NCBI GenBank assembly: GCA_963695545.1
Contig: OY968796.1
Coordinates: 2,624,001 to 2,688,000 of the forward strand
Direction of reading: 5' to 3'
Origin: Terriglobia bacterium
GTDB lineage: Bacteria > Acidobacteriota > Terriglobia > Acidiferrales > UBA7541
DNA: 64,000 nt
Positions 1-64,000 of this stretch are shown here, piece after piece. The first letter of the stretch is position 1. Each line of letters starts with the position of its first letter. The position numbers and the translations under genes were made by a program. The notes under the pieces were generated by a model. That model did not search any database. It was not told the origin of the DNA and worked only from the letters and a program-made list of their open reading frames with translations.

Positions 1-868
1 CGGTGCGCACTTCGGGCGAGCCCACGCGCTGGATCTCTCGATTCTGAATCACGCGCAGAAGCTTGGCCTGCATCGCGAGCGAAGTTTCGCCGACTTCATC
101 GAGGAACACGGTGCCGCCGTTGGCGTACTCGAACAGCCCGGCGCGCGTCTCCGTGGCGCCGGTGAACGCGCCGCGCACGTGACCGAAGAGCTGGCTTTCG
201 AGGAGCGTGTCCACGATCGCCGAACAATTGCACACGGCGAAGCGTTGCTGCGCCACGGGACTCATGTGATGGAGCGCGTGCGCCACCAGTTCCTTGCCCG
301 TGCCGGTCGCTCCGGAGATCAGAACGTTCGAATAGTGCCGCGCCACTTTCCGCGCCACCTCGAACACCTCGACCATCGCCGGGCTTCGGCCGACGATTCC
401 GTGAAATTCCAGGTCGGCCAGTAGCTGTTGCTCGAGTTCGCGGATGCGCTTTCTGCGGCGGAAAGAATCGGCGATTTCGTCGAGCGTGCGTTTAAGGCGC
501 GTCTTGTCGATGGGCTTCGGAAGATAGTCGTACGCACCGTTCTTGATGGCTTCGATCGCGGAATCGAGCGAGTAGAAGCCGGTCATCAGAATCACGTAGA
601 CGCCCGGGTCGCGCTCCAGCGCGAGCCTCAGAAACGTCAGCCCGTCCATCGCCGGCATTTTCAAATCCGAGATCACCACGCGGCAACGGCCCTCCGCGAT
701 CAGGCCGAGCACCTGTTGTGGATCGTTTGTGCCCACCGCTTCGAAGCCCCACTGCGCCGTCATGGCTTCGAGAATTTCGACGACAGCGGGATCGTCGTCC
801 AAAATGGCGATCGGGAAACCATCGCGGACCGCTGTCGGCGGAATTGCCTTCGCTGTGACCGTGCCCAT
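1..868 (-). CDS. Sigma54-dependent two-component response regulator (NtrC/AtoC family), 3' end outside window
   Basis: Hand translation (not in ORF track): MGTVTAKA...AILDDD...[13 protein letters not shown] receiver domain, then GATGTGKE Walker [13 protein letters not shown] and FLDEVGE Walker B. Confidence 0.93.
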
Positions 869-882
869 GGCACATTAACCGG

Positions 883-897
883 GCAATGCCGATGCCA
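883..897 (-). promoter_or_regulatory. Sigma54 (-24/-12) promoter
   Basis: Minus strand TGGCATCGGCATTGC (GG-N10-GC) just upstream of the ATG at 868. Confidence 0.7.
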
Positions 898-1192
898 CAC
901 CGACAAGAGAAATGCTGCGGCCACGAAGAAAAACGAATGGGTTCGCCTGCCGCTGCTTGATACCCTTCCCAAGGGATAGCTACAGCATGGCTTACGCGCT
1001 TTGAGCGCCGTGATTTTGTGGCACACCCGGTGAGGCGAATCGGGAAGGGAGCTGAGTGGCAGCGCGGGATTTCGCTGCGTTCTCCCGATTTGGGAGGGAA
1101 CGCCTTCGAGAAGTTCTAAATGCGGACTCCGGCGGGCCAGCAGGACTCTGTCGATGATATCGCGCGCGGCGTGAGCAACCACGGAGCGCCGT

Positions 1193-1471
1193 TCAATTCG
1201 ACGACGGCTCCCGCTTTTTCGCATCGTCGAGCGCCGCGATGAACTCCAGCTCGAAGAGATGCATCTGCACCCATTCGCCAGTTTCGGCGCGCATCTCGCA
1301 GTAGGTGTCGCCGCGAGCCAGCATTTCGTTCGAAGACTCGAATGAGGCCTCGAGCGACCCATCGAATGAAGCATCAAGTGAAATGATGCGTTGCGCCGCG
1401 CCGGCCTCGCGGATTTCACCGTCGGTGGCGCAGCGGTCCGTGGCCGCGTGCTCAGGCAGATTGCTTTTCAT
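1193..1471 (-). CDS. Small acidic hypothetical protein
   Basis: ORF from MKSNLPEH, overlapping the end of the upstream gene; no recognisable motif. Confidence 0.35.
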   Translation of the reverse strand: MKSNLPEHAATDRCATDGEIREAGAAQRIISLDASFDGSLEASFESSNEMLARGDTYCEMRAETGEWVQMHLFELEFIAALDDAKKREPSSN

Positions 1472-1817
1472 GGCGTGTGAACTCCACAAAGGAATCCAGC
1501 GAACGATTACTTGGCGCGTTTGTCGAACCGGTTCGCCGGTAAGGCACAAGTCGCACCTTGAATTTTTTCCAATCGCAAGTTTCGTTTTCCACCGCCAGCT
1601 CAGCCTGATAGGCCATCAAGAGCGGCCCGCTCAATCCCAAATGCGAGATCGGCCGCACGGAGAGCAACGAGCCATCGCGCACCGCCGAGCGCAAACTGAC
1701 GAACTTATCCCCGTCTCCATTCCAGAAAAGTTCGGTGCGTTCCACGAAGAATTGCGCGTCGACGTCCCAGCCGGATACCTCAACGGAATACTTAGCCATG
1801 GTAGCCTCGGATGGCAT
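1452..1817 (-). CDS. Hypothetical protein
   Basis: AGGAG RBS before ATG 1817; globular-looking sequence (VEVSGWD...FFVERTEL); preceded by a sigma54-like promoter. Confidence 0.65.
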   Translation of the reverse strand: MPSEATMAKYSVEVSGWDVDAQFFVERTELFWNGDGDKFVSLRSAVRDGSLLSVRPISHLGLSGPLLMAYQAELAVENETCDWKKFKVRLVPYRRTGSTNAPSNRSLDSFVEFTRHEKQSA

Positions 1818-1844
1818 CGCAGCGATCTCCTCTCTGGAGTAAGA

Positions 1845-1859
1845 GCAGGCGCGCTGCCA
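1845..1859 (-). promoter_or_regulatory. Sigma54 (-24/-12) promoter candidate
   Basis: Minus strand TGGCAGCGCGCCTGC (GG-N10-GC), about 28 bp upstream of ATG 1817. Confidence 0.55.
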
Positions 1860-2124
1860 AAATGGCGTCACCCAAGCTATTGACCGCAAGGCGCTTGTTC
1901 CGTCGCGCCGCCGCCGCTATGTGCCGCGCGCGCCTCAATGCCACACAGGTGTTTGCATCTGAAACACCCGCGCGGCCATGGCCAAGCGCGCCGCTCGGAT
2001 CAATTGCTGCTAAGATCGCGCGCGCGAAGCGAGATGCTGCCCGAATCAGCCGCCCGTTAGGGTTGAAAGGTCTGGAACGCGGTCCGCTTTTGCAACGCAA
2101 CCATTTCTTGCGGAGAGACCGGCG

Positions 2125-3252
2125 ATGAGACGACGGGATTTTCTGAAGAGTGCGGGCGCCCTCGCGGCCGTGGGCGCGGCGGGATCGCCCCTTCGAGCAT
2201 TGGCGCGCGCGGCCGACACCGCCGCGGCGCCGCCCGTTGGGCGCGCGATGTCAGCCGGCTCGCAATTTGATCGCGTTCCCTCCGATGACGATCTGCGCTG
2301 GCTCGCCGCGCTTGGCGTGCGCCACGTTTGCAGCGGTCCGCCGGCCGCGCACTTCGACGGAAGCTGGAGCGCCGCAAGCCTCGATGAAATCAAGTCGCGC
2401 GCCGCGTCTGCGGGCATCGCGCTCGATATGATCGCGCTGCCCATGGCCTCCAGCTACATCGCAAACGCGGATAATCCGAACATCATGCTGGGCAAAAGTC
2501 CCGAGCGCGACCGCGAAATCGACGGCATCTGCGAAATCATCCGCAACGTCGCGAGCGCTGGAATTCCCGCCGTGAAGTACAACCTCACGATCCTCGGCGT
2601 GGTGCGCACCGGCGCCACTCCGGCCCGCGGCAGCGCGCGCTACAGCACCTTCGTCTATGCCAATGCCAAGCAGGATCCGCCGCTCACCGAAGCCGGCGAA
2701 GTGAGCGCCGATGAAATGTGGGAGCGCATCACTTATTTTCTTGAGCGCGTCGTTCCCGTGGCCACGCAAAATAAAGTGCGCCTCGCGTGCCACCCTCACG
2801 ATCCCGCCATGCCCGCGGACACCGGCTTCCGCGGCGTTCATCGCGTGCTCGGCAGCGTCGCCGGTCTCAAGCGCTTCATCGAAATCGAGGCCAGCCCGTA
2901 TCACGGACTCAATTTTTGCCAGGGCACGGTGAGCGAAATGCTCGACGATCCGGGAAGGGAAGTGTTCGACGTGATTCGCTACTTCGGCGCGCGCCGCAAA
3001 ATCTTCAACGTGCATTTCCGCAATATCAAAGGCCGCTTCCTCGATTTCCAGGAAACTTTTCCCGATGACGGCAGCGTGAACATGGTCGAGGCGCTCAAGA
3101 CCTACCGCGAAGTCGGTTACGACGGCATGATCATGCCCGATCACGCGCCCCAGATCGATGGCGATGCGGATCATCGCCAGGCTTTCGCATTCGAGTTCGG
3201 TTACATTCAGGCGCTGCTTCAGGCCTTCCCGCCCGCCGTCGCGAAAACCTGA
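2125..3252 (+). CDS. Mannonate dehydratase (UxuA)-like protein with Tat signal
   Basis: RRRDFLK Tat motif; [28 protein letters not shown] and MPDH motifs of the UxuA family. Confidence 0.85.
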
Positions 3253-3291
3253 GCCTCGAATTCGTAGCGTCTGATCGCCAGGCGATCCGCG

Positions 3292-3990
3292 CTACTTCGT
3301 GATCTCCAGCGCCACTTGCGTGTAGTAGTGTCCCGCCGCGCCCAGCACGCGATACGTGCGATCGAACGCGTAAGAATAATCGCGAAAGGCCTTCCACTCG
3401 TGCAACGGGTTCGCGAACTCGTCAAAAATCAGGATCGATCCCGCCGTAAGAATCGGGTCCACGGTCGAAAGCATAAAAAGCGTTGACGAATAAAGATCCG
3501 AATCGTTGTGAATCACCAGGCGCGCGCGCGGCTCGAAATCCCGCAGGAATGGCCGCAGCGTTTCGCTGAACCACCCGGCGATGAAGCGCACGCGCGGATC
3601 GCGCGTCGCCGGCGCCGACCCCTGCGTTGAGAACGCTCCTTCAGGCCCGTATCCCGTGATGCCCGCCGGCGCCGCGGGCAATCCCTCGAACGAATCGAAA
3701 CCAATAAAGCGGCTGTCGGGGTGCGAATTGATCGCGGCCCACTTCAAGATCGATTCGCCGCGATACACGCCAAACTCCAAATAGTCGATCGGTTCGTTGC
3801 GCAGGATTTTCGCGGCAATCTCCTCGTAAAGCTCGAACCTGTGCGGAAAATATGGAAATGGCCGGTTGGCCTTGATCCACTGGTGCAATTCCGCGTTCGC
3901 GCCCAGCGCCCGCAGGAATTCTCCGTGCTTCCCCACAACGGAAGCAGCCACGCGTTTCCTGAATCGATTCCCACTCAATGAGCCCGCCAT
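3292..3990 (-). CDS. TylF/MycF-like class I SAM-dependent O-methyltransferase
   Basis: YLEFGVYRG, GFDSFEGLP, GWFSETL, HNDSDLYSST and FDE motifs; alternative start at 4026. Confidence 0.8.
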   Translation of the reverse strand: MAGSLSGNRFRKRVAASVVGKHGEFLRALGANAELHQWIKANRPFPYFPHRFELYEEIAAKILRNEPIDYLEFGVYRGESILKWAAINSHPDSRFIGFDSFEGLPAAPAGITGYGPEGAFSTQGSAPATRDPRVRFIAGWFSETLRPFLRDFEPRARLVIHNDSDLYSSTLFMLSTVDPILTAGSILIFDEFANPLHEWKAFRDYSYAFDRTYRVLGAAGHYYTQVALEITK

Positions 3991-4126
3991 CGCGTCCGCC
4001 TCGTCCTTATAGACCGCTCCGTACACTCCATAGAGCGCGGAGTATACTCCTCGTCTACATATCCATTATATATGTATCCCAGTGGAAGATTTCGTTGCCC
4101 AGCGGATTTCGGAGACGCTCGAGGTT

Positions 4127-4201
4127 TGGCTCCGGGGCCTGGACTCGAACCAGGATAACCAGCTCCAAAGGCTGGCGTGCTACCGATTGCACTACCCCGG
4201 A
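4127..4201 (-). tRNA. tRNA-Gln(TTG)
   Basis: Reverse complement TCCGGGGTAGTGCAATCGGTAGCACGCCAGCCTTTGGAGCTGG...GGTTCGAGTCC...CCCCGGAGCCA: cloverleaf, anticodon TTG, encoded CCA. Confidence 0.96.
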
Positions 4202-4317
4202 GCAGCCCGAAAAGTGTAGCAGACGCGCCGACGCCTGCGCCATGCATCCGCCAGCGGCCTCCCGCCCCAGCTTCTTCTCCCGCGCCGATTCTGCTACCCT
4301 CATTCGAGCGCACTCGT

Positions 4318-4407
<90 letters not shown>

Positions 4408-4511
4408 CATCCTCTAACTCTAAATAGCGGATCGGCCCGCTATCTCATGTCCGCCGGCGCCGTTGGTCGGCGCAAACCCACTTTGTTCGTTGCAGCCGCG
4501 AGGCTTCAGGC

Positions 4512-5144
4512 ATGACTAGATTGCTGATCGCTGGTGCAACCGGCCTCGTCGGAAAGCTTGTCTTGGAGCAGGCGCTTGCGGACCAGCGGGTAAGTCGAGT
4601 GATCGCCCTGACCCGCCGCCCCATCGCATCGAGCGATAAGCTCCAGAACGTCGTGATCGACTTCTCCGACATGCCCGGCCAAGCCGCGTGGTGGTCCGTT
4701 GACGGCGTTGTCAGCGCGCTCGGCACGACGCGCGCCGCGGCCGGCTCGCCTTCCGCCTATCGGGCCGTCGATTACGACTACCCGCTTGCTGTCGCGCGTC
4801 ATGCGCGTGACCATGGCGCGACGCACTTTGCGCTGACCTCGTCGCTCGGAGCAAATCCTCGCTCGCGCTTCGTCTACACACGCACCAAGGGTGAATTGGA
4901 GCTTGAACTGAAGAAGCTCGGCTTCCCGTCCCTCACGATCGTTCGCCCAAGCGTGCTCGACGGGAATCGAGAGCACCAGCGCCTCGGCGAACGCATGGCC
5001 AACATCATCTTCAGAATCCTGGCTCCCGTACTCCCGCGCCGCCTGCGCACAAGTCCCGCAAGCGCCGTCGCAGCCTCTCTAATTGCCGGCGCCATCGACG
5101 CCCCGCCCGGCCTTCATGTCAAGCACAACGAAGAGATGACCTAA
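4512..5144 (+). CDS. NAD(P)-binding atypical SDR / epimerase-like oxidoreductase (YraR/TIP30-like)
   Basis: IAGATGLVG Rossmann motif; ALGTT, VDYDY, YTRTKGELE and IVRPS. Confidence 0.85.
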   Translation: MTRLLIAGATGLVGKLVLEQALADQRVSRVIALTRRPIASSDKLQNVVIDFSDMPGQAAWWSVDGVVSALGTTRAAAGSPSAYRAVDYDYPLAVARHARDHGATHFALTSSLGANPRSRFVYTRTKGELELELKKLGFPSLTIVRPSVLDGNREHQRLGERMANIIFRILAPVLPRRLRTSPASAVAASLIAGAIDAPPGLHVKHNEEMT

Positions 5145-5238
5145 GCGGCCGAGCTCGCCGAGCGCCCTAAACGCTTTGCAGGCCCGGAGCCTGCCTCCGC
5201 CCGCTTTCCTCCCACGCCTTTGCTTTCGCCCGTAACGT

Positions 5239-5447
5239 TGTCACCGTGCCGTGCCTCAAGACATTCGAGGCACATGAGCGTGAGCGAAGAAGGCTTCGCG
5301 CCGTCGTCAAGGCACGAGGTATTCTTCGCTCGCGTTCGGGTGACACGAAAGGCGGGGCGCTCGCCCACGCACTTGTACACCGGCGTGGCGGGTGGCGCTG
5401 CCTTTGACCTGAGGGTGGCCCATTCTTTGCGGAACGCAAAGGGTGGG
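5239..5447. repeat. Cluster of REP-like palindromic / stem-loop elements
   Basis: TGTCACC..GGTGACA closing stem (5239-5345) enclosing GTGCCTC/GAGGCAC and GAGCGTGAGCGAAGAA/TTCTTCGCTCGCGTTC; separate hairpin CCCATTCTTTGCG-gaa-CGCAAAGGGTGGG within 5413-5447. Confidence 0.55.
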
Positions 5448-5509
5448 GCCGTTCATCTCCCAGATTCGCTCCGTTCGTCATGCGCCATTCGAAATAATTT
5501 CCACAGTCT

Positions 5510-5970
5510 TTCGAATAGAATACCCTATCAATTACGTTGACACGTAGATTACCACCGTGCTATCATGCGGCGTGATCTGCAAACGCACATCCGCGCCTGT
5601 CACTCCGAGCGCCGGCACACGCGGCCGGTTCACCCGCCCCCTCTCGCCGCTCGACACGCGCCACTCACCGCTGCTCCACGCGCTCAAAAATACCGCCTCC
5701 AACCGGACCATTCCGCGCGACCTCGAGCATCGGATCAGCGATGCGAATCTTGAGCGAGCCGCGCGTTGGGCGAGTCGCAGGATCTCTCTGCATAGACCCC
5801 ACTTGTTTGCAAGAAACTGCACCTCCAAGCCCTGTATTTCCAATGTCTTGCAAATGAGTGCGCATCTTATTGAACACAAACGTTTTCAAGTGCCTTTATA
5901 TTCACACTCATCCGCACTCTTTCCCTGCAAGCCCTGTGTTTTCAAAATTTTAACAAAATACACCGGGGGT
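5510..5970 (+). repeat. Dispersed promoter-bearing element, copy A (homologous to 38136-38465); contains possible leaderless ORF 5572-6039
   Basis: Collinear blocks shared with copy B: TTCGAATA, TTGACACG-N5-TACCAC-N-GTGCTAT-N19-ACGCACATCC, GTGCGCATCTTATTGAAnACAAA (22/23), terminal CCGGGGGT. Confidence 0.7.
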
Positions 5971-6209
5971 ATATATGCACTTCCCCCACGGCGCCAGGAC
6001 GCTCGACGGAAAACAAAACACTTAACTCGCACAGGCTAAACGCCCGGCCACGGTGCAAGATCGCCGTTTTTTCTAGCGGCAAGCAGGGCGGTGTTCCGGT
6101 TGAATCAACGCTCGCGCAGGACTCTTGCAGTTCAGATACCTGCAGGTCGGCTTCGAGCCGTTGTTGCGTCGATCACGAGCGACAACTGCTTGTCCGGCGC
6201 ACAAAATAC

Positions 6210-6238
6210 TTGACACGCTAAAGTAATCGCTTTATGAA
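6210..6238 (+). promoter_or_regulatory. Sigma70-like promoter with overlapping LacI-type operator candidate
   Basis: TTGACA-17bp-TATGAA; GTAATCGCTTTA overlapping the spacer resembles the LacI-family AAnCGnTT core. Confidence 0.45.
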
Positions 6239-6288
6239 AGTCGGCGCAGGTAGAGAGGTTTCACATAGAAAACGAAAAGGGGCAGCCA

Positions 6289-7986
6289 ATGAAATTGACC
6301 AGACGCCAAGCACTGAAGCTACTCGGCTCCGCGGCACCGGCACTTGCACTTCGATCCAGCCTCGCGCGTGCGCAGGCGACCAACAACCTGAGCATTACCC
6401 CGGGCCCCTTCTCCGGTACTCGAGATTCGCTGGCCGCCTATCAAATTCCCGCGTGGTACAAGGACGCGAAGTTCGGCATTTGGGCTCACTGGGGGCCCCA
6501 ATCAGGAATTGAAGATGGCGATTGGTACGCGCGCAACATGTACGTTCAGGGAAGCGACCAATATGAATACGGCGCGGAGACTTTCGGGCACCCGTCGAAG
6601 GTGGGCTATAAAGATCTCATTCCAACTTTCAAGGCCGCGAAGTGGGATCCGGAACACCTGATGGACCTCTACGTCAAGGCCGGAGCCAAATACTTCGTCA
6701 GCATGGGCGTGCATCACGATAATTTCGATATGTGGGACTCGAAGTATCACGAGCGCTGGAATGCCGTGGCCACCGGACCGCATAAAGACATCGTGGGAAT
6801 GTGGGCCAAGGCGGCTCGAGCCCGAGGATTGCGTTTCGGAGTCAGCGAGCACCTGTCAAACAGCTTTGACTGGTTCGCTCCGGCACACGGCAGCGACGCG
6901 ACCGGTGATTTCGCGGGCGTACCCTACGACGGATCCGATCCAGCTTTCGCCGATTTGTACCACAGCTACGCGGATATGCCCGCCGACTTCGCGAAAACGG
7001 CCATGGCCATGGGACGCATCGCGCCCGATTCGTGGAAGCAAGAATATTTCAACCGCATTAAGGACCTGACCGATCAGCACCACCCCGACTTGCTTTACAC
7101 CGATGGCGGCATTCCATTTGAAGAGTATGGCCTCGCCCTCGTGGCGAACGTTTACAACCTGAGCGCCCAGATGCACGGTGGCAACGTCGAGGCCGTGTAC
7201 AACAGCAAGACGATCACCGACTGCACCACCGGAGTCTGCGCGCTCGATCGTGAACGAGGCGTTTCCGACGACATCTGGCCGACGACGTGGCAGACGGATA
7301 CTTGCATCGGGAATTGGCATTACAAACGGGGAGTCCACTACAAGACCGGAAAAAAAGTCGTCGACCTGCTCGTGGACATCGTCAGTAAAAACGGCAACTT
7401 GCTTTTGAATTTCCCGCTTCCCAACAGCGGCGAGCTGGACGTGGAAGAAATGCAGACGCTCAACGACCTTACCAAATGGATGACCGTGAACAGCGAAGGC
7501 ATCTATTCGAGCCGGCCGTGGAAAATCTTCGGCGAAGGCCCGGGTACGAAAATAGCGCCCCCGCCTCCAGGTGGCCCGGGAGGCGGCGGTGGCGGCGGTG
7601 GTTTCGGCGGTGCAGGCGGCGCTCGGCCGGCCGGGCAAGGCGTGCCGCCGGGCGGAGGCGGGCCAGGAATGGCAAGCGGAACCAACCGCGGACGCTTCAA
7701 CGAAAATCAGGTGCCCGAATTGACGTCCGCGGACGTGCGTTTCACAACGAAAGGAAGTCTGCTTTACGCCTTCGTGCAAGGCTGGCCGGACAATAATGCC
7801 GCCGTGGTTCAATCTTTGGGAACAACCAGTCCACAGATGCCCGGAAAAATCACCAATGTTCGGATGCTGGGCTACGACGGAAACTTGCAATTCACACAAG
7901 ACGAGAAAGGGTTGACCGTGACGCTGCCCGGCTCCAAACCCGCTTCGGCCGATATCGGCGTAACGTTGAAAATTACCGGCGCATAG
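6289..7986 (+). CDS. Alpha-L-fucosidase (GH29), Tat-exported
   Basis: TRRQALK Tat motif; WYKDAKFGIWAHWG, HHDNFDMWDS, DLLYTDG and DIVSKNGNLLLN. Confidence 0.92.
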   Translation: MKLTRRQALKLLGSAAPALALRSSLARAQATNNLSITPGPFSGTRDSLAAYQIPAWYKDAKFGIWAHWGPQSGIEDGDWYARNMYVQGSDQYEYGAETFGHPSKVGYKDLIPTFKAAKWDPEHLMDLYVKAGAKYFVSMGVHHDNFDMWDSKYHERWNAVATGPHKDIVGMWAKAARARGLRFGVSEHLSNSFDWFAPAHGSDATGDFAGVPYDGSDPAFADLYHSYADMPADFAKTAMAMGRIAPDSWKQEYFNRIKDLTDQHHPDLLYTDGGIPFEEYGLALVANVYNLSAQMHGGNVEAVYNSKTITDCTTGVCALDRERGVSDDIWPTTWQTDTCIGNWHYKRGVHYKTGKKVVDLLVDIVSKNGNLLLNFPLPNSGELDVEEMQTLNDLTKWMTVNSEGIYSSRPWKIFGEGPGTKIAPPPPGGPGGGGGGGGFGGAGGARPAGQGVPPGGGGPGMASGTNRGRFNENQVPELTSADVRFTTKGSLLYAFVQGWPDNNAAVVQSLGTTSPQMPGKITNVRMLGYDGNLQFTQDEKGLTVTLPGSKPASADIGVTLKITGA

Positions 7987-8119
7987 CGGCCGGGAGCAAT
8001 GTCGCATTGATTGTTCCCGCAATCCTCGCGATCTCAATGCCGGCTTTCGGGAAATAATTCGCCTCTGCGCCGCGAAGCGGTGCAACAGATGTTGCACCGC
8101 TTCGAGGCGGACGCTCGGC

Positions 8120-9535
8120 CTAGCCGTTATAGCCCACGCCGTCGCGCGGTTTTTCCTTGCGCACCATCATGGTGTCCTGCACCGGCTCGCCGTCGCATTC
8201 GATCTCGATGGTCGTGGCGGGATTGTCCGGCGCTTCTTCGGGAAGCCCCGTTAGTTTCAGTTGCCACTTGTCCTGCGTAAACGCCACCGATTCTCCGCTC
8301 ACGTGCAACTTCGCGGATTTCACTCCGACCGTCAGTCCGGAGATGGCCACGTAGTCGCCCGGCCAGTTGTACACGTGCATGTAGAGCGTGTTGCCTTTGC
8401 GCGTGAACGCGGCGTAAGCCGAGCGCCGCACCTGGCACTGATCGGTGTTGATCACCGTGTCGCGATTGCGGCCCAGCCATTGCCCCACCTGCTGGAGCAC
8501 GGCCACCGAGTCCTCGGGAACCACGCCGTCGGCTCGCGGTCCGATGTTCAGCAAGTAATTGCCGGTGTCGCGCGCGCACGTGATCAGGTTGCGGACCACG
8601 GTCTTCGGCGATTTCCAATTGTCGTCGGCGCGCTGGTAACCCCAACTGTCGTTGAGCGTCATGCAGCTTTCCCACGCGCGCCCGCCGCTCTCGGCGCGGA
8701 TAATCTGTTCGGGCGTCGAGAAATCGGCCGCCAGACCATTGCGATTGTTGACGATGATGTCCGGCTGAAGGCCGTAGACCATCTCGTTCATCTTCACGGA
8801 TTGCCAGCCGTCAACATCCAGCGGCCAGTTGACGTCGTACCAAAGCACGTCAATCTTTCCGTAATTGGTCATCAGCTCGCGGATCAGCCCGTGCGTGTAG
8901 GTCACGAAGCGATCGCGCGCCGCCGGATCGGTCAAACAGTTGGCGCCGTCCGGATGGTGCCAATCCATCAGCGAATAGTAAAAGCCCACGCGCATTCCTT
9001 CGGCGCGCGCCGCGGCCACATACTCGGCGACTAAATCGCGGCCCGGGCCCTGCTGCATGGCGTTGTAGTTCGTGAGCTTGGTATCGAAATTGCAAAAGCC
9101 TTCGTGGTGTTTGGTGGTCATCACCATGTATTTCATGCCTGTGTCGCGCGCCACGCGCGCCCATTGGCGCGCCGCGTTGGGCCGCGGCTTGAATGTTTTC
9201 GCCAGCGCCTCGTACTGCTCGATAGGAGGCGCCTCAAACTCAAAATCCCACTCGTGCCGCGCCACCTGGCTGTACAAGCCCCAATGGATGAACATTCCGA
9301 ATTGCGCTTCGTGCCACCACTTCATTCGCTCTTCGCGGTTCAGGTCCTGTGGCGTGGGCGGCCCCGCTGCTGCGGTGGCCTGCGCCGGTGTAGTGGTCTC
9401 TCCGGCCCGGCCCTGCGGCGGACCGCCGTATTGCTGCGCTGCGGCGCTCAGCGCCGGCAACGAAACAGCACCGGCCGCTACGCCCGATGCTGTGCGAATC
9501 ATCCAATCGCGACGCGTCATCTTTTTCGATTTCAT
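8120..9535 (-). CDS. Alpha-L-fucosidase (GH29), Tat-exported
   Basis: AAGGAG RBS before ATG 9535; TRRDWM; FGMFIHWG, TTKHHEGF, FYYSLMDWHH, VLWYD, WESCMT and GNYLLNIGP. Confidence 0.93.
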   Translation of the reverse strand: MKSKKMTRRDWMIRTASGVAAGAVSLPALSAAAQQYGGPPQGRAGETTTPAQATAAAGPPTPQDLNREERMKWWHEAQFGMFIHWGLYSQVARHEWDFEFEAPPIEQYEALAKTFKPRPNAARQWARVARDTGMKYMVMTTKHHEGFCNFDTKLTNYNAMQQGPGRDLVAEYVAAARAEGMRVGFYYSLMDWHHPDGANCLTDPAARDRFVTYTHGLIRELMTNYGKIDVLWYDVNWPLDVDGWQSVKMNEMVYGLQPDIIVNNRNGLAADFSTPEQIIRAESGGRAWESCMTLNDSWGYQRADDNWKSPKTVVRNLITCARDTGNYLLNIGPRADGVVPEDSVAVLQQVGQWLGRNRDTVINTDQCQVRRSAYAAFTRKGNTLYMHVYNWPGDYVAISGLTVGVKSAKLHVSGESVAFTQDKWQLKLTGLPEEAPDNPATTIEIECDGEPVQDTMMVRKEKPRDGVGYNG

Positions 9536-9667
9536 GGCAGTTTTCGCTCCTTGTGGGTGAGTTTCGCGTTCTCCAGATTTTGTGAAGGCCCGGTGGCAAC
9601 GAATGCGCGCCCGAACAAAAACGCTCTGCGCCAAGATCGGAGATTTCCCCGACGTCGAGACCTCTTT

Positions 9668-10510
<843 letters not shown>

Positions 10511-10740
10511 TCAAATTAATGCGTTGCTGAATCCACGGCTCGCTGCGGGCCGCCAGAACTGCGAACCACACTGGAGGCTTCTATCAAGAATTCTCTAAAG
10601 ATTCAATCTAAAGAATTGTCGTTTCAAACCTCAAAATGGGCAAATTCCGGGCCCTTCGCGAAATTTCAGAGCAATGGCCCGCGCAACGATTCAACGGCAA
10701 TCGTGCACGGTCCGTGCGTTGGGGAGCGCATGGCCCGCGA

Positions 10741-12987
10741 TCACGGCGCCGTCTTCCACGCGGCAAGTTGGGTTTTCACCCACAGCGCGTCTTTTTCAGC
10801 GTGGCAAAGCAGGCAGGCGTTCGGGCTGTCGGATTGTCCGAAGCGGAGCGTCATATCGGCGTCGGGGATGTCGTCGATTTGGTGCGTGCGCGCACGAAAC
10901 GCCAGCGCGTCCATGATGCGCGGCATGTGACACGAAACACACTGGCTGCCCTCCGATTCCGGCGTGTGGTGTGTGTGTGCCTGAGCGACCGCCAAGTTCT
11001 GGAATTGCGTATGGCATCCAGTGCACATTTTATCCGGCTCGTTTGGGAATTTCAGTGACGTAAGATTTGACGACTCGTCGTGAGCATGTGGATCGTGGCA
11101 CGTGCCGCAGGTCACGCCGCCCTTTCGGAAGCACTGTGTCCGCTCGAGAGCCTCTACCATGAACGTCGTCTGGCGAAAGCGGCCGTCCCTGAAGAAAGCC
11201 TTGCGCGAAAATTCAAGGTAGGGAGTACGCTCGTAAGTCAGGAAAAAATTCCCTGTGCGCGAATAACTCATCTCTCCCTCTGGCCCGAATTCGCGAATTG
11301 CGGATTGCATGTGGCACTGCGCACAGACGGCCACGAACTGCCTGTTACTGATCTGGCCGAATTGAATCGGCGGATCGTACGGGCCCTTGTCGTAAGCAAT
11401 GCCGTCCTCCATTGCGGCGACGTGCCGCGCCGATGGACCGTGGCACATTTCGCAATTGATTCCCGGTTCCCGATAAACGATGCTCGCCGCATCAAGCGCG
11501 CCCGGTTTCGTATTGCGCACCTGGCTCGTATGGCACACGGCGCAGTTCGTCATGTAGTTCGTCGAGTTGTCGAGCGCTTCCCAAGTCCGGGGATCACTGC
11601 GTTCGCTGCCGGGGTCGTCGATCACTTTCCAATAGTTGAGCCACTGTTTGTAGATCACGTTGTACTGCACGGGAAGAACATGGATTTCGCCGTTCGGCAA
11701 TTTTGTAGCGTAGCCCTGTTGCCATTTCGATCCGATGGTGTAGTCGACCGGATATGTACGCCAAGTGCCGTCCGCTTGACGCATCTCGAAATAATGGCGG
11801 CCGTTGCGAAGCACCATGCGCGCAAACGGCGTGCGGTCGTCGCCGCGAACAATTTTGAGCGTGCCATCGAGATAAACCGGATCGTCGCCTAAAAAAAAAG
11901 TGTTGTTCTTCGTGAAATCACCGATCACATTCTGCGGCGCGTACGGCCGGAACATTCTTTCCATCCCGCTTGCGAGCCACTGCCGATAAATCCCGGCGTG
12001 GCAGGTCTGGCAGGAATCCGATCCGGCGTAGTCGAAAAGCGGCTGGCTGGGCGCGCTCACGGGGGCCGGCTGCGGCTCGGGCTGCGAATTCTGCTGGGCT
12101 TCGGCTCGCGCGAGAAATGCATCGAAATCCGCACCGGGCTGGAGCGCGCTGTAGATTTGGCGCAATTGTTGGAGCGCTTGCGGAGCAAGATTTCCGCCGC
12201 CTCGGTAAACCTTCGCGAGATCTCCTGCGGCTTGCATCGTTTCTCCCGCCGCGGCTTCGGCCAAGCCGAGTGTGTAGACGATTTCGGAATCCGCAGGATC
12301 CAGTCCTTTGGCTCGAGAGAGCGCCGCCTCCGATTCCTTGAGAAGTTCGGAACGCGCCGCACCAGCGGGCGCGTCAAGGCCTTCGGCCAGTTGCGCGCGT
12401 CCCATCGCGAAATTGGCCGAGGCTTGCAATTTGTGTTTGGCGTCGGGCCAGTCCGCCGTAGAAATCGAGGCGGGCCGCGCGAAGAGATCGAGATACTCAA
12501 GAGCGTCGCGCGCAGTTTCGATCGCTGCGTCGTTTTGTTGTTGATACGCTTGAACGTCCGCCATGGCCACAAGGAACATCGGATTTTCAGGCAACAATCG
12601 CAGCGATTGCTTTGCGTAGGCTAAACCATTTGTGTAGTCGCCGAGATCGAAGCTGGCGCGCGCGGCCGCCTCGTACGCTTTCGTCAAGTATGCCGACCGG
12701 GGGAAATTTTCGAGAAACGCTTTTGCGGAAGCCAGGAGTTCCTGAGGACTGGCGTTCTTGCTCAGCGCTTCAAACGCCGCGCGCTCGGCCGGATCGGAGA
12801 TCTGCCCGGCAATGGTAAACGCCTTGCGGTCCTTTGCCGTGACGACGGCGTCGATCACTTGGCTCGCGCAGTTCGCCGCGGCCGCCGAAATCAGGAGCAG
12901 CGCCAACGCAAGGTAACGCGCGCGCGGCAATCGCTGGCGCAAAACGGGCGGCGCCACGCGCGAGAATAAAATTGGGCTTCTCGTCAT
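10741..12987 (-). CDS. Exported TPR + multiheme cytochrome c protein (8 CxxCH)
   Basis: Signal-like N-terminus, TPR-like helices, then CQTCH, CAVCH, CEMCH, CAQCH, CGTCH, CTGCH, CVSCH and CLLCH. Confidence 0.88.
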   Translation of the reverse strand: MTRSPILFSRVAPPVLRQRLPRARYLALALLLISAAAANCASQVIDAVVTAKDRKAFTIAGQISDPAERAAFEALSKNASPQELLASAKAFLENFPRSAYLTKAYEAAARASFDLGDYTNGLAYAKQSLRLLPENPMFLVAMADVQAYQQQNDAAIETARDALEYLDLFARPASISTADWPDAKHKLQASANFAMGRAQLAEGLDAPAGAARSELLKESEAALSRAKGLDPADSEIVYTLGLAEAAAGETMQAAGDLAKVYRGGGNLAPQALQQLRQIYSALQPGADFDAFLARAEAQQNSQPEPQPAPVSAPSQPLFDYAGSDSCQTCHAGIYRQWLASGMERMFRPYAPQNVIGDFTKNNTFFLGDDPVYLDGTLKIVRGDDRTPFARMVLRNGRHYFEMRQADGTWRTYPVDYTIGSKWQQGYATKLPNGEIHVLPVQYNVIYKQWLNYWKVIDDPGSERSDPRTWEALDNSTNYMTNCAVCHTSQVRNTKPGALDAASIVYREPGINCEMCHGPSARHVAAMEDGIAYDKGPYDPPIQFGQISNRQFVAVCAQCHMQSAIREFGPEGEMSYSRTGNFFLTYERTPYLEFSRKAFFRDGRFRQTTFMVEALERTQCFRKGGVTCGTCHDPHAHDESSNLTSLKFPNEPDKMCTGCHTQFQNLAVAQAHTHHTPESEGSQCVSCHMPRIMDALAFRARTHQIDDIPDADMTLRFGQSDSPNACLLCHAEKDALWVKTQLAAWKTAP

Positions 12988-13373
12988 CGTCTGCGGATCG
13001 AGCCCGGAATATAGTCCCCGGTAGTCCGCGCTTGCAACTTGAAAGCGCGCAATGAAGAATGCGTGCGTTCATTTCGCGAGTCAAAGTTGCGCGCTCGCGC
13101 GAGAAGAATGCCTTAGATGAGCAGCTGGAAACGCTCGTCGGCGTCACGCGGAAAAATAATACTGTGAGAAACGGGCGCACGGAGTTGACGCCTCGCGCGA
13201 GTGCCTGCAATATCTGGCCTCGGAGGCGACCGGGTACTCGGGATTTGCCCGCGGGTTAGTGCGCAGTTTGGCGAGCTTCCTATTTGAGCGATGCGGCATG
13301 CGTGCCACGCCGCTCGGAGCCGCGGAACCCATACGCCATCGAAACCGTGCCACGCCTTTCAAACATTTCTCGC

Positions 13374-15137
13374 GTGAGGCTGTCTCTTCTACTCACCGCT
13401 CTCTGTGCCGGGACGCTTTGCACATTTGCTCAGACGGCGCCGCCGAAAGACCGCACGCAGACAGCGAAACCTGGGGCGGTTCATTTCGAGGACATCGCGG
13501 GTCGCGCCGGAGTCACAACGCTCAACGTTTATGGCGGGGACAAGAAGAAGGCATTCATCATCGAGACGACGGGCAACGGCGCGGTCATCTTCGATTACGA
13601 CAACGATGGTTATCCGGATATTTTTCTGCCGAACGGTTCGACTGTCGAGGGATTCCCGGCGGGACAGGAACCCACGAGCCACCTTTACCACAACAATCAC
13701 GACGGCACGTTCACCGACGTAACCGCCAAAGCGGGCCTTGCGCGTCCGGGTTGGGCGCAGGGCGCGTGCGTGGGCGATTACGACAACGATGGATACCTCG
13801 ATTTGGCGGTCACCTACTGGGGACAAACAGTTCTGTATCACAACAACGGTGATGGGACTTTTACCGACGTGACGGAGAAGGCTGGCCTAAAAACGCCGCG
13901 CGATGAATGGAGCACGGGTTGCAGCTTCGTCGACTACGACCGCGACGGCAAGGTGGATCTCTTCATTTCGCGCTACGTGGATTTCAGTTATGACTCGGTG
14001 CCGCGCCCGGGCCAGGGCGAATGGTGCAAATGGAAGGGGCTGGACGTGATGTGCGGCCCGCGCGGCCTCAAAACGGGGGTCAACGCGCTCTATCATAATA
14101 ACGGCGATGGCACGTTCACCGACGTGTCCGAAAAATCCGGGATCACGGCGGCGCCGGGCTGCTATGGCTTTACTTCGCTCACGGCGGATTACGATCTCAG
14201 TGGATGGCCCGATATTTATGTTGCGTGTGATTCTACGGCGAATTTGCTTTACCGCAACAATCACGACGGCACGTTCACAGAAATCGCGAACCAGGCAGGG
14301 GTGGCATATAACGAAGATGGATCGATGCAAGCGGGAATGGGTCTGTCGGCTGCCGATTACACGCACGACGGTCTTCAGGACATCGTGAAGACGAACTTCA
14401 GCGACGATTCACCCACTTTGTACCTCAATCGCGGAGACATGAATTTCGACGACGTCACTTTTACATCGGGATTGGGAAAAATCCGGAACTGGCTCGGCTG
14501 GGGAGTGCAATTCTACGATTTCGATAACAGCGGCTGGCCGGGAATCCTGATCGTCAACGGCCACGTTTATCCCGAAGTTGACGGCCAGGGATTGGGAACA
14601 AGCTACCGCGAGCCGCGGGTTCTGTATCGCAATCTGCGCGACGGAACGTTTGCCAACATCACTGCCGAAGCGGGGCCGGTGCTCAGCGAAATGCACTCGG
14701 GCCGTGGACTTGCGCTGGGAGATTTATTCAACGATGGGCACGAAGAGGCGCTGGTGAACAATATGAACGAGGCGCCTTCGCTCTATTTCAACACAGCGCC
14801 GGAGGGAAATTTTATCAGTCTGCAGCTTGTGGGAGTGAAATCGAATCGCGCGGCGATCGGCGCGGTGGTGACGCTTGAATCCGGGAAGGATCGTTACGCG
14901 GAAGAAGTTCGCAGCGGCGGCGGATTCATTTCGCAAAGCGACCTGCGACTCCATTTCGGTTTGGGCAAGGCCGCGTCAGCGGAGAAAATTGTGATTCGGT
15001 GGCCCAGCGGCCTGGTCGAGACGCTGCAAAATCTGCCTGCGAATCACTATTACGTGGTGCGCGAGGGAAGCGGGATCGATGCGAGCATGACGCACGGCGT
15101 CCGAAGCACTCCGGCCTACATCGCCGCACCCAAATGA
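13374..15137 (+). CDS. CRTAC1-family FG-GAP/VCBS repeat protein with C-terminal ASPIC/UnbV domain
   Basis: Repeated DYDNDG..D and LYHNNGDGTFTDV; SNRAAIGA...SQSDLRLHFGLG...IRWPSG; start uncertain (13284 or GTG 13374). Confidence 0.9.
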   Translation: MRLSLLLTALCAGTLCTFAQTAPPKDRTQTAKPGAVHFEDIAGRAGVTTLNVYGGDKKKAFIIETTGNGAVIFDYDNDGYPDIFLPNGSTVEGFPAGQEPTSHLYHNNHDGTFTDVTAKAGLARPGWAQGACVGDYDNDGYLDLAVTYWGQTVLYHNNGDGTFTDVTEKAGLKTPRDEWSTGCSFVDYDRDGKVDLFISRYVDFSYDSVPRPGQGEWCKWKGLDVMCGPRGLKTGVNALYHNNGDGTFTDVSEKSGITAAPGCYGFTSLTADYDLSGWPDIYVACDSTANLLYRNNHDGTFTEIANQAGVAYNEDGSMQAGMGLSAADYTHDGLQDIVKTNFSDDSPTLYLNRGDMNFDDVTFTSGLGKIRNWLGWGVQFYDFDNSGWPGILIVNGHVYPEVDGQGLGTSYREPRVLYRNLRDGTFANITAEAGPVLSEMHSGRGLALGDLFNDGHEEALVNNMNEAPSLYFNTAPEGNFISLQLVGVKSNRAAIGAVVTLESGKDRYAEEVRSGGGFISQSDLRLHFGLGKAASAEKIVIRWPSGLVETLQNLPANHYYVVREGSGIDASMTHGVRSTPAYIAAPK

Positions 15138-16942
15138 ATCGCGCATCCCGCCGCCCGCGGTGGCTTCCGTTCGCGATGTGCGTGACACTTTTCGGCGCGC
15201 TCGCGTCTCTCGCTGCCGCGTCGGGACAAGTCGACCAACGTTCCACGCCAGCCAAGGCGCGATCCGCCGCGGGCCCGGCCGGGCCTGCCGCTGCGGGTTT
15301 CGTCGGCTCGGATGTGTGCGCGCGATGTCACCGCGGCATTTTCAATTCTTACTCGCAGACGGATATGGGGCGCTCGATGACCACGGTTGACGCGACCTTT
15401 CTCGCGAAGTTCCAGACGACAGCATCGATTTTCAACGCGCGCCAGAACCGACATTTCGAGGTATTCGCGCGAGATGGCAAGCTCTATCAAAGCGAATACG
15501 CTGTTGGCACGGACGGCAAAGACGTTTTCCGCAACACGCAGCAAATCGAGTACCTCATCGGCGCCGGCGAAAACGGAGTGGGCGGGATCGTGCGCGAGGG
15601 CGATTATTTGTACGAGGCTCCGCTCACCTACTACGCGAAGATCCACGGATGGGATTTGTCGCCGGGCTATGAATACGGGGACTACGGTTTCAACCGGCCC
15701 ATTCTTCCCGGATGCGTGGACTGCCACAGCGGGCGCCCTCAAACCATACTCGACGGTAACGGCCGGTTCGGGCGGCCGCCTTTTTACGAATTGGCGGTGG
15801 GCTGCGAGAAGTGTCACGGGCCAGGAAAAGCCCATGTAGAGGAACAGGAAGGCGTCTCCACCGCCAGCGGTGCAATGGTGAATCCGTCGAAGCTTTCGCC
15901 GTGGCTGGCGGACAACGTTTGCATGGCGTGTCATCAAACCGGAGACGCGCGCGTGCTGCAACCCGGGAAAAACTATAGTGATATCCGGCCCGGCGATCCG
16001 TTGGACACTACGCTCAGTATCTTCATGGTTCCGTTCGACCGCTCTTCTCCGCCGCAGGATGATTTGCTCGAACACTATCTTTCGATGCGGTTGAGCAAGT
16101 GCTATCGAAATAGCGGCGGCCGCATGAGCTGCATCACGTGTCACGATCCGCACGTGCAGCCCACGAAGGAGGAGGCGCCCGCGTATTACAAGACCACATG
16201 TCTCACGTGCCACACGCTCAAAAGCTGCACGGCTGCGCCCGAGGTTCGTCAGGCCACTATTCCGCCGGACAACTGTATTGGCTGCCACATGCCGAAGCGG
16301 AACCTCCAGGTGATCTCGCACTCCGCGCTCACAAATCACCGCATTGTTGCGACGCTCGATGAGCCGTTCCCGGACGCCGCGTTTCAGATGACTTCTTCCG
16401 CGCTGCCTGATTTGGTTCAATTGAGCGCCGCGCCCGGTAGCGATGCCGCGCCGCCACCGCTCGTCCTACTTGATGCCTACCGCCAAGTCATGACGAAGCA
16501 GCCCGAGTACAGAGCGCGGTACTGGGCTATCGCGAAGCAGTTGGAAAGCACGCAGCCCACGAACATTAGCGTCCTCGAAGCCCTGGCCGATTCAGCCATG
16601 CACGACGGCGGCGACGCGGGGAGTGCCGCGGCGATTCGGGATCTCGATCTCGCGCGAAGCCTCGGCAGCAAAGTTCCCGCCGACTACGAACAACTTGCCG
16701 CGCTACTGATCGCGACGGGCCAAAGGCCGGAGGCCGTCAAAGTTCTTCGGCAAGGAATCAGTGTAATTCCGGGCGACAATCAATTGTATCGAATGCTGGC
16801 AAGCACCTATTCGTACTTGGCCGATAGGCGAGACGCTTGCGAATTGCTTGGCACCGCGATCGAGCGCTTCCCTCAAGACGACGACTTCCGCGCCCAGCTG
16901 AGCCACTGTGAAGATAATCGGGCCGCGCCGCCCAAGCAGTGA
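15134..16942 (+). CDS. Exported multiheme cytochrome c (7 CxxCH) + TPR protein
   Basis: ATGA overlap with upstream stop; CARCH, CVDCH, CEKCH, CMACH, CITCH, CLTCH and CIGCH; helical TPR-like C-terminus. Confidence 0.88.
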   Translation: MNRASRRPRWLPFAMCVTLFGALASLAAASGQVDQRSTPAKARSAAGPAGPAAAGFVGSDVCARCHRGIFNSYSQTDMGRSMTTVDATFLAKFQTTASIFNARQNRHFEVFARDGKLYQSEYAVGTDGKDVFRNTQQIEYLIGAGENGVGGIVREGDYLYEAPLTYYAKIHGWDLSPGYEYGDYGFNRPILPGCVDCHSGRPQTILDGNGRFGRPPFYELAVGCEKCHGPGKAHVEEQEGVSTASGAMVNPSKLSPWLADNVCMACHQTGDARVLQPGKNYSDIRPGDPLDTTLSIFMVPFDRSSPPQDDLLEHYLSMRLSKCYRNSGGRMSCITCHDPHVQPTKEEAPAYYKTTCLTCHTLKSCTAAPEVRQATIPPDNCIGCHMPKRNLQVISHSALTNHRIVATLDEPFPDAAFQMTSSALPDLVQLSAAPGSDAAPPPLVLLDAYRQVMTKQPEYRARYWAIAKQLESTQPTNISVLEALADSAMHDGGDAGSAAAIRDLDLARSLGSKVPADYEQLAALLIATGQRPEAVKVLRQGISVIPGDNQLYRMLASTYSYLADRRDACELLGTAIERFPQDDDFRAQLSHCEDNRAAPPKQ

Positions 16943-16986
16943 CGCTCGCGCCGAAAAGGCGCCAGAGCATAGATCAACCGGAGTTC

Positions 16987-18003
16987 TCAGCGTTTTGTCG
17001 AAGTGCGTACGATGAGCTTTGCCGGCAGCAGCACGGTTTTGGGCGCCGCGCCGGACTTCTTCTTGTTCTTGATGATCGTCAGAGCCAATTTCGCCGCGCT
17101 CGCGCCGAGCCCTTCGCTGTCTTGATCCACGCTGCTCAGCGGCACGCGGAGCATGTCGTCATAATGCAGATTGCCGCACCCGACGATTGCGATTTCTTCC
17201 GGGATCTTCAGGTCAGCTCCCAGGATCGCTCTCATCGCTCCAATCGCGATCGGATCGTTGAAGCAAAACACTCCGTCCGGCCGCGGAGTCAGGCGCAGAA
17301 GCTTCTTCATACTGTCGTAACCTATGGCATCGCCGGAGACGTCTCCTCGTCCCTGCTTAAGGATGTAGTCCATCGGCAGACTAAGCCGGTGCTTTGCCAT
17401 GGTCATCGAATAGCCCACTTCGCGGTCATGCGCGGTGCTCACTTCTCGTCCGCCGATATGCGCGATGGTTTTGCATCCGATCTCGATTAAGTGCGTCGTG
17501 GCAATCTTTCCGGCCATCACGTCGTCAATGCCGACAAAATTTGCCGTGAAGCCCGGGACTTTGCGATCAAGAAGCACGAAGGGAATGCCATCTTCCCTGA
17601 GCCTCTGGATACTGCCGAGATCCGATTGAACCGTCGCCAGGATCAAGGCATCCACGCGGCGCGCCATCATTTGATCGATCTCGCGCTTCTCCAGAGCAGG
17701 ATTCTCCTCCGAGGACGAAATCATCAGACTATATCCCTGCCCGCTCAATTTTGTGGAAAGGCCTTGAGCAACTTGTGCGAAAAATGGATGAACTAGGTCG
17801 GGAACGATCAGCCCGATCAAATCGGTGCGGCCGGTCGCCAGCGCTCGGGCCGCCAGATTCGGCTGGTAATTCAGTTCTTTCGCGCGCTGCAAAACACGCT
17901 TGCGCGTGGCCGGGCTGATATCGGGGTGATTCCGCAAAACCTTCGATACCGTGACCACGGAAAGTGCCAGGTCACGGGCGATGTCCTTCATAGTGGTTGG
18001 CAT
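16987..18003 (-). CDS. LacI-family transcriptional regulator
   Basis: TMKDIARDLALSVVTVSKVL HTH, YQPNLAARAL hinge, periplasmic-binding-like core (FCFND, LIVRTST). Confidence 0.95.
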   Translation of the reverse strand: MPTTMKDIARDLALSVVTVSKVLRNHPDISPATRKRVLQRAKELNYQPNLAARALATGRTDLIGLIVPDLVHPFFAQVAQGLSTKLSGQGYSLMISSSEENPALEKREIDQMMARRVDALILATVQSDLGSIQRLREDGIPFVLLDRKVPGFTANFVGIDDVMAGKIATTHLIEIGCKTIAHIGGREVSTAHDREVGYSMTMAKHRLSLPMDYILKQGRGDVSGDAIGYDSMKKLLRLTPRPDGVFCFNDPIAIGAMRAILGADLKIPEEIAIVGCGNLHYDDMLRVPLSSVDQDSEGLGASAAKLALTIIKNKKKSGAAPKTVLLPAKLIVRTSTKR

Positions 18004-18516
18004 GGTGTCGTCGTTACGAACGTCGCGACCGAAATGCGTTTCAGCGGACCCCCAAAACCTCCGTTTGATCGGCGACTCAGCGCTGAGCCGCCGGAATCTT
18101 GACCGGACCGAACGCCGCGGCCCGGCGAGTCATCTTTGTGAGACGTGAGAAGCGAATGCCTTCTTATAGTGCACGGTTCCGAACGGCGCAAGAGTTACTG
18201 CGGTTCGCGTGCGGTTCTTTTCGCCTCTCGAAATTGCGAATCGCTTGGTATTCCGACAAGCCGTTTCCCTAATGAAGTTGATATCGGCGCTCGGCCGAAC
18301 CTGGAGTAGCGCCTCAACCGGCGCCGTCAAGGTCGTCAGCTCTCGCGGAGTGAATGGAGCCGCTGCGCTCGACGTGCTGCACATGTCGAATTCTCCAGCC
18401 GATCCCACGGATTCGTCGCGCGGGCGCTTCGCGGTTTGCGCTTTTTAGGGGCGGGCATAACGCGTGTTTCATTATGTGAAATTGTCGTTTCCAATTGAAA
18501 ATTTTGAATATTTGTG

Positions 18517-18545
18517 TTGACACGAATTATGTCTGGTGTTAAAAA
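18517..18545 (+). promoter_or_regulatory. Sigma70-like promoter for TonB-dependent receptor
   Basis: TTGACA-17bp-TAAAAA with extended TG and an AT-rich upstream region; LacI-like TAAGCGCTT near 18633. Confidence 0.45.
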
Positions 18546-18724
18546 CGCCGCCATAGTATGAAGCTACTAGCAGGTGCGCTTTCCCAACGCTCTTTATATA
18601 CGTTAACTGCAACGTGTAAGGCAAGCGTTGACTAAGCGCTTTTTTAAAGCTCGACGAAGAGCTAGGGCTCCGGGGTTGTGCCGTAAAAATCTAATTTTGA
18701 GCTGGTGCAAAAGGGGGAACTACC

Positions 18725-21700
18725 ATGTCCTGTAGCTTCTCGCTGCGCGCATGCACGCGAACGACTCTGACTGTTTTGCTGGTGTTCGGATCGCTCGCGT
18801 TCGTACTGGGGCCACGACCGGCCCTGGCCCAGGTTTCGACTGCAACCATCGCTGGAACCGTTAAGGATACTTCAGGCGCCGTGGTGCCGGACGCGGCGGT
18901 CGATCTGACTAACGTGGCCACGAGCGTCGAACAATCTACGACCACGAATGACACCGGCGAATATGTGCTCGTAAAAATCGTACCTGGCAGCTACACACTG
19001 CGGATAAGCAAGACGGGTTTCGAGTCTGAACTAAGCCCACAGTTGGATCTGCAGGTCAACCAGTCACTCACGCTCGACTTCACTCTCAAAGTGGGGGCCT
19101 CCGCCGAAGTTGTTACCGTACAAGGCCAGGCCACCGGCCTCCAGACGGCCAGCGCCGAACTCGGGACAGTGATCAGCAAACAGGCGGTGGATAGCCTGCC
19201 CCTGAACGGCAGAAACTTCACGCAGTTGCTTGACCTGACTCCCGGCGTCAGCACCGTGAACGTATCGCAAAATTCCGGAAATCAACAGTTCGACGGAAAT
19301 CCAGTCGGCCAATTTTCATTTCCCGCCATCAACGGACAGACCAACCGCAGCAACCTCTTCTTGCTCGACGGCCTAAACGACCAGGAGAGCTTTGAAAGCA
19401 CCTATTCCGTTCCTCCGATTATTGACACCATTCAGGAATTCAAGGTCGATACGCACAACGATCAGGCGGCTTTCGGTGGAGTGCTGGGCGGCGTGGTCAA
19501 CGTCGTCACCAAATCGGGCGGCAACGCCTTCCACGGGGAAGGCTGGGAATTTCTCCGCAATAGTTTTTTTGACGCCAAGAGCCCGCTGGCGACCACCAAC
19601 GTGCTGCACCAAAATCAGTTTGGAGGCAGCGTCGGCGGACCGGTGATCCTTCCGAAATACAACGGGCGCAACAAGACGTTCTTCTATGCTGCCTATGAAG
19701 GCGCGCGCATCCATCCTCTCAACACGGCTACTGACGAGATTCCCACCAGCGCGGAGTTGAACAATTACAATTTCAATTCTGAGGAAAGTACGATTCAAAT
19801 CTACAACCCGTGGAGTACGGCCGCCAGTGGCGCGCGAACACCGTTCGAGTGCGTGGGCGGCGTGCCGGTGAACCCGGCGGCCAACGGCACACAATCGGCG
19901 GCGGGCCAAACGCCGTGCAACATCCTGCCCTCGATCGCCACGAACCCCACGGCGTGCGCGCAGACTGTCAGCACCGGACCGAACGTTCCGGGCTGCGTCG
20001 ATGCGAACATGGTCAAGGTGACCTCGGCGATGTATGGCGGATTGCTGACGTCGTCAGGGGCAACGGTTGCTGGGTGCAATGCGTCGGTCCCCAAAGTCGA
20101 CAACTTCTGCCCAAGCCCACTGACAGTTCAAGACCCCAACTCATTCACCGCACGTATTGACGAACAGCTGGGCGAAAAGGATGCGATTTGGATCCGCTAC
20201 AGCTACACAAACATTCCTCGCAACGTCCAGGGGCCGTTCTACGCGAACCTGCAGGAAGCTAACCTCAACAGCTACGACGCGAAACAGTTGGGGGCTAGCT
20301 GGCAACACACGTTTGGAGCCTCGTCCGTCCTCACCATGCAGTTCGGACGAAACTATGCGTTCTCCAAGCAGCCCACGCTGCTTCCTCAGTCGGAAGCCAC
20401 GGCTCTGAACGCGGACGGCGCTTACGTTCCCAGCTGGGATTGTGCGTTCGTCGGAGGCGGGCGGCCCTGCTACTTCAATAGCGTTGACACCTCAACCTAT
20501 ACGTCTTTCCAGGAAGGTGAGGCACCTGCTCTTCTCTCCAATATTTGGGAAGGAAGGTCGGACTTCAGCTTCACTCACGGTCGGCACACGTTCAGCATGG
20601 GAGTAGACATCAATACGAATGGTTTCCAGCAGACGTTCAACGCAGCCGACGAAACCGAAGCTCCCCAGCAAACCGCGAGTTCGAGCGCGGGCGGCGCTGG
20701 CGGAGACGCCTTCGCGTCGCTGCTCCTCGGTATTCCCAGCGGCACGACCTACCGAAATGAATATGAGACGGAAAATGACGGCTGGGAATACGGACTTTAC
20801 TTCATGGATCAGTGGCGACCCACGGACAAACTCACGCTAAACCTGGGTGCGCGCTACGATGTGAGCACGGTTCCCAAGTACGGCGGCCTGCATGCTAACT
20901 CGCCAGTCGGGGACATGGACGCCGACAATGGAACCTACATAATTCAGAGCGCGGCACCCAATTGCGGGTCGACCGGCGGCGCAGCTCCTTGCATCCCTCA
21001 AAACCCGCCCGCTTGCACCTACACCTCCGCCTCACTGCAACCCAGCAACCTGCCGTGTCTTCCAGCGGGTCTAACTTCCTCCGCGGGATTGATCCCAAAT
21101 TTCGTGGATATTTCGAACGACGGGTATTTCTGGCATACCCAGTACGACAACATCCAACCCCGGATTGGGCTGGCTTATCGCATCGGGGATAAGACGGTCA
21201 TTCGCGCTTCTGTGGGCCGGTTCTTCGACAATTGGGCGTCCGTCCTCCAAACGGCGCAGAACCAACAAGGCGGCTGGCCGCAGGAGGGTCAGTTCATCAC
21301 CTCTACCAACCAGGGCGCGGCGCCTCCCAACGTTTTCGTCGAGAACCCGCTTCTCGGTGCGAACAGTTCGCCCGCGGCCGTCCCTTTTGCTCAGAACAAC
21401 TGGTATGTTGACCCGAACTTGAAGAACCCAGAGTCCTGGCAATGGAACTTCGGCATTCAGCAGGCCGTGACTTCGTCCACCACGCTCACCGTCAACTACG
21501 TCGGGTCGCATGATGTCCGGCTTGACGTCGGAACAGTCGGCAACGAGGGTCTCACGCCGGATGCCACCGGCGTGGGCATCGCCGCGACTTGCTATTACGA
21601 AGCTCCGACAACAGCCGGGTCTTGCGATCCGCAAGTTGTCCAGGCGCAGGGCACCTACGCATACCCGTACCTACAAACGTTCCATTACGACAAAAGCATC

Positions 21701-22501
21701 GGCGAGGGCTGGTACGACGCCTTGCAGGTCACTTTAAATTCACGGATGTCTCATGGATTGCAGTACCTGATTGCCTATACCTGGTCGAGGTCCGAAAGCA
21801 TTTGCGCAGACGAATGGTATGGCAACGGGTCCAACGGCACTTCGTGCGAAGACTCCGCTAATAATCCTGATGGCTTCGGGAATAAGGCCGTTTCAAGCTT
21901 TGACGTGCCCCAAATCCTGAGGGTCAGCTTCGTTTATCAGTTGCCCTTTGGCGAGGGGAGTATGCGAACGGGCAGCGGCATCGTCAACCACCTCGTCGGT
22001 GGCTGGCAACTTAACGGGATTGTGAGTTTCGCATCTGGCACGCCCTTTACGATCACGGCAAACAGCAGCGTGCTCGGCGACGGTACCGCGAACGTTTCGA
22101 GTGGTACCTCTTCTGTTTTCGAGCGAGCCAACGCTATCGCGGGACAAAATCCCGTTTTGACCAATCCCACGGTAGCGGAGTGGTTTAACACTTTGGCCTT
22201 TTCGCAGCCGACGTGTTCTACCTCTCAAGTGGGATATCCGAATTCGTGTTTCGGAGATATCGGCCGGAACACGCTTCGAGCTGATGGGAACAACGACATC
22301 GACCTCTCGGTTTTCCGTGATTTCAAGCTCTCCGAGAATAAGTTCTTCGAGTTCCGAGCTGAGGCGTTTAATTTGTTCAACTCGCCCATTTACGGACTCC
22401 CGAACGCCGGTGTCGGCTCGTCAACTTTCGGCACGGTCACTTCCATGGCTAACACTTACACCGCGCGGCAGATGCAGTTCGCCTTGAAGTTCTATTACTG
22501 A
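18725..22501 (+). CDS. TonB-dependent receptor (Oar-like, N-terminal carboxypeptidase-regulatory-like domain)
   Basis: GTVKDTSGAVVP, LPLNGRNFTQL, IQEFKV, VVTKSG, NQFGGSVGGP, PRIGLAY, FRAEAFNLFN and C-terminal RQMQFALKFYY. Confidence 0.93.
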   Translation: MSCSFSLRACTRTTLTVLLVFGSLAFVLGPRPALAQVSTATIAGTVKDTSGAVVPDAAVDLTNVATSVEQSTTTNDTGEYVLVKIVPGSYTLRISKTGFESELSPQLDLQVNQSLTLDFTLKVGASAEVVTVQGQATGLQTASAELGTVISKQAVDSLPLNGRNFTQLLDLTPGVSTVNVSQNSGNQQFDGNPVGQFSFPAINGQTNRSNLFLLDGLNDQESFESTYSVPPIIDTIQEFKVDTHNDQAAFGGVLGGVVNVVTKSGGNAFHGEGWEFLRNSFFDAKSPLATTNVLHQNQFGGSVGGPVILPKYNGRNKTFFYAAYEGARIHPLNTATDEIPTSAELNNYNFNSEESTIQIYNPWSTAASGARTPFECVGGVPVNPAANGTQSAAGQTPCNILPSIATNPTACAQTVSTGPNVPGCVDANMVKVTSAMYGGLLTSSGATVAGCNASVPKVDNFCPSPLTVQDPNSFTARIDEQLGEKDAIWIRYSYTNIPRNVQGPFYANLQEANLNSYDAKQLGASWQHTFGASSVLTMQFGRNYAFSKQPTLLPQSEATALNADGAYVPSWDCAFVGGGRPCYFNSVDTSTYTSFQEGEAPALLSNIWEGRSDFSFTHGRHTFSMGVDINTNGFQQTFNAADETEAPQQTASSSAGGAGGDAFASLLLGIPSGTTYRNEYETENDGWEYGLYFMDQWRPTDKLTLNLGARYDVSTVPKYGGLHANSPVGDMDADNGTYIIQSAAPNCGSTGGAAPCIPQNPPACTYTSASLQPSNLPCLPAGLTSSAGLIPNFVDISNDGYFWHTQYDNIQPRIGLAYRIGDKTVIRASVGRFFDNWASVLQTAQNQQGGWPQEGQFITSTNQGAAPPNVFVENPLLGANSSPAAVPFAQNNWYVDPNLKNPESWQWNFGIQQAVTSSTTLTVNYVGSHDVRLDVGTVGNEGLTPDATGVGIAATCYYEAPTTAGSCDPQVVQAQGTYAYPYLQTFHYDKSIGEGWYDALQVTLNSRMSHGLQYLIAYTWSRSESICADEWYGNGSNGTSCEDSANNPDGFGNKAVSSFDVPQILRVSFVYQLPFGEGSMRTGSGIVNHLVGGWQLNGIVSFASGTPFTITANSSVLGDGTANVSSGTSSVFERANAIAGQNPVLTNPTVAEWFNTLAFSQPTCSTSQVGYPNSCFGDIGRNTLRADGNNDIDLSVFRDFKLSENKFFEFRAEAFNLFNSPIYGLPNAGVGSSTFGTVTSMANTYTARQMQFALKFYY

Positions 22502-22530
22502 CGCGGACTCGATCGGTTGTTTGTTATGAC

Positions 22531-22565
22531 GAAGGCACCGCTCGCAAGAGCGGTGCCTTTGTTTT
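22531..22565 (+). terminator. Rho-independent terminator
   Basis: AAGGCACCGCTC-gcaa-GAGCGGTGCCTT followed by TGTTTT. Confidence 0.85.
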
Positions 22566-22709
22566 GGGAGCCATTCCGTCAAGCGTGTCGGCGCCGAAAC
22601 GCCGCGGCGCGGCGCCGCGAGCAATTCGCCAGCCTCCATCGCCGAAAGCCGATGCGTTATAATTCGCGTCGAACGGGCCGGCCAATCGCGCGGAGCGCAG
22701 ACACACGCC

Positions 22710-25382
22710 ATGTCGAATCAGCGGAAGTTCATAGTCGCCCGAGTCGGATCGCTGGGTCTGGCGCTGGCTCTCAGCACCGCCGCTGTCGCTCAGTCCCAGG
22801 CGAATCCACCGGCGGACCCGCCGTCGCAACCGTCTTCACAACTTCCCGCCGAATGTACCGCTCCCAGAGGATCGTCTGACCCGCTCGAACCTTCCATCCA
22901 AGCGCTCGGACCGAATCCAAGCGCCGCGGCGCTCGCAAAGCTTGGGAATGAATTTGGGCGCGCCGCGGATTTCAAGTGCGCCGAAGCGGCTTTTGAGGCC
23001 GCTCTCGTTCTTGATCCAACCGAATGGCAAACCCGGTACGATCTCGCTCTCGCGCTGATTGAAAATCACGAGTCCAGCCGGGCGGTTGGCGAGCTCAACA
23101 CGCTCATCGCCCAGCAGCCGAATTCCTCAGTTGCTCATAACGCGCTAGGGCTGGCGCTGCAGGCTGCAGGCCAATTGGACGCCGCCGCCGCCGAGTTCAA
23201 GGCCGCGCTCAGAATCGATCCGCACTTTGATCTGGCGTCCTACAACCTTGCGCAACTCCTGGCCTCTCAAAAGGAATTTTCGGCGGCGATTCACTATCTC
23301 AAATCGGCGCTTTCGGATTCTCCCGCGCCCGCGCCCGAACTCGCATTCAGTATCAAACTGGCGCTCGCCGCCGCCTATTCGCAGACTGGAGACTACAAAG
23401 ACTCAATTCCGATTCTTCAGCAGGCCGTCGCTGCTCACCCGGATTCGCGCGACCTCCACTACGATCTGGCCACCGACTATGCCGATAATCAAAGCTACGC
23501 AAAAGCCGCGGACGAATTTAAAGAGGCTTTGCGCTTGCAACCGCACGACGGCGCGGCGGAACTCTCCCTGGCCAAAGCCCAGTTGAACATGAGTGCCGTG
23601 GAAGAATCCATCCCTTATCTCGAAGATTACAACCAGCAAAATCCCGGCGATCCGGAGGGCACGGAAATCCTGGGCGACGCGCTGAAGGATTCTGCGCACC
23701 AGGACGAAGCGCTCCGGGTTCTCGCTCGCGCCGTGCAATTGAATCCGTCCAGTTACAAGTCGCACTACGACTTTGCCGTAGTTCTCAATCGCGCCGGACG
23801 CGACGACGACGCTATCCGCGAACTGCAAGCGGCCATCGGATTGAAACCCGATGGCGCCGAGGCTCGCTATCTGCTCGGCCGTATCCTCTCAAAGCGCAAC
23901 GATTCCGCGGCCGCAAATCAGCAATTTCAAGTCTTCGAGCAATTGAAGCAGAGCGACACTCACGGCGCCCAGGCGGCGCTCCTGAACAGCCAAGCGAACG
24001 AATTGCTGCAACAGGGAAAAACTCAAGCGGCCGTCGATGCCTACCAGAAGGCTCTGCTTCTCGATCCCAACGACGCGAGTATTCATTTCAATCTCGCGCT
24101 CGCGCTCGAAAAACTGGACGATTCTGCCGGCGCGGAGCGCGAGCTCAAAAAGGCCATTGAGCTCAATCCGAAATTCGATCAGGCACACACTGAACTCGGA
24201 TCCACATTCATGCTTGAGGGCCGAATGCCCGAGGCCGAGCGCGAGTTCCAGGCCGTAATTGACGACGACCCGCAATCGGCGCAAGCGCTCAACAATCTCG
24301 GAACGCTCTACGGCCGCGAGGGAAGGAACGCCGAAGCTGTCGCGCTGCTTCAGAAGGCTGTTTCACTCGATCCCCAATTTCTTCAGGCCTACGTAAATCT
24401 GGGATTGACGCTCGCAGCCGAGGGCGACTTTGCGAACGCTGAAGAACAATTTCAAGCCGCGCTGCGCCTCGATCCCAATAATCCGAATGCCTTGACAGCT
24501 CTCGGCATGCTTCAGGGAAAGACCGGGAAAGATCCGGATTCAGTCCAGACCTTCCGAAAACTTACCGCGCTCTATCCCGCGTCGGCCACGGCCCACGTGA
24601 ATCTCGGCATTGCCCTGGTAAACGTCTACGATCTGCGCGGAGCGCTCGCCGAATTTCAACAAGCCGCGCGCCTCGATCCCAATCTTCCCATCGCGCACTT
24701 CAGCACCGGCCGCGCACTCTATGCGTTGAACGAAATGGACCAGGCCGAGCAGGAACTCAGAATCGCGATTCGCCTCGCGCCAACTTATATCGACGCGATG
24801 TTTCTTCTCGGCGTAATCGAGCACTCATCCCCGGATGCCACCGACCTATTTCGTAAAATCGTCGAGCTACAGCCGAACAATTCCGAGGCGCGTTTCTATC
24901 TCGGGCGAGATCTTCTAGACGAGGGAAAACGGGACGAGGCGGTCGCGCAGTGGGAAAAGGCCGTCGAAGCCGATCCCGATAATCTTTCGGCTCTCTCGAG
25001 TCTCGCGCGAACGCTCAATCAAATGAAGAGTCCGGACGCCCCGAAATACACGGCGCAACTCGACGCCGTGCAAAAGCATTTGGAACTGACGGACCGCGTC
25101 CAGCGGCTGAGCAATTTCGCGCTGCAATCCGCGGACGACAACGACTGGCCGCAGGCCATCAGCCAGATGCAGCAAGCCATCGATCTGTGCAACGGTTGCG
25201 CGCAGCTCGGAATTCTGCGCAAGAACTTGGGCATCATTTACGCGCGGCGTGGCGATACCGATGATGCCAAGCAGCAACTCGAACTCGCTCTGAAGCTCCT
25301 GCCCGAGGGCGCAGACTCCGTCGCGACCTCCGAGGCGCTTCGTCGCTTGAGTCCCGAGACCACAACTCCAAATCAAAATTAG
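22710..25382 (+). CDS. Exported long tetratricopeptide-repeat protein
   Basis: Signal peptide followed by many TPRs (AHNALGLAL, ALNNLGTLY, AYVNLGLTL, AHVNLGIAL). Confidence 0.92.
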   Translation: MSNQRKFIVARVGSLGLALALSTAAVAQSQANPPADPPSQPSSQLPAECTAPRGSSDPLEPSIQALGPNPSAAALAKLGNEFGRAADFKCAEAAFEAALVLDPTEWQTRYDLALALIENHESSRAVGELNTLIAQQPNSSVAHNALGLALQAAGQLDAAAAEFKAALRIDPHFDLASYNLAQLLASQKEFSAAIHYLKSALSDSPAPAPELAFSIKLALAAAYSQTGDYKDSIPILQQAVAAHPDSRDLHYDLATDYADNQSYAKAADEFKEALRLQPHDGAAELSLAKAQLNMSAVEESIPYLEDYNQQNPGDPEGTEILGDALKDSAHQDEALRVLARAVQLNPSSYKSHYDFAVVLNRAGRDDDAIRELQAAIGLKPDGAEARYLLGRILSKRNDSAAANQQFQVFEQLKQSDTHGAQAALLNSQANELLQQGKTQAAVDAYQKALLLDPNDASIHFNLALALEKLDDSAGAERELKKAIELNPKFDQAHTELGSTFMLEGRMPEAEREFQAVIDDDPQSAQALNNLGTLYGREGRNAEAVALLQKAVSLDPQFLQAYVNLGLTLAAEGDFANAEEQFQAALRLDPNNPNALTALGMLQGKTGKDPDSVQTFRKLTALYPASATAHVNLGIALVNVYDLRGALAEFQQAARLDPNLPIAHFSTGRALYALNEMDQAEQELRIAIRLAPTYIDAMFLLGVIEHSSPDATDLFRKIVELQPNNSEARFYLGRDLLDEGKRDEAVAQWEKAVEADPDNLSALSSLARTLNQMKSPDAPKYTAQLDAVQKHLELTDRVQRLSNFALQSADDNDWPQAISQMQQAIDLCNGCAQLGILRKNLGIIYARRGDTDDAKQQLELALKLLPEGADSVATSEALRRLSPETTTPNQN

Positions 25383-25434
25383 CGAGCTCGGAAGTCGAAT
25401 TCGATTTTTTCTGCAGGAAATTCGCGCGCGCTCT

Positions 25435-27222
25435 TCATCTCGTCGGAGCTTTATCGCCCGTTCCCGCCGAAGGCTCCGTGACGTGCAGAAACTGATCGCA
25501 GTGAACATTCTGAAGGGTCTGCACGATTCCGCTCGGCCACCGAATCTCCACCGATTGCACGATGGATTCAGTTCCCAAACCGAAATGAACTCGCTTATCG
25601 CTGGCCGAGAGATAACTGCCAGTCGTGCTGACCATCGCGTATTGCGAGCCCTTGGCGGTCACGATTTTCACTTCCGCTCCGATCGCGTCGCGATTGCTCT
25701 TCGTTCCCTGGAGTTCAATAGTGATCCAATGATTTTTGGTCTCGGTTCTGTTCATCAAAATGTGAAGCGATCCGTCGTTCGTCGTCACCACGGCGTCGAT
25801 GCGGCCATCGTTGTCGATATCGCCGATGGCCAGTCCCCGGCCCACCCACGGTTTTTGAAACACGCTCCCGGATTCCGCGAAGCCGTGGCCGGTGTTGCGC
25901 AGCAGCATCATGGGCTCGCGATAACGCATACTCGGATTGGTCAGCTCGATCGTGTCCAAATCGTGTCCCTGCGCAATCAGCAGATCCTTCCAGCCGTCGT
26001 TGTCGTAGTCGATGAATCGAACTCCCCATCCGGAGTGAGCCATGGTCATGCGCGCGATGCCGGAGTTGTAACTGGCGTAAGCGAATGTGCCGTCGCCGTT
26101 GTTCTGATACAGCGCGTAGCGTTGACTTGCGAGATCCGTGACCACGAGATCCGGCCATCCGTCGTTGTTGTAATCCGCGAAATCCACTCCCATCCCCGCG
26201 TAGGTCCCCCCGTCGCCGTCGACGGCTGCTCCGGAGGGCAATCCGACTTCCTCGAACGTTCCGTCGCCCCGATTGTGATAAAGGAATTCCACCATCGAAT
26301 CGTTGGCCACAAACAGGTCGACGTGCCCATCGCGGTCATAATCCCCAATCGCGATTCCGAGTCCTTTTCCCGGTTTCGAGATGCCGATACTCTGCGAGAT
26401 CTCTTTGAAGTGTCCGTTGCCTTCGTTGTGGTAGACCAGCGGCGCGATCGCGGGAAACACGTCGGGTTGGCAGTATGCGCGATAGCCCTCTTTGTGCTCG
26501 CCGCACCAGATGTCGTCGAAGTCCCAATCGACGTATCGAAGTACAACCAGATCGAGCAGCCCATCGTTGTCCAGATCAACCCACGCGGCGCTCGTTGACC
26601 ATCCGCTGCCGCCGACACCGGCCTCCGCCGTGACATCGGTGAAGGTTCCGTTTCCATTGTTGTGATAAAGATGGTTCCCGCCATAACCCGTCACATATAA
26701 ATCCTCGTAGCCGTCGTTATCGTAATCGCCCACGGCCACTCCCATGCCGTATCCCGCGCCCGCGAGACCGGCCTTCTCCGTCACGTCCTCGAATGTGCCG
26801 TCCGGCTTCTGGTGATAAAGCCGATTCCAATATCGAGGCCCGTCCTTCTGCGGGATCGTGCCTTTCGGCGTAGGGTCACTCAGCGGCGCGCCGTTAACCA
26901 CAAAAATATCGAGGCGCCCGTCGTTGTCGTAATCAAAAAGCGCCACGCCCGCTCCCATCGTCTCGAGCAAATATTTCTTCGAGGTGTGCGAGGCGAGATA
27001 CTCGAAATGAATGCCGCTCGAGGACGTAACGTCTACGAAATTCCCGGGTATGTCAGCGTCCGTTTGAGGCCGCGCTTCCTGCTGAGACTGTTGCGCCGGC
27101 ACGCCCGCCACGGCCGCTACACAAAGCACGAAAGCCGATAAAACCGATTTTTGCATCATTGCCTGGGCGCCACGCGCCAATCCGCGAGGTGAGGCAGCCG
27201 AAAATAATTTGACCAACTTCAT
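25435..27222 (-). CDS. CRTAC1-family FG-GAP repeat / ASPIC-UnbV protein
   Basis: DYDNDG repeats, YLLETMGAG, SNRDAIGA, SYLSASDKRVHFGLG and IRWPSG; start uncertain (27159, 27222 or 27363). Confidence 0.9.
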   Translation of the reverse strand: MKLVKLFSAASPRGLARGAQAMMQKSVLSAFVLCVAAVAGVPAQQSQQEARPQTDADIPGNFVDVTSSSGIHFEYLASHTSKKYLLETMGAGVALFDYDNDGRLDIFVVNGAPLSDPTPKGTIPQKDGPRYWNRLYHQKPDGTFEDVTEKAGLAGAGYGMGVAVGDYDNDGYEDLYVTGYGGNHLYHNNGNGTFTDVTAEAGVGGSGWSTSAAWVDLDNDGLLDLVVLRYVDWDFDDIWCGEHKEGYRAYCQPDVFPAIAPLVYHNEGNGHFKEISQSIGISKPGKGLGIAIGDYDRDGHVDLFVANDSMVEFLYHNRGDGTFEEVGLPSGAAVDGDGGTYAGMGVDFADYNNDGWPDLVVTDLASQRYALYQNNGDGTFAYASYNSGIARMTMAHSGWGVRFIDYDNDGWKDLLIAQGHDLDTIELTNPSMRYREPMMLLRNTGHGFAESGSVFQKPWVGRGLAIGDIDNDGRIDAVVTTNDGSLHILMNRTETKNHWITIELQGTKSNRDAIGAEVKIVTAKGSQYAMVSTTGSYLSASDKRVHFGLGTESIVQSVEIRWPSGIVQTLQNVHCDQFLHVTEPSAGTGDKAPTR

Positions 27223-27420
27223 CACGCCGAACTTTATCTCTTTCGCGGGCCCGATACAACCTAAGTGCTTGAACATCAGTAGTCTACAACCAATCGAGAG
27301 ATCCGGGCCGGCGCGCTTCGAGGCTTGTTTTTGTGTTATTGTGTGGTGCTTGTCAGCCTCCAAAGGTTCCTCGCTCGGCTCGATGGGGAGAGGATTATTT
27401 TGGTCCGCTGCGTGAATAAT

Positions 27421-30093
27421 ATGCGCACAAAGTCCGCAGCCATTTGCGGTTTGCTCGTTTTCATCGGCCTAGCTGCCTTCTGTTCGCCTCTGTTCTCTCA
27501 AAATTCCCAAACCACGCAGGACGCCGGCTCGGTCGAGGTGCCCTTGCAAGTGATCGTGGTGCGCACTCCGGAGGAAGCGCAAGCCATCCTCGAGCGCCTG
27601 AAAAATGGCGAAGACTTTGGCGCCCTCGCCAAAGAAAATTCCATCGATCCAACGGCGAGTTCCGGCGGCTTCATGGGTTTTCTCGCGCCCGATTCGCTGC
27701 GGCCAGAATTGAGAGACGCCCTGAAAGGACTGGCCGCCGGTCAAATCACCGGCGTCATAGACGTCCCTAGCGGCTACGCCATCCTGAAAGTCATGGCCAA
27801 TGGAAGCAACGTCAATAGGTACAGACCCAGCGGCATGGGCGACGTCTCGCCGGATCTCGCACGAAGTTTTGATTTGGCTGCCACGGGCGCTGTGAAATAC
27901 GCGCCTCCTGTTGACGGTCTTGGCGAGATGGAAATCGTCCTTAGCCAGTTTCCGAAACCTCGCGGATGGAATGCCGATCCAGACACCGCCTGCGCGATCC
28001 GCAAGCAGTCCGTCGTTGAGATGATCGCCAAGCTCAGCAGCGCGCTGGCGCCGGAAAATCAGGCCGCTCTTTCAGGCCGCGCGCCCATTGACGTTATGCA
28101 GCTTCACGTTGGCCTTGCTCAACTTTATGCCTTTCAGGGCGACATGACGCCCTCGATTGAGCACTACGAGGCCGCGTACCGAATCGCGTTGTCCGACGTT
28201 CCGGCGGCGGTGCCTCAGGAGGAAGAGTCGTTGGGAATCGTGTATCTCCATAAGTCGGAAATGGACAATGACGTGTACAGTAAGCCTGGCCAGAAGTGTA
28301 TTTTTCCGATGCGCCCAGGGACCGCGTATGAGCACACCGATGATTCCCAAAAGGCTGTCGATTACTTCCTGAAATATCTCGAAACGAAGCCGGACGAATT
28401 GGAAGTTAAGTGGCTGCTTAATCTTGCTTATATGACGATGGGAAAATATCCTGGCGCGGTCCCTCAGAAATACTTGATTCCGCTCTCCGCATTTGAATCC
28501 AAGGAAGATATCGGGCGGTTTCTGGACGTGGCGTCGGCGGCGGGCCTCAATTCCTTCTCCGAGGCCGGCGGCGTGATCGTCGACGATTTTGAAAATAACG
28601 GCCGGTTCGACGTAGTGACTTCCAGCTTCGACAGTTGCAGCTCGCTGCGCTATTTCCACAACAATGGCGATGGCACCTTCACGGACCAGACGGAAAAATC
28701 CGGATTGTCCAAGGTGCTTGGCGGCCTCAACATCATTCAAACCGATTACAACAACGACGGCTGCCTGGATATTTTAGTTCTTCGTGGCGCTTGGGAATTT
28801 GCGCAACGCACCAGCTTGCTCCGGGGCAATTGCGACGGCACGTTCACCGACGTCACCGAGCAAAGCGGCCTGGGCAACGTGACGACAACGTCGCAAGCCG
28901 GCGTCTGGGCGGACATCAACAACGACGGATGGCTCGACCTGTTCATCGCCAACGAAAACGGCCCGAACGAACTTTTTCTCAACATGAAGAACGGTACATT
29001 CAAAGACATCGCGCTATCCGCGGGAGTCGCCGGCGACGGCACGGCGTATTCCAAGGGCGTTGCCGCAGCGGACTACGACAACGACGGATATGTGGATTTC
29101 TACGTCTCGAATTTAGCCGGCCCCAACTCTCTGTATCACAATAATCACGACAATACGTTTACCGAAGCCGCCGAGAAGGCCGGGGTGCGTGGCAACGGCA
29201 AAAGTTTCGCCACGTGGTTTTTCGATTACGACAACGATGGCCTCCCAGATATTTTCGTGACCAGCTATTTTGTTTCGGTCGACGAAACTCTCCGCACGTA
29301 TCTGGATCTTCCCCACAACGCCACGACCCTCAAGCTATATAAGAATCTCGGAGATGGCACTTTTCGCGATGTCACCAAGGAAGTCGGCCTCGACAAGGTG
29401 TTCATGCCCATGGGAGCAAATTTCGGCGACGTCGATAATGACGGCTATCCGGACATCTACCTCGGTACCGGAGGTCCGTCTTACGGCGCGCTCGTGCCCA
29501 ACGTCCTGCTTCGCAACGATGAGGGCAAACATTTCACCGACATCACCGCTTCGTCCGGCACGGGCGAGCTTCACAAAGGCCATGGCATCGCCTTTGCCGA
29601 CCTTACGAACACCGGAAATGAGGACATCATTGCGGAGATTGGCGGAGCCACGCCGGGCGATCGCCATGCGCTGCGCCTTTTTGAAAATCCAGGCCATGAC
29701 AACGATTGGATCGCCTTGAAGCTTGTGGGGGTTAAGACCAATCGCGCGGCCATCGGCGCGCGCATCAAAGTTACCGTGGAGAACAAAGGCCAGGTCGTGC
29801 GCTCGATCTACAGCACCGTGGGCAGCGGCGGATCGTTCGGCGCATCGCCGCTTGAGCAGCACATCGGCTTGGGAAAATCGGCCACGATCCGCAGAATCGA
29901 GATTTTCTGGCCGGTCAGTGGTACGCACCAAATTTTCACCAACGTGGCCAAGAATCAATTCCTCCAAATTACGGAACTGGCGGACAGCTACACGAAGCTA
30001 GACCGCAAGCCCGTACGCCTGGGCGGCCCGCTAAATACCGCGGCAGCCGTTTCAGCGTTGGCGACGGAAAGCCCCGCGTCACATCAGCAATGA
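27421..30093 (+). CDS. Parvulin-type PPIase + TPR + CRTAC1/ASPIC fusion protein
   Basis: EAQAILERLKNGEDFGALAKENSIDP..SGG.MG rotamase-like segment, helical region, FG-GAP repeats and TNRAAIGA...QHIGLG. Confidence 0.85.
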   Translation: MRTKSAAICGLLVFIGLAAFCSPLFSQNSQTTQDAGSVEVPLQVIVVRTPEEAQAILERLKNGEDFGALAKENSIDPTASSGGFMGFLAPDSLRPELRDALKGLAAGQITGVIDVPSGYAILKVMANGSNVNRYRPSGMGDVSPDLARSFDLAATGAVKYAPPVDGLGEMEIVLSQFPKPRGWNADPDTACAIRKQSVVEMIAKLSSALAPENQAALSGRAPIDVMQLHVGLAQLYAFQGDMTPSIEHYEAAYRIALSDVPAAVPQEEESLGIVYLHKSEMDNDVYSKPGQKCIFPMRPGTAYEHTDDSQKAVDYFLKYLETKPDELEVKWLLNLAYMTMGKYPGAVPQKYLIPLSAFESKEDIGRFLDVASAAGLNSFSEAGGVIVDDFENNGRFDVVTSSFDSCSSLRYFHNNGDGTFTDQTEKSGLSKVLGGLNIIQTDYNNDGCLDILVLRGAWEFAQRTSLLRGNCDGTFTDVTEQSGLGNVTTTSQAGVWADINNDGWLDLFIANENGPNELFLNMKNGTFKDIALSAGVAGDGTAYSKGVAAADYDNDGYVDFYVSNLAGPNSLYHNNHDNTFTEAAEKAGVRGNGKSFATWFFDYDNDGLPDIFVTSYFVSVDETLRTYLDLPHNATTLKLYKNLGDGTFRDVTKEVGLDKVFMPMGANFGDVDNDGYPDIYLGTGGPSYGALVPNVLLRNDEGKHFTDITASSGTGELHKGHGIAFADLTNTGNEDIIAEIGGATPGDRHALRLFENPGHDNDWIALKLVGVKTNRAAIGARIKVTVENKGQVVRSIYSTVGSGGSFGASPLEQHIGLGKSATIRRIEIFWPVSGTHQIFTNVAKNQFLQITELADSYTKLDRKPVRLGGPLNTAAAVSALATESPASHQQ

Positions 30094-31028
30094 GCGGAAC
30101 AAAATCGCGCCCGGCGCCCGTGTATCTCAATCGAGCGATGTTCCTCGCTGTCGCGCTTGTCTGCTTTGTAGATGCCGCATCGGCTGCACAGAATTACACC
30201 GTGCGCGGACTCGTGTTGAAGGTCGACAAGCCGAACCGATCCCTGGTTGTTTCTTGCGAAAGAATCCCCAACGTCATGAACGCCATGGTCATGCCGTTCA
30301 CCGTGCGCAGCGCCTCTGAACTCGATGGTTTGGATGCCGGAACCATGATCCAATTCACTCTCGTCGTCGACGGCGAGTCTTCCTACATCACCGCAATTCG
30401 CATTCAAAAATACGAAAGCGTCGAGGCGGATCCGTTAGGCGCCCGGCGCTTGAGCCTCATGGAGGAGGTGGCGAATCCCTCGTCGGCGCCGGCGCAGCTG
30501 AAGACCGGTGACGCCGTGCCCGATTTCTCGCTCATCGACCAGAATAGCCAGCGCGTGGCGCTCTCGCAATTCAAGGGCAAGATTGTGGTCATGACTTTCA
30601 TGTACACGCACTGTGTGCTTCCCAATTTCTGTTTTCGCACCGCCAATAATTTCCGCCTATTGCAGAAGCGCTTTGCCGATCAGTTGGGGAGCAACTTGAT
30701 ATTCATAAGCATCACCTTCGATCCCGAGCACGACACGCCCGCAGCCTTGGCCCAGTACGGCAAGACATGGAACGCGGATCCGAAGAGCTGGAAGCTTCTT
30801 ACGGGGCCTCAGGCCGAAATCGATAAGGTCAGCGGCCAATTCGGGGTGACCTACTTCGCCGACATGGGACTCATAACCCACTCTCTGCATACCGTCATTA
30901 TTACGCGAGACGGAACTTTGGCGGCCAATCTCGAAGGGAACGAATTTAACGCCGATCAGCTCGGCGACCTTGTGCAAACCGTGCTGGCTGGCGCGCGAAA
31001 TCCAAGCACCGCAAGCGCCGCGCAGTAG
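30090..31028 (+). CDS. CusF-like copper-binding domain + SCO1/SenC-family protein
   Basis: IPNVMNAMVMPF (CusF-like), PDFSLIDQ, FMYTHCVLPNFC, ITFDPEHDTP and HSLHT; ATGA overlap with upstream gene. Confidence 0.85.
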   Translation: MSGTKSRPAPVYLNRAMFLAVALVCFVDAASAAQNYTVRGLVLKVDKPNRSLVVSCERIPNVMNAMVMPFTVRSASELDGLDAGTMIQFTLVVDGESSYITAIRIQKYESVEADPLGARRLSLMEEVANPSSAPAQLKTGDAVPDFSLIDQNSQRVALSQFKGKIVVMTFMYTHCVLPNFCFRTANNFRLLQKRFADQLGSNLIFISITFDPEHDTPAALAQYGKTWNADPKSWKLLTGPQAEIDKVSGQFGVTYFADMGLITHSLHTVIITRDGTLAANLEGNEFNADQLGDLVQTVLAGARNPSTASAAQ

Positions 31029-31085
31029 AGCCAGAGTCGGCGGACGGTCAATTGCCGAATCGAATTTAATCGCAAGGGAGAGCCG

Positions 31086-32698
31086 ATGGATGCGCGCGCC
31101 GAGCACCGGCTTGGACGCAGAAGATTTTTGGCGGGCTTGGCGGCCTGCGGCGCCACGGCAATCGTTCCGAAACAAATTGACGGCGCGTTTCTTCGAGAGC
31201 GGACCGAAAGTGTGTCGGAGACAAAAGAAGTCGCCGAAATTTTCCTGGACATCAACCGGATCTACAAATGGGACACGTCGAATGGAGACACCTGGGATCC
31301 GTTCTGGGCGGACGACGGCAATCTCTACGCATTCAATTGCGATGGCCGTGGTTTTGGCGCGCAAAACAAAATGAATCTGGCCTTCAATCGGCTCGCGGGA
31401 GAAAGTCCGTCGAGCCTCGTCGGCACGCAAGTCAATGAGATGGATGAATACGGCAAGGGCGGCCAAAAGGGCCCCGACAACGCCACGTGGAAAGCTTGCG
31501 GACAGGAATGCATCGACGGCGTTTTCTACGCCTTCGTCTCGAGAAACGTCTACGGCCGCGACAGCAAAGATCCACTTCTCCGCCAATTGGCGAGCAATTC
31601 GAGCCTCATCAAATCAAGCAATCGCGGCCTCAGTTGGACGCGCAGCGCCGGCGAGAACTATGACCATCCGATGTGGCCGGGGAATCGTTTCGGAGCGCCG
31701 TTCTTTATTCACTACGGAATGAATGGCGGCCAGGTCTCGCGAGACGGTGCGAGTGAGTACGTCTACGCGGTTTCCACCAACGGTTTCTGGAATGACGGCG
31801 ACAATCTGATTTTGGGCAGAGTGAAACGCGTAGAGCTTCCCAACCTGAACAGCGCGGATTGGCAATATTTCACCGGCGGAGATGGCGGCGTCGCGACAAA
31901 TTGGTCGCCGCATATCGAAAGTGCTGTCGCGATCATCGATCGCTCCGCCAAGTGTAGACAGACGCCCGCTTGTTACGTGCCCGCGCTGGGAATCTATCTG
32001 CTGATCTCCTGGTACAACACCTCGACGATGACCAAGTGGTTTGACCCGAATGAAATGCGCTATGACCTCTATCAGGCGCCGCACCCATGGGGTCCGTGGA
32101 AACCCGTGAGTTCCTTTAGCGATCGCTTCATGGGGCCCAAGTATCATATGTATGGCCCCAGTCTGTGCGCGCGTTTTCAACAGACGCAAGGCGCGGACGT
32201 CGAGATTCGCTCTTCACATCGGGCTGCCCGTTCACGGATGTCCCGATCACGCCATATAAAATGTGGCACATTCCCGTGCTCTTGAGAACCGCGCCCCTGC
32301 CGAAGTCTGTATTCATTCCAGCTTCGGACAAGCAGATCAGCTACCAGGGAGTTTGGTTTCCGTGGACGACGGTGGAGGATCTTGAAGATCCTGAAAATCC
32401 CGCCACGCAAGACGCGCTGCCGCGAGCTTCGCAGACCGCCGAAAGCGCTGCCGAATTGTCGTTCGACGGCCCGGGCGTCGAGTACGTCGCGCAGAAATCC
32501 GATGGACAGGGCGGCGTGGATATCTATCTGGATGGTGTGCGCCAGGAGACTGCGAACTTGAATCTCAATGACTTTCCGGTTTTTTTCAATGTCGTTATTT
32601 TCGCGCAGCACGGGCTGCCTCAGGGAAAACACGTGATCAGGATCGCGAACGCAAGCGGCGCGCGGGTCAATCTCGAAGGCTTTCGCGTATACGCATAA
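31086..32698 (+). pseudogene. Tat-exported putative glycosidase/beta-propeller with C-terminal beta-sandwich; frameshift near 32207
   Basis: GRRRFL Tat motif, GDTWDPFWADDG, SSNRGLSW Asp-box-like and APHPWGPW. Frame 31086-32285 degenerates after ADVEI, while frame 32165-32698 continues LFTSGCPF...VDIYLDG. Confidence 0.7.
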
Positions 32699-32719
32699 CC
32701 GCATCGTCAGGAGAAGCCG

Positions 32720-34252
32720 ATGAATATGAATCGAAGAGAATTTCTGGCCTCGGCCGCGGCCCTCGCCGCGGTCCGCGCGCGTCTCGGCCGGCCGCAATCG
32801 CCGGAGCCATCGCACGGATTTCCGGCGTCGGTCTTGCGAAACGATTCCTCCTACGTTGAGGACCCGCCCGTTGCCGGCTACCACTGGGCTTCGGCCAGCG
32901 CTTACGAAGCGTTCCAGGACATGAAGTTCGGCATTCGCATTCATTGGGGCATTTATTCCATCTGGCATCGCGGAGCGGAGTCGTGGCCGTTCCTGCCGAT
33001 GTCGTTCGATGACCGGCAGACCTACAACAGCCTTTACAAAACCTGGAACCCCGCGGGCTTCGACGCAGATGCGTGGATGGATGCATTCAAGGAAAGCGGC
33101 ATGAAGATGTTTGCCTTCACCACCAAGCACCATGAAGGTTTTTCGATGTTCGACACGAAGACCAGGGTCAAGAACCGCGCAAACTGGACGGCACCAGGCG
33201 GTCCGGCGATCGAATCGTGCGATCTCTCCTACTCGATCATGGAAACTCCGTTTCGCCGCGATGTCGTGAAGGAACTCTGCGACGCGGCGCACAAACGCGA
33301 CATCAAGATCGATCTCTACTTTTCTCATCCGGATTGGTATGACGCAGACTTCCGCCCGTACGTGCAGCATCCGCTGCAGGTTCCGTCCTCGGCGCAGTTG
33401 CAAATCCCGAGTGATATCGCGAGAACGCGGCAAATTTACGACGATCATGCGGTGATCGTTGCCGATCCAACCGATGCGGAAGTGACGCGCATGATGGAGC
33501 GGCATCGCGCGCAGCTTGTGGAGTTGCTTACCAACTATGGAAAGATCGACATGATGTGCCTGGACATGTATCTCGGTCCGCGCGTCTGGCCGGAGATGCG
33601 CAAGACGGTGCTGAAACTTCGCGAGATACAACCCGACGTGATGCTGCGCAATCGGGGCATCGGCGATTACGGCGATTACTACACGCCAGAGCGCGTGGTT
33701 CCCGGCTCGAAAGGATCCTCGGACAAGCCGTGGTTTTGTATTTATCCGCTTGGCACGGATTTCTCATATGAAGCCGACGCCTCGAAATACAAAGGCACGC
33801 AGTGGATTATTCAGAATCTCGCGGACACCGTGGCCAAAGGAGGCGGCCTGATGATCGGAGTCGGCCCCAGCGCGTACGGAGAATTTCACCCTGAGCCGAT
33901 CCGGCAAATGAAGGGCGTTGGCGCGTGGCTGAAGGTCAACGGCGAAGCCATCTACGCGACTCGCCCGCGCGACGGCACGGATTGGTCCGAAGGCGATTCG
34001 ATTCGCTACTCCAGATCGAAAGATCGCCGGTTCGTTTACGCGATCCTCACTCAATGGCCGGGGACACAACTGAAGTTGAAGTCCGTGCAGCCCAAAAGCG
34101 GTTCTGAAGTGACGCTCCTGGGATCGAACGCCGCGCTCACGTGGAACTTCGACTCCGCTCTCGGAACGACGATTACGCTGCCCGAAAGTTTGCAGCAGCC
34201 TGCAAACCGGCCGTGCGAATACGCCTGGTGCTTTAAGATCGAGGCGATCTAG
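32720..34252 (+). CDS. Alpha-L-fucosidase (GH29), Tat-exported
   Basis: NRREFL; KFGIRIHWG, TTKHHEGFSMFDT, YFSHPDW and WLKVNGEAIYATRP. Confidence 0.92.
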   Translation: MNMNRREFLASAAALAAVRARLGRPQSPEPSHGFPASVLRNDSSYVEDPPVAGYHWASASAYEAFQDMKFGIRIHWGIYSIWHRGAESWPFLPMSFDDRQTYNSLYKTWNPAGFDADAWMDAFKESGMKMFAFTTKHHEGFSMFDTKTRVKNRANWTAPGGPAIESCDLSYSIMETPFRRDVVKELCDAAHKRDIKIDLYFSHPDWYDADFRPYVQHPLQVPSSAQLQIPSDIARTRQIYDDHAVIVADPTDAEVTRMMERHRAQLVELLTNYGKIDMMCLDMYLGPRVWPEMRKTVLKLREIQPDVMLRNRGIGDYGDYYTPERVVPGSKGSSDKPWFCIYPLGTDFSYEADASKYKGTQWIIQNLADTVAKGGGLMIGVGPSAYGEFHPEPIRQMKGVGAWLKVNGEAIYATRPRDGTDWSEGDSIRYSRSKDRRFVYAILTQWPGTQLKLKSVQPKSGSEVTLLGSNAALTWNFDSALGTTITLPESLQQPANRPCEYAWCFKIEAI

Positions 34253-34257
34253 GCGTC

Positions 34258-35391
34258 TCATTTCTTAGGAAACGCTTTCCCCAGAGCCGCGAGCTGATCG
34301 AGGAACGGCTGGGTGATCGTTCCGTCGAGTTCGACCGGAACGTCCCACGTGACGGAGCCGCCGTAATCCCTGATCACTTTGGTGTAGGCCAAGACTTGAT
34401 CCGTGGTGAAGCGAGGCGTGCCGCGGCCCCAGGTTTCCCCGAGAAAACTGAGCATGTGAATTTGCGTGCCGTCCACGCGGCCGTTCACTTGCCGCGTCAC
34501 GCTGACCAAATCAACTTTATTGATTTCGCCGGCGGTGAAATCCTCCTCGGGGCTCACTGAGAGGATGCGATATACCACGCCGGGATTGAACGCCACGCTC
34601 GAATCGGGGTTGCCCGCGCGCGCCGCAGCCGCGAAGCTCGCGAAATTCGGCGCGTTGGCGCCGCGATACATCGAATTGGGAAAGTAGCAGCCGTCGAACC
34701 ACCAGCCGACAACTTTCGTGCCCCAGCGTTTTGACCAATCGGCGATGATCATCTCCCACTTGCGCTGGAAATTCTTGTTTGGATACGGGCCGTTCAGCCA
34801 TTCAAGTGCGGCTTTGGCGTCATTGTCTTGGTTGGGCGCGCCGGAAGGGAGATAGACCATCAGCTTGATGTCGCGCCGGCGCAGCGGCTCGTAGAAATCC
34901 GCGATCAGATCCCGGCGCGAGCATTTGCTCGCCTCGATTCCGGTAATCTTGTCGTACACCGAATTCGGAGAAGCGTAGTAACCCGAGTTTTGGCCGATGC
35001 TGATCTGATAGTGGCCCGCGCCGACGGAATCAAGCCGCTTGGCCATGGCCTCGACGTCGAATCCATCCACGAGTCTGTTCCACACGTCGACGTTCATATC
35101 TAGGTTGTGGATTTTCGCCTGCCAGCCGGCGAGATAGTGCGTCATCACGCCCCAGCAGTAGCGCGGATCCTGCATCCACGCGGCGCGGCTTGATCCGGGA
35201 TAGAGCGCTTGCGGCGGCGGACCGACGTCAAGCGGCGGGGAGGAAACGGGATCGGCGGGTTTCGCGTCGGTTGGAGGCGACGTCTGCGAGCTGCCCGCGG
35301 AGGGAAATGCACGCAGGGGAAGAGCGCTCGCGGCCACAGCAGCGCTCGTACCGATCATCCAATCGCGGCGCGATATTTTCCTGAGGCCCAT
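34258..35391 (-). CDS. Tat-exported putative glycoside hydrolase (GH29-like TIM barrel)
   Basis: SRRDWM Tat motif; FDVEAMA, RRDLIAD, KLMVYLPS and VGWWFDG resemble the GH29 core. Confidence 0.6.
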   Translation of the reverse strand: MGLRKISRRDWMIGTSAAVAASALPLRAFPSAGSSQTSPPTDAKPADPVSSPPLDVGPPPQALYPGSSRAAWMQDPRYCWGVMTHYLAGWQAKIHNLDMNVDVWNRLVDGFDVEAMAKRLDSVGAGHYQISIGQNSGYYASPNSVYDKITGIEASKCSRRDLIADFYEPLRRRDIKLMVYLPSGAPNQDNDAKAALEWLNGPYPNKNFQRKWEMIIADWSKRWGTKVVGWWFDGCYFPNSMYRGANAPNFASFAAAARAGNPDSSVAFNPGVVYRILSVSPEEDFTAGEINKVDLVSVTRQVNGRVDGTQIHMLSFLGETWGRGTPRFTTDQVLAYTKVIRDYGGSVTWDVPVELDGTITQPFLDQLAALGKAFPKK

Positions 35392-35640
35392 GGGTATTTG
35401 CTCCCATCTCGATCTGCACGAGAGACCCTTACTCGCGTGCCAGAGTCGGAAGACGTGCCGTCGCTATATAGAGACGCTGGGGGAGGCCGCGAACGTTTCG
35501 TATTTTCTGAAAGCTTCGTTTTGGAGTCTGAAACTTTCGATCTGCACCTTAAAAAGTTACGGGATTCGAGCGCGGACTTGTGATAAGCAGAGATGTTGCA
35601 AACTTCAGGGCCCTGCCCGGAACGGGACGGCGACGCGAGA

Positions 35641-38064
35641 ATGGACCGAGACCCCGGATCAATCGACAAATCGAAGAGAAGGAAAATTGTTCGAGTATCC
35701 TCATTGATCCTCGCTGCGGTCCTCGCCGCTCTCGCGATGTCGGGCGCGGGACTGAGCACGGCGCGCGCCTCGGAACTCGACGACGATTGGGCCGCAATCC
35801 AGAATTTCCTCGGTGGGCTGAAGGGCGTGGTCACCACGCCGCCCGAGGGAATTGTGAATCAGCGCTACAGCGCCGGCTTGCTTATGGGCAATGGCGATAT
35901 CGGCGTCGTCGCCGGCGATACGACTTCCGATCAGAAATTTTATTTCGGCAAGAACGATTTCTGGGGCACGGCGCCCGATAACACCCATCCCGAATACCGG
36001 CCGGGTGTGCTCTCTCTCGGCGGGCTCACGATCAGTTCGCCCACGCCGAGCCCCAATCCCGATGCCGTTTATCGCATGGAGCAGGACATCCTCCACGCGC
36101 AAGTGACCACCACGATGCAGCTGGGCAACACCGTGGTCACGATGCGCTCGTGGACCGCGGATACCGACAACGTGTTCATCACGGAATTTTCGAGCGCAGC
36201 CGGCAGCGCGGCCGTTCCGATCAACGTGCAGCTGTGGATTCCACCGAACAAAGTTTATCCCTATGCGAGCGGCGAATCGGATGGCGCTCTGTGGATCACG
36301 CGCACAAATAATTTCTCGGGCGCAAACGATTTCATCGCTCGCGCCGCCATTGCCGTGCGTTTGCTGGGCACGCAATTTTCATCTCCCACGACTGGCGACG
36401 GCACCGCCAGCGGCACTTTCACGCTCGCGCCCGGAGTGCCGGTTCGCCTGGTGGCCGTGTTTCGCAGCGACGCGCGCACCGGACCCGCCGGTCCGACGAC
36501 GGACGCTTTGAGGCAACAGGCGCTCGCAGCCGCGGCGAGATCGAACACACCTGCCGTCGATGCATTCTGGGCAGGGCACCTCGCGTTCTGGAAAAGCTAC
36601 TGGCTGCGCTCGTACGTTCGCGTTTACGACGACCTGCTCGAGAAGTATTACTACGGAGCGCTGTATGTGCTGGGCTCGTCGACGCGGCCACACAAATTTG
36701 TGCAGACTCCGATGTTTGGCCCGTGGGTGACGACCGATATGTCCAAGTGGGGCGCGCGGTATTTCGACAATTACAATGTGGAAGCGCCGTATTACGGAAT
36801 CTTTTCCGCGAATCGCCCGGATTGGATTTTGCCTTACACCAATTTCGTTTTCGCGGAAGAGCCGTTTCAGCAGAACTACACGGCGATTGCGGGTTACAAG
36901 GGCGTGGCGTACACGCGCAGTTTTCCGCCGTTCGATCAGTATGCTCCGCGACCCGCGCCGGTGTCGATCGCGGAGGGCAAGGACTACACCAGATTCGGCT
37001 CAAGCGCCGATCAGAAGTCCGACGGCACGTTCCTCACGATTCCGGCGATTTGGTATTGGGAGTACACGCGCGACGATGTCTATTTGAGGAAGCGTCTGTA
37101 TCCGCAGCTCAAGGCGCTGGATGCTTTTTGGCGCGATTTTATGGTTTGGGATGGCAAGCGCTACGTGATCGAGGGCAGTTCGGCGCACGAAGGGCTGCCG
37201 GTGGACACCAATCCCAATCTCGATCTCGGATTTTTCCGGAAAGTGGAGAAGACGCTGATTGAAGCGAGCGGCGTGCTGGGCGTCGATTCCAATATGGTGC
37301 CGGTGTGGCGCGACGTGCTCGCGAAGCTGAGCGCGTATCCCACCGAGACGTACAACGGCGTGGAAGTTTTCACCATCGCCGAAGTCGTGAACAACGACAG
37401 TCATCGAGTGTTTGAGCCGTCGGGACAGCCGATCGACATGGAAGGCGTGGTTTTCCCCGGCGAAGACCTGGCGGTCGGCGGCGATCCGAAACTTTTGAAG
37501 ATCGCGATGGACACGCTTACGCAGATGAATTCCTGGGGTTCGACGCCGGGCTCGAACAGCACCAACGGTTTCCAGAAGGAATTTCCGATCGCCGCGCGCG
37601 TTGGTTGGCCGGGCGACGATCTGCTGGTGAAACTTCGCGCGGCGATCCTTTATCACTGGCGCGAGAGCAACCTGACGGTGGCGCATCAATCCGGCGGCAT
37701 CGAAACGGCCGGCACGATGGAATGCATCGACTCGATGATGCTTCAGCACGAAAACGGCGTGCTGCGCATTTTCCCGGTGTGGCCGACCGACAAGGATGCG
37801 ATGTTCAAGCGGCTGCTGGCGAAGGGCGCGTTCGAGGTCTCGAGCGAAATGAAAAATGGGGCGATTCCTTACGTCGACATCACGAGCGAGAAGGGCGGGG
37901 AATTGACGATGCAGAATCCGTGGCCCGACGCGAAGCCGACGATCGAGCGAATCGATCCCGCGACGCGCGCGAAGATCGCTCGCGTGAGTTACACGATGGA
38001 TGCCGGCAATTTGGTATTCACGACCAAGCCCGGCGAACGATATTTGATCACGCCGCAACATTAA
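35641..38064 (+). CDS. GH95-like glycoside hydrolase (alpha-fucosidase-related)
   Basis: Signal peptide; MGNGDIG, KNDFW, HLAFWKSYW, DNYNVEAPY and MMLQ...IFPVWP...GAFEVS; start uncertain (35593 or 35641). Confidence 0.7.
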   Translation: MDRDPGSIDKSKRRKIVRVSSLILAAVLAALAMSGAGLSTARASELDDDWAAIQNFLGGLKGVVTTPPEGIVNQRYSAGLLMGNGDIGVVAGDTTSDQKFYFGKNDFWGTAPDNTHPEYRPGVLSLGGLTISSPTPSPNPDAVYRMEQDILHAQVTTTMQLGNTVVTMRSWTADTDNVFITEFSSAAGSAAVPINVQLWIPPNKVYPYASGESDGALWITRTNNFSGANDFIARAAIAVRLLGTQFSSPTTGDGTASGTFTLAPGVPVRLVAVFRSDARTGPAGPTTDALRQQALAAAARSNTPAVDAFWAGHLAFWKSYWLRSYVRVYDDLLEKYYYGALYVLGSSTRPHKFVQTPMFGPWVTTDMSKWGARYFDNYNVEAPYYGIFSANRPDWILPYTNFVFAEEPFQQNYTAIAGYKGVAYTRSFPPFDQYAPRPAPVSIAEGKDYTRFGSSADQKSDGTFLTIPAIWYWEYTRDDVYLRKRLYPQLKALDAFWRDFMVWDGKRYVIEGSSAHEGLPVDTNPNLDLGFFRKVEKTLIEASGVLGVDSNMVPVWRDVLAKLSAYPTETYNGVEVFTIAEVVNNDSHRVFEPSGQPIDMEGVVFPGEDLAVGGDPKLLKIAMDTLTQMNSWGSTPGSNSTNGFQKEFPIAARVGWPGDDLLVKLRAAILYHWRESNLTVAHQSGGIETAGTMECIDSMMLQHENGVLRIFPVWPTDKDAMFKRLLAKGAFEVSSEMKNGAIPYVDITSEKGGELTMQNPWPDAKPTIERIDPATRAKIARVSYTMDAGNLVFTTKPGERYLITPQH

Positions 38065-38135
38065 GAAGCACCAGTGCGAACTGCGGAACTCACGAAATGA
38101 GTTTCAAGATGTGCTTCGGTGGGCCGAGAGCCCCC

Positions 38136-38465
38136 ACCCCCGGGTACCCAGTTCGTAAAAAACTGTAATCAAAGGACTTCCAGGAAAAGTGTGACGTAGC
38201 AGTGCGCAATTGCCTGAAACTAAGAGGCTTACAGGATTTGCTTTGCTCTTTGTTTTCAATAAGATGCGCACACTTTTGGAGGAGTGTGGATCGAGCTGAA
38301 AACAAAAGGTTTGCAGGGTCGATTTTGTATCGAAAACCGCGGACGGAATGCGGATCGCGCGGGGAAATTGCCCACGGATTCAGCGGCGAGGATGTGCGTC
38401 CTCGTGTCATGCGCAAGCATAGCACAGTGGTATAACGCGTGTCAATTACTTTCTGGTTATTCGAA
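38136..38465 (-). repeat. Dispersed promoter-bearing element, copy B (homologous to 5510-5970); possible leaderless ORF 38410-38090
   Basis: Reverse complement carries the same ordered blocks as copy A, including TTGACA-18bp-TATGCT and a 22/23-identical block at 38249-38271. Confidence 0.7.
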
Positions 38466-38508
38466 CAGGTCGGCCATGCGATCATGCGCCTGCGGCGGAC
38501 ACACTGAT

Positions 38509-38550
38509 CAAAAACGCGAAGCGGCCCGAGCTTCCGGGCCGCTTCGCGTG
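38509..38550 (-). terminator. Rho-independent terminator of TonB-dependent receptor
   Basis: ACGCGAAGCGGCCCG-agcttc-CGGGCCGCTTCGCGT hairpin with a T tract on the minus strand. Confidence 0.85.
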
Positions 38551-38570
38551 TTCGGGGTTGGGGTGAAAGG

Positions 38571-41500
38571 TTAGAACGCGAACTTCACGGCCATCTGCAA
38601 TTCGCGTGGCGTGCTGGCAATCGCCTGAATCGCAGCCGCGGTTCCGTAGCTGATTGTGCCGCTACTGAACGAGGGAGCGATGCTCGGCGCGCTGGTGCCG
38701 CCCGTGGACCCGGGAATGGCCCAGACCACATGGTTGAACACGTTGAAGGCCTCGAAGCGGAATTGCAGCGTCTTGGTGTCGCTCAGTCGGAAGTTCTTCA
38801 GCAGCGAGAAGTCCACGTCGTTGAAGTTCTGCGATCGCAAGCTGCCGATCTGCAAGGTGCCGAAGCCGTAGCCGGGTCCAACGGTCGGCGAGGCGGGACT
38901 GATATAGCACGCCGGGTTGAACCACTCTGTGAGCGTGCCTTTGGGAACAGCGCAGTTCGGCAAGAGATCCGGACGGCTGTAACCGGTGATGGATTCCGCG
39001 GAATTGGTCAGGTTCGCCGGATCGGTGCTGGTGGGCGCGTCGCCTGCGATCGAAGCCGGCACGCAACTTGTGGTTACCGGAGTCGTGGCGTCGGGCGCGC
39101 AAAGATTGCTGGCACCGCCCCAGGTTGGGTTGAACGCCTGACCCGAGCGAGCCAGGAAGGAGAAGTTGGTCTCCCAATTCCCGACGATCCAGGATAGCAG
39201 CCCGTGGTTCACCCACTTTTCTCCGCGGCCAAAGGGCAGGTCGTAGACCGCGCTCCAATTGAAGAGTTGCGGAATGTCGTAGGCGCAGGGTCCATACGAG
39301 AGAGATTGGTTGAAGAAATACTCGTAGGGCGCGCCTTCTCCGCCGTTCTCAGCATTGAACTGTCCGTTGGCATTGCCAAGGCACCTCGACCATGTATACG
39401 CGATGAGTGTTTCGAGTCCGTGCGAAAAGCGCTTCTGGTATTGGGCTTGAAGCGCGTTGTAGTTAGAGGAGCCGGTACTCTCGGCGTAGTTTAATGCCTG
39501 AGCGAACGGCATGTACTCCGTCTGGTTGATTTGCGCCTGGGTCAACGGCGTGGTCGGGCAGGTGAAGCCCTGATTCGCGTTGTTCTCGCAGAACGGGCCG
39601 CCTTGCGGGTAGTTGATCTTGCAGCACCAATCGAGCCGCGCGGTTTTGCTTCCGACGTAGGCCACCGAGAACATCGAGGAAGCGGTCAACTGGCGCTCGA
39701 TTTGGAGGTTCCATTGCTGCGAACGCGGGTCGCTATAGTTCGGAGCGTTGGTGTAGCCGCCGAACGTGGAACCCCACGGTGTGGGCGCGATGACGATCGG
39801 CAGGCTTCCGCTCAAACCCTGCAGATTGGAGGTGCTGTACCCGCCGTAAGGGCCGCAAGAGGCGGTGCTGTAACAAATCGGGTTGACCGTCGGCGAAGGT
39901 GCGGCATTTTGCTCGGCGGTGTTCAGCGTGTCGGAAACACCTCGCGTCCAGGGCCAGACGGAGCCCTGAAGCGTGTTTTCTGCGTACTGACTGCGGTAGC
40001 TGATCGTGTCGTAGTAGATGCCATAGCCGACGCGCAGAACGGTGTTGTGCGTGAACTGCCAGGCGAGCCCAAGCCGCGGGCCGACGTTGTCGCTAATGGC
40101 CTTCAGCGCCGGTTGATTGCTTCCGGAGAACGAAATGTTGTTGAGCGTGTTGTAGGTGACGCCGCCGACGGTGACATTGAATGCCGCGTTAGAGCTTGAG
40201 AGCCCACCGGGGACGCACGGTGGAGCGACGGTGGTCGTGCAACCGGTGGAATACGCAGCGGTGTCCGCGGATCCGATGACGAACTGCTTGGCCGGGTAGT
40301 TGTAGGCGTTGATGGTCTCGCCGTCGCTGACCAACAGATATACCGGCGGGACGTAGTCATAACGCAGACCGATATTCACCGTGAGTGTCGGCTTGATGTG
40401 CCAGTTGTCCTGGGCGAAAAAGCCGATAGGCTCCATGGCGACGTGAACTTCTTCCAGCTGTGGCACGTTCACCGTGAACGCGGAAGGAAGATCAAGAAGC
40501 ATCGAAGCCAGGCCGTTGCCCTCGGCGCCGGAGCACGCGAAGTTTCCGGAACTGTTCGTCGGGCAGGTGTCGCTGGCACTGGAACTGAACTGCTCGTAGA
40601 GGTTGGTCTCGAGGCGATTCTCGTAGAGATATTCGCCGCCGAACTTGAAATTGTGATTGCCGTGGATCCAGGTCACGGTGGCGTTGAAATCGTGTTCTGG
40701 ATTCGCGCGATGCTCCGGGCCCACGTTGCCGATCACCGTGGGATAGCCGCTGGCCGGGCTCAAATAAAATCCATCGGTGGAGGAGAGCCCTGAGAAACCG
40801 GCGGTCGATTCGGGACCGTCGCCGGCCGAGTTGGTCTGATTGACCACGACGGGGCGCGAGTTGATGCCTCCGCGGACGGACAGAATCAGGTTGGGCGTGA
40901 AGACGTGGTCCCAAGCGCCGCCGATGTTCCAAGTATGGTAAGGACTGGGCGCAAGGGAGGTGGTTCCGGCAACGATTGACGTCGTGGTGTCCCACATCAT
41001 GTAGGCCCTGCCCATGATGGTGTCGTGGTTCCCGAAGTGCTCGTCAATGCGGGCGTCCATGTTGCTGTTGAGGTCGGTCTTGGGACGCGAGTCCAGGCAA
41101 TTGTCCACGGCAGAGGCGTAATTGGGCGTGAAGGAGCAGTTCGCGAATTCCGGCGCGGTGTAGGCCTTGATCACGGATGCGAGCTTGGTGTCGATCAGAG
41201 CCGCGGGAATCACGTTGCACGGAAAGCCGGCCATCTGTACGCCATAGCCGGAAGTGCCGAACGTCGCGGCCGGGTTCACCAGCGGCTCGGGCGTGGTGCC
41301 GCCCGATGCGGTGCACTGAAAGGGAATCGCCGAACTCGGGGAACTCTCCGCGAATGGATTGTAAAGCTGATTCGGAGTTACGCCGGTTTTGGTGGAATTT
41401 ACGGAGCCGACAAGTTCCGGCGTAACCGTTCCGCTGAAGTCACCAGAAAGTTCCTGGGTGGTCGGATCGATCGTGAAACTGTTGGTGGGCTGCGAGAAAT

Positions 41501-42539
41501 GCCAGCCTTCATATGCGAGGAAGAAGAACATTTTGCTTTTGCGAATCGGGCCGCCCACCATGCCGCCGTATTCGTTGATCGAGTATCCGAGTGGAGAAAC
41601 AGGTGTGCCGGAAAGTTGAGCTGCGGTTTCGGTTCCCGCAGCAACGGCCGCCGCGCCCGCCGGGCATGTCGCCGCGGTGCAGAATCCGTTGAACGGGTTG
41701 CGCGCGTCGAAAATATTGCTGCGCGCAAAATCCCAGGCCGCGCCATGGAGTTCATTGGTGCCAGACTTGGTGACGATGTTCACGACAGCACCGAGAACGT
41801 TGCCGTACTGCGGATCGTCGTTGTGGCCCTGCAACTTCACTTCCTGGACGGTGTCCGTGATCGGGGGCACGGACCAACCGCCGCCGCGATCGTCGGTATC
41901 GATAATTCCATCCATGTAGAACGCATTGGAGCGGTTTCCGGCGCCGTTCACCGCGGGCCGATAGACGATGGTGTTTGGAATTCCGATGTTGCCGCCATCG
42001 GCGCTGCCGATGCCGTTTCCGCCCTGCGCGGTGTTCACGGGGCTGACGCCGGGTTGGAGAATCAGGAGTTCGGTGAAGTTGCGGCCGTTGAGCGGCAACT
42101 CGTGCAGAGATTCCTCGTCAAGAAGCGTGCCGAGCTCGGTGCTCGAACTCTGAATCATCTGGCCGATAGCCGAAGCGCTGACGGTCACGGTTTCGGTTGG
42201 AGCCCCGACCTCCAAAGTCAGTTTCTCGGTGAGGGTCTGGTTCACGTCCAATGGGAAGATAGGCAGAGCGAGCGTCTTGAATCCTGTCCTCTCCACCGTC
42301 AGGACGTAGCTGCCGGGCAAAAGATTGATGATCGTAAACGCGCCATCGCTGTTGGTGATTTTTTCGCTGGTAACGTTCGTCGCTACGTTGGTGATTTTAA
42401 CCGTGGCACCGGGAACAATTGCACCCGAACTGTCCAATACGGTGCCGGTGACGGTGGCTGTCGGCGTCTGGGCGTATAGGCCGGTACAGACGAACAGCAC
42501 CGCGGCAGCGAGCAACATCACTGACTTACATGAACGCAT
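38571..42539 (-). CDS. TonB-dependent receptor (Oar-like)
   Basis: GGAGG RBS; GTVLDSSGAIVPGA, LPLNGRNFTEL, IVTKSGTN, GPRLGLAW, FRFEAFNVFNH and C-terminal RELQMAVKFAF. Confidence 0.93.
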   Translation of the reverse strand: MRSCKSVMLLAAAVLFVCTGLYAQTPTATVTGTVLDSSGAIVPGATVKITNVATNVTSEKITNSDGAFTIINLLPGSYVLTVERTGFKTLALPIFPLDVNQTLTEKLTLEVGAPTETVTVSASAIGQMIQSSSTELGTLLDEESLHELPLNGRNFTELLILQPGVSPVNTAQGGNGIGSADGGNIGIPNTIVYRPAVNGAGNRSNAFYMDGIIDTDDRGGGWSVPPITDTVQEVKLQGHNDDPQYGNVLGAVVNIVTKSGTNELHGAAWDFARSNIFDARNPFNGFCTAATCPAGAAAVAAGTETAAQLSGTPVSPLGYSINEYGGMVGGPIRKSKMFFFLAYEGWHFSQPTNSFTIDPTTQELSGDFSGTVTPELVGSVNSTKTGVTPNQLYNPFAESSPSSAIPFQCTASGGTTPEPLVNPAATFGTSGYGVQMAGFPCNVIPAALIDTKLASVIKAYTAPEFANCSFTPNYASAVDNCLDSRPKTDLNSNMDARIDEHFGNHDTIMGRAYMMWDTTTSIVAGTTSLAPSPYHTWNIGGAWDHVFTPNLILSVRGGINSRPVVVNQTNSAGDGPESTAGFSGLSSTDGFYLSPASGYPTVIGNVGPEHRANPEHDFNATVTWIHGNHNFKFGGEYLYENRLETNLYEQFSSSASDTCPTNSSGNFACSGAEGNGLASMLLDLPSAFTVNVPQLEEVHVAMEPIGFFAQDNWHIKPTLTVNIGLRYDYVPPVYLLVSDGETINAYNYPAKQFVIGSADTAAYSTGCTTTVAPPCVPGGLSSSNAAFNVTVGGVTYNTLNNISFSGSNQPALKAISDNVGPRLGLAWQFTHNTVLRVGYGIYYDTISYRSQYAENTLQGSVWPWTRGVSDTLNTAEQNAAPSPTVNPICYSTASCGPYGGYSTSNLQGLSGSLPIVIAPTPWGSTFGGYTNAPNYSDPRSQQWNLQIERQLTASSMFSVAYVGSKTARLDWCCKINYPQGGPFCENNANQGFTCPTTPLTQAQINQTEYMPFAQALNYAESTGSSNYNALQAQYQKRFSHGLETLIAYTWSRCLGNANGQFNAENGGEGAPYEYFFNQSLSYGPCAYDIPQLFNWSAVYDLPFGRGEKWVNHGLLSWIVGNWETNFSFLARSGQAFNPTWGGASNLCAPDATTPVTTSCVPASIAGDAPTSTDPANLTNSAESITGYSRPDLLPNCAVPKGTLTEWFNPACYISPASPTVGPGYGFGTLQIGSLRSQNFNDVDFSLLKNFRLSDTKTLQFRFEAFNVFNHVVWAIPGSTGGTSAPSIAPSFSSGTISYGTAAAIQAIASTPRELQMAVKFAF

Positions 42540-42811
42540 CGAAGCCTCCTTGCTTCACTTCATCGGATCGCAACTTGGATCCACCCCGATACCGCTCGAT
42601 CAAATTTCGCGCTAAAGAACAACAGTTGAAAAGTGTGTTTCAGCGCTTGAAACAACACGTTCAGCGGTTCTTCCCGCCGGTTTTGCGATGCGGAAGAACC
42701 GGCCCCGGACAGCGAACGCGGTAATCAGGCGCTTGCTCGCACCCGCAGCCATTGCTAGAATCCGTCTCCTGGCCCGGCATGCGAGATACACACCCAACTT
42801 TTCTGGGGCGA

Positions 42812-42900
42812 AATCTAGTTCCGGTGACGCATGGTCCACAAGTTAATTGGGGATACCGTGGGGCTACTCGGAAGATACATGAAAGATACGCGGAAGATAC
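42812..42900 (-). promoter_or_regulatory. Promoter of TonB-dependent receptor with five GTATC boxes at 11-bp pitch
   Basis: Plus-strand GATAC at 42852, 42863 (GCTAC), 42874, 42885 and 42896; minus-strand TTGTGG-18bp-TAGATT. Confidence 0.75.
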
Positions 42901-42974
42901 TTGCGGTGGTATATTGAGGGCCGATTTTGCCGATCGGAGCCGGTCTTGAGGCCGGGGCGAGAGCGTAGCGGGCT

Positions 42975-44447
42975 ATGAATATCACGCAAGCTCCTGGAAC
43001 CACAGAACTTGGCGGGCCTCCTCCCGAGGAGATTCAGAAGGAGTTAACCCGGCTTATCCATTCGAAAGCGTTTCGCCACTCGGCCGCCCTGCAGCGATTG
43101 TTACAGTACTTGATCGGCAGAGCCATCGAGGATCCCTTCGGGGACGTCAAGGAATACACCATCGGGACCGAGGTATTCGATCGAGGTCCCGGCTACGATC
43201 CCCAGACCGATACGATCGTCCGGGTTCAAATCCATCGATTGCGACTGAAAGTAAAGGAGTACTACGAATCGGAGGGGATCAACGACCCGATTTTCGTGGA
43301 CATTCCGAAGGGTCACTATATTCCCACGTTCGAGAGCCGGTCGGTTGCGGTTCCTAAGGCAAGCCAAACGAATGTCTCTGCCGAAACCATCACAACGCCT
43401 ATCGGGGGCCTTGACGCGGGTCCGAAGGAAGCGACACGCCCTGCATTTTTCACGCGAGGTGTTTTTCTGATCCCCGTGATCATGTTGATCTTTGCATCGG
43501 GAATTATTCTGGGCACGCGATGGGAACAGTCGCGGGTCTTGGCGACGAGCGATGCAATATCGAACCGCGCGGCATCAGCCGGCCTTGGCACGAGCGATGC
43601 GGCGGCGAGTTTCTGGAAAAGTTTTCTTGGCAGCGATTCTGCGCCGGTACTGGGATATGCGGACGCGGTCTATCTGGTTGACGGGGCGCAGGACCTGTTC
43701 CGATTCAGGCGCGGTGCGAGCGACAACCAAGGCACGCTGGTCGAACCTCATTTGGCTGAAGAATTCGCGTCCAGCCCATCGCTGGTCAAGCAGGCCGGTC
43801 CGCTGTATTACGAGGACGGCAACACGGGGACGGGAGATCTCGAAAGCGTCTTCGTCCTGACGCGGCTTTTCACGCAAATGGGCGTGCAAATGACGGTGAA
43901 GCGCTGCCGGCTGATGACCATAGACGACTTGAAGCAGCACGACGTCATTTTGCTGGGCTCGCCGGAGGAGAACGACGCGGTCGCGCAGCTGCCGCAGGTC
44001 GCGGATTTCGTGTGGACTCGACTAAATGTGCCCGGTCCGTGGAAGGGAGAATTCGTAAACAGCCATCCGCAACCGGGGGAGCGGCTTACGTACCAAACGG
44101 AACGCGATCCGAACACGCAGGAAGTGACGGCAGATTATGGCCTGATCACGCTTGAGCCGGGCGCGCTGCCGGGGCGATATATCGCAATTCTGGGCGGACT
44201 CGATACATCGGGCGTGGCGGGGTCGGCGCAATTCTTGACGTCGCCGTCACACATGTCCGAGCTGGAAGCGCGGCTGAAATCTCTTAGCGGGTGGGCGGGT
44301 GATGGTCCACCGCCGTCGTTTCAAGCGTTGCTGCGAGTGGCAGTGGAGAAAGGGCACGACGTTCTGGGAGTTCAACTAATAACCGTGCATCTGACGACCC
44401 CGGACAAAAACAGCGTGGGAACCACGCCGAACTCGGGCACTAAGTAG
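42975..44447 (+). CDS. Putative membrane-anchored one-component transcriptional regulator (N-terminal wHTH-like domain, single TM, extracytoplasmic domain)
   Basis: N-terminal F..S..L..LL.YL...KEYTIGTEVFDR...YDP..D.IVRVQIHRLRLKVKEYY...IPKGHYIPTF resembles an OmpR/CadC-type winged helix; hydrophobic span GVFLIPVIMLIFASGIILG. Confidence 0.75.
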   Translation: MNITQAPGTTELGGPPPEEIQKELTRLIHSKAFRHSAALQRLLQYLIGRAIEDPFGDVKEYTIGTEVFDRGPGYDPQTDTIVRVQIHRLRLKVKEYYESEGINDPIFVDIPKGHYIPTFESRSVAVPKASQTNVSAETITTPIGGLDAGPKEATRPAFFTRGVFLIPVIMLIFASGIILGTRWEQSRVLATSDAISNRAASAGLGTSDAAASFWKSFLGSDSAPVLGYADAVYLVDGAQDLFRFRRGASDNQGTLVEPHLAEEFASSPSLVKQAGPLYYEDGNTGTGDLESVFVLTRLFTQMGVQMTVKRCRLMTIDDLKQHDVILLGSPEENDAVAQLPQVADFVWTRLNVPGPWKGEFVNSHPQPGERLTYQTERDPNTQEVTADYGLITLEPGALPGRYIAILGGLDTSGVAGSAQFLTSPSHMSELEARLKSLSGWAGDGPPPSFQALLRVAVEKGHDVLGVQLITVHLTTPDKNSVGTTPNSGTK

Positions 44448-44633
44448 CGGCAGTAAAACCGGTCTAGCCGGGCGAAAGAGCTAAGTTGTGGACTCCGGAA
44501 TTTGCCTCGCTGAGCTCTGTTATCTCTCTCGTTTATAGCGAATTAGACGCGATTGACGTAGGTCTGTGGCGACGCGTTGGCTCGCGGCGAAAACTGCGCT
44601 GCGTATGCGGAATAGCGCACTTCGGCGCGCGAA

Positions 44634-44722
44634 GTATCTCTCGCGTATCTATCGCGTATCTCCCGGGTATCCTAGCGGTATCCCCAATTAACTTGTAGGC
44701 CGTGGTCCACAAGAACTAAATT
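44634..44722 (+). promoter_or_regulatory. Promoter of glycosidase gene with five GTATC boxes at 11-bp pitch
   Basis: GTATC at 44634, 44645, 44656, 44667 and 44678; TTGTAG-18bp-TAAATT; 21-bp identity with the inverted copy at 42838-42858. Confidence 0.75.
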
Positions 44723-44902
44723 CCGCGCGCAAACCTGAGCGTGTCTCGCACCTTGAGCGATGGTGAACTTGGACGCGGGATCTTGTGCAGGCGGGCATTT
44801 GCTCGAAGCGTTCAACATTCTGGAGCGAATTCGGTAGAAAATTGCCCACGCGGGGGAAGCACCGGCCTGGCGCTCCTTATCCCCATTCGGCACGGGAGAT
44901 TC

Positions 44903-47095
44903 ATGATGCGGCACCGCGTTGTGTGGCTTTGCGCTCTGGCTTCTGTGTTGGCGGTCTTGCCTGCGGCGGCTCAGAACTCGCTGCAGCCTCCAGCGCAATC
45001 GCCTCCACAGACGCGCGCGCAATGGGGCGCACCGGACGTGAGCGTGACGCATGCCGCAGGGCAGTGGACGATCGCAGGGAAGAAAAATCAGGTCGTTTTG
45101 AACGAATCGGATCTGGCGGTCAGCGTTACGGCCGAGGGCGGTGTCACGTGGAAAATGAAGCCCTCGCAAGACGACGACATCCTGGTCGCTTCGCATGGCG
45201 AATTGTTTCACGTCGCGCTCAAGAGCGCGCACCACATCGAGATCGTTCCGTACGACACAGGCTACAAGACCGGCGTCAAGATCACGCTCTCCGATTTCCA
45301 CGAGAACGGAATGCTTTACAAGGGCCAGCCGCTTGATCTGGTGCTCTACCTCACGATCTGCCTCGAAAATCCGAATGAAGACCTGGTGATGACGGCTGTC
45401 GCGAGCGAGCACGAAGCCGACGTGCGCCTGCTCGATTGGCCGACGGCGATGGACGCCAGCGACGTTGACTTCACCGTGCTCTCGAATGGCGAAGGCACAC
45501 TGGTGCCGCGCACCTGGCCCACGAAATTTCTGCCCGACAATATTTTCACGGGCGACGGCGCCGCCGAGGACGCGAGCGTAATCGAAAGTCATCTGATCGA
45601 GTCGTGGTCGATGTCCTGGTGGGGCTTTGAGAAGGGCCCGGCGGCGATGATGGTGATCGTCGAAACGCCGGACGACGCGGCGTATCAATTCGAGCATCCC
45701 GCGGGCGGCCCAACCGTGATCGGTCCGCAGTGGCGCGATCAGCTGGGGCGCCTCGCGTATCCGCGCAGCGTGCGCATGTGTTTTTTTCCGACGGGCAATT
45801 ACGTCACGCTGGCGAAGCGCTACCGGCAATACGTGATCGACAGCGGACTATTCGTTTCGCTGAAGGAAAAAATCGCGCGGCAGCCGCTGGTCGCGAATCT
45901 GATCGGCGCGGGCCACGTGGGCGAGCAGGCGCTGCGCAATATCCGGCCCGGTGCGTGGCAATACGATCCCGATCATATCGACGTCGATTATCGCGTGAAC
46001 ACATTCGACGATCTGGCGAAGGGTTTGCAATACTGGAAAGATCAGGGCTTCAACAAAATGATCGTCACGTTGTCCGGATGGCCGTACTACGGCTACGACC
46101 GCCAGCATCCCAACGTTCTTCCGCCCGCCCCGCAGGCCGGCGGCTGGGATGGTTTGAAGCGCTTTTTCGACGCCGCGCTGGCGCTTGGCTACACGCCGAT
46201 GCTTCACGATCAGTATCGCGATTACTACACGGACGCGCCCTCGTGGGATCCGCAATTCGCCGTGCATGAAGAGGACACCATCACGCCGTCCACAACATTC
46301 CCCGGTTCGCGCTTTGAGCACTGGAAAGACGGCTACATTCCGATGATGGATCACTGGAACGGCGGCGCGCAGAGTTACATTACGCCGTCGCTGGTCCTCG
46401 GGAACGTGGTCAGCAATTACGAGCAGATGTTCGCGCACGGCATTCATCCGGAAGGCTCCGGCCTCGACGTCTTCGGCTACGTTCCGCCGGATCGCGATTT
46501 CAATCCCGAGCATCCCGCCACGCGCACCGACGGAATGAACGCGCGCGCGGCGGCATTCATCTGGGCGCGTGTACATCTGGGAATCGTCGGCACCGAAGCC
46601 GGTTCCGATTGGGTGATTCCTTATGTGGACATGTGCACGCCGCACGCGTTCGGCAAGGCAATTCCCGTGCCGCTTTACAACCTCGTCTATCACGATGCCA
46701 TCGTGACCACGACAACCGGCAACTCGATGTACAGCGTTCTGCTCGACGAGGGCATCAATATGACGCGGCCTAATCCGAACGCAGGCGCCGGCGGTCCCGG
46801 CGCCGCGCCCGGTGCGCCCGGCGCTGCGGTCCGCGCGCGCGGAGGCGCGACCGAAGCCGACGCCGCGCGCCGCGCCGCTTCGCACCCGACGTTCACCGAT
46901 CCCGCGCAAGTCCTGAAGCTCGAAAAAGACGCGTTGGCACTACAGGAACGCGTCGGCCTGCTGGAAATGACCAATCATGAATTTCTCGACAAGAATTATC
47001 GCGTCGAGCGCACCACGTTTTCCGACGGAACCACAGTCACGGTGGATTGGGACAAGATGACGTACGACATCAATCCGCCGCTTCCGGCTCAATAA
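44903..47095 (+). CDS. Exported putative glycoside hydrolase (DUF5696-like, GH101/GH129-related)
   Basis: GGGAG RBS; signal peptide; YVTLAKRYRQY, GWPYYGYDRQHP, LHDQYRDYY, LDVFG and PVPLYNLVYHD. Confidence 0.65.
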   Translation: MMRHRVVWLCALASVLAVLPAAAQNSLQPPAQSPPQTRAQWGAPDVSVTHAAGQWTIAGKKNQVVLNESDLAVSVTAEGGVTWKMKPSQDDDILVASHGELFHVALKSAHHIEIVPYDTGYKTGVKITLSDFHENGMLYKGQPLDLVLYLTICLENPNEDLVMTAVASEHEADVRLLDWPTAMDASDVDFTVLSNGEGTLVPRTWPTKFLPDNIFTGDGAAEDASVIESHLIESWSMSWWGFEKGPAAMMVIVETPDDAAYQFEHPAGGPTVIGPQWRDQLGRLAYPRSVRMCFFPTGNYVTLAKRYRQYVIDSGLFVSLKEKIARQPLVANLIGAGHVGEQALRNIRPGAWQYDPDHIDVDYRVNTFDDLAKGLQYWKDQGFNKMIVTLSGWPYYGYDRQHPNVLPPAPQAGGWDGLKRFFDAALALGYTPMLHDQYRDYYTDAPSWDPQFAVHEEDTITPSTTFPGSRFEHWKDGYIPMMDHWNGGAQSYITPSLVLGNVVSNYEQMFAHGIHPEGSGLDVFGYVPPDRDFNPEHPATRTDGMNARAAAFIWARVHLGIVGTEAGSDWVIPYVDMCTPHAFGKAIPVPLYNLVYHDAIVTTTTGNSMYSVLLDEGINMTRPNPNAGAGGPGAAPGAPGAAVRARGGATEADAARRAASHPTFTDPAQVLKLEKDALALQERVGLLEMTNHEFLDKNYRVERTTFSDGTTVTVDWDKMTYDINPPLPAQ

Positions 47096-47153
47096 GTCGA
47101 GCCGTGGCCGCCGCTGGCGCTTGAGGCGGGACTGCATGAAGAAAAGGATGGCC

Positions 47154-48863
47154 ATGGACAACGCAAGCGATCACTCCCCGTCGAGACGCAAATGGCTGGG
47201 TATCGCAGCAGGGGCTTCGATAGGGTCGGGTATTCTGGCCGCCGCCGGCGCGGCCGCTGACCCGGCCAAGCGCGCTCCTTCCAACGACAGCGATCTCGGC
47301 GCGCGCGTCTACAACATCCGCGATTTCGGCGCCAAGGGCGACGGCTCGACGCTCGACACCGCCGCGGTGCAAGCCGCGATCGACGCCTGCACAAAAGATC
47401 AGGGCGGAACGGTGCTGGTTCCCGCGGGCGTGTTCGTGATCGGCACGGTCGAGCTCAAGAGCAACGTCACGCTGCGACTCGCGGCCTCCGCAAAATTGCT
47501 CGGCACGGCCGACGGCAAACAGTATCACGCCGCCGACGCGATCCCGCTCAGTGGCGATTCCACGCTCGGCGATGGAAACGTCGGGCTGATCTTCGCGGTG
47601 AAGGCCGACAACGTTACGATCGAAGGCCATGGCACGATCGACGGCCAGGGAGCGCAATTTCATTCGCCCACCCGCGGCGTTCTGCCGCCCGCCGGCATCG
47701 GCGGCGACAATCGCCCGTACCATCTGTTGTTCTATCAGTGCAAGAACCTGACGCTGCGCGACATTTTTCTGAACGACAGCGCGTATCATTCGGTGCGCAT
47801 TATCGAAAGCACCTTCGTGAAGGCCGACGGCCTGCGCATCTACAATCGTGTGAACGGCAACAACGACGGCTTTCACTTTATTAGTTGCCAGCACGTACAC
47901 GTCAGCAACTGCACGGTGCAATCCCAGGACGATGCCTGCGCTCTTTTCGGCAGCTGCAAATTCATCACCATTACGAATTCTTCGTTCAGCACGCGCTGGT
48001 CGGTTTTTCGCTTTGGCGGCGGTGAAGCCGAAAATATCGCCATCTCCAATTGCCTGATTTACGAAACCTACGGCTGCCCGATCAAGATGCGCTGCGGTCC
48101 GAATTCGCGCTTTGAAAATATCTCGTTCTCCAACCTGGTGATGACCAACGTCACCGGCCCTATTTCCATCGGCCTCGGCGATCCGCCACGCCGCCCTGGG
48201 GCGGCCTCCGCTTCCGAGACAGGCATGGCCCCGGGCATTCCGGGTATCGTGCGCAACATTTCTTTCAGCGGAATTCTGGCCACCGTGGTGGTCCCCACCC
48301 AAGTTCCCGGCGTGCCTTTCACGAGCGACTACAATCCGGGCGAAATAAAATCCTGCATCTCGCTGAATGGAGCGGGAGAGAACTTCATCGAGAACATTCG
48401 CTTCGACGATGTCCACGTGACCTTCGCCGGCGGCGGCACCGCGACGGATGCCGCCGTCCGCGATGTGCCCAAGGTCGCCGGCGAATACTACGAAGCAGGT
48501 GTTTTCCCCGCGTATGGGATTTATGCGCGCCGGGTGCGGGGATTGTCTCTTTCCAACGTGCGCTTCGATGTGAGCGCGCCCGAGCTGCGGCCGGCCATCG
48601 TTTTCGACAACGTGGTGGACGCCGCCGTGAACGGTTTGAGCGCGCAAGGCAATTCCCAGTCCGAATCGCTGTTGCGCTTCATCGAAACGCGCGACGTCTT
48701 GCTGACTGCCTCTCGCGTGCTTACGCCATCCGGCGTGTTCCTGCAGGTCGAAGGCGCCGGCAGCAGGGACATCACCGTGGACGGTGGTGATTTGTCGAAA
48801 GCCGATGAAGCGCTGGCTTTCCGCGGCGATGCAACCGAAGACTCGGTGAAGCTCCGGAGCTAA
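47154..48863 (+). CDS. GH28-related pectin-lyase-fold glycoside hydrolase, Tat-like signal
   Basis: SRRKWL; YNIRDFGAKGDG, GGTVLVPAG, LKSNVTL, GTIDGQG, NNDG and QDDA. Confidence 0.85.
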   Translation: MDNASDHSPSRRKWLGIAAGASIGSGILAAAGAAADPAKRAPSNDSDLGARVYNIRDFGAKGDGSTLDTAAVQAAIDACTKDQGGTVLVPAGVFVIGTVELKSNVTLRLAASAKLLGTADGKQYHAADAIPLSGDSTLGDGNVGLIFAVKADNVTIEGHGTIDGQGAQFHSPTRGVLPPAGIGGDNRPYHLLFYQCKNLTLRDIFLNDSAYHSVRIIESTFVKADGLRIYNRVNGNNDGFHFISCQHVHVSNCTVQSQDDACALFGSCKFITITNSSFSTRWSVFRFGGGEAENIAISNCLIYETYGCPIKMRCGPNSRFENISFSNLVMTNVTGPISIGLGDPPRRPGAASASETGMAPGIPGIVRNISFSGILATVVVPTQVPGVPFTSDYNPGEIKSCISLNGAGENFIENIRFDDVHVTFAGGGTATDAAVRDVPKVAGEYYEAGVFPAYGIYARRVRGLSLSNVRFDVSAPELRPAIVFDNVVDAAVNGLSAQGNSQSESLLRFIETRDVLLTASRVLTPSGVFLQVEGAGSRDITVDGGDLSKADEALAFRGDATEDSVKLRS

Positions 48864-48979
48864 ATTGACACGCTACAGGACGGGTTGGCAGCAGGCGCCG
48901 CTCAGCGCGGATATATTTGCGGCAGTGCGCCGAGTCTGCCGCACTCGACGCCGAGCCGACTCCGCGCATTTTGTTGGTG

Positions 48980-49543
48980 CTAGGTCTTCGTCACTTTTCG
49001 CGCGCCGCCGCCGTGAGCATATTTTTTTGCATAACTTTTCAAAGCGTCTTTGATAATGGGATATGCGGTCTTCGCCGAGCCTATTTCTTCCACCTCAACC
49101 GTTTTGTTCTCGAGCTGCTTGTAGTCCTGGAAGAAGCGCCGCAGCGTCAGTAAATAGTGGGACGGTATCTGGCTCGCTTCTTTATACCCGTTGAACTCCG
49201 GGTCCTGCGTTGCGACGGAAATAATTTTGTGGTCCATCGCGCCGGAGTCCACCATGGTCATCAAACCGACGGTGCGCGCGTGGATGACGGCCAGCGGAAC
49301 CACTCCTTCCTGGCAAAGCACGAGCACATCCAAAGGATCGCCGTCTTCTGCCAGAGTTTGCGGAATGAAACCGTAATTGGCGGGGTAGTAGACCGCGGAA
49401 TACAGAATTCGATCGACACGGATGAGTCCGCTCGATTTGTCGAGTTCGTATTTCACATTCGATCCCCGCGGGATTTCGATTACCGCGTCGAACTCTTCCG
49501 GGACGTTGTCGCCGGGCTTCAGGTCATGCCAAGGATGTACCAT
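48980..49543 (-). CDS. ppa: Inorganic pyrophosphatase (family I)
   Basis: HPWHD, IEIPRGSNVKYELDK, YPANYGFIPQTL, DGDPLDVL and FFQDYK. Confidence 0.96.
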   Translation of the reverse strand: MVHPWHDLKPGDNVPEEFDAVIEIPRGSNVKYELDKSSGLIRVDRILYSAVYYPANYGFIPQTLAEDGDPLDVLVLCQEGVVPLAVIHARTVGLMTMVDSGAMDHKIISVATQDPEFNGYKEASQIPSHYLLTLRRFFQDYKQLENKTVEVEEIGSAKTAYPIIKDALKSYAKKYAHGGGARKVTKT

Positions 49544-49811
49544 GCATTTATCTCCCGACTGAATTTTCGCACAACTCCGAACGCAACCACCAACCCAATC
49601 CAAGCCCCGCCCTGAGTCTTTCTTGTCCTGCCGCGCATCTCCTTCATCATGCGCTGACCGAGAAAGGCGACAGGAAAGTCATGCGCAGATTCGTGCGCGG
49701 GGCAGTTCCCGCCGTCTCCCGGGCTCGCCGATGAAAACGGTTTTGGAACGAATCGCGTCTTGGGTATGATTCGTGCGTCGTATTTTGCGCGCCGCGCGAG
49801 GGGGTCTCGAG

Positions 49812-50285
49812 TTGCGACGATCGGGCTGGTTACTCCGGCTTGAATTGCCCAGCGATCCCGAAATCTTATCCGTCGTGCGCAGCGCTGTGACGCGCCTGAC
49901 TGAAGAGATGGGCTTTCCCGCTGCGGATTCCAGAGCCGTAACGCGCGCCGTCGACGAGGCTTTGGCTAACGTCATCCGCCACGCGTACGGCGGCCGGGTG
50001 GGCCAGTCCATCGAACTGCTGTGCCGCCGTGTTCAAAATCGATTCTGCGGCGCGAAGCGAGCCGGGCTGGAAATCGTGCTGATCGATAATGGCGCCGCCG
50101 CGGACCGCAAGAAACTTTGTGGACGTTCTTTCGAAGACGTTCGGCCTGGCGGTTTGGGAATGCATTTCATTCAGGATGGAGTGGACGTAATGCAGTACAA
50201 AACCCACGGCCGCAGAAATTGGCTTCGTCTCGTGAAGTATCTGCCCGACGCGGAATCGGAACCCAAGATCGCGAAAGGAGAGTAA
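49812..50285 (+). CDS. RsbW/SpoIIAB-like Ser kinase (anti-sigma-type HATPase)
   Basis: AVDEALANVIRHAY N-box, IDNG and GGLGMHFI; start at TTG 49812 (GAGGGG RBS) or 49773. Confidence 0.85.
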   Translation: MRRSGWLLRLELPSDPEILSVVRSAVTRLTEEMGFPAADSRAVTRAVDEALANVIRHAYGGRVGQSIELLCRRVQNRFCGAKRAGLEIVLIDNGAAADRKKLCGRSFEDVRPGGLGMHFIQDGVDVMQYKTHGRRNWLRLVKYLPDAESEPKIAKGE

Positions 50286-50288
50286 CTG

Positions 50289-50621
50289 GTGCAAATCTCA
50301 GCGCGCCGCCTGGACAAGACGACGATTTTCGATGTTTCCGGCGACATCGATCTGGCGCATTCAGGCGAGGTTCGCCGCGTGGTGCTTGTGGAGTTTCGCG
50401 AGAAGCGCACGCCCAAGGTGCTCCTCAATTTAATCGAAGTGAATTACATCGACAGTTCCGGCGTGGCGTCGCTGGTGGAAGGCCTCAAAGCGTCTCGAGA
50501 CGTCGGCTCGCGCCTGATCTTGTTCGGCCTTAGCCCCATCGCGCGTGAAGTGTTGCAGCTCTCGAGACTTCTGACGATCTTTGAAATCTACGACACCGAA
50601 GAAAAGGCCCTGGAGGCCTAA
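50289..50621 (+). CDS. STAS-domain protein (RsbV/SpoIIAA-like; MlaB-like position)
   Basis: VSGDIDL, VNYIDSSGVASLV and VLQLSRL; AAGGAG RBS. Confidence 0.9.
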   Translation: MQISARRLDKTTIFDVSGDIDLAHSGEVRRVVLVEFREKRTPKVLLNLIEVNYIDSSGVASLVEGLKASRDVGSRLILFGLSPIAREVLQLSRLLTIFEIYDTEEKALEA

Positions 50622-50658
50622 CGTTGCGTGACGCACGCATTGCGGAGCTGCGCTGATC

Positions 50659-51459
50659 ATGGTGGATTTCGTCGCGCAAATCGGCGAGACGGTCACGGAT
50701 TCTCTCGCCTACGTGGGCGCGCTCACGGCTTTGGCGGGCCGCGCCGCGTATTACGCGTTTATCGGCCCTTTTCGGGGGAAGCCGCTGCGTTGGCAGGCGG
50801 CCGTTTCTCAGGCCACGGAGATTGGTGTTCGGGCGCTGCCCATACTCTCGCTGATCACGTTTTTCATCGGATTGATCTTGGCGCTACAAAGCGGATACGA
50901 GCTGCGCAAGTTGGGGGCCTTGAGTTATGTGCCGGGCGCCGTCGCCATTTCCGTGACGCGCGAGCTCGGCCCGCTGATCACGGCCATTCTTGTGATCGGC
51001 CGATCCGGTTCGGCGTTCGCCGCGGAGCTTGGGACCATGCGAATCACCGAAGAGATCGACGCGCTCGAGACCATGGCCATCGAACCGGTGGACTTCCTGG
51101 TGACGCCGAAATTCATGGCCATGATCGTGATGATGCCGTGCTTGACCATGTGGTCGAACGCCATGGGCATTCTGGGTGGTTCACTGTTCGGCGTGACGCT
51201 CGGCGAATTCACCTGGGACCGATATATGCGCGCGTCGGTCGAGGCTCTCTATCTGCCCGACATCTCGCTTGGCCTGCTCAAGAGCGTCATGTTTGGGATC
51301 GCGATTACCGCGGTGGGTTGTTACGAGGGGCTTTCCACCACCGGAGGCGCCGAGCAGATTGGGCGATCGACAACCCAGGCGGTGGTGATTTCCATTTTCT
51401 CGGTGATCGCCGTGGACCTTGTTTTCACGGCCATTTTCTTTTTCGTATCCGGTCACTAG
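50659..51459 (+). CDS. mlaE: MCE/Mla ABC transporter permease
   Basis: RELGPLITAILVIGRSGSAFAAELGTMRITEEIDALETM; GGAEQIGRSTTQAVV. Confidence 0.92.
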   Translation: MVDFVAQIGETVTDSLAYVGALTALAGRAAYYAFIGPFRGKPLRWQAAVSQATEIGVRALPILSLITFFIGLILALQSGYELRKLGALSYVPGAVAISVTRELGPLITAILVIGRSGSAFAAELGTMRITEEIDALETMAIEPVDFLVTPKFMAMIVMMPCLTMWSNAMGILGGSLFGVTLGEFTWDRYMRASVEALYLPDISLGLLKSVMFGIAITAVGCYEGLSTTGGAEQIGRSTTQAVVISIFSVIAVDLVFTAIFFFVSGH

Positions 51460-51479
51460 ACGGCCGTCGGAGCTGAGAT

Positions 51480-52337
51480 ATGCCAGACGAGAAAACAGAT
51501 TCCGCGCAAGCAGGGCCGGTCATCTCCGTGAAGGATCTTCGCGTAAAGTACGGAGAGCAGGAGATTCTGCACGGCATCAACTTTGACGTCGCGCGCTCGG
51601 AAACGCTGGTGATTCTGGGCGGCTCGGGCTCGGGGAAGAGCACGCTGCTGCGCGCGCTCGTGGGTCTCGAAAAACCCAGCGCGGGGCAGATTTGGATGAA
51701 GGGCCAGGACATCGCTGCAATTTCGCACGCGGAGCTAGACGAAATCCGCAAAAAAATCGGCATGTCGTTTCAGGGCGGCGCGCTGTTTGGATCGATGACC
51801 GTCGGAGAAAACGTGGCGCTCCCGCTGCGCGAACACACCACGCTCGAAGATTCGACCATCGAAATCATCGTTCGGCTGAAACTCGATCAGGTGGGCCTGG
51901 CGGGATTTGAGGACTATATGCCCGCGGAGCTGAGCGGCGGAATGCAAAAACGCGCGGCGGTGGCGCGCGCGTTGTCGATGGATTCGGAGATATTGTTCTT
52001 CGATGAGCCGTCGGCGGGGCTGGACCCGATCATCGCCGCCGGCATCGATCATCTGATTCTCCAGCTCAAGAAGGCGTTTCACATGACCATGATCGTCGTG
52101 ACGCACGAGCTGGCGAGCGCGTTCCTGATCGCCGACCGCATGATGCTGATCGACAAAGGGAACATCGAGGCCTACGGCACGCCCGAGGAGATGCGCACCA
52201 GCACGCAGCCGCGCGTGCGGCAATTTCTGGATCGCGTGGCTGAACCGGAAGTTTCGCAAGAGATGGATTATCTTCAGATGTTGACCGAAAGTCACCGCGA
52301 CGCGGGTCGCATGGCGGGATGGAGGCGGGGGACATGA
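51480..52337 (+). CDS. mlaF: MCE/Mla ABC transporter ATPase
   Basis: GGSGSGKS, FQGGALF, ELSGGMQKR, FFDEPSAGLDP and VTHE. Confidence 0.92.
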   Translation: MPDEKTDSAQAGPVISVKDLRVKYGEQEILHGINFDVARSETLVILGGSGSGKSTLLRALVGLEKPSAGQIWMKGQDIAAISHAELDEIRKKIGMSFQGGALFGSMTVGENVALPLREHTTLEDSTIEIIVRLKLDQVGLAGFEDYMPAELSGGMQKRAAVARALSMDSEILFFDEPSAGLDPIIAAGIDHLILQLKKAFHMTMIVVTHELASAFLIADRMMLIDKGNIEAYGTPEEMRTSTQPRVRQFLDRVAEPEVSQEMDYLQMLTESHRDAGRMAGWRRGT

Positions 52338-53305
52338 CGCAAGCGAAACGCGAGCAAGTGATGGTCGGGGCGTTTGTGATCGTCGCCGTGGTGTTGCTGG
52401 TGGGCACGGTATTCGCCGTGGGCGGAATTTCCGGCCGCCAGGTTAAGACGTACCGCACTTATTTCGCTTTTGCCGGCGGAATCGAGCCGGGGACTGCGGT
52501 GCGCTATTCGGGCGGCCCGAAAGTCGGCCGCGTGGAAAAAATGCGCATCGATCCGCAAGATCCGTCGCGCATTGAAATGACTTTCAGCGTTGACGCGGAC
52601 CTGCCGGTGAAGACGGACAGTCACATCAAAATCATGGCGCTGACGCCGCTCGGCGACAATCACGTCGAGGTTATGCCCGGCACGCCCGGGGCCGCCGAGG
52701 CGCCGGCGGGTTCGCTATTGCCGTCCGACGCGTACGTGGATATCAACTCCGTGCTGGCGCAGGTCCAAAACGTCGCGCCGCAGGCGCAGCAACTTATCGC
52801 GAACCTCAATGATCGTGTGGTCGAGCTTAAGGTTACCCTGAGCCGCGTCGACGACCTGCTGAACGATCAGAATCGAGGGAATCTCTCCGCGGTGATCGCC
52901 CAGTCGCGCGGAATCATCGAAGAGAATCGTCCCGCGCTGAAATCCACTCTCGCGCATCTGAACGACGTGAGCGCGCGATTGCAGCCTGTGCTGGACGACC
53001 TCCAGAAGACTTCGGCTCAGGCCAATTTGACGCTCGCGCACGTGGACGCCACGATCGGCGAAAATCGCCCGGATCTACATGCGGCGATTGTTGAGTTGCG
53101 CCAGTCGCTCGCGACCGTAACGAGTCTTACCGCTCAGCTGAACCAAACCGCCGATGTAAATTCCGACAACATCGATGAGCTGCTCGAAAATTTCCGCGAT
53201 GTCAGCGAGAACCTCAAGGAAATTACGGACACCATCAAAGCGCGGCCCTATCTGTTGATTCGCTCGAACCCTCCGCCTGAACACAAGCCAGGCGAACAAC
53301 GATGA
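52334..53305 (+). CDS. mlaD: MCE/MlaD-domain protein with long helical C-terminus
   Basis: N-terminal TM (VGAFVIVAV), AGGIEPGTAVRYSG..VGRV, LGDNHVEVMPG and a coiled-coil region; ATGA overlap with mlaF. Confidence 0.88.
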   Translation: MTQAKREQVMVGAFVIVAVVLLVGTVFAVGGISGRQVKTYRTYFAFAGGIEPGTAVRYSGGPKVGRVEKMRIDPQDPSRIEMTFSVDADLPVKTDSHIKIMALTPLGDNHVEVMPGTPGAAEAPAGSLLPSDAYVDINSVLAQVQNVAPQAQQLIANLNDRVVELKVTLSRVDDLLNDQNRGNLSAVIAQSRGIIEENRPALKSTLAHLNDVSARLQPVLDDLQKTSAQANLTLAHVDATIGENRPDLHAAIVELRQSLATVTSLTAQLNQTADVNSDNIDELLENFRDVSENLKEITDTIKARPYLLIRSNPPPEHKPGEQR

Positions 53306-53346
53306 ACCCGAACGGGCAGTCGAAACTGCGTGAGGGAGGTTTCGCA

Positions 53347-53958
53347 ATGAGAACCAGAGCGACGGTGATTGTGCTCGCCATAATCGTGGGAGGCATCTGC
53401 GGCTGCGGCTCTATACCGCAGACCAAGTACTACCAGCTTAATCCTCCGAGCGAACCTAATTCAGCTGCCGTCGCGAATCCATTTCCGGTCACGTTGCTGG
53501 TGGGTCCGCTCAAAGCTTCGCATCTTTATCGCGAAGACCGGCTCGTTTACGCAACCGACAGCGAGGAAATGGGCACTTACGACGTTCACCGCTGGGCGGA
53601 GCCTCCCACCGAAATGATTCAGGAGCTGCTGTGGCGTTCTCTGAGGGCCTCGCACCAGTATCGCGGTGTCTCCATGTTGTCCAGCAGTTCCCACGGAGAT
53701 TTCTTGCTGGACGGGAATCTATATGACTTCAAGGAAATTTCCGGCAGCACGCTCACCGCTCGCGTGAGTTTGGAATTGCAACTCCGCGACATGAAAACAG
53801 GCGCCATCGTGTGGACCCACGCTTACGCTCATGATGAACCAGTCAGCGGCAAGACCGTGTCCGACGTGGTTGCTGCGCTCGATCAAAATACGCACGACTT
53901 CGTGAGCGATGCCGAAGCCAGCTTGAGCGAATATTTTGCCGCGCATCCCACTCGGTAG
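53347..53958 (+). CDS. PqiC-like ABC transport auxiliary lipoprotein
   Basis: Lipobox-like ICGCG, YYQL, RLVY and HRWAEPP; directly follows the MCE gene (alternative start 53302). Confidence 0.8.
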   Translation: MRTRATVIVLAIIVGGICGCGSIPQTKYYQLNPPSEPNSAAVANPFPVTLLVGPLKASHLYREDRLVYATDSEEMGTYDVHRWAEPPTEMIQELLWRSLRASHQYRGVSMLSSSSHGDFLLDGNLYDFKEISGSTLTARVSLELQLRDMKTGAIVWTHAYAHDEPVSGKTVSDVVAALDQNTHDFVSDAEASLSEYFAAHPTR

Positions 53959-54036
53959 TGTTGGGGCGCGCATTCGATTGTTTCATGAAGCGCGGAATCT
54001 TCAAGATTTGCCGCGCGCTTCGCAAAGAGAGCTTCC

Positions 54037-55182
54037 GTGAGCGATATACAACCTGAATGGGTCGTGCATGTTCGCGACGTTCTGGAGCTGCTGAATCAGG
54101 GCGTGATCATTAGCGACGAATGCCCGCGCGTGGTCTACACAAATTCTCTTTTCCTGGAGATGGTTGGCCGCAGCGCCGACGAACTCGTCGGGCGGTACGT
54201 CAAAGATCTGTTCCCATCCGAAGACGTCCCGTGGCTGCTGCACCAAATCGAAGTCGGAAGAACTCAAGGTCAGAATCGATTTGAATTCTATTTGCCGCAT
54301 GCCTCCGGAGCCCGCCTGCCCGTGGTCATCGCCGCGCGGCAACTCGAGGATCCCGATGGGCGCATCTTTGCGATCGTGACCTTCACCGATATCACCGAGC
54401 AGAAGAGCGCGGAGATGGAACTGCGGCGGGCAAATACGTTGCTCGAATCGCGCGAACGCGCTCTGGACGAAGACCTGCTCCTCGCGGCGCGCGTTCAGCA
54501 AAGCCTCGCCCCCCAAAGTCTCGTTTGGACCACCGCGTCGGTAGAAACGTACTATCAGGCCGCGCGGACCATTGGCGGCGATTATGGCGTGGTCGCGCCC
54601 GGCGACGACTATCTCACGCTGATGGTTTGCGACGTTTCCGGGCACGGAATCGGATCGGCGCTTGTCGCCAACCGAATTTACACAGAGACCGTTTCGCTCA
54701 TCGAGGCCGGCGAGGCGCTCACGCCGATGTTGCAGCACCTCAACCGATTTGTTCTGCAGAACCTGGGAAGTTCCGTGATGTACTTCACGGTAGCCGCCGC
54801 GCGATTGCGCCGCGATGGATGTCAGCTCGAATTTTCCGCCGCCGGACATCCGCCCGCGATGATCTTTCGCCGGGGCCAAGCGCCGCGGTTTCTCGAGTCA
54901 ACCAGCACCATTCTCGGGTGCTTCCCCGACGCAGTTGGCCCAGACTCGGCCGTGAGGATTACTCTCGAAGCAGGCGACCGCCTCATGCTCTACACGGATG
55001 GCTTCACGGAGACCTTCAATTCCCGGCGCGAGATGCTGGGCGTCAATGGCCTCGCCGAAATCGCGCTTGAAGCGTCCACCTTGCCGCTTCCGGAGATGAA
55101 GCAGCAAATCCTCGATCGCGTCACTGCCTGGCGAAGCGGTCCCGCCGCCGACGACATGTCTCTTATTCTCGTCGAAGTCTGA
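54037..55182 (+). CDS. PAS + SpoIIE/PP2C phosphatase (RsbU/RsbP-like)
   Basis: PAS domain ending FTDITEQK; IGGDY, VCDVSGHG, AAGHPP, LYTDG and DDMSL. Confidence 0.92.
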   Translation: MSDIQPEWVVHVRDVLELLNQGVIISDECPRVVYTNSLFLEMVGRSADELVGRYVKDLFPSEDVPWLLHQIEVGRTQGQNRFEFYLPHASGARLPVVIAARQLEDPDGRIFAIVTFTDITEQKSAEMELRRANTLLESRERALDEDLLLAARVQQSLAPQSLVWTTASVETYYQAARTIGGDYGVVAPGDDYLTLMVCDVSGHGIGSALVANRIYTETVSLIEAGEALTPMLQHLNRFVLQNLGSSVMYFTVAAARLRRDGCQLEFSAAGHPPAMIFRRGQAPRFLESTSTILGCFPDAVGPDSAVRITLEAGDRLMLYTDGFTETFNSRREMLGVNGLAEIALEASTLPLPEMKQQILDRVTAWRSGPAADDMSLILVEV

Positions 55183-55335
55183 TCGCAGAAGGGTCCGCGT
55201 CGACTATTTCCCCCATCGGCGCGCGTCTTGAAACTTTCGGTGACCGCGCGACGACTCCGCCTTCGATTGACATTCGCATATCGCAAGCATAGGCTCCCGC
55301 TCAGCATCTGACTTCTTTTCCGTGGAGGAACCTCG

Positions 55336-55893
55336 ATGAATACGTCCACGATAGCAAGCGACGCAAGGCAGGTCACAGGCTGGTCGATTGCGGTTAGTCT
55401 TCTGCTGATTCTCGCGGGAATTTTGGCCATTGGACTTCCGATAGCGGCGGGATTCGCTGTCAGCATCGTGGTGGGCTGGCTCTTGGTGTTTTGCGGGGTG
55501 ATTCATCTGGTCTTTGCCTGGCACATTCGCTCAGTTGGCGGTGTCATTTGGCAGGTCTTGCTAGGCGCGCTCTATATCGGCATCGGCGTCTTCATACTGA
55601 TTCACCCGCTCGCCGCTTTGGTTACGCTGACGCTGGCCCTTGCCATCTACTTGTTCGCCGAAGGCCTGCTCGAGCTGATCCTGGCGTTTCAGGTTCGCCC
55701 ACAGCAGGGCTGGGGATGGCTGCTGTTCGACGGCGTCGTCACGCTGTTTCTCGCCGTTCTTATTTGGAGGGGCTGGCCCAGAAGTACGGACTGGGTGATC
55801 GGAATGCTCGTGGGAATCAGCATGATTTTCAGCGGAGTCACGCGTCTGATGCTTTCGCTCGCTGCGCGTAGCCTTGTGCCACGGTCAGTCTGA
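55336..55893 (+). CDS. HdeD/DUF308-family membrane protein
   Basis: Multi-TM protein; GWGWLLFDG and WP..TDWVIGMLVGI; GGAGG RBS. Confidence 0.85.
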   Translation: MNTSTIASDARQVTGWSIAVSLLLILAGILAIGLPIAAGFAVSIVVGWLLVFCGVIHLVFAWHIRSVGGVIWQVLLGALYIGIGVFILIHPLAALVTLTLALAIYLFAEGLLELILAFQVRPQQGWGWLLFDGVVTLFLAVLIWRGWPRSTDWVIGMLVGISMIFSGVTRLMLSLAARSLVPRSV

Positions 55894-56139
55894 GATTTCC
55901 GCCGAGGAACCTCGATCAACGCAGTTCAGAAGTTCCCTGGCACGCTCGGCGGTTAAGTCGCGGAAGCCGCGGCGTCGCCTTCCTTGGCGCCGCGACATTT
56001 GTTCTCGAGTCGCGGCGCTCTCTGAACCTCCGGGTCGGCTTCGCGCGAAGTTGTATCCGTGTAAAATCTCGAACGAAACCGTCGTTAATCTCAGTTAAAA
56101 TATCTGGTATAGTCCGGTTTACTGCCTTGGATTGCGTCT

Positions 56140-57594
56140 GTGCGCCCCGTGCACGCCGTCGATAGTGTCGGGGAATCGAACGACACCGAGAGGGAATCGC
56201 AGTTGGCCGAAGGACCACTTTCCAGAGTGCCCGCCTCAGGGGCCACCCAAGCGGATCTGGTCATCACTCACGAGGACGTTGATCGTGCGCATGACCGCGT
56301 GCGTGTTTCCGCGGCGCGCGCCCAGCGCGGTGTCTTCCCCAGGTTCCGTCTGCTGTGGTTGCTCGTTGGCCCCGGAATTCTGGTCATGCTGGGAGAGAAC
56401 GACGGCCCCAGCATGCTTTCCTACGCCGCGACGGGCGCAAAATTTGGAATCGGTTTCTTCATTCCCTTTGTGGTGCTCACGTTCTGCATGGCGGTCGTCG
56501 TGCAGGAAATGACCATGCGCCTGGGTTCCGCAACTCATCGCGGCCATGCGGAATTAATTTTTGACCGCTTCGGGCCGTTCTGGGGCTGGTTCTCGATGCT
56601 CGACCTCGGCGTCGGCAATTTCCTGACGCTCATCACCGAATTCATCGCCATCCGCGCCGGCCTGGGATTTTTTGGCGTGCCCGCGTGGGCCGCTGTTCTC
56701 AGCGCGTTCGTGTTCTTGTGTCTGGCGGTGATCACTCACCGTTATTGGACCTGGGAACGAACTCTGCTCGCCATCGCCGTATTCAATCTCGTTTTCGTTC
56801 CAGTCGCACTGCTCACGCACCCGAATTGGCACTCGGTCGGCCACGCCCTCATCACCTGGAAGCCGTTCCCCGGCGGATTGAGCCAGGACACTCTGATCAT
56901 CATGCTCGCGGACATCGGCGCGACCGTGACCCCGTGGATGCTTTTCTTTCAGCAGAGTGCAACAGTTGACAAAGGGCTCACGCGGAAAGATATCAATCTC
57001 GGCCGCATCGATACGATCGTCGGCGCCGCTCTGGCCGCGATCGCCGCGGTCGCCACGATTCTGGCGACGGCCCCGTTGTTCGCTCACCACATGAATGCCG
57101 ATAGCTTTCAGGCCGCCGAATTCGCGCAGGCACTAAGGCCATTAATCGGCCGATTCGGCGCGGCACTGTTCGCGCTCGGCATCGTCGAAGCCGGCATGGT
57201 CGCCTCGGTCACTATTTCTACTTCCTCCGCCTATGCGTTTGGAGAAGTGGCGCGCAGACCGCACAGCCTCAATCTGCCCATGGCCGAGGGAAAGCCTTTC
57301 TACTCCGTGTTATTTCTCTGTGCCGCAATCGCCGGTGGAATTGTCTTGATCCCCGGGCTTCCGCTCGTGTCCGTCGTCCTACTCGTCAACGTGGTCGCAG
57401 TGCTGGCCATGCCGCCCGCGCTGGTATTTCTGTTCATGCTCGCGAACGACCGCGAAATCATGGGCGATCTCGTGAGCCCCACTTGGGCGAACGCGCTGGC
57501 CACCGGCGTAGTCGTTTTTCTAACTCTCGCCGGTATACTCTTCGGCATCAGCGTGATTGCACCGAATTTCTTCGCGTTTCTAGGCGCAAGGTAG
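56140..57594 (+). CDS. NRAMP-family-like divalent metal transporter
   Basis: GPGILVMLGENDGPS, QEMTMRLG, IGATVTPWMLFFQQS and LANDREIMG; many TM helices. Confidence 0.85.
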   Translation: MRPVHAVDSVGESNDTERESQLAEGPLSRVPASGATQADLVITHEDVDRAHDRVRVSAARAQRGVFPRFRLLWLLVGPGILVMLGENDGPSMLSYAATGAKFGIGFFIPFVVLTFCMAVVVQEMTMRLGSATHRGHAELIFDRFGPFWGWFSMLDLGVGNFLTLITEFIAIRAGLGFFGVPAWAAVLSAFVFLCLAVITHRYWTWERTLLAIAVFNLVFVPVALLTHPNWHSVGHALITWKPFPGGLSQDTLIIMLADIGATVTPWMLFFQQSATVDKGLTRKDINLGRIDTIVGAALAAIAAVATILATAPLFAHHMNADSFQAAEFAQALRPLIGRFGAALFALGIVEAGMVASVTISTSSAYAFGEVARRPHSLNLPMAEGKPFYSVLFLCAAIAGGIVLIPGLPLVSVVLLVNVVAVLAMPPALVFLFMLANDREIMGDLVSPTWANALATGVVVFLTLAGILFGISVIAPNFFAFLGAR

Positions 57595-57606
57595 GAGCAT
57601 CGCAGA

Positions 57607-57825
57607 ATGACCTCAACGGACAAACCCCGCGCCTCGATCACTTCTTCCGACCAAGCGCTGGTTCTCTCGTCGCTTGAGCGCGATCAACTTGCCGGCCTGA
57701 GAAAGCGCGTCATTCCCAGACGCCACCTTAAGGGGTTTGAAAAATTCATCATCTGGTCTCTCCGAATCTATCTCCTCTTCATGATGGCCGTGGTTATCTA
57801 CCAAGTGTGGATTGGAACGCGTTAA
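57607..57825 (+). CDS. Small membrane protein co-located with the NRAMP-like transporter
   Basis: AGGAG RBS, 12 bp after the transporter stop; C-terminal TM segment LRIYLLFMMAVVIY. Confidence 0.7.
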   Translation: MTSTDKPRASITSSDQALVLSSLERDQLAGLRKRVIPRRHLKGFEKFIIWSLRIYLLFMMAVVIYQVWIGTR

Positions 57826-58350
57826 TCCCGAGAATTTGCGGGCGCTCGGCCGTGCTCCCCACGCTGTCCGTAACGCGACAGTTTCCTTCCTGATGCGGTG
57901 CAATAGTTCAGCTGCGAGATCGCCTCGACATCTGTGCGTGATCGCCGGTACCTGAAGAGAATGTGATAGGCCGCGAGCGACGAGGAAATCGTCGAAACGA
58001 CCCGTCAGAATTCCTCTAAATTCATGAGAATGAAACATTGGGGCCGCAACCGTTTGACTTTCATTTGAGTCAAATGGGAGGGCAACGCTGCGGCGCCTTG
58101 CTCGTTCGGACGGCCTCGCAGAAAAGGCACGCCTCCGGGATTCGCGGCTTGCGCCGCGCCGAGCGTCACGCGCGCCGTTGGGCTAAAATCAGGACGCTAG
58201 ACAGCGTGGAGGCAAGATCGTGAACGACAATCCATTGACACAATTGGGTTCGCTCGGGCAAACCATGCAGCTCGATTACATCCGGCGCGATCTGATCTCC
58301 CGCGCCGGATTCCGCCGTGTGATCCGGTCAGCGGCGTCCTTGAGGGCCTC

Positions 58351-60078
58351 GTGAAAATCAGCCCTCTCGCCGGCAAGCCCGCGCCAGAATCGATTCTGGT
58401 GAATGTTCCCAAACTCGTCACGGCCTATTACACCGAGATCCCCGATCCGTCCGTGCCCGCCCAGCGGGTTGCCTTCGGCACATCCGGGCATCGAGGCTCC
58501 GCTTTCGATAAATCTTTCAACGAGTGGCACATCCTCGCCATCAGCCAGGCCATTTGTCTCTATCGAAAAAAGCAAAATATTGACGGTCCACTCTTCCTTG
58601 GCATGGACACACACGCGCTCTCGGTGCCCGCGCTTGCGAGCGCGCTTGAAGTCTTGGCGGCCAACGGCGTGGAAGTGATGATCGCGGTGGGCGACGAATA
58701 CACACCCACGCCAGCGATTTCCCACGCGATCCTGACGTACAACCACGGCCGCAAAGCCGGACTCGCCGACGGCATCGTCATCACTCCGTCGCACAATCCG
58801 CCCGAAGATGGCGGCTTCAAGTACAACCCACCCAACGGCGGACCGGCAGAAGAGACCATCACGAATTGGATCGAAGCGAAAGCCAACGAATTCCTCGAAG
58901 CTGGACTCCAAGGCGTCAAGCGCATTCCTTACGAGAAGGCTCTTAGCGCCTCCACCACGCATCGCCACGACTATCTCAACACCTACATTGACGATCTCGC
59001 CTCAGTGCTGGATTTCGACGCGATTCGCGCATCAAAGCTGCACCTGGGCGTCGATCCGCTCGGCGGCGCCGGTGTCCATTACTGGCCGCGAATCGCCGAA
59101 CGCTATCGCTTGGATCTCACGGTAGTCAGCGAAACTGTCGACCCCACGTTCCGCTTCATGACCGTCGACTGGGATGGCCGCATACGCATGGACCCTTCCT
59201 CGGTCTATGCCATGCAACGCTTGATCGGAATGAAGGACCGCTTCGATCTCTCTTTCGCCTGCGACACCGATCACGATCGCCATGGCATCGTCGCCAAGAG
59301 CGTTGGATTGATGCCGCCCAATCATTATCTGTCTGTTGCTATCTTTTACCTTTTCCAGCATCGCCCGGAGTGGCGCAAGGAAGCCGCCGTCGGCAAGACC
59401 GTCGTGAGCAGCGCGATGATCGATCGCGTCACCGCGAAACTTGGCCGCAAGCTCTACGAAGTTCCGGTCGGCTTCAAATGGTTTGTCGATGGCTTGCTTG
59501 ATGGCTCGCTCGGCTTTGGCGGTGAAGAAAGCGCCGGCGCCTCGTTCTCGCGCCTCGACGGCACGGTTTGGACCACGGACAAAGACGGCATCGTCCCGGC
59601 TCTCCTCTCGGCGGAAATCACGGCTCGCATGGGCCGCGATCCCGGCGAAATCTACCAGGATCTCACGCGCGAGTTTGGCGACCCTGCTTACGATCGCGTC
59701 GATGCGCCCGCCACTCCCGAACAAAAGGAACTTCTGGCGAAACTCTCGCCCCAGCAAGTGAAGATCACGGATCTCGCGGGCGAAAAAATCCAGACGATCC
59801 TTACGAATGCGCCCGGCAATGGCGCGCCCATTGGCGGATTGAAGGCCATCGCCGCAAGCGGCTGGTTCGCCGCGCGCCCGTCAGGCACCGAAAATATCTA
59901 CAAGGTCTACGCCGAGAGTTTTCAAGGCGCCGACCACCTGCGCCGCATCCTTGACGAAGCCCAGAAGATCGTCAACGATGCTTTGGCCGCCGTGCCCGCG
60001 CCGAAGCAAGGCTCAGAGCAGGGCAAAGATGGCGCGCCTCCGGCAGTTCGTCAGCAGGCTGCGGGCGAAACGAAATAA
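58351..60078 (+). CDS. pgm: Phosphoglucomutase
   Basis: FGTSGHRG, ITPSHNP, CDTDHDR, GFGGEES and RPSGTE. Confidence 0.96.
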   Translation: MKISPLAGKPAPESILVNVPKLVTAYYTEIPDPSVPAQRVAFGTSGHRGSAFDKSFNEWHILAISQAICLYRKKQNIDGPLFLGMDTHALSVPALASALEVLAANGVEVMIAVGDEYTPTPAISHAILTYNHGRKAGLADGIVITPSHNPPEDGGFKYNPPNGGPAEETITNWIEAKANEFLEAGLQGVKRIPYEKALSASTTHRHDYLNTYIDDLASVLDFDAIRASKLHLGVDPLGGAGVHYWPRIAERYRLDLTVVSETVDPTFRFMTVDWDGRIRMDPSSVYAMQRLIGMKDRFDLSFACDTDHDRHGIVAKSVGLMPPNHYLSVAIFYLFQHRPEWRKEAAVGKTVVSSAMIDRVTAKLGRKLYEVPVGFKWFVDGLLDGSLGFGGEESAGASFSRLDGTVWTTDKDGIVPALLSAEITARMGRDPGEIYQDLTREFGDPAYDRVDAPATPEQKELLAKLSPQQVKITDLAGEKIQTILTNAPGNGAPIGGLKAIAASGWFAARPSGTENIYKVYAESFQGADHLRRILDEAQKIVNDALAAVPAPKQGSEQGKDGAPPAVRQQAAGETK

Positions 60079-60151
60079 GATTCGCGTCACGAAGAATGCA
60101 TCAGCAGATGCGCTTGAACACTCGGTCCTGAACGAACCCGGAGCAGAAGCC

Positions 60152-62695
60152 ATGAGCGAGGAAACACCCGCCAGAAGCTTGATCAATAAATTTCTACCCG
60201 TGGATGTGCCCGGATTCGATTCGCTCGCAGAACTTGCACTTGATCTGCGCTGGTCGTGGACCCGCGCCACCGATGAACTTTGGCGCACGCTCGATCCCGT
60301 GCTCTGGGAACTCACGCAAAATCCTTGGGTCGTGCTGCAAACGGCGTCGCGCGAACGAATCGAGCGCATGCTGGCGGATCCCGCTTTTCGCAAGAACCTT
60401 GACGATTTGCTCCACGCCAAGCGCCTCGCTGCTGCTACGCCCGCGTGGTTTCAGCAGGCGCATACGCAATCACCTTTGACTTGCGTCGCGTACTTCAGCA
60501 TGGAATTCATGTTGAGCGAAGCGCTCCCAATTTATTCCGGAGGACTCGGAAATGTCGCCGGCGATCAACTCAAAGCCGCCAGCGATTTGGGCGTCCCGGT
60601 GGTTGGCGTCGGCCTGCTCTATCAGCAAGGATATTTCCGCCAAGTGATCGATAAAAGCGGAGCGCAACAGGCCCTTTACCCCTACAACGATCCCGGACAA
60701 TTGCCGATCACGCCGGTGCGCCTTCCGAACGGCGAATGGTTGCGCCTGGAGCTCGCTCTGCCTGGCTATTCGGTCTGGGCGCGCGCCTGGCAGGTTCAGG
60801 TCGGTCGAGCCAAGCTCTACCTGCTCGATAGCAATGACGACGCGACCTTTCCCACTCATCGCGGCATTGCGAGCGAACTCTACGGTGGCGGTCCGGAGCT
60901 GCGCCTGCAACAGGAACTCCTTCTCGGCATTGGCGGCTGGCGCATGCTCGGCGCGCTGGGCATCAAGCCGGAAGTGTGCCATTTGAACGAAGGCCACGCG
61001 GCCTTCGCCACGCTCGAGCGCGCTAGAAATTTCATGGAGGAAAATGCGCAGCCGTTTGAGGTCGCGCTGGCCGCCACGCGAGCGGGCAACCTCTTCACCA
61101 CGCACACTGCGGTGGCCGCCGGCTTTGATCGTTTCACGCCCGATCTGATCGAAAAATATCTCAAACACTACTCCGAGACGAAACTCGGCATATCGCTCCG
61201 CGATTTCTTGGCTCTCGGCCGCGAAAATCCCGACGACCCGTCCGAGACTTTCAACATGGCCTATCTCGCAATCCGAGGCAGCCATGCTGTGAATGGCGTG
61301 AGTCGCCTGCACGGAGAAGTGAGCCGCCGCCTCTTTGAACCTCTTTTCCCGCGCTGGCCGCAGGACGAAGTGCCCGTCGGTCACGTGACCAACGGCGTGC
61401 ACATGCCCACATGGGATTCTCCGGTCGCCCACGATCTCTGGACCGAGGCCTGCGGAAAAGACCATTGGCAAGGGCCGATAGAATGCCTCGAGCCGAAAAT
61501 TCGCAAAATCTCCGACGCCAAGCTCTGGCAATTACGCACCGCCTCCAGCAAGGCTCTTGTTGAATATGCCCGCGATCGATTGTCCCGGCAGTTGGCTGCC
61601 AGAGATTTCCCGCCCGACGCGGTCGAGCGCGCCAAGCACCTGTTCGATCCCAACATTCTGACGCTCGGCTTCGCGCGGCGCTTCGCCACGTACAAGCGAC
61701 CCAACCTCCTTTTGCGCGATCGCGATCGTCTGCTCCGCCTATTGAGCAATTCCGAGCGCCCCGTGCAACTGATCATCGCCGGAAAGGCGCATCCCGCGGA
61801 CCAGGCCGGCCAGGCCCTCGTTCAAGAATGGGTTCTTTTCATTCGTCGGCCCGAAGTTCGCCCCCACGCAATCTTCCTCAGCGATTACGACATGGAGTTG
61901 ACGCAACAATTGGTTCAGGGCGTCGACGTCTGGATCAACACGCCGCGCCGGCCCTGGGAAGCTTGCGGCACGAGCGGCATGAAGGTGCTCGTCAACGGCG
62001 GCATTAACCTCTCCGAATTGGATGGCTGGTGGGCCGAGGCATACGCGCCTGCAGTGGGCTGGGCAATTGGCGACGGCCAAGAGCACGGCGATGATCCCGC
62101 CTGGGACGCGGCCGACGCCGAAAGTCTTTACGAGCGCCTCGAGCGCGAGGTAATCCCGGAATTTTACACACGAGACGCGAGCGGCATTCCCACCGCATGG
62201 GTCAATCGCATGCGTGAAAGCATGGCGCAACTGACGCCGCGTTTTTCCGCGCACCGCGCGGTTCACGAATACACCGAGCAACGCTACGTCCCTGCTGCTA
62301 ACGCCTACCAGGAGCGCGCCGCGAATAAAGGCGCGGTGGGCAAGCAAATCGCGGATTGGGAGCACAACCTCGAACAGAAATGGTCCGCGCTGCGCTTCGG
62401 CGAAGTGAACGTTCAAACGCAAGGCGACCAGTATCTCTTTCACGTCCAGGTCTTTCTCAACGATCTCGATCCGCAGGCGGTGCGCGTTGAACTTTACGCG
62501 GACGGAACGAGCGGCGGCGATCCCGTGCGCCAGGAAATGAAGTGCGCGCGACAAATTGCCGAATCCCACGCCTGCGTTTTTCAGGCGGCCGTGCCCGCCA
62601 CGCGTCCGGCGAGTGACTACACGCCGCGCTTGATTCCTTATCATTCCGGAGTGGCCGTGCCCTTGGAGACCGCTCGAATCATTTGGCAGCGATAA
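60152..62695 (+). CDS. glgP: Alpha-glucan (glycogen) phosphorylase
   Basis: YFSMEF, YSGGLG, HLNEGH, FARRFATYKR, AGKAHP and EACGTSGMK (PLP lysine). Confidence 0.95.
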   Translation: MSEETPARSLINKFLPVDVPGFDSLAELALDLRWSWTRATDELWRTLDPVLWELTQNPWVVLQTASRERIERMLADPAFRKNLDDLLHAKRLAAATPAWFQQAHTQSPLTCVAYFSMEFMLSEALPIYSGGLGNVAGDQLKAASDLGVPVVGVGLLYQQGYFRQVIDKSGAQQALYPYNDPGQLPITPVRLPNGEWLRLELALPGYSVWARAWQVQVGRAKLYLLDSNDDATFPTHRGIASELYGGGPELRLQQELLLGIGGWRMLGALGIKPEVCHLNEGHAAFATLERARNFMEENAQPFEVALAATRAGNLFTTHTAVAAGFDRFTPDLIEKYLKHYSETKLGISLRDFLALGRENPDDPSETFNMAYLAIRGSHAVNGVSRLHGEVSRRLFEPLFPRWPQDEVPVGHVTNGVHMPTWDSPVAHDLWTEACGKDHWQGPIECLEPKIRKISDAKLWQLRTASSKALVEYARDRLSRQLAARDFPPDAVERAKHLFDPNILTLGFARRFATYKRPNLLLRDRDRLLRLLSNSERPVQLIIAGKAHPADQAGQALVQEWVLFIRRPEVRPHAIFLSDYDMELTQQLVQGVDVWINTPRRPWEACGTSGMKVLVNGGINLSELDGWWAEAYAPAVGWAIGDGQEHGDDPAWDAADAESLYERLEREVIPEFYTRDASGIPTAWVNRMRESMAQLTPRFSAHRAVHEYTEQRYVPAANAYQERAANKGAVGKQIADWEHNLEQKWSALRFGEVNVQTQGDQYLFHVQVFLNDLDPQAVRVELYADGTSGGDPVRQEMKCARQIAESHACVFQAAVPATRPASDYTPRLIPYHSGVAVPLETARIIWQR

Positions 62696-62707
62696 AGAAC
62701 TGACAAA

Positions 62708-64000
62708 ATGACCAAACCCCCCGAACGCGATTTGCCGGGTTACATCTCGGAACTTTCCGAGCGCGGCGACCTGGACGAGGGCTCTCCGCTGCCCTTGGGT
62801 ACGGAAGAAACGGCGGGCGGCGTAAATTTCGCCATTTTCAGCCGCCACGCCACGCGGGTTCGATTGGAATTGTTTGATTATCCCGGCGACGCATCTCCCG
62901 CCCGGGCAATCGATCTGGATCCAGCGCGCAATCGCACCGGTGACGTTTGGCACGTCTGGGTGAAGGGAATCGACCGCGGACAACTCTATGGTTATCGCGT
63001 CGATGGCCCCTACGAACCCAGCGCGGGACATCGCTTCAATCCTAAGAAACTTCTGCTTGATCCCCGCGCCACTGCTATTTCGCGCCCGCCCTCTTGGGAT
63101 TTTCCATCAGCGCTTGGATACGATCCGTCCTCGCCGGATCTCGATTTGACCCCTTCGACGCAGGATAATTCCGCGTCCATGCCGAAATGCGTTTTTGTCA
63201 ACGATCTCTTCGAGTGGAATGGAGACGAGCCGCTCCGTCATTCGTGGTCGAAGACCGTCATTTACGAAATGCATGTTCGCGGTTTTACGATTAATCCCAA
63301 TTCCGGCGCGGAACATCGCGGAACTTATCGCGGCGTGACGGAAAAAATTCCTTACCTCAAATCCATCGGAGTGACTGCCGTAGAGTTGATGCCTGTTCTC
63401 GAGTTTAACGAATCGTCGGTGACGCGCACGAATCCGCAATCCGGTCAGCGTCTCTGCAATTACTGGGGCTACGATCCGATTGTCTTCTTGGCGCCCAAAG
63501 CCTCCTACAGCAGCGCGGGCGGCGTGGGCCAGCAGAAATTGGAATTCAAGGAAATGGTCCGCGCCCTTCATAGCGCCGGCATCGAAGTGATTCTGGACAT
63601 GGTCTTCAACCACACGGCGGAGGGAAATGAGCTGGGCCCCACGCTCTGCTTCCGAGGCCTCGACAATGTCATCGGCTACATGCTCGCGGACGACAAACGC
63701 TACTACAGGGACTACACCGGCACAGGCAACACCGTCAATGCCAATCACCCCGTGGTGCGCGACCACATCCTGGAAGCCCTTCGTTACTGGACGGTCGAAA
63801 TGCACGTCGATGGATATCGTTTTGACTTGGCCGCCGTGCTCGGCCGCGGGCGAACAGGAAACTTGCTTCGGAATCCGCCGCTCCTGGCGGTAATCGCGGA
63901 GGATCCGGTCTTGCGCGATGTGAAGCTCATCGCCGAAGCCTGGGACGCCGCCGGTGCCTACGAGGTCGGCAGTTTCGCACAGCGGCGCTGGGCCGAATGG
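62708..64000 (+). CDS. glgX: Glycogen debranching enzyme (GH13), truncated by window end
   Basis: Hand translation: MTKPPE...PLPLG...GVNFAIFSRHA, LLLDP, IYEMHVRGFT, NYWGY, LDMVFNHT, DYTGTGNT, DGYRFDLA and LIAEAWD. Confidence 0.94.
   Translation, partial: MTKPPERDLPGYISELSERGDLDEGSPLPLGTEETAGGVNFAIFSRHATRVRLELFDYPGDASPARAIDLDPARNRTGDVWHVWVKGIDRGQLYGYRVDGPYEPSAGHRFNPKKLLLDPRATAISRPPSWDFPSALGYDPSSPDLDLTPSTQDNSASMPKCVFVNDLFEWNGDEPLRHSWSKTVIYEMHVRGFTINPNSGAEHRGTYRGVTEKIPYLKSIGVTAVELMPVLEFNESSVTRTNPQSGQRLCNYWGYDPIVFLAPKASYSSAGGVGQQKLEFKEMVRALHSAGIEVILDMVFNHTAEGNELGPTLCFRGLDNVIGYMLADDKRYYRDYTGTGNTVNANHPVVRDHILEALRYWTVEMHVDGYRFDLAAVLGRGRTGNLLRNPPLLAVIAEDPVLRDVKLIAEAWDAAGAYEVGSFAQRRWAEW

Follow-up and report, generated by a model that had tools for sequence, protein, structure and literature searches.

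A proposed regulator gene and its predicted flanking promoters

In the window (the whole 64,000-nucleotide stretch analysed, from a soil acidobacterium), a + strand gene at 42975..44447 encodes a 490-aa predicted regulator that matched no Pfam family (E 0.01) and no NCBIfam family. To its left, on the − strand, lies a gene for a 1,322-aa TonB-dependent receptor with an N-terminal CarboxypepD_reg domain (38571..42539; PF25183 at 6.6e-161, PF13620 at 6.7e-19), the predicted target of the left promoter. To its right, on the + strand, are a DUF5696-family gene (GH129/GH101-related; 44741..47095; PF18952 at 3.4e-17) and a GH28 (pectinase-type) gene (47121..48863; PF00295 at 1.4e-24), which are probably co-transcribed. 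The true start of the DUF5696 gene is likely near 44903, where a signal-peptide-like stretch begins in the N-terminal translation. Among 19 neighbouring ORFs of the window (22–57 kb), several of which had no match at all, we found no Pfam family of response regulators, sigma factors or anti-sigma factors.

Both intergenic regions around the regulator gene hold five GTATC-type pentamers at an exact 11-bp pitch, as an earlier note on this DNA had described, and every coordinate agrees with the sequence. The right array (44634..44682, + strand) has GTATC at 44634, 44645, 44656, 44667 and 44678. The left array (42852..42900), seen in the sequence and in pattern scans of window and genome, has GATAC-type boxes at 42852, 42863 (GCTAC), 42874, 42885 and 42896, which read GTATC or GTAGC on the − strand. 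An inverted 21-mer proposed to be common to both cassettes, CGGTATCCCCAATTAACTTGT, is present at 44676–44696 and, as its reverse complement, at 42838–42858. The count of five boxes per array held, but a sixth box in each operator, TTAAC, had been overlooked. It sits inside a conserved AATTAAC, 10 nt from the last GTATC, at 44688–44692 on the + strand, where comparison with orthologues and the wider family also places it, and at 42846–42842 on the − strand.

Beside the sixth box are the −35-like hexamers TTGTAG (44693–44698, +) and TTGTGG (42841–42836, −), both poor in that they match TTGACA at three of six positions. Spacers of 18 nt lead to the −10 hexamers TAAATT (44717..44722, +; predicted start site ~44729) and TAGATT (42817–42812, −; predicted start site ~42805), which confirms in sequence the weak −35, 18-nt spacer and TA(G/A)ATT −10 attributed to two outward-facing promoters. 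The geometry is fixed: the box nearest the promoter ends ~24 nt ahead of a TAnnnT −10, and on the left the segment made up of TTAAC and the −35-like element (42836..42846, −) has its −10 24 nt downstream. The description of two outward promoters fits the sequence, but it missed a further overlap, between the left array and the promoter predicted for the regulator gene itself. Because an extended −10, TGgTATATT (42907..42915, +; 9 nt past the distal box), faces rightwards into the regulator gene, the left array stands in a divergent promoter region. Counted from the receptor promoter it covers about −47 to −95, and counted from the regulator's predicted one about −22 to −70.

A promoter scan of 42500–44900 returned no consensus sigma-70 promoter, as expected if the promoters are activator-dependent, and a terminator scan gave one terminator-like site (− strand, inside the gene's 3′ end), not above shuffle level. 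Rfam had no match in 42300–45100 (E ≤ 0.1), so the long 5′ UTRs contain no riboswitch or leader of a known type. Each of two metatranscriptome runs yielded one short contig, the two covering 43746–43940, inside the regulator gene, and 44752–44910. The latter, from an RNA library and 100% identical, falls in what is predicted to be the right operon's 5′ UTR and is a weak hint; such contigs are uninformative on start, strand and level, may reflect DNA carry-over, and say nothing about the parts they leave uncovered.

With regular expressions composed after inspection of the sequence, and controls that cover base composition but not pattern selection, three boxes at pitch 11 (at most one mismatch) matched six times in the window, where shuffles predict 0.01 matches. 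The same six matches were the only ones in the whole genome (4,159,512 bp; backwards-read control, 0), and the proposed genome scan for GTATC-type 11-bp arrays thus points to this locus and no other in 4.16 Mb. Exact pentamer arrays of at least four copies at pitch 10–12 numbered nine genome-wide; the right array is the sole five-copy array at pitch 11 among them, and the sole pitch-11 array not composed of G and C only. Relaxed to G[TA]A[ATG]C at pitch 11–12, the triple-box pattern was at background across the genome, with 23 matches against 19 in the control; only the six at this locus were meaningful, and no arrays were found adjoining the Malectin paralogues.

Conservation of the arrays beside homologous genes

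Full-length homologues of the regulator number at least 819, none of them named. Five orthologous loci (L011–L015; 65–71% identity) keep the boxes, the pitch and the promoter elements while the spacers drift, with GTAnC boxes at pitch 11 on both flanks. Across 65 homologous loci, triple-box matches occurred 23 times, all in the flanks of these five (control, 0). Box columns of the six left arrays are 98% identical and spacer columns 75%, which bears out the observation, first made by comparing the two arrays of the window, that spacers differ whereas boxes and pitch are kept. On the right flank, the orthologues retain 3–4 boxes of the form GTA[T/G/A]C. At the −35-like element and proximal box, all 12 promoters of the close orthologues carry AATTAACTTG unchanged, and the −10 is likewise kept in 12 of 12. 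Around the −10, CTAGATTC is retained in all six left promoters (window plus L011–L015) and CTAnATTCCGCGC in all six right promoters. The extended −10 reads GGTGnTATAAT in all five orthologous loci and GGTGgTATATT in the window.

Gene content is kept as well. The GH28 gene downstream of the regulator is retained in L011–L015 (72–73% identity), and L011 and L012 also carry orthologues of the receptor gene (71–74%) and of the DUF5696 gene (80–81%). A TonB-dependent receptor homologue lies within the fetched flanks at 58 of the 65 homologous loci, and all four proteins of this genome that carry the regulator's N-terminal domain are encoded head-to-head with a TonB-dependent receptor gene. None of the conserved neighbours encodes a response regulator or a sigma factor.

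Further afield, a two-box, promoter-proximal module matched 64 times in 53 of the 65 loci (799 kb), against one match in each of two controls, which again cover base composition but not pattern selection; under the regular expression used it was absent from the other 12. In 45 of the 64 matches a TAnnnT follows 21–26 nt downstream, mostly at 23–24 nt, so the spacing from −35/proximal box to −10 recurs in distant homologues. An nhmmer profile built from 29 operators detected 33 of the 65 loci, 11 of them outside the training set, and missed 32. Distant homologues have one array only, of ~8 boxes (GTAAC, GAAAC or GTATC) at pitch 11–13 ahead of the adjacent receptor gene, and no recognisable −35 at the matching position. 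GTATC therefore describes the box at this locus, but the family-wide consensus is GTAnC. Whether periodic arrays adjoin homologous genes had been named beforehand as a refutation test; they do, as triple boxes in L011–L015 and as the proximal module in 53 of 65 loci.

In 30 other genomes of the same GTDB family, a search at 1e-60 found no homologue of full length, and the pattern scan found no array, only four single matches against five in the control. Two protein alignments showed nearly the same recognition-helix residues in GTATC-type and GTAAC-type subgroups; protein–DNA covariation thus does not tie the protein to the box.

A predicted membrane-anchored winged-helix protein

The regulator's N-terminal part (residues ~15–122; 43017–43340, +) is a predicted cytoplasmic, winged-helix-like domain. 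Its AlphaFold model (pLDDT 84.6) runs helix–helix–helix–long helix–beta hairpin, in which helices 37–52, 60–66 and 81–98 and strands 106–109 and 118–121 form a predicted three-helix core, including a long recognition helix, and a C-terminal wing. Where OmpR/PhoB domains carry an N-terminal four-stranded antiparallel beta-sheet, the model has a helix (17–28) and no strands. In VIA-align, OmpR/PhoB-type DNA-binding domains made up 20 of the 24 best rows, covering residues 17–121 (71–89 residues aligned, rmsd 2.7–4.2, Z 5.4–7.4, a range the tool rates as middling); among the matches are CadC, by its DNA-binding domain (5ju7), at Z 6.1 and, at Z 5.4, TcpP from the structure of a transcription activation complex (9gdr). 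The four best Foldseek rows were again OmpR/PhoB-type DNA-binding domains (E 0.06–1).

Sequence comparison gave a fainter signal. Aligned by hhalign with 20 canonical Trans_reg_C domains from this genome and relatives, the domain scored E 9.6e-4 with a probability of only 22% over 57 columns; helices 1–3 were in register, and the helix-3 motif VRVQIHRLRLK aligned with V.V.(I/M)RRLR.K of the canonical domains. Pfam Trans_reg_C (PF00486) stayed below its gathering score (12.9 bits against a cut-off of 26.2, E 0.12, residues 73–96 only) and matched none of 16 other proteins with the N-domain that were scanned. A PDB profile search with the N-domain alignment gave nothing meaningful (best E 0.55), and the ESM Atlas returned only unnamed Acidobacteriota clusters and, at rank 29, one cluster with Trans_reg_C in 22% of its members. 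Elsewhere the N-domain is fused to TPR, PD40, STAND NTPase, kinase or Malectin modules, partners that canonical Trans_reg_C regulators have too. The wHTH-like character assigned to this domain is consistent with both the AlphaFold model and the 20 of 24 VIA rows, at Z no higher than 7.4 and with Pfam below threshold, and we predict a divergent OmpR/PhoB-like winged helix.

A low-confidence linker in the model joins the N-domain to a transmembrane helix (residues 162–180; 43458–43514, +). This single hydrophobic segment, the only 19-residue stretch with a Kyte–Doolittle value above 1.6 (2.53), agrees with the proposed membrane anchor, and we infer a topology with the N-terminus inside. The periplasmic domain (residues 205–476; 43587–44402, +) spans 272 residues and folds independently in the model (pLDDT 82.5), which resembles BcsB and the N-domains of glycoside hydrolases; a PDB profile search with the C-domain alignment had no match at E ≤ 1. 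Three paralogues in the genome carry Malectin domains. Given this fold, the Malectin paralogues and the neighbouring CAZyme genes, the periplasmic domain may sense a glycan. One polypeptide thus combines a predicted DNA-binding domain, one transmembrane segment and an extracytoplasmic C-terminal domain, the arrangement that defines the ToxR/CadC class.

Clustering at 50% identity divides the N-domain family, for which Pfam has no model, into at least 21,332 clusters. Domain-based censuses of transmembrane regulators would probably miss this clade, since they depend on DNA-binding domains that are already recognised (PMC10269533).

A proposed activator, its alternatives and known systems

The predicted OmpR-like fold, the outward promoters and the recurring boxes together suggest that the protein switches on a neighbouring outer-membrane importer and sugar-cutting enzymes. 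We consider it probable that it works as a one-component sensor in the style of ToxR and CadC, activating the receptor gene and the DUF5696/GH28 operon and probably regulating itself. Its winged helix would bind the six GTAnC boxes of each flanking promoter, several copies lying head-to-tail on one face of the DNA at about −37 to −97. The bound oligomer would stand in for the poor −35 and recruit RNA polymerase, in the way that OmpR at ompF F1–F3 and PhoB at pho boxes replace a poor −35 by oligomer activation. Activation would reach the TonB-dependent receptor gene on the left and the DUF5696/GH28 operon on the right once the periplasmic domain detects a product of glycan breakdown, and the overlap of the left array with the extended −10 promoter may provide autoregulation.

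The boxes could be real operators of another protein, for example a canonical OmpR/PhoB response regulator. The membrane protein would then be a sensor or accessory protein under the same control, with an N-domain that does not bind DNA. Canonical OmpR/PhoB regulators classically bind direct repeats at 10–11 bp, and the four encoded in this genome could in principle bind such repeats; the N-domain's place below the Trans_reg_C threshold and its middling Z-scores also lean this way. Yet the element accompanies the gene family in 53 of 65 loci and many lineages and was not found in the 30 same-family genomes that are without the gene, no response-regulator or sigma-factor gene is found among the 19 ORFs or as a conserved neighbour, and the domain's best structural matches are DNA-binding domains. 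We regard another binder as unlikely. It is similarly improbable that the regulator binds the boxes mainly as a repressor or roadblock, released on a signal or by cleavage from the membrane. Activation as opposed to repression is read from geometry only, and an array that covers about −22 to −70 of the extended −10 promoter predicted for the regulator gene could occlude RNA polymerase; in both outward promoters, however, every box is upstream of the −10, and the boxes end a fixed 24 nt from it beside a poor −35, a class II activation geometry and not one of repression, and distant homologues have no recognisable −35 there.

An identical inverted 21-mer flanking a single gene might also be a relic of duplication, a pair of mobile-element terminal repeats or a chance repeat, in each case with no regulatory role, which we hold to be very improbable: distant homologues have a single array, boxes persist while spacers drift, the spacing to the −10 is conserved and the chance expectation was 0.01. 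The mobile-element version was rejected in view of the conserved boxes, the drifting spacers and the absence of a transposase or integrase domain, which follows from the enclosed gene having no Pfam family. We also rejected an ECF-promoter reading of GTAAC. Promoters of ECF sigma/anti-sigma systems (FecI/FecR type) would show an AAC-type −35, a 16–17-nt spacer, a CGT-type −10 and a neighbouring sigma factor gene; the family conserves only GTAnC boxes with TAnnnT 24 nt on, so the spacing does not fit, no CGT-type −10 is conserved, and the 19 neighbouring ORFs gave no Pfam family of sigma or anti-sigma factors.

Returning to the one-component activator, a wider reading is possible and more tentative: the protein may belong to an Acidobacteriota counterpart of the sensor-regulators of Bacteroidota polysaccharide utilisation loci (PULs), a very large clade of cryptic OmpR-like winged helices, unannotated in databases, that act as membrane-anchored one-component sensors, each with its own TonB-dependent receptor gene and reading GTAnC boxes at helical pitch. 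The periplasmic module (Malectin, or BcsB/glycoside-hydrolase-N-domain-like) would then sense the imported glycan or, alternatively, the occupancy of the partner receptor, which would amount to FecA–FecR–FecI signalling in one polypeptide. Acidobacteriota, which rank with the most abundant bacteria of soils, have many TonB-dependent receptor and CAZyme genes. Our literature search found no paper on this regulator family or operator, nor on how Acidobacteriota TonB-dependent receptor/CAZyme loci are switched on. The present locus offers a candidate regulator family for such loci and a concrete candidate operator (GTAnC boxes at 11 bp, the last 24 nt from the −10). Homologues occur in cultured organisms (Granulicella mallensis, Edaphobacter modestus, Granulicella sp. 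S156 and Acidobacterium sp. S8), so the question of switching is directly testable. If the reading is true, the winged-helix superfamily would gain a clade.

Among known systems, OmpR at ompF (F1-F2-F3) and ompC and PhoB at pho boxes bind tandem direct repeats at a pitch of ~10–11 bp from the −35 region to about −100, and head-to-tail oligomers activate promoters whose −35 is poor or missing. The arrays here are alike in their helical pitch and poor or missing −35, and we take the boxes GTAAC and GAAAC to resemble OmpR half-sites. OmpR and PhoB differ in being soluble response regulators phosphorylated on a receiver domain, whereas the protein here is membrane-tethered and has no receiver domain, and their structural similarity to the N-domain is remote only. 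ToxR and TcpP of Vibrio cholerae and CadC of E. coli, transmembrane transcription regulators whose N-terminal winged helix is OmpR-like, share the regulator's predicted topology: the DNA-binding domain, in the cytoplasm, is followed by a linker, a single transmembrane helix and a sensor domain in the periplasm. In contrast to them, the regulator has no detectable Trans_reg_C sequence membership, a helix replaces the N-terminal beta-sheet in its model, its periplasmic domain is unrelated (BcsB/glycoside-hydrolase-N-domain-like), its promoters carry six to eight boxes, and its predicted targets are a receptor and glycosidases, not porins, toxin or acid-stress genes. ToxR is reported, in work cited by PMC10269533, to recognise direct repeats, and that survey itself finds Acidobacteriae somewhat enriched in transmembrane transcription regulators.

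The SusR, hybrid two-component and ECF sigma/anti-sigma systems of Bacteroidota PULs differ in their parts. SusR and the hybrid two-component regulators show no sign of common ancestry with the regulator, as judged by its lack of a Pfam or NCBIfam family; no Pfam family of sigma or anti-sigma factors turned up in the neighbouring ORFs scanned here; and the receptor belongs to the CarboxypepD_reg type, which is typical of Acidobacteriota. They are alike in logic: a membrane sensor gene stands beside TonB-dependent receptor and glycoside hydrolase genes and presumably turns them on when a glycan is sensed.

Putative operator arrays and promoters around the regulator gene

The predicted regulator gene (42975–44447, + strand; 490 aa) lies between two arrays of GTATC-type pentamers, and every coordinate reported for them in the earlier note matches the sequence. 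The left array has five pentamers, at 42852, 42863 (GCTAC), 42874, 42885 and 42896, and the right array has five GTATC boxes from 44634 to 44678 at an exact 11-bp pitch. A shared 21-mer terminates both arrays; next come TTGT(G/A)G, an 18-nt spacer and TA(G/A)ATT. A pattern of three boxes at an 11-bp pitch, tolerating one mismatch, matched six times in the window (0.01 expected), and these were the sole triple-box matches in the genome (single contig, 4,159,512 bp; control 0). A blind search of the whole genome for any pentamer in at least four copies at pitch 10–12 gave nine arrays; the right array alone combined five copies with a pitch of 11, and every other pitch-11 array consisted of G and C only.

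Two elements had escaped the earlier note. A sixth, promoter-proximal box, TTAAC, lies within a conserved AATTAAC, separated by 10 nt from the final GTATC, and ends 24 nt upstream of the −10 at both promoters. On the left, an extended −10, TGgTATATT (42907–42915), lies 9 nt past the array's distal box and is directed into the regulator gene, which places this array between two divergent predicted promoters. The 64-kb window contains two copies of the 11-mer TGGTCCACAAG and no more (42832–42842 and 44703–44713; 0.01 expected), within the two promoters; since each copy lies on the + strand, they are in direct orientation, though the cassettes are inverted. Its left copy overlaps the −35-like hexamer, its right copy forms a palindrome with that hexamer (CTTGT...ACAAG), and it is not conserved in the five closest orthologous loci (L011–L015).

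To the left lie the gene for a TonB-dependent receptor with a CarboxypepD_reg domain (Pfam; 38571–42539, − strand) and, further out, GH95 (35593–38064) and GH29 fucosidase (32720–34252) genes. To the right are a DUF5696 family gene (from 44741) and a GH28 gene (47121–48863); an inorganic pyrophosphatase gene on the opposite strand (48980–49603) ends the cluster. The signal-peptide-like stretch of the DUF5696 ORF begins only at about 44903, giving the right transcript a predicted 5′ untranslated region (UTR) of about 170 nt (44729–44903); that of the receptor gene is predicted at about 265 nt (42540–42805), and its length differs among orthologues (L011, about 80 nt; L012, about 270 nt). An Rfam search of both predicted UTRs gave no match. 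Two metatranscriptome runs yielded one short contig each, both 100% identical to the window, at 43746–43940 inside the regulator gene and at 44752–44910 in the predicted right-operon 5′ UTR, the latter beginning about 22 nt past the predicted start; these contigs, which show neither starts nor strand and could reflect DNA carry-over, are a weak hint that the locus is expressed. Elsewhere in the window, 22710–25382 encodes an 890-aa TPR-rich protein with a weak match to the bacterial transcriptional activator domain (BTAD).

Conservation and distribution of the putative operator

By the earlier note's own criterion, a lack of periodic arrays beside homologous genes would have refuted its reading; such arrays were found in a comparative set of 65 homologous loci (799 kb). 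The five closest orthologues (65–71% identity) keep the full architecture on both flanks: on the left, five G(A/C)TAC boxes, AATTAACTTG, CTAGATTC and, for the regulator itself, TGnTATAAT; on the right, three or four GTA(T/G/A)C boxes at the same pitch of 11, AATTAACTTG and CTAnATTCCGCGC. All 23 triple-box matches in the 65 loci fall within these five (control 0). Around distant homologues (42–48% identity), the receptor gene is mostly downstream on the same strand, and the intergenic region holds about eight GTAAC, GAAAC or GTATC boxes at pitch 11–13, ending in GTATCCC-N3-4-GTAACTAG, 24 nt and TAnnGT. An nhmmer profile built from 29 operators matched 33 of the 65 loci, 11 of them outside its training set. 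A two-box regular expression for the proximal module matched 64 times, in 53 of 65 loci, against one match in each of two controls, which test base composition and not pattern selection, the operator patterns having been composed after inspection of the sequences. The module was absent from the other 12 loci under this expression. TAnnnT followed 21–26 nt downstream of 45 of the 64 matches, and a receptor homologue was present in the fetched flanks of 58 of the 65 loci. At L063, a pair of divergent modules of the window type (GTATCCCCATTTAACTTG; 11286, − strand, and 11553, + strand) lies about 4 kb downstream of the regulator homologue and does not adjoin it; a second regulator copy past the fetched DNA may account for the pair.

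No full-length homologue was found at 1e-60 in any of 30 other genomes sampled from the same family in GTDB (G003, G009–G037), nor was the array (four single pattern matches versus five in the control). The closest orthologues come from metagenome-assembled genomes labelled Acidoferrum, Aquilonibacter, Acidiferrales and 'uncultured Acidobacteriota'. Together these results show that the locus is patchily distributed.

The regulator and its protein family

The regulator ORF matched no Pfam or NCBIfam family. Its one hydrophobic segment, residues 162–180, is the sole candidate membrane helix and bears out the membrane anchor described in the earlier note. The N-domain, modelled with confidence from the first 129 residues with 22 homologous sequences (pLDDT 84.6), consists of four helices followed by a hairpin at the C terminus, without the canonical N-terminal β-sheet. 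Foldseek found nothing in the PDB at 1e-3 or better; its best four rows were the OmpR/PhoB-type SaeR (two entries), ArlR and Rra (E 0.06–1). In an independent structure search, OmpR/PhoB-type domains made up 20 of the 24 top rows and 23 of 50 overall, over residues 17–121 (PrrA, Z 7.4; PhoP, 6.8; GlnR, 6.7; CadC, 6.1; TcpP, 5.4); because Z values below 8 can reflect a common arrangement, the weight comes from the consistent domain class and not from any single score. Trans_reg_C gave faint sequence evidence in the same direction (E 0.12, residues 73–96 only), and an hhalign comparison with 20 canonical domains (this genome plus eight relatives) gave E 9.6e-4 and a probability of 22%, with helices 1–3 in register and VRVQIHRLRLK over the canonical recognition helix. 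The fold comparison, with its middling Z values, thus favours the wHTH-like domain proposed earlier, and we predict a membrane-tethered winged helix of the OmpR/PhoB kind. The periplasmic model (residues 205–476, pLDDT 82.5) resembles the C-terminal portion of BcsB (Z 10.6; Foldseek E 8.8e-4) and the N-terminal, non-catalytic domains of enzymes from GH67, GH115, GH84, GH138 and GH20 (Z 5.5–10.2); BcsB and these domains account for most of the 27 best structural rows.

At least 819 full-length homologues exist; those with names are all 'hypothetical', and all named ones are from Acidobacteriota. The N-domain family (profile from 42975–43361) has at least 21,332 representatives at 50% identity with E 1e-3 or better, 17,939 of them at 1e-10 or better. 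It lacks a Pfam model: none of 16 representatives scanned had a Pfam match on the N-domain. Twelve carried C-terminal Pfam domains, namely TPR only (seven), and PD40, an NB-ARC STAND ATPase, an AAA_16 STAND ATPase with TPR, a Ser/Thr protein kinase plus cNMP-binding domain, and Malectin (one each); four had none. Canonical Trans_reg_C one-component regulators have the same C-terminal partners.

Three more N-domain proteins are encoded in this genome outside the window (L008:1459–2910, L009:1459–3078 and L010:1468–3057; near 2054278, 2788838 and 921915 of contig C1), all with C-terminal Malectin domains and sharing only the N-domain with the regulator (31–34% identity). All three genes are head-to-head with a CarboxypepD_reg-type TonB-dependent receptor gene. 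Their intergenic regions have in common GGTTAAC-GGTtAAT-TtAC-GGTTAAG, which, read toward the receptor gene, gives TTAAC-N6-TTAAC and looks like a related operator.

Proposed mechanism and known systems

A helically phased GTAnC element co-occurs with the regulator gene family; its spacing from a −10 hexamer is constant, and the adjoining −35 is poor or absent. The regulator is probably a ToxR/CadC-type membrane-bound activator of the receptor gene and the DUF5696/GH28 operon, and the computational tests proposed in the earlier note support its interpretation. Several regulator molecules would line up head-to-tail along a single face of the DNA, between about −37 and −97, and thereby turn on both targets. 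Because the left array also spans roughly −22 to −70 of the promoter predicted for the regulator itself, it would provide feedback, and the periplasmic domain may sense a carbohydrate cue. Binding of the boxes by another protein seems unlikely, and we give equally little credence to the regulator acting as a repressor rather than an activator. Identity across the six left arrays (this locus and L011–L015) is 98% in box columns versus 75% in spacer columns, and it is highly improbable that the cassettes are a non-functional relic.

A 2023 survey (PMC10269533) describes Acidobacteriae as somewhat enriched in transmembrane transcription regulators; such a census would probably miss a protein without a recognised DNA-binding domain. 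Full-text literature searches, at the level of titles and abstract openings, returned no description of the regulator family or its operator. New here are the cryptic, putatively DNA-binding clade, the periplasmic module, the operator, and the systematic pairing, in Acidobacteriota, of the family with genes for TonB-dependent receptors. Systems of this general kind are already known: a ToxR/CadC-type membrane-bound activator on OmpR-like direct repeats. In geometry the arrays match the OmpR sites at ompF/ompC and the pho boxes used by PhoB, and the predicted topology of the regulator matches that of ToxR, TcpP and CadC.
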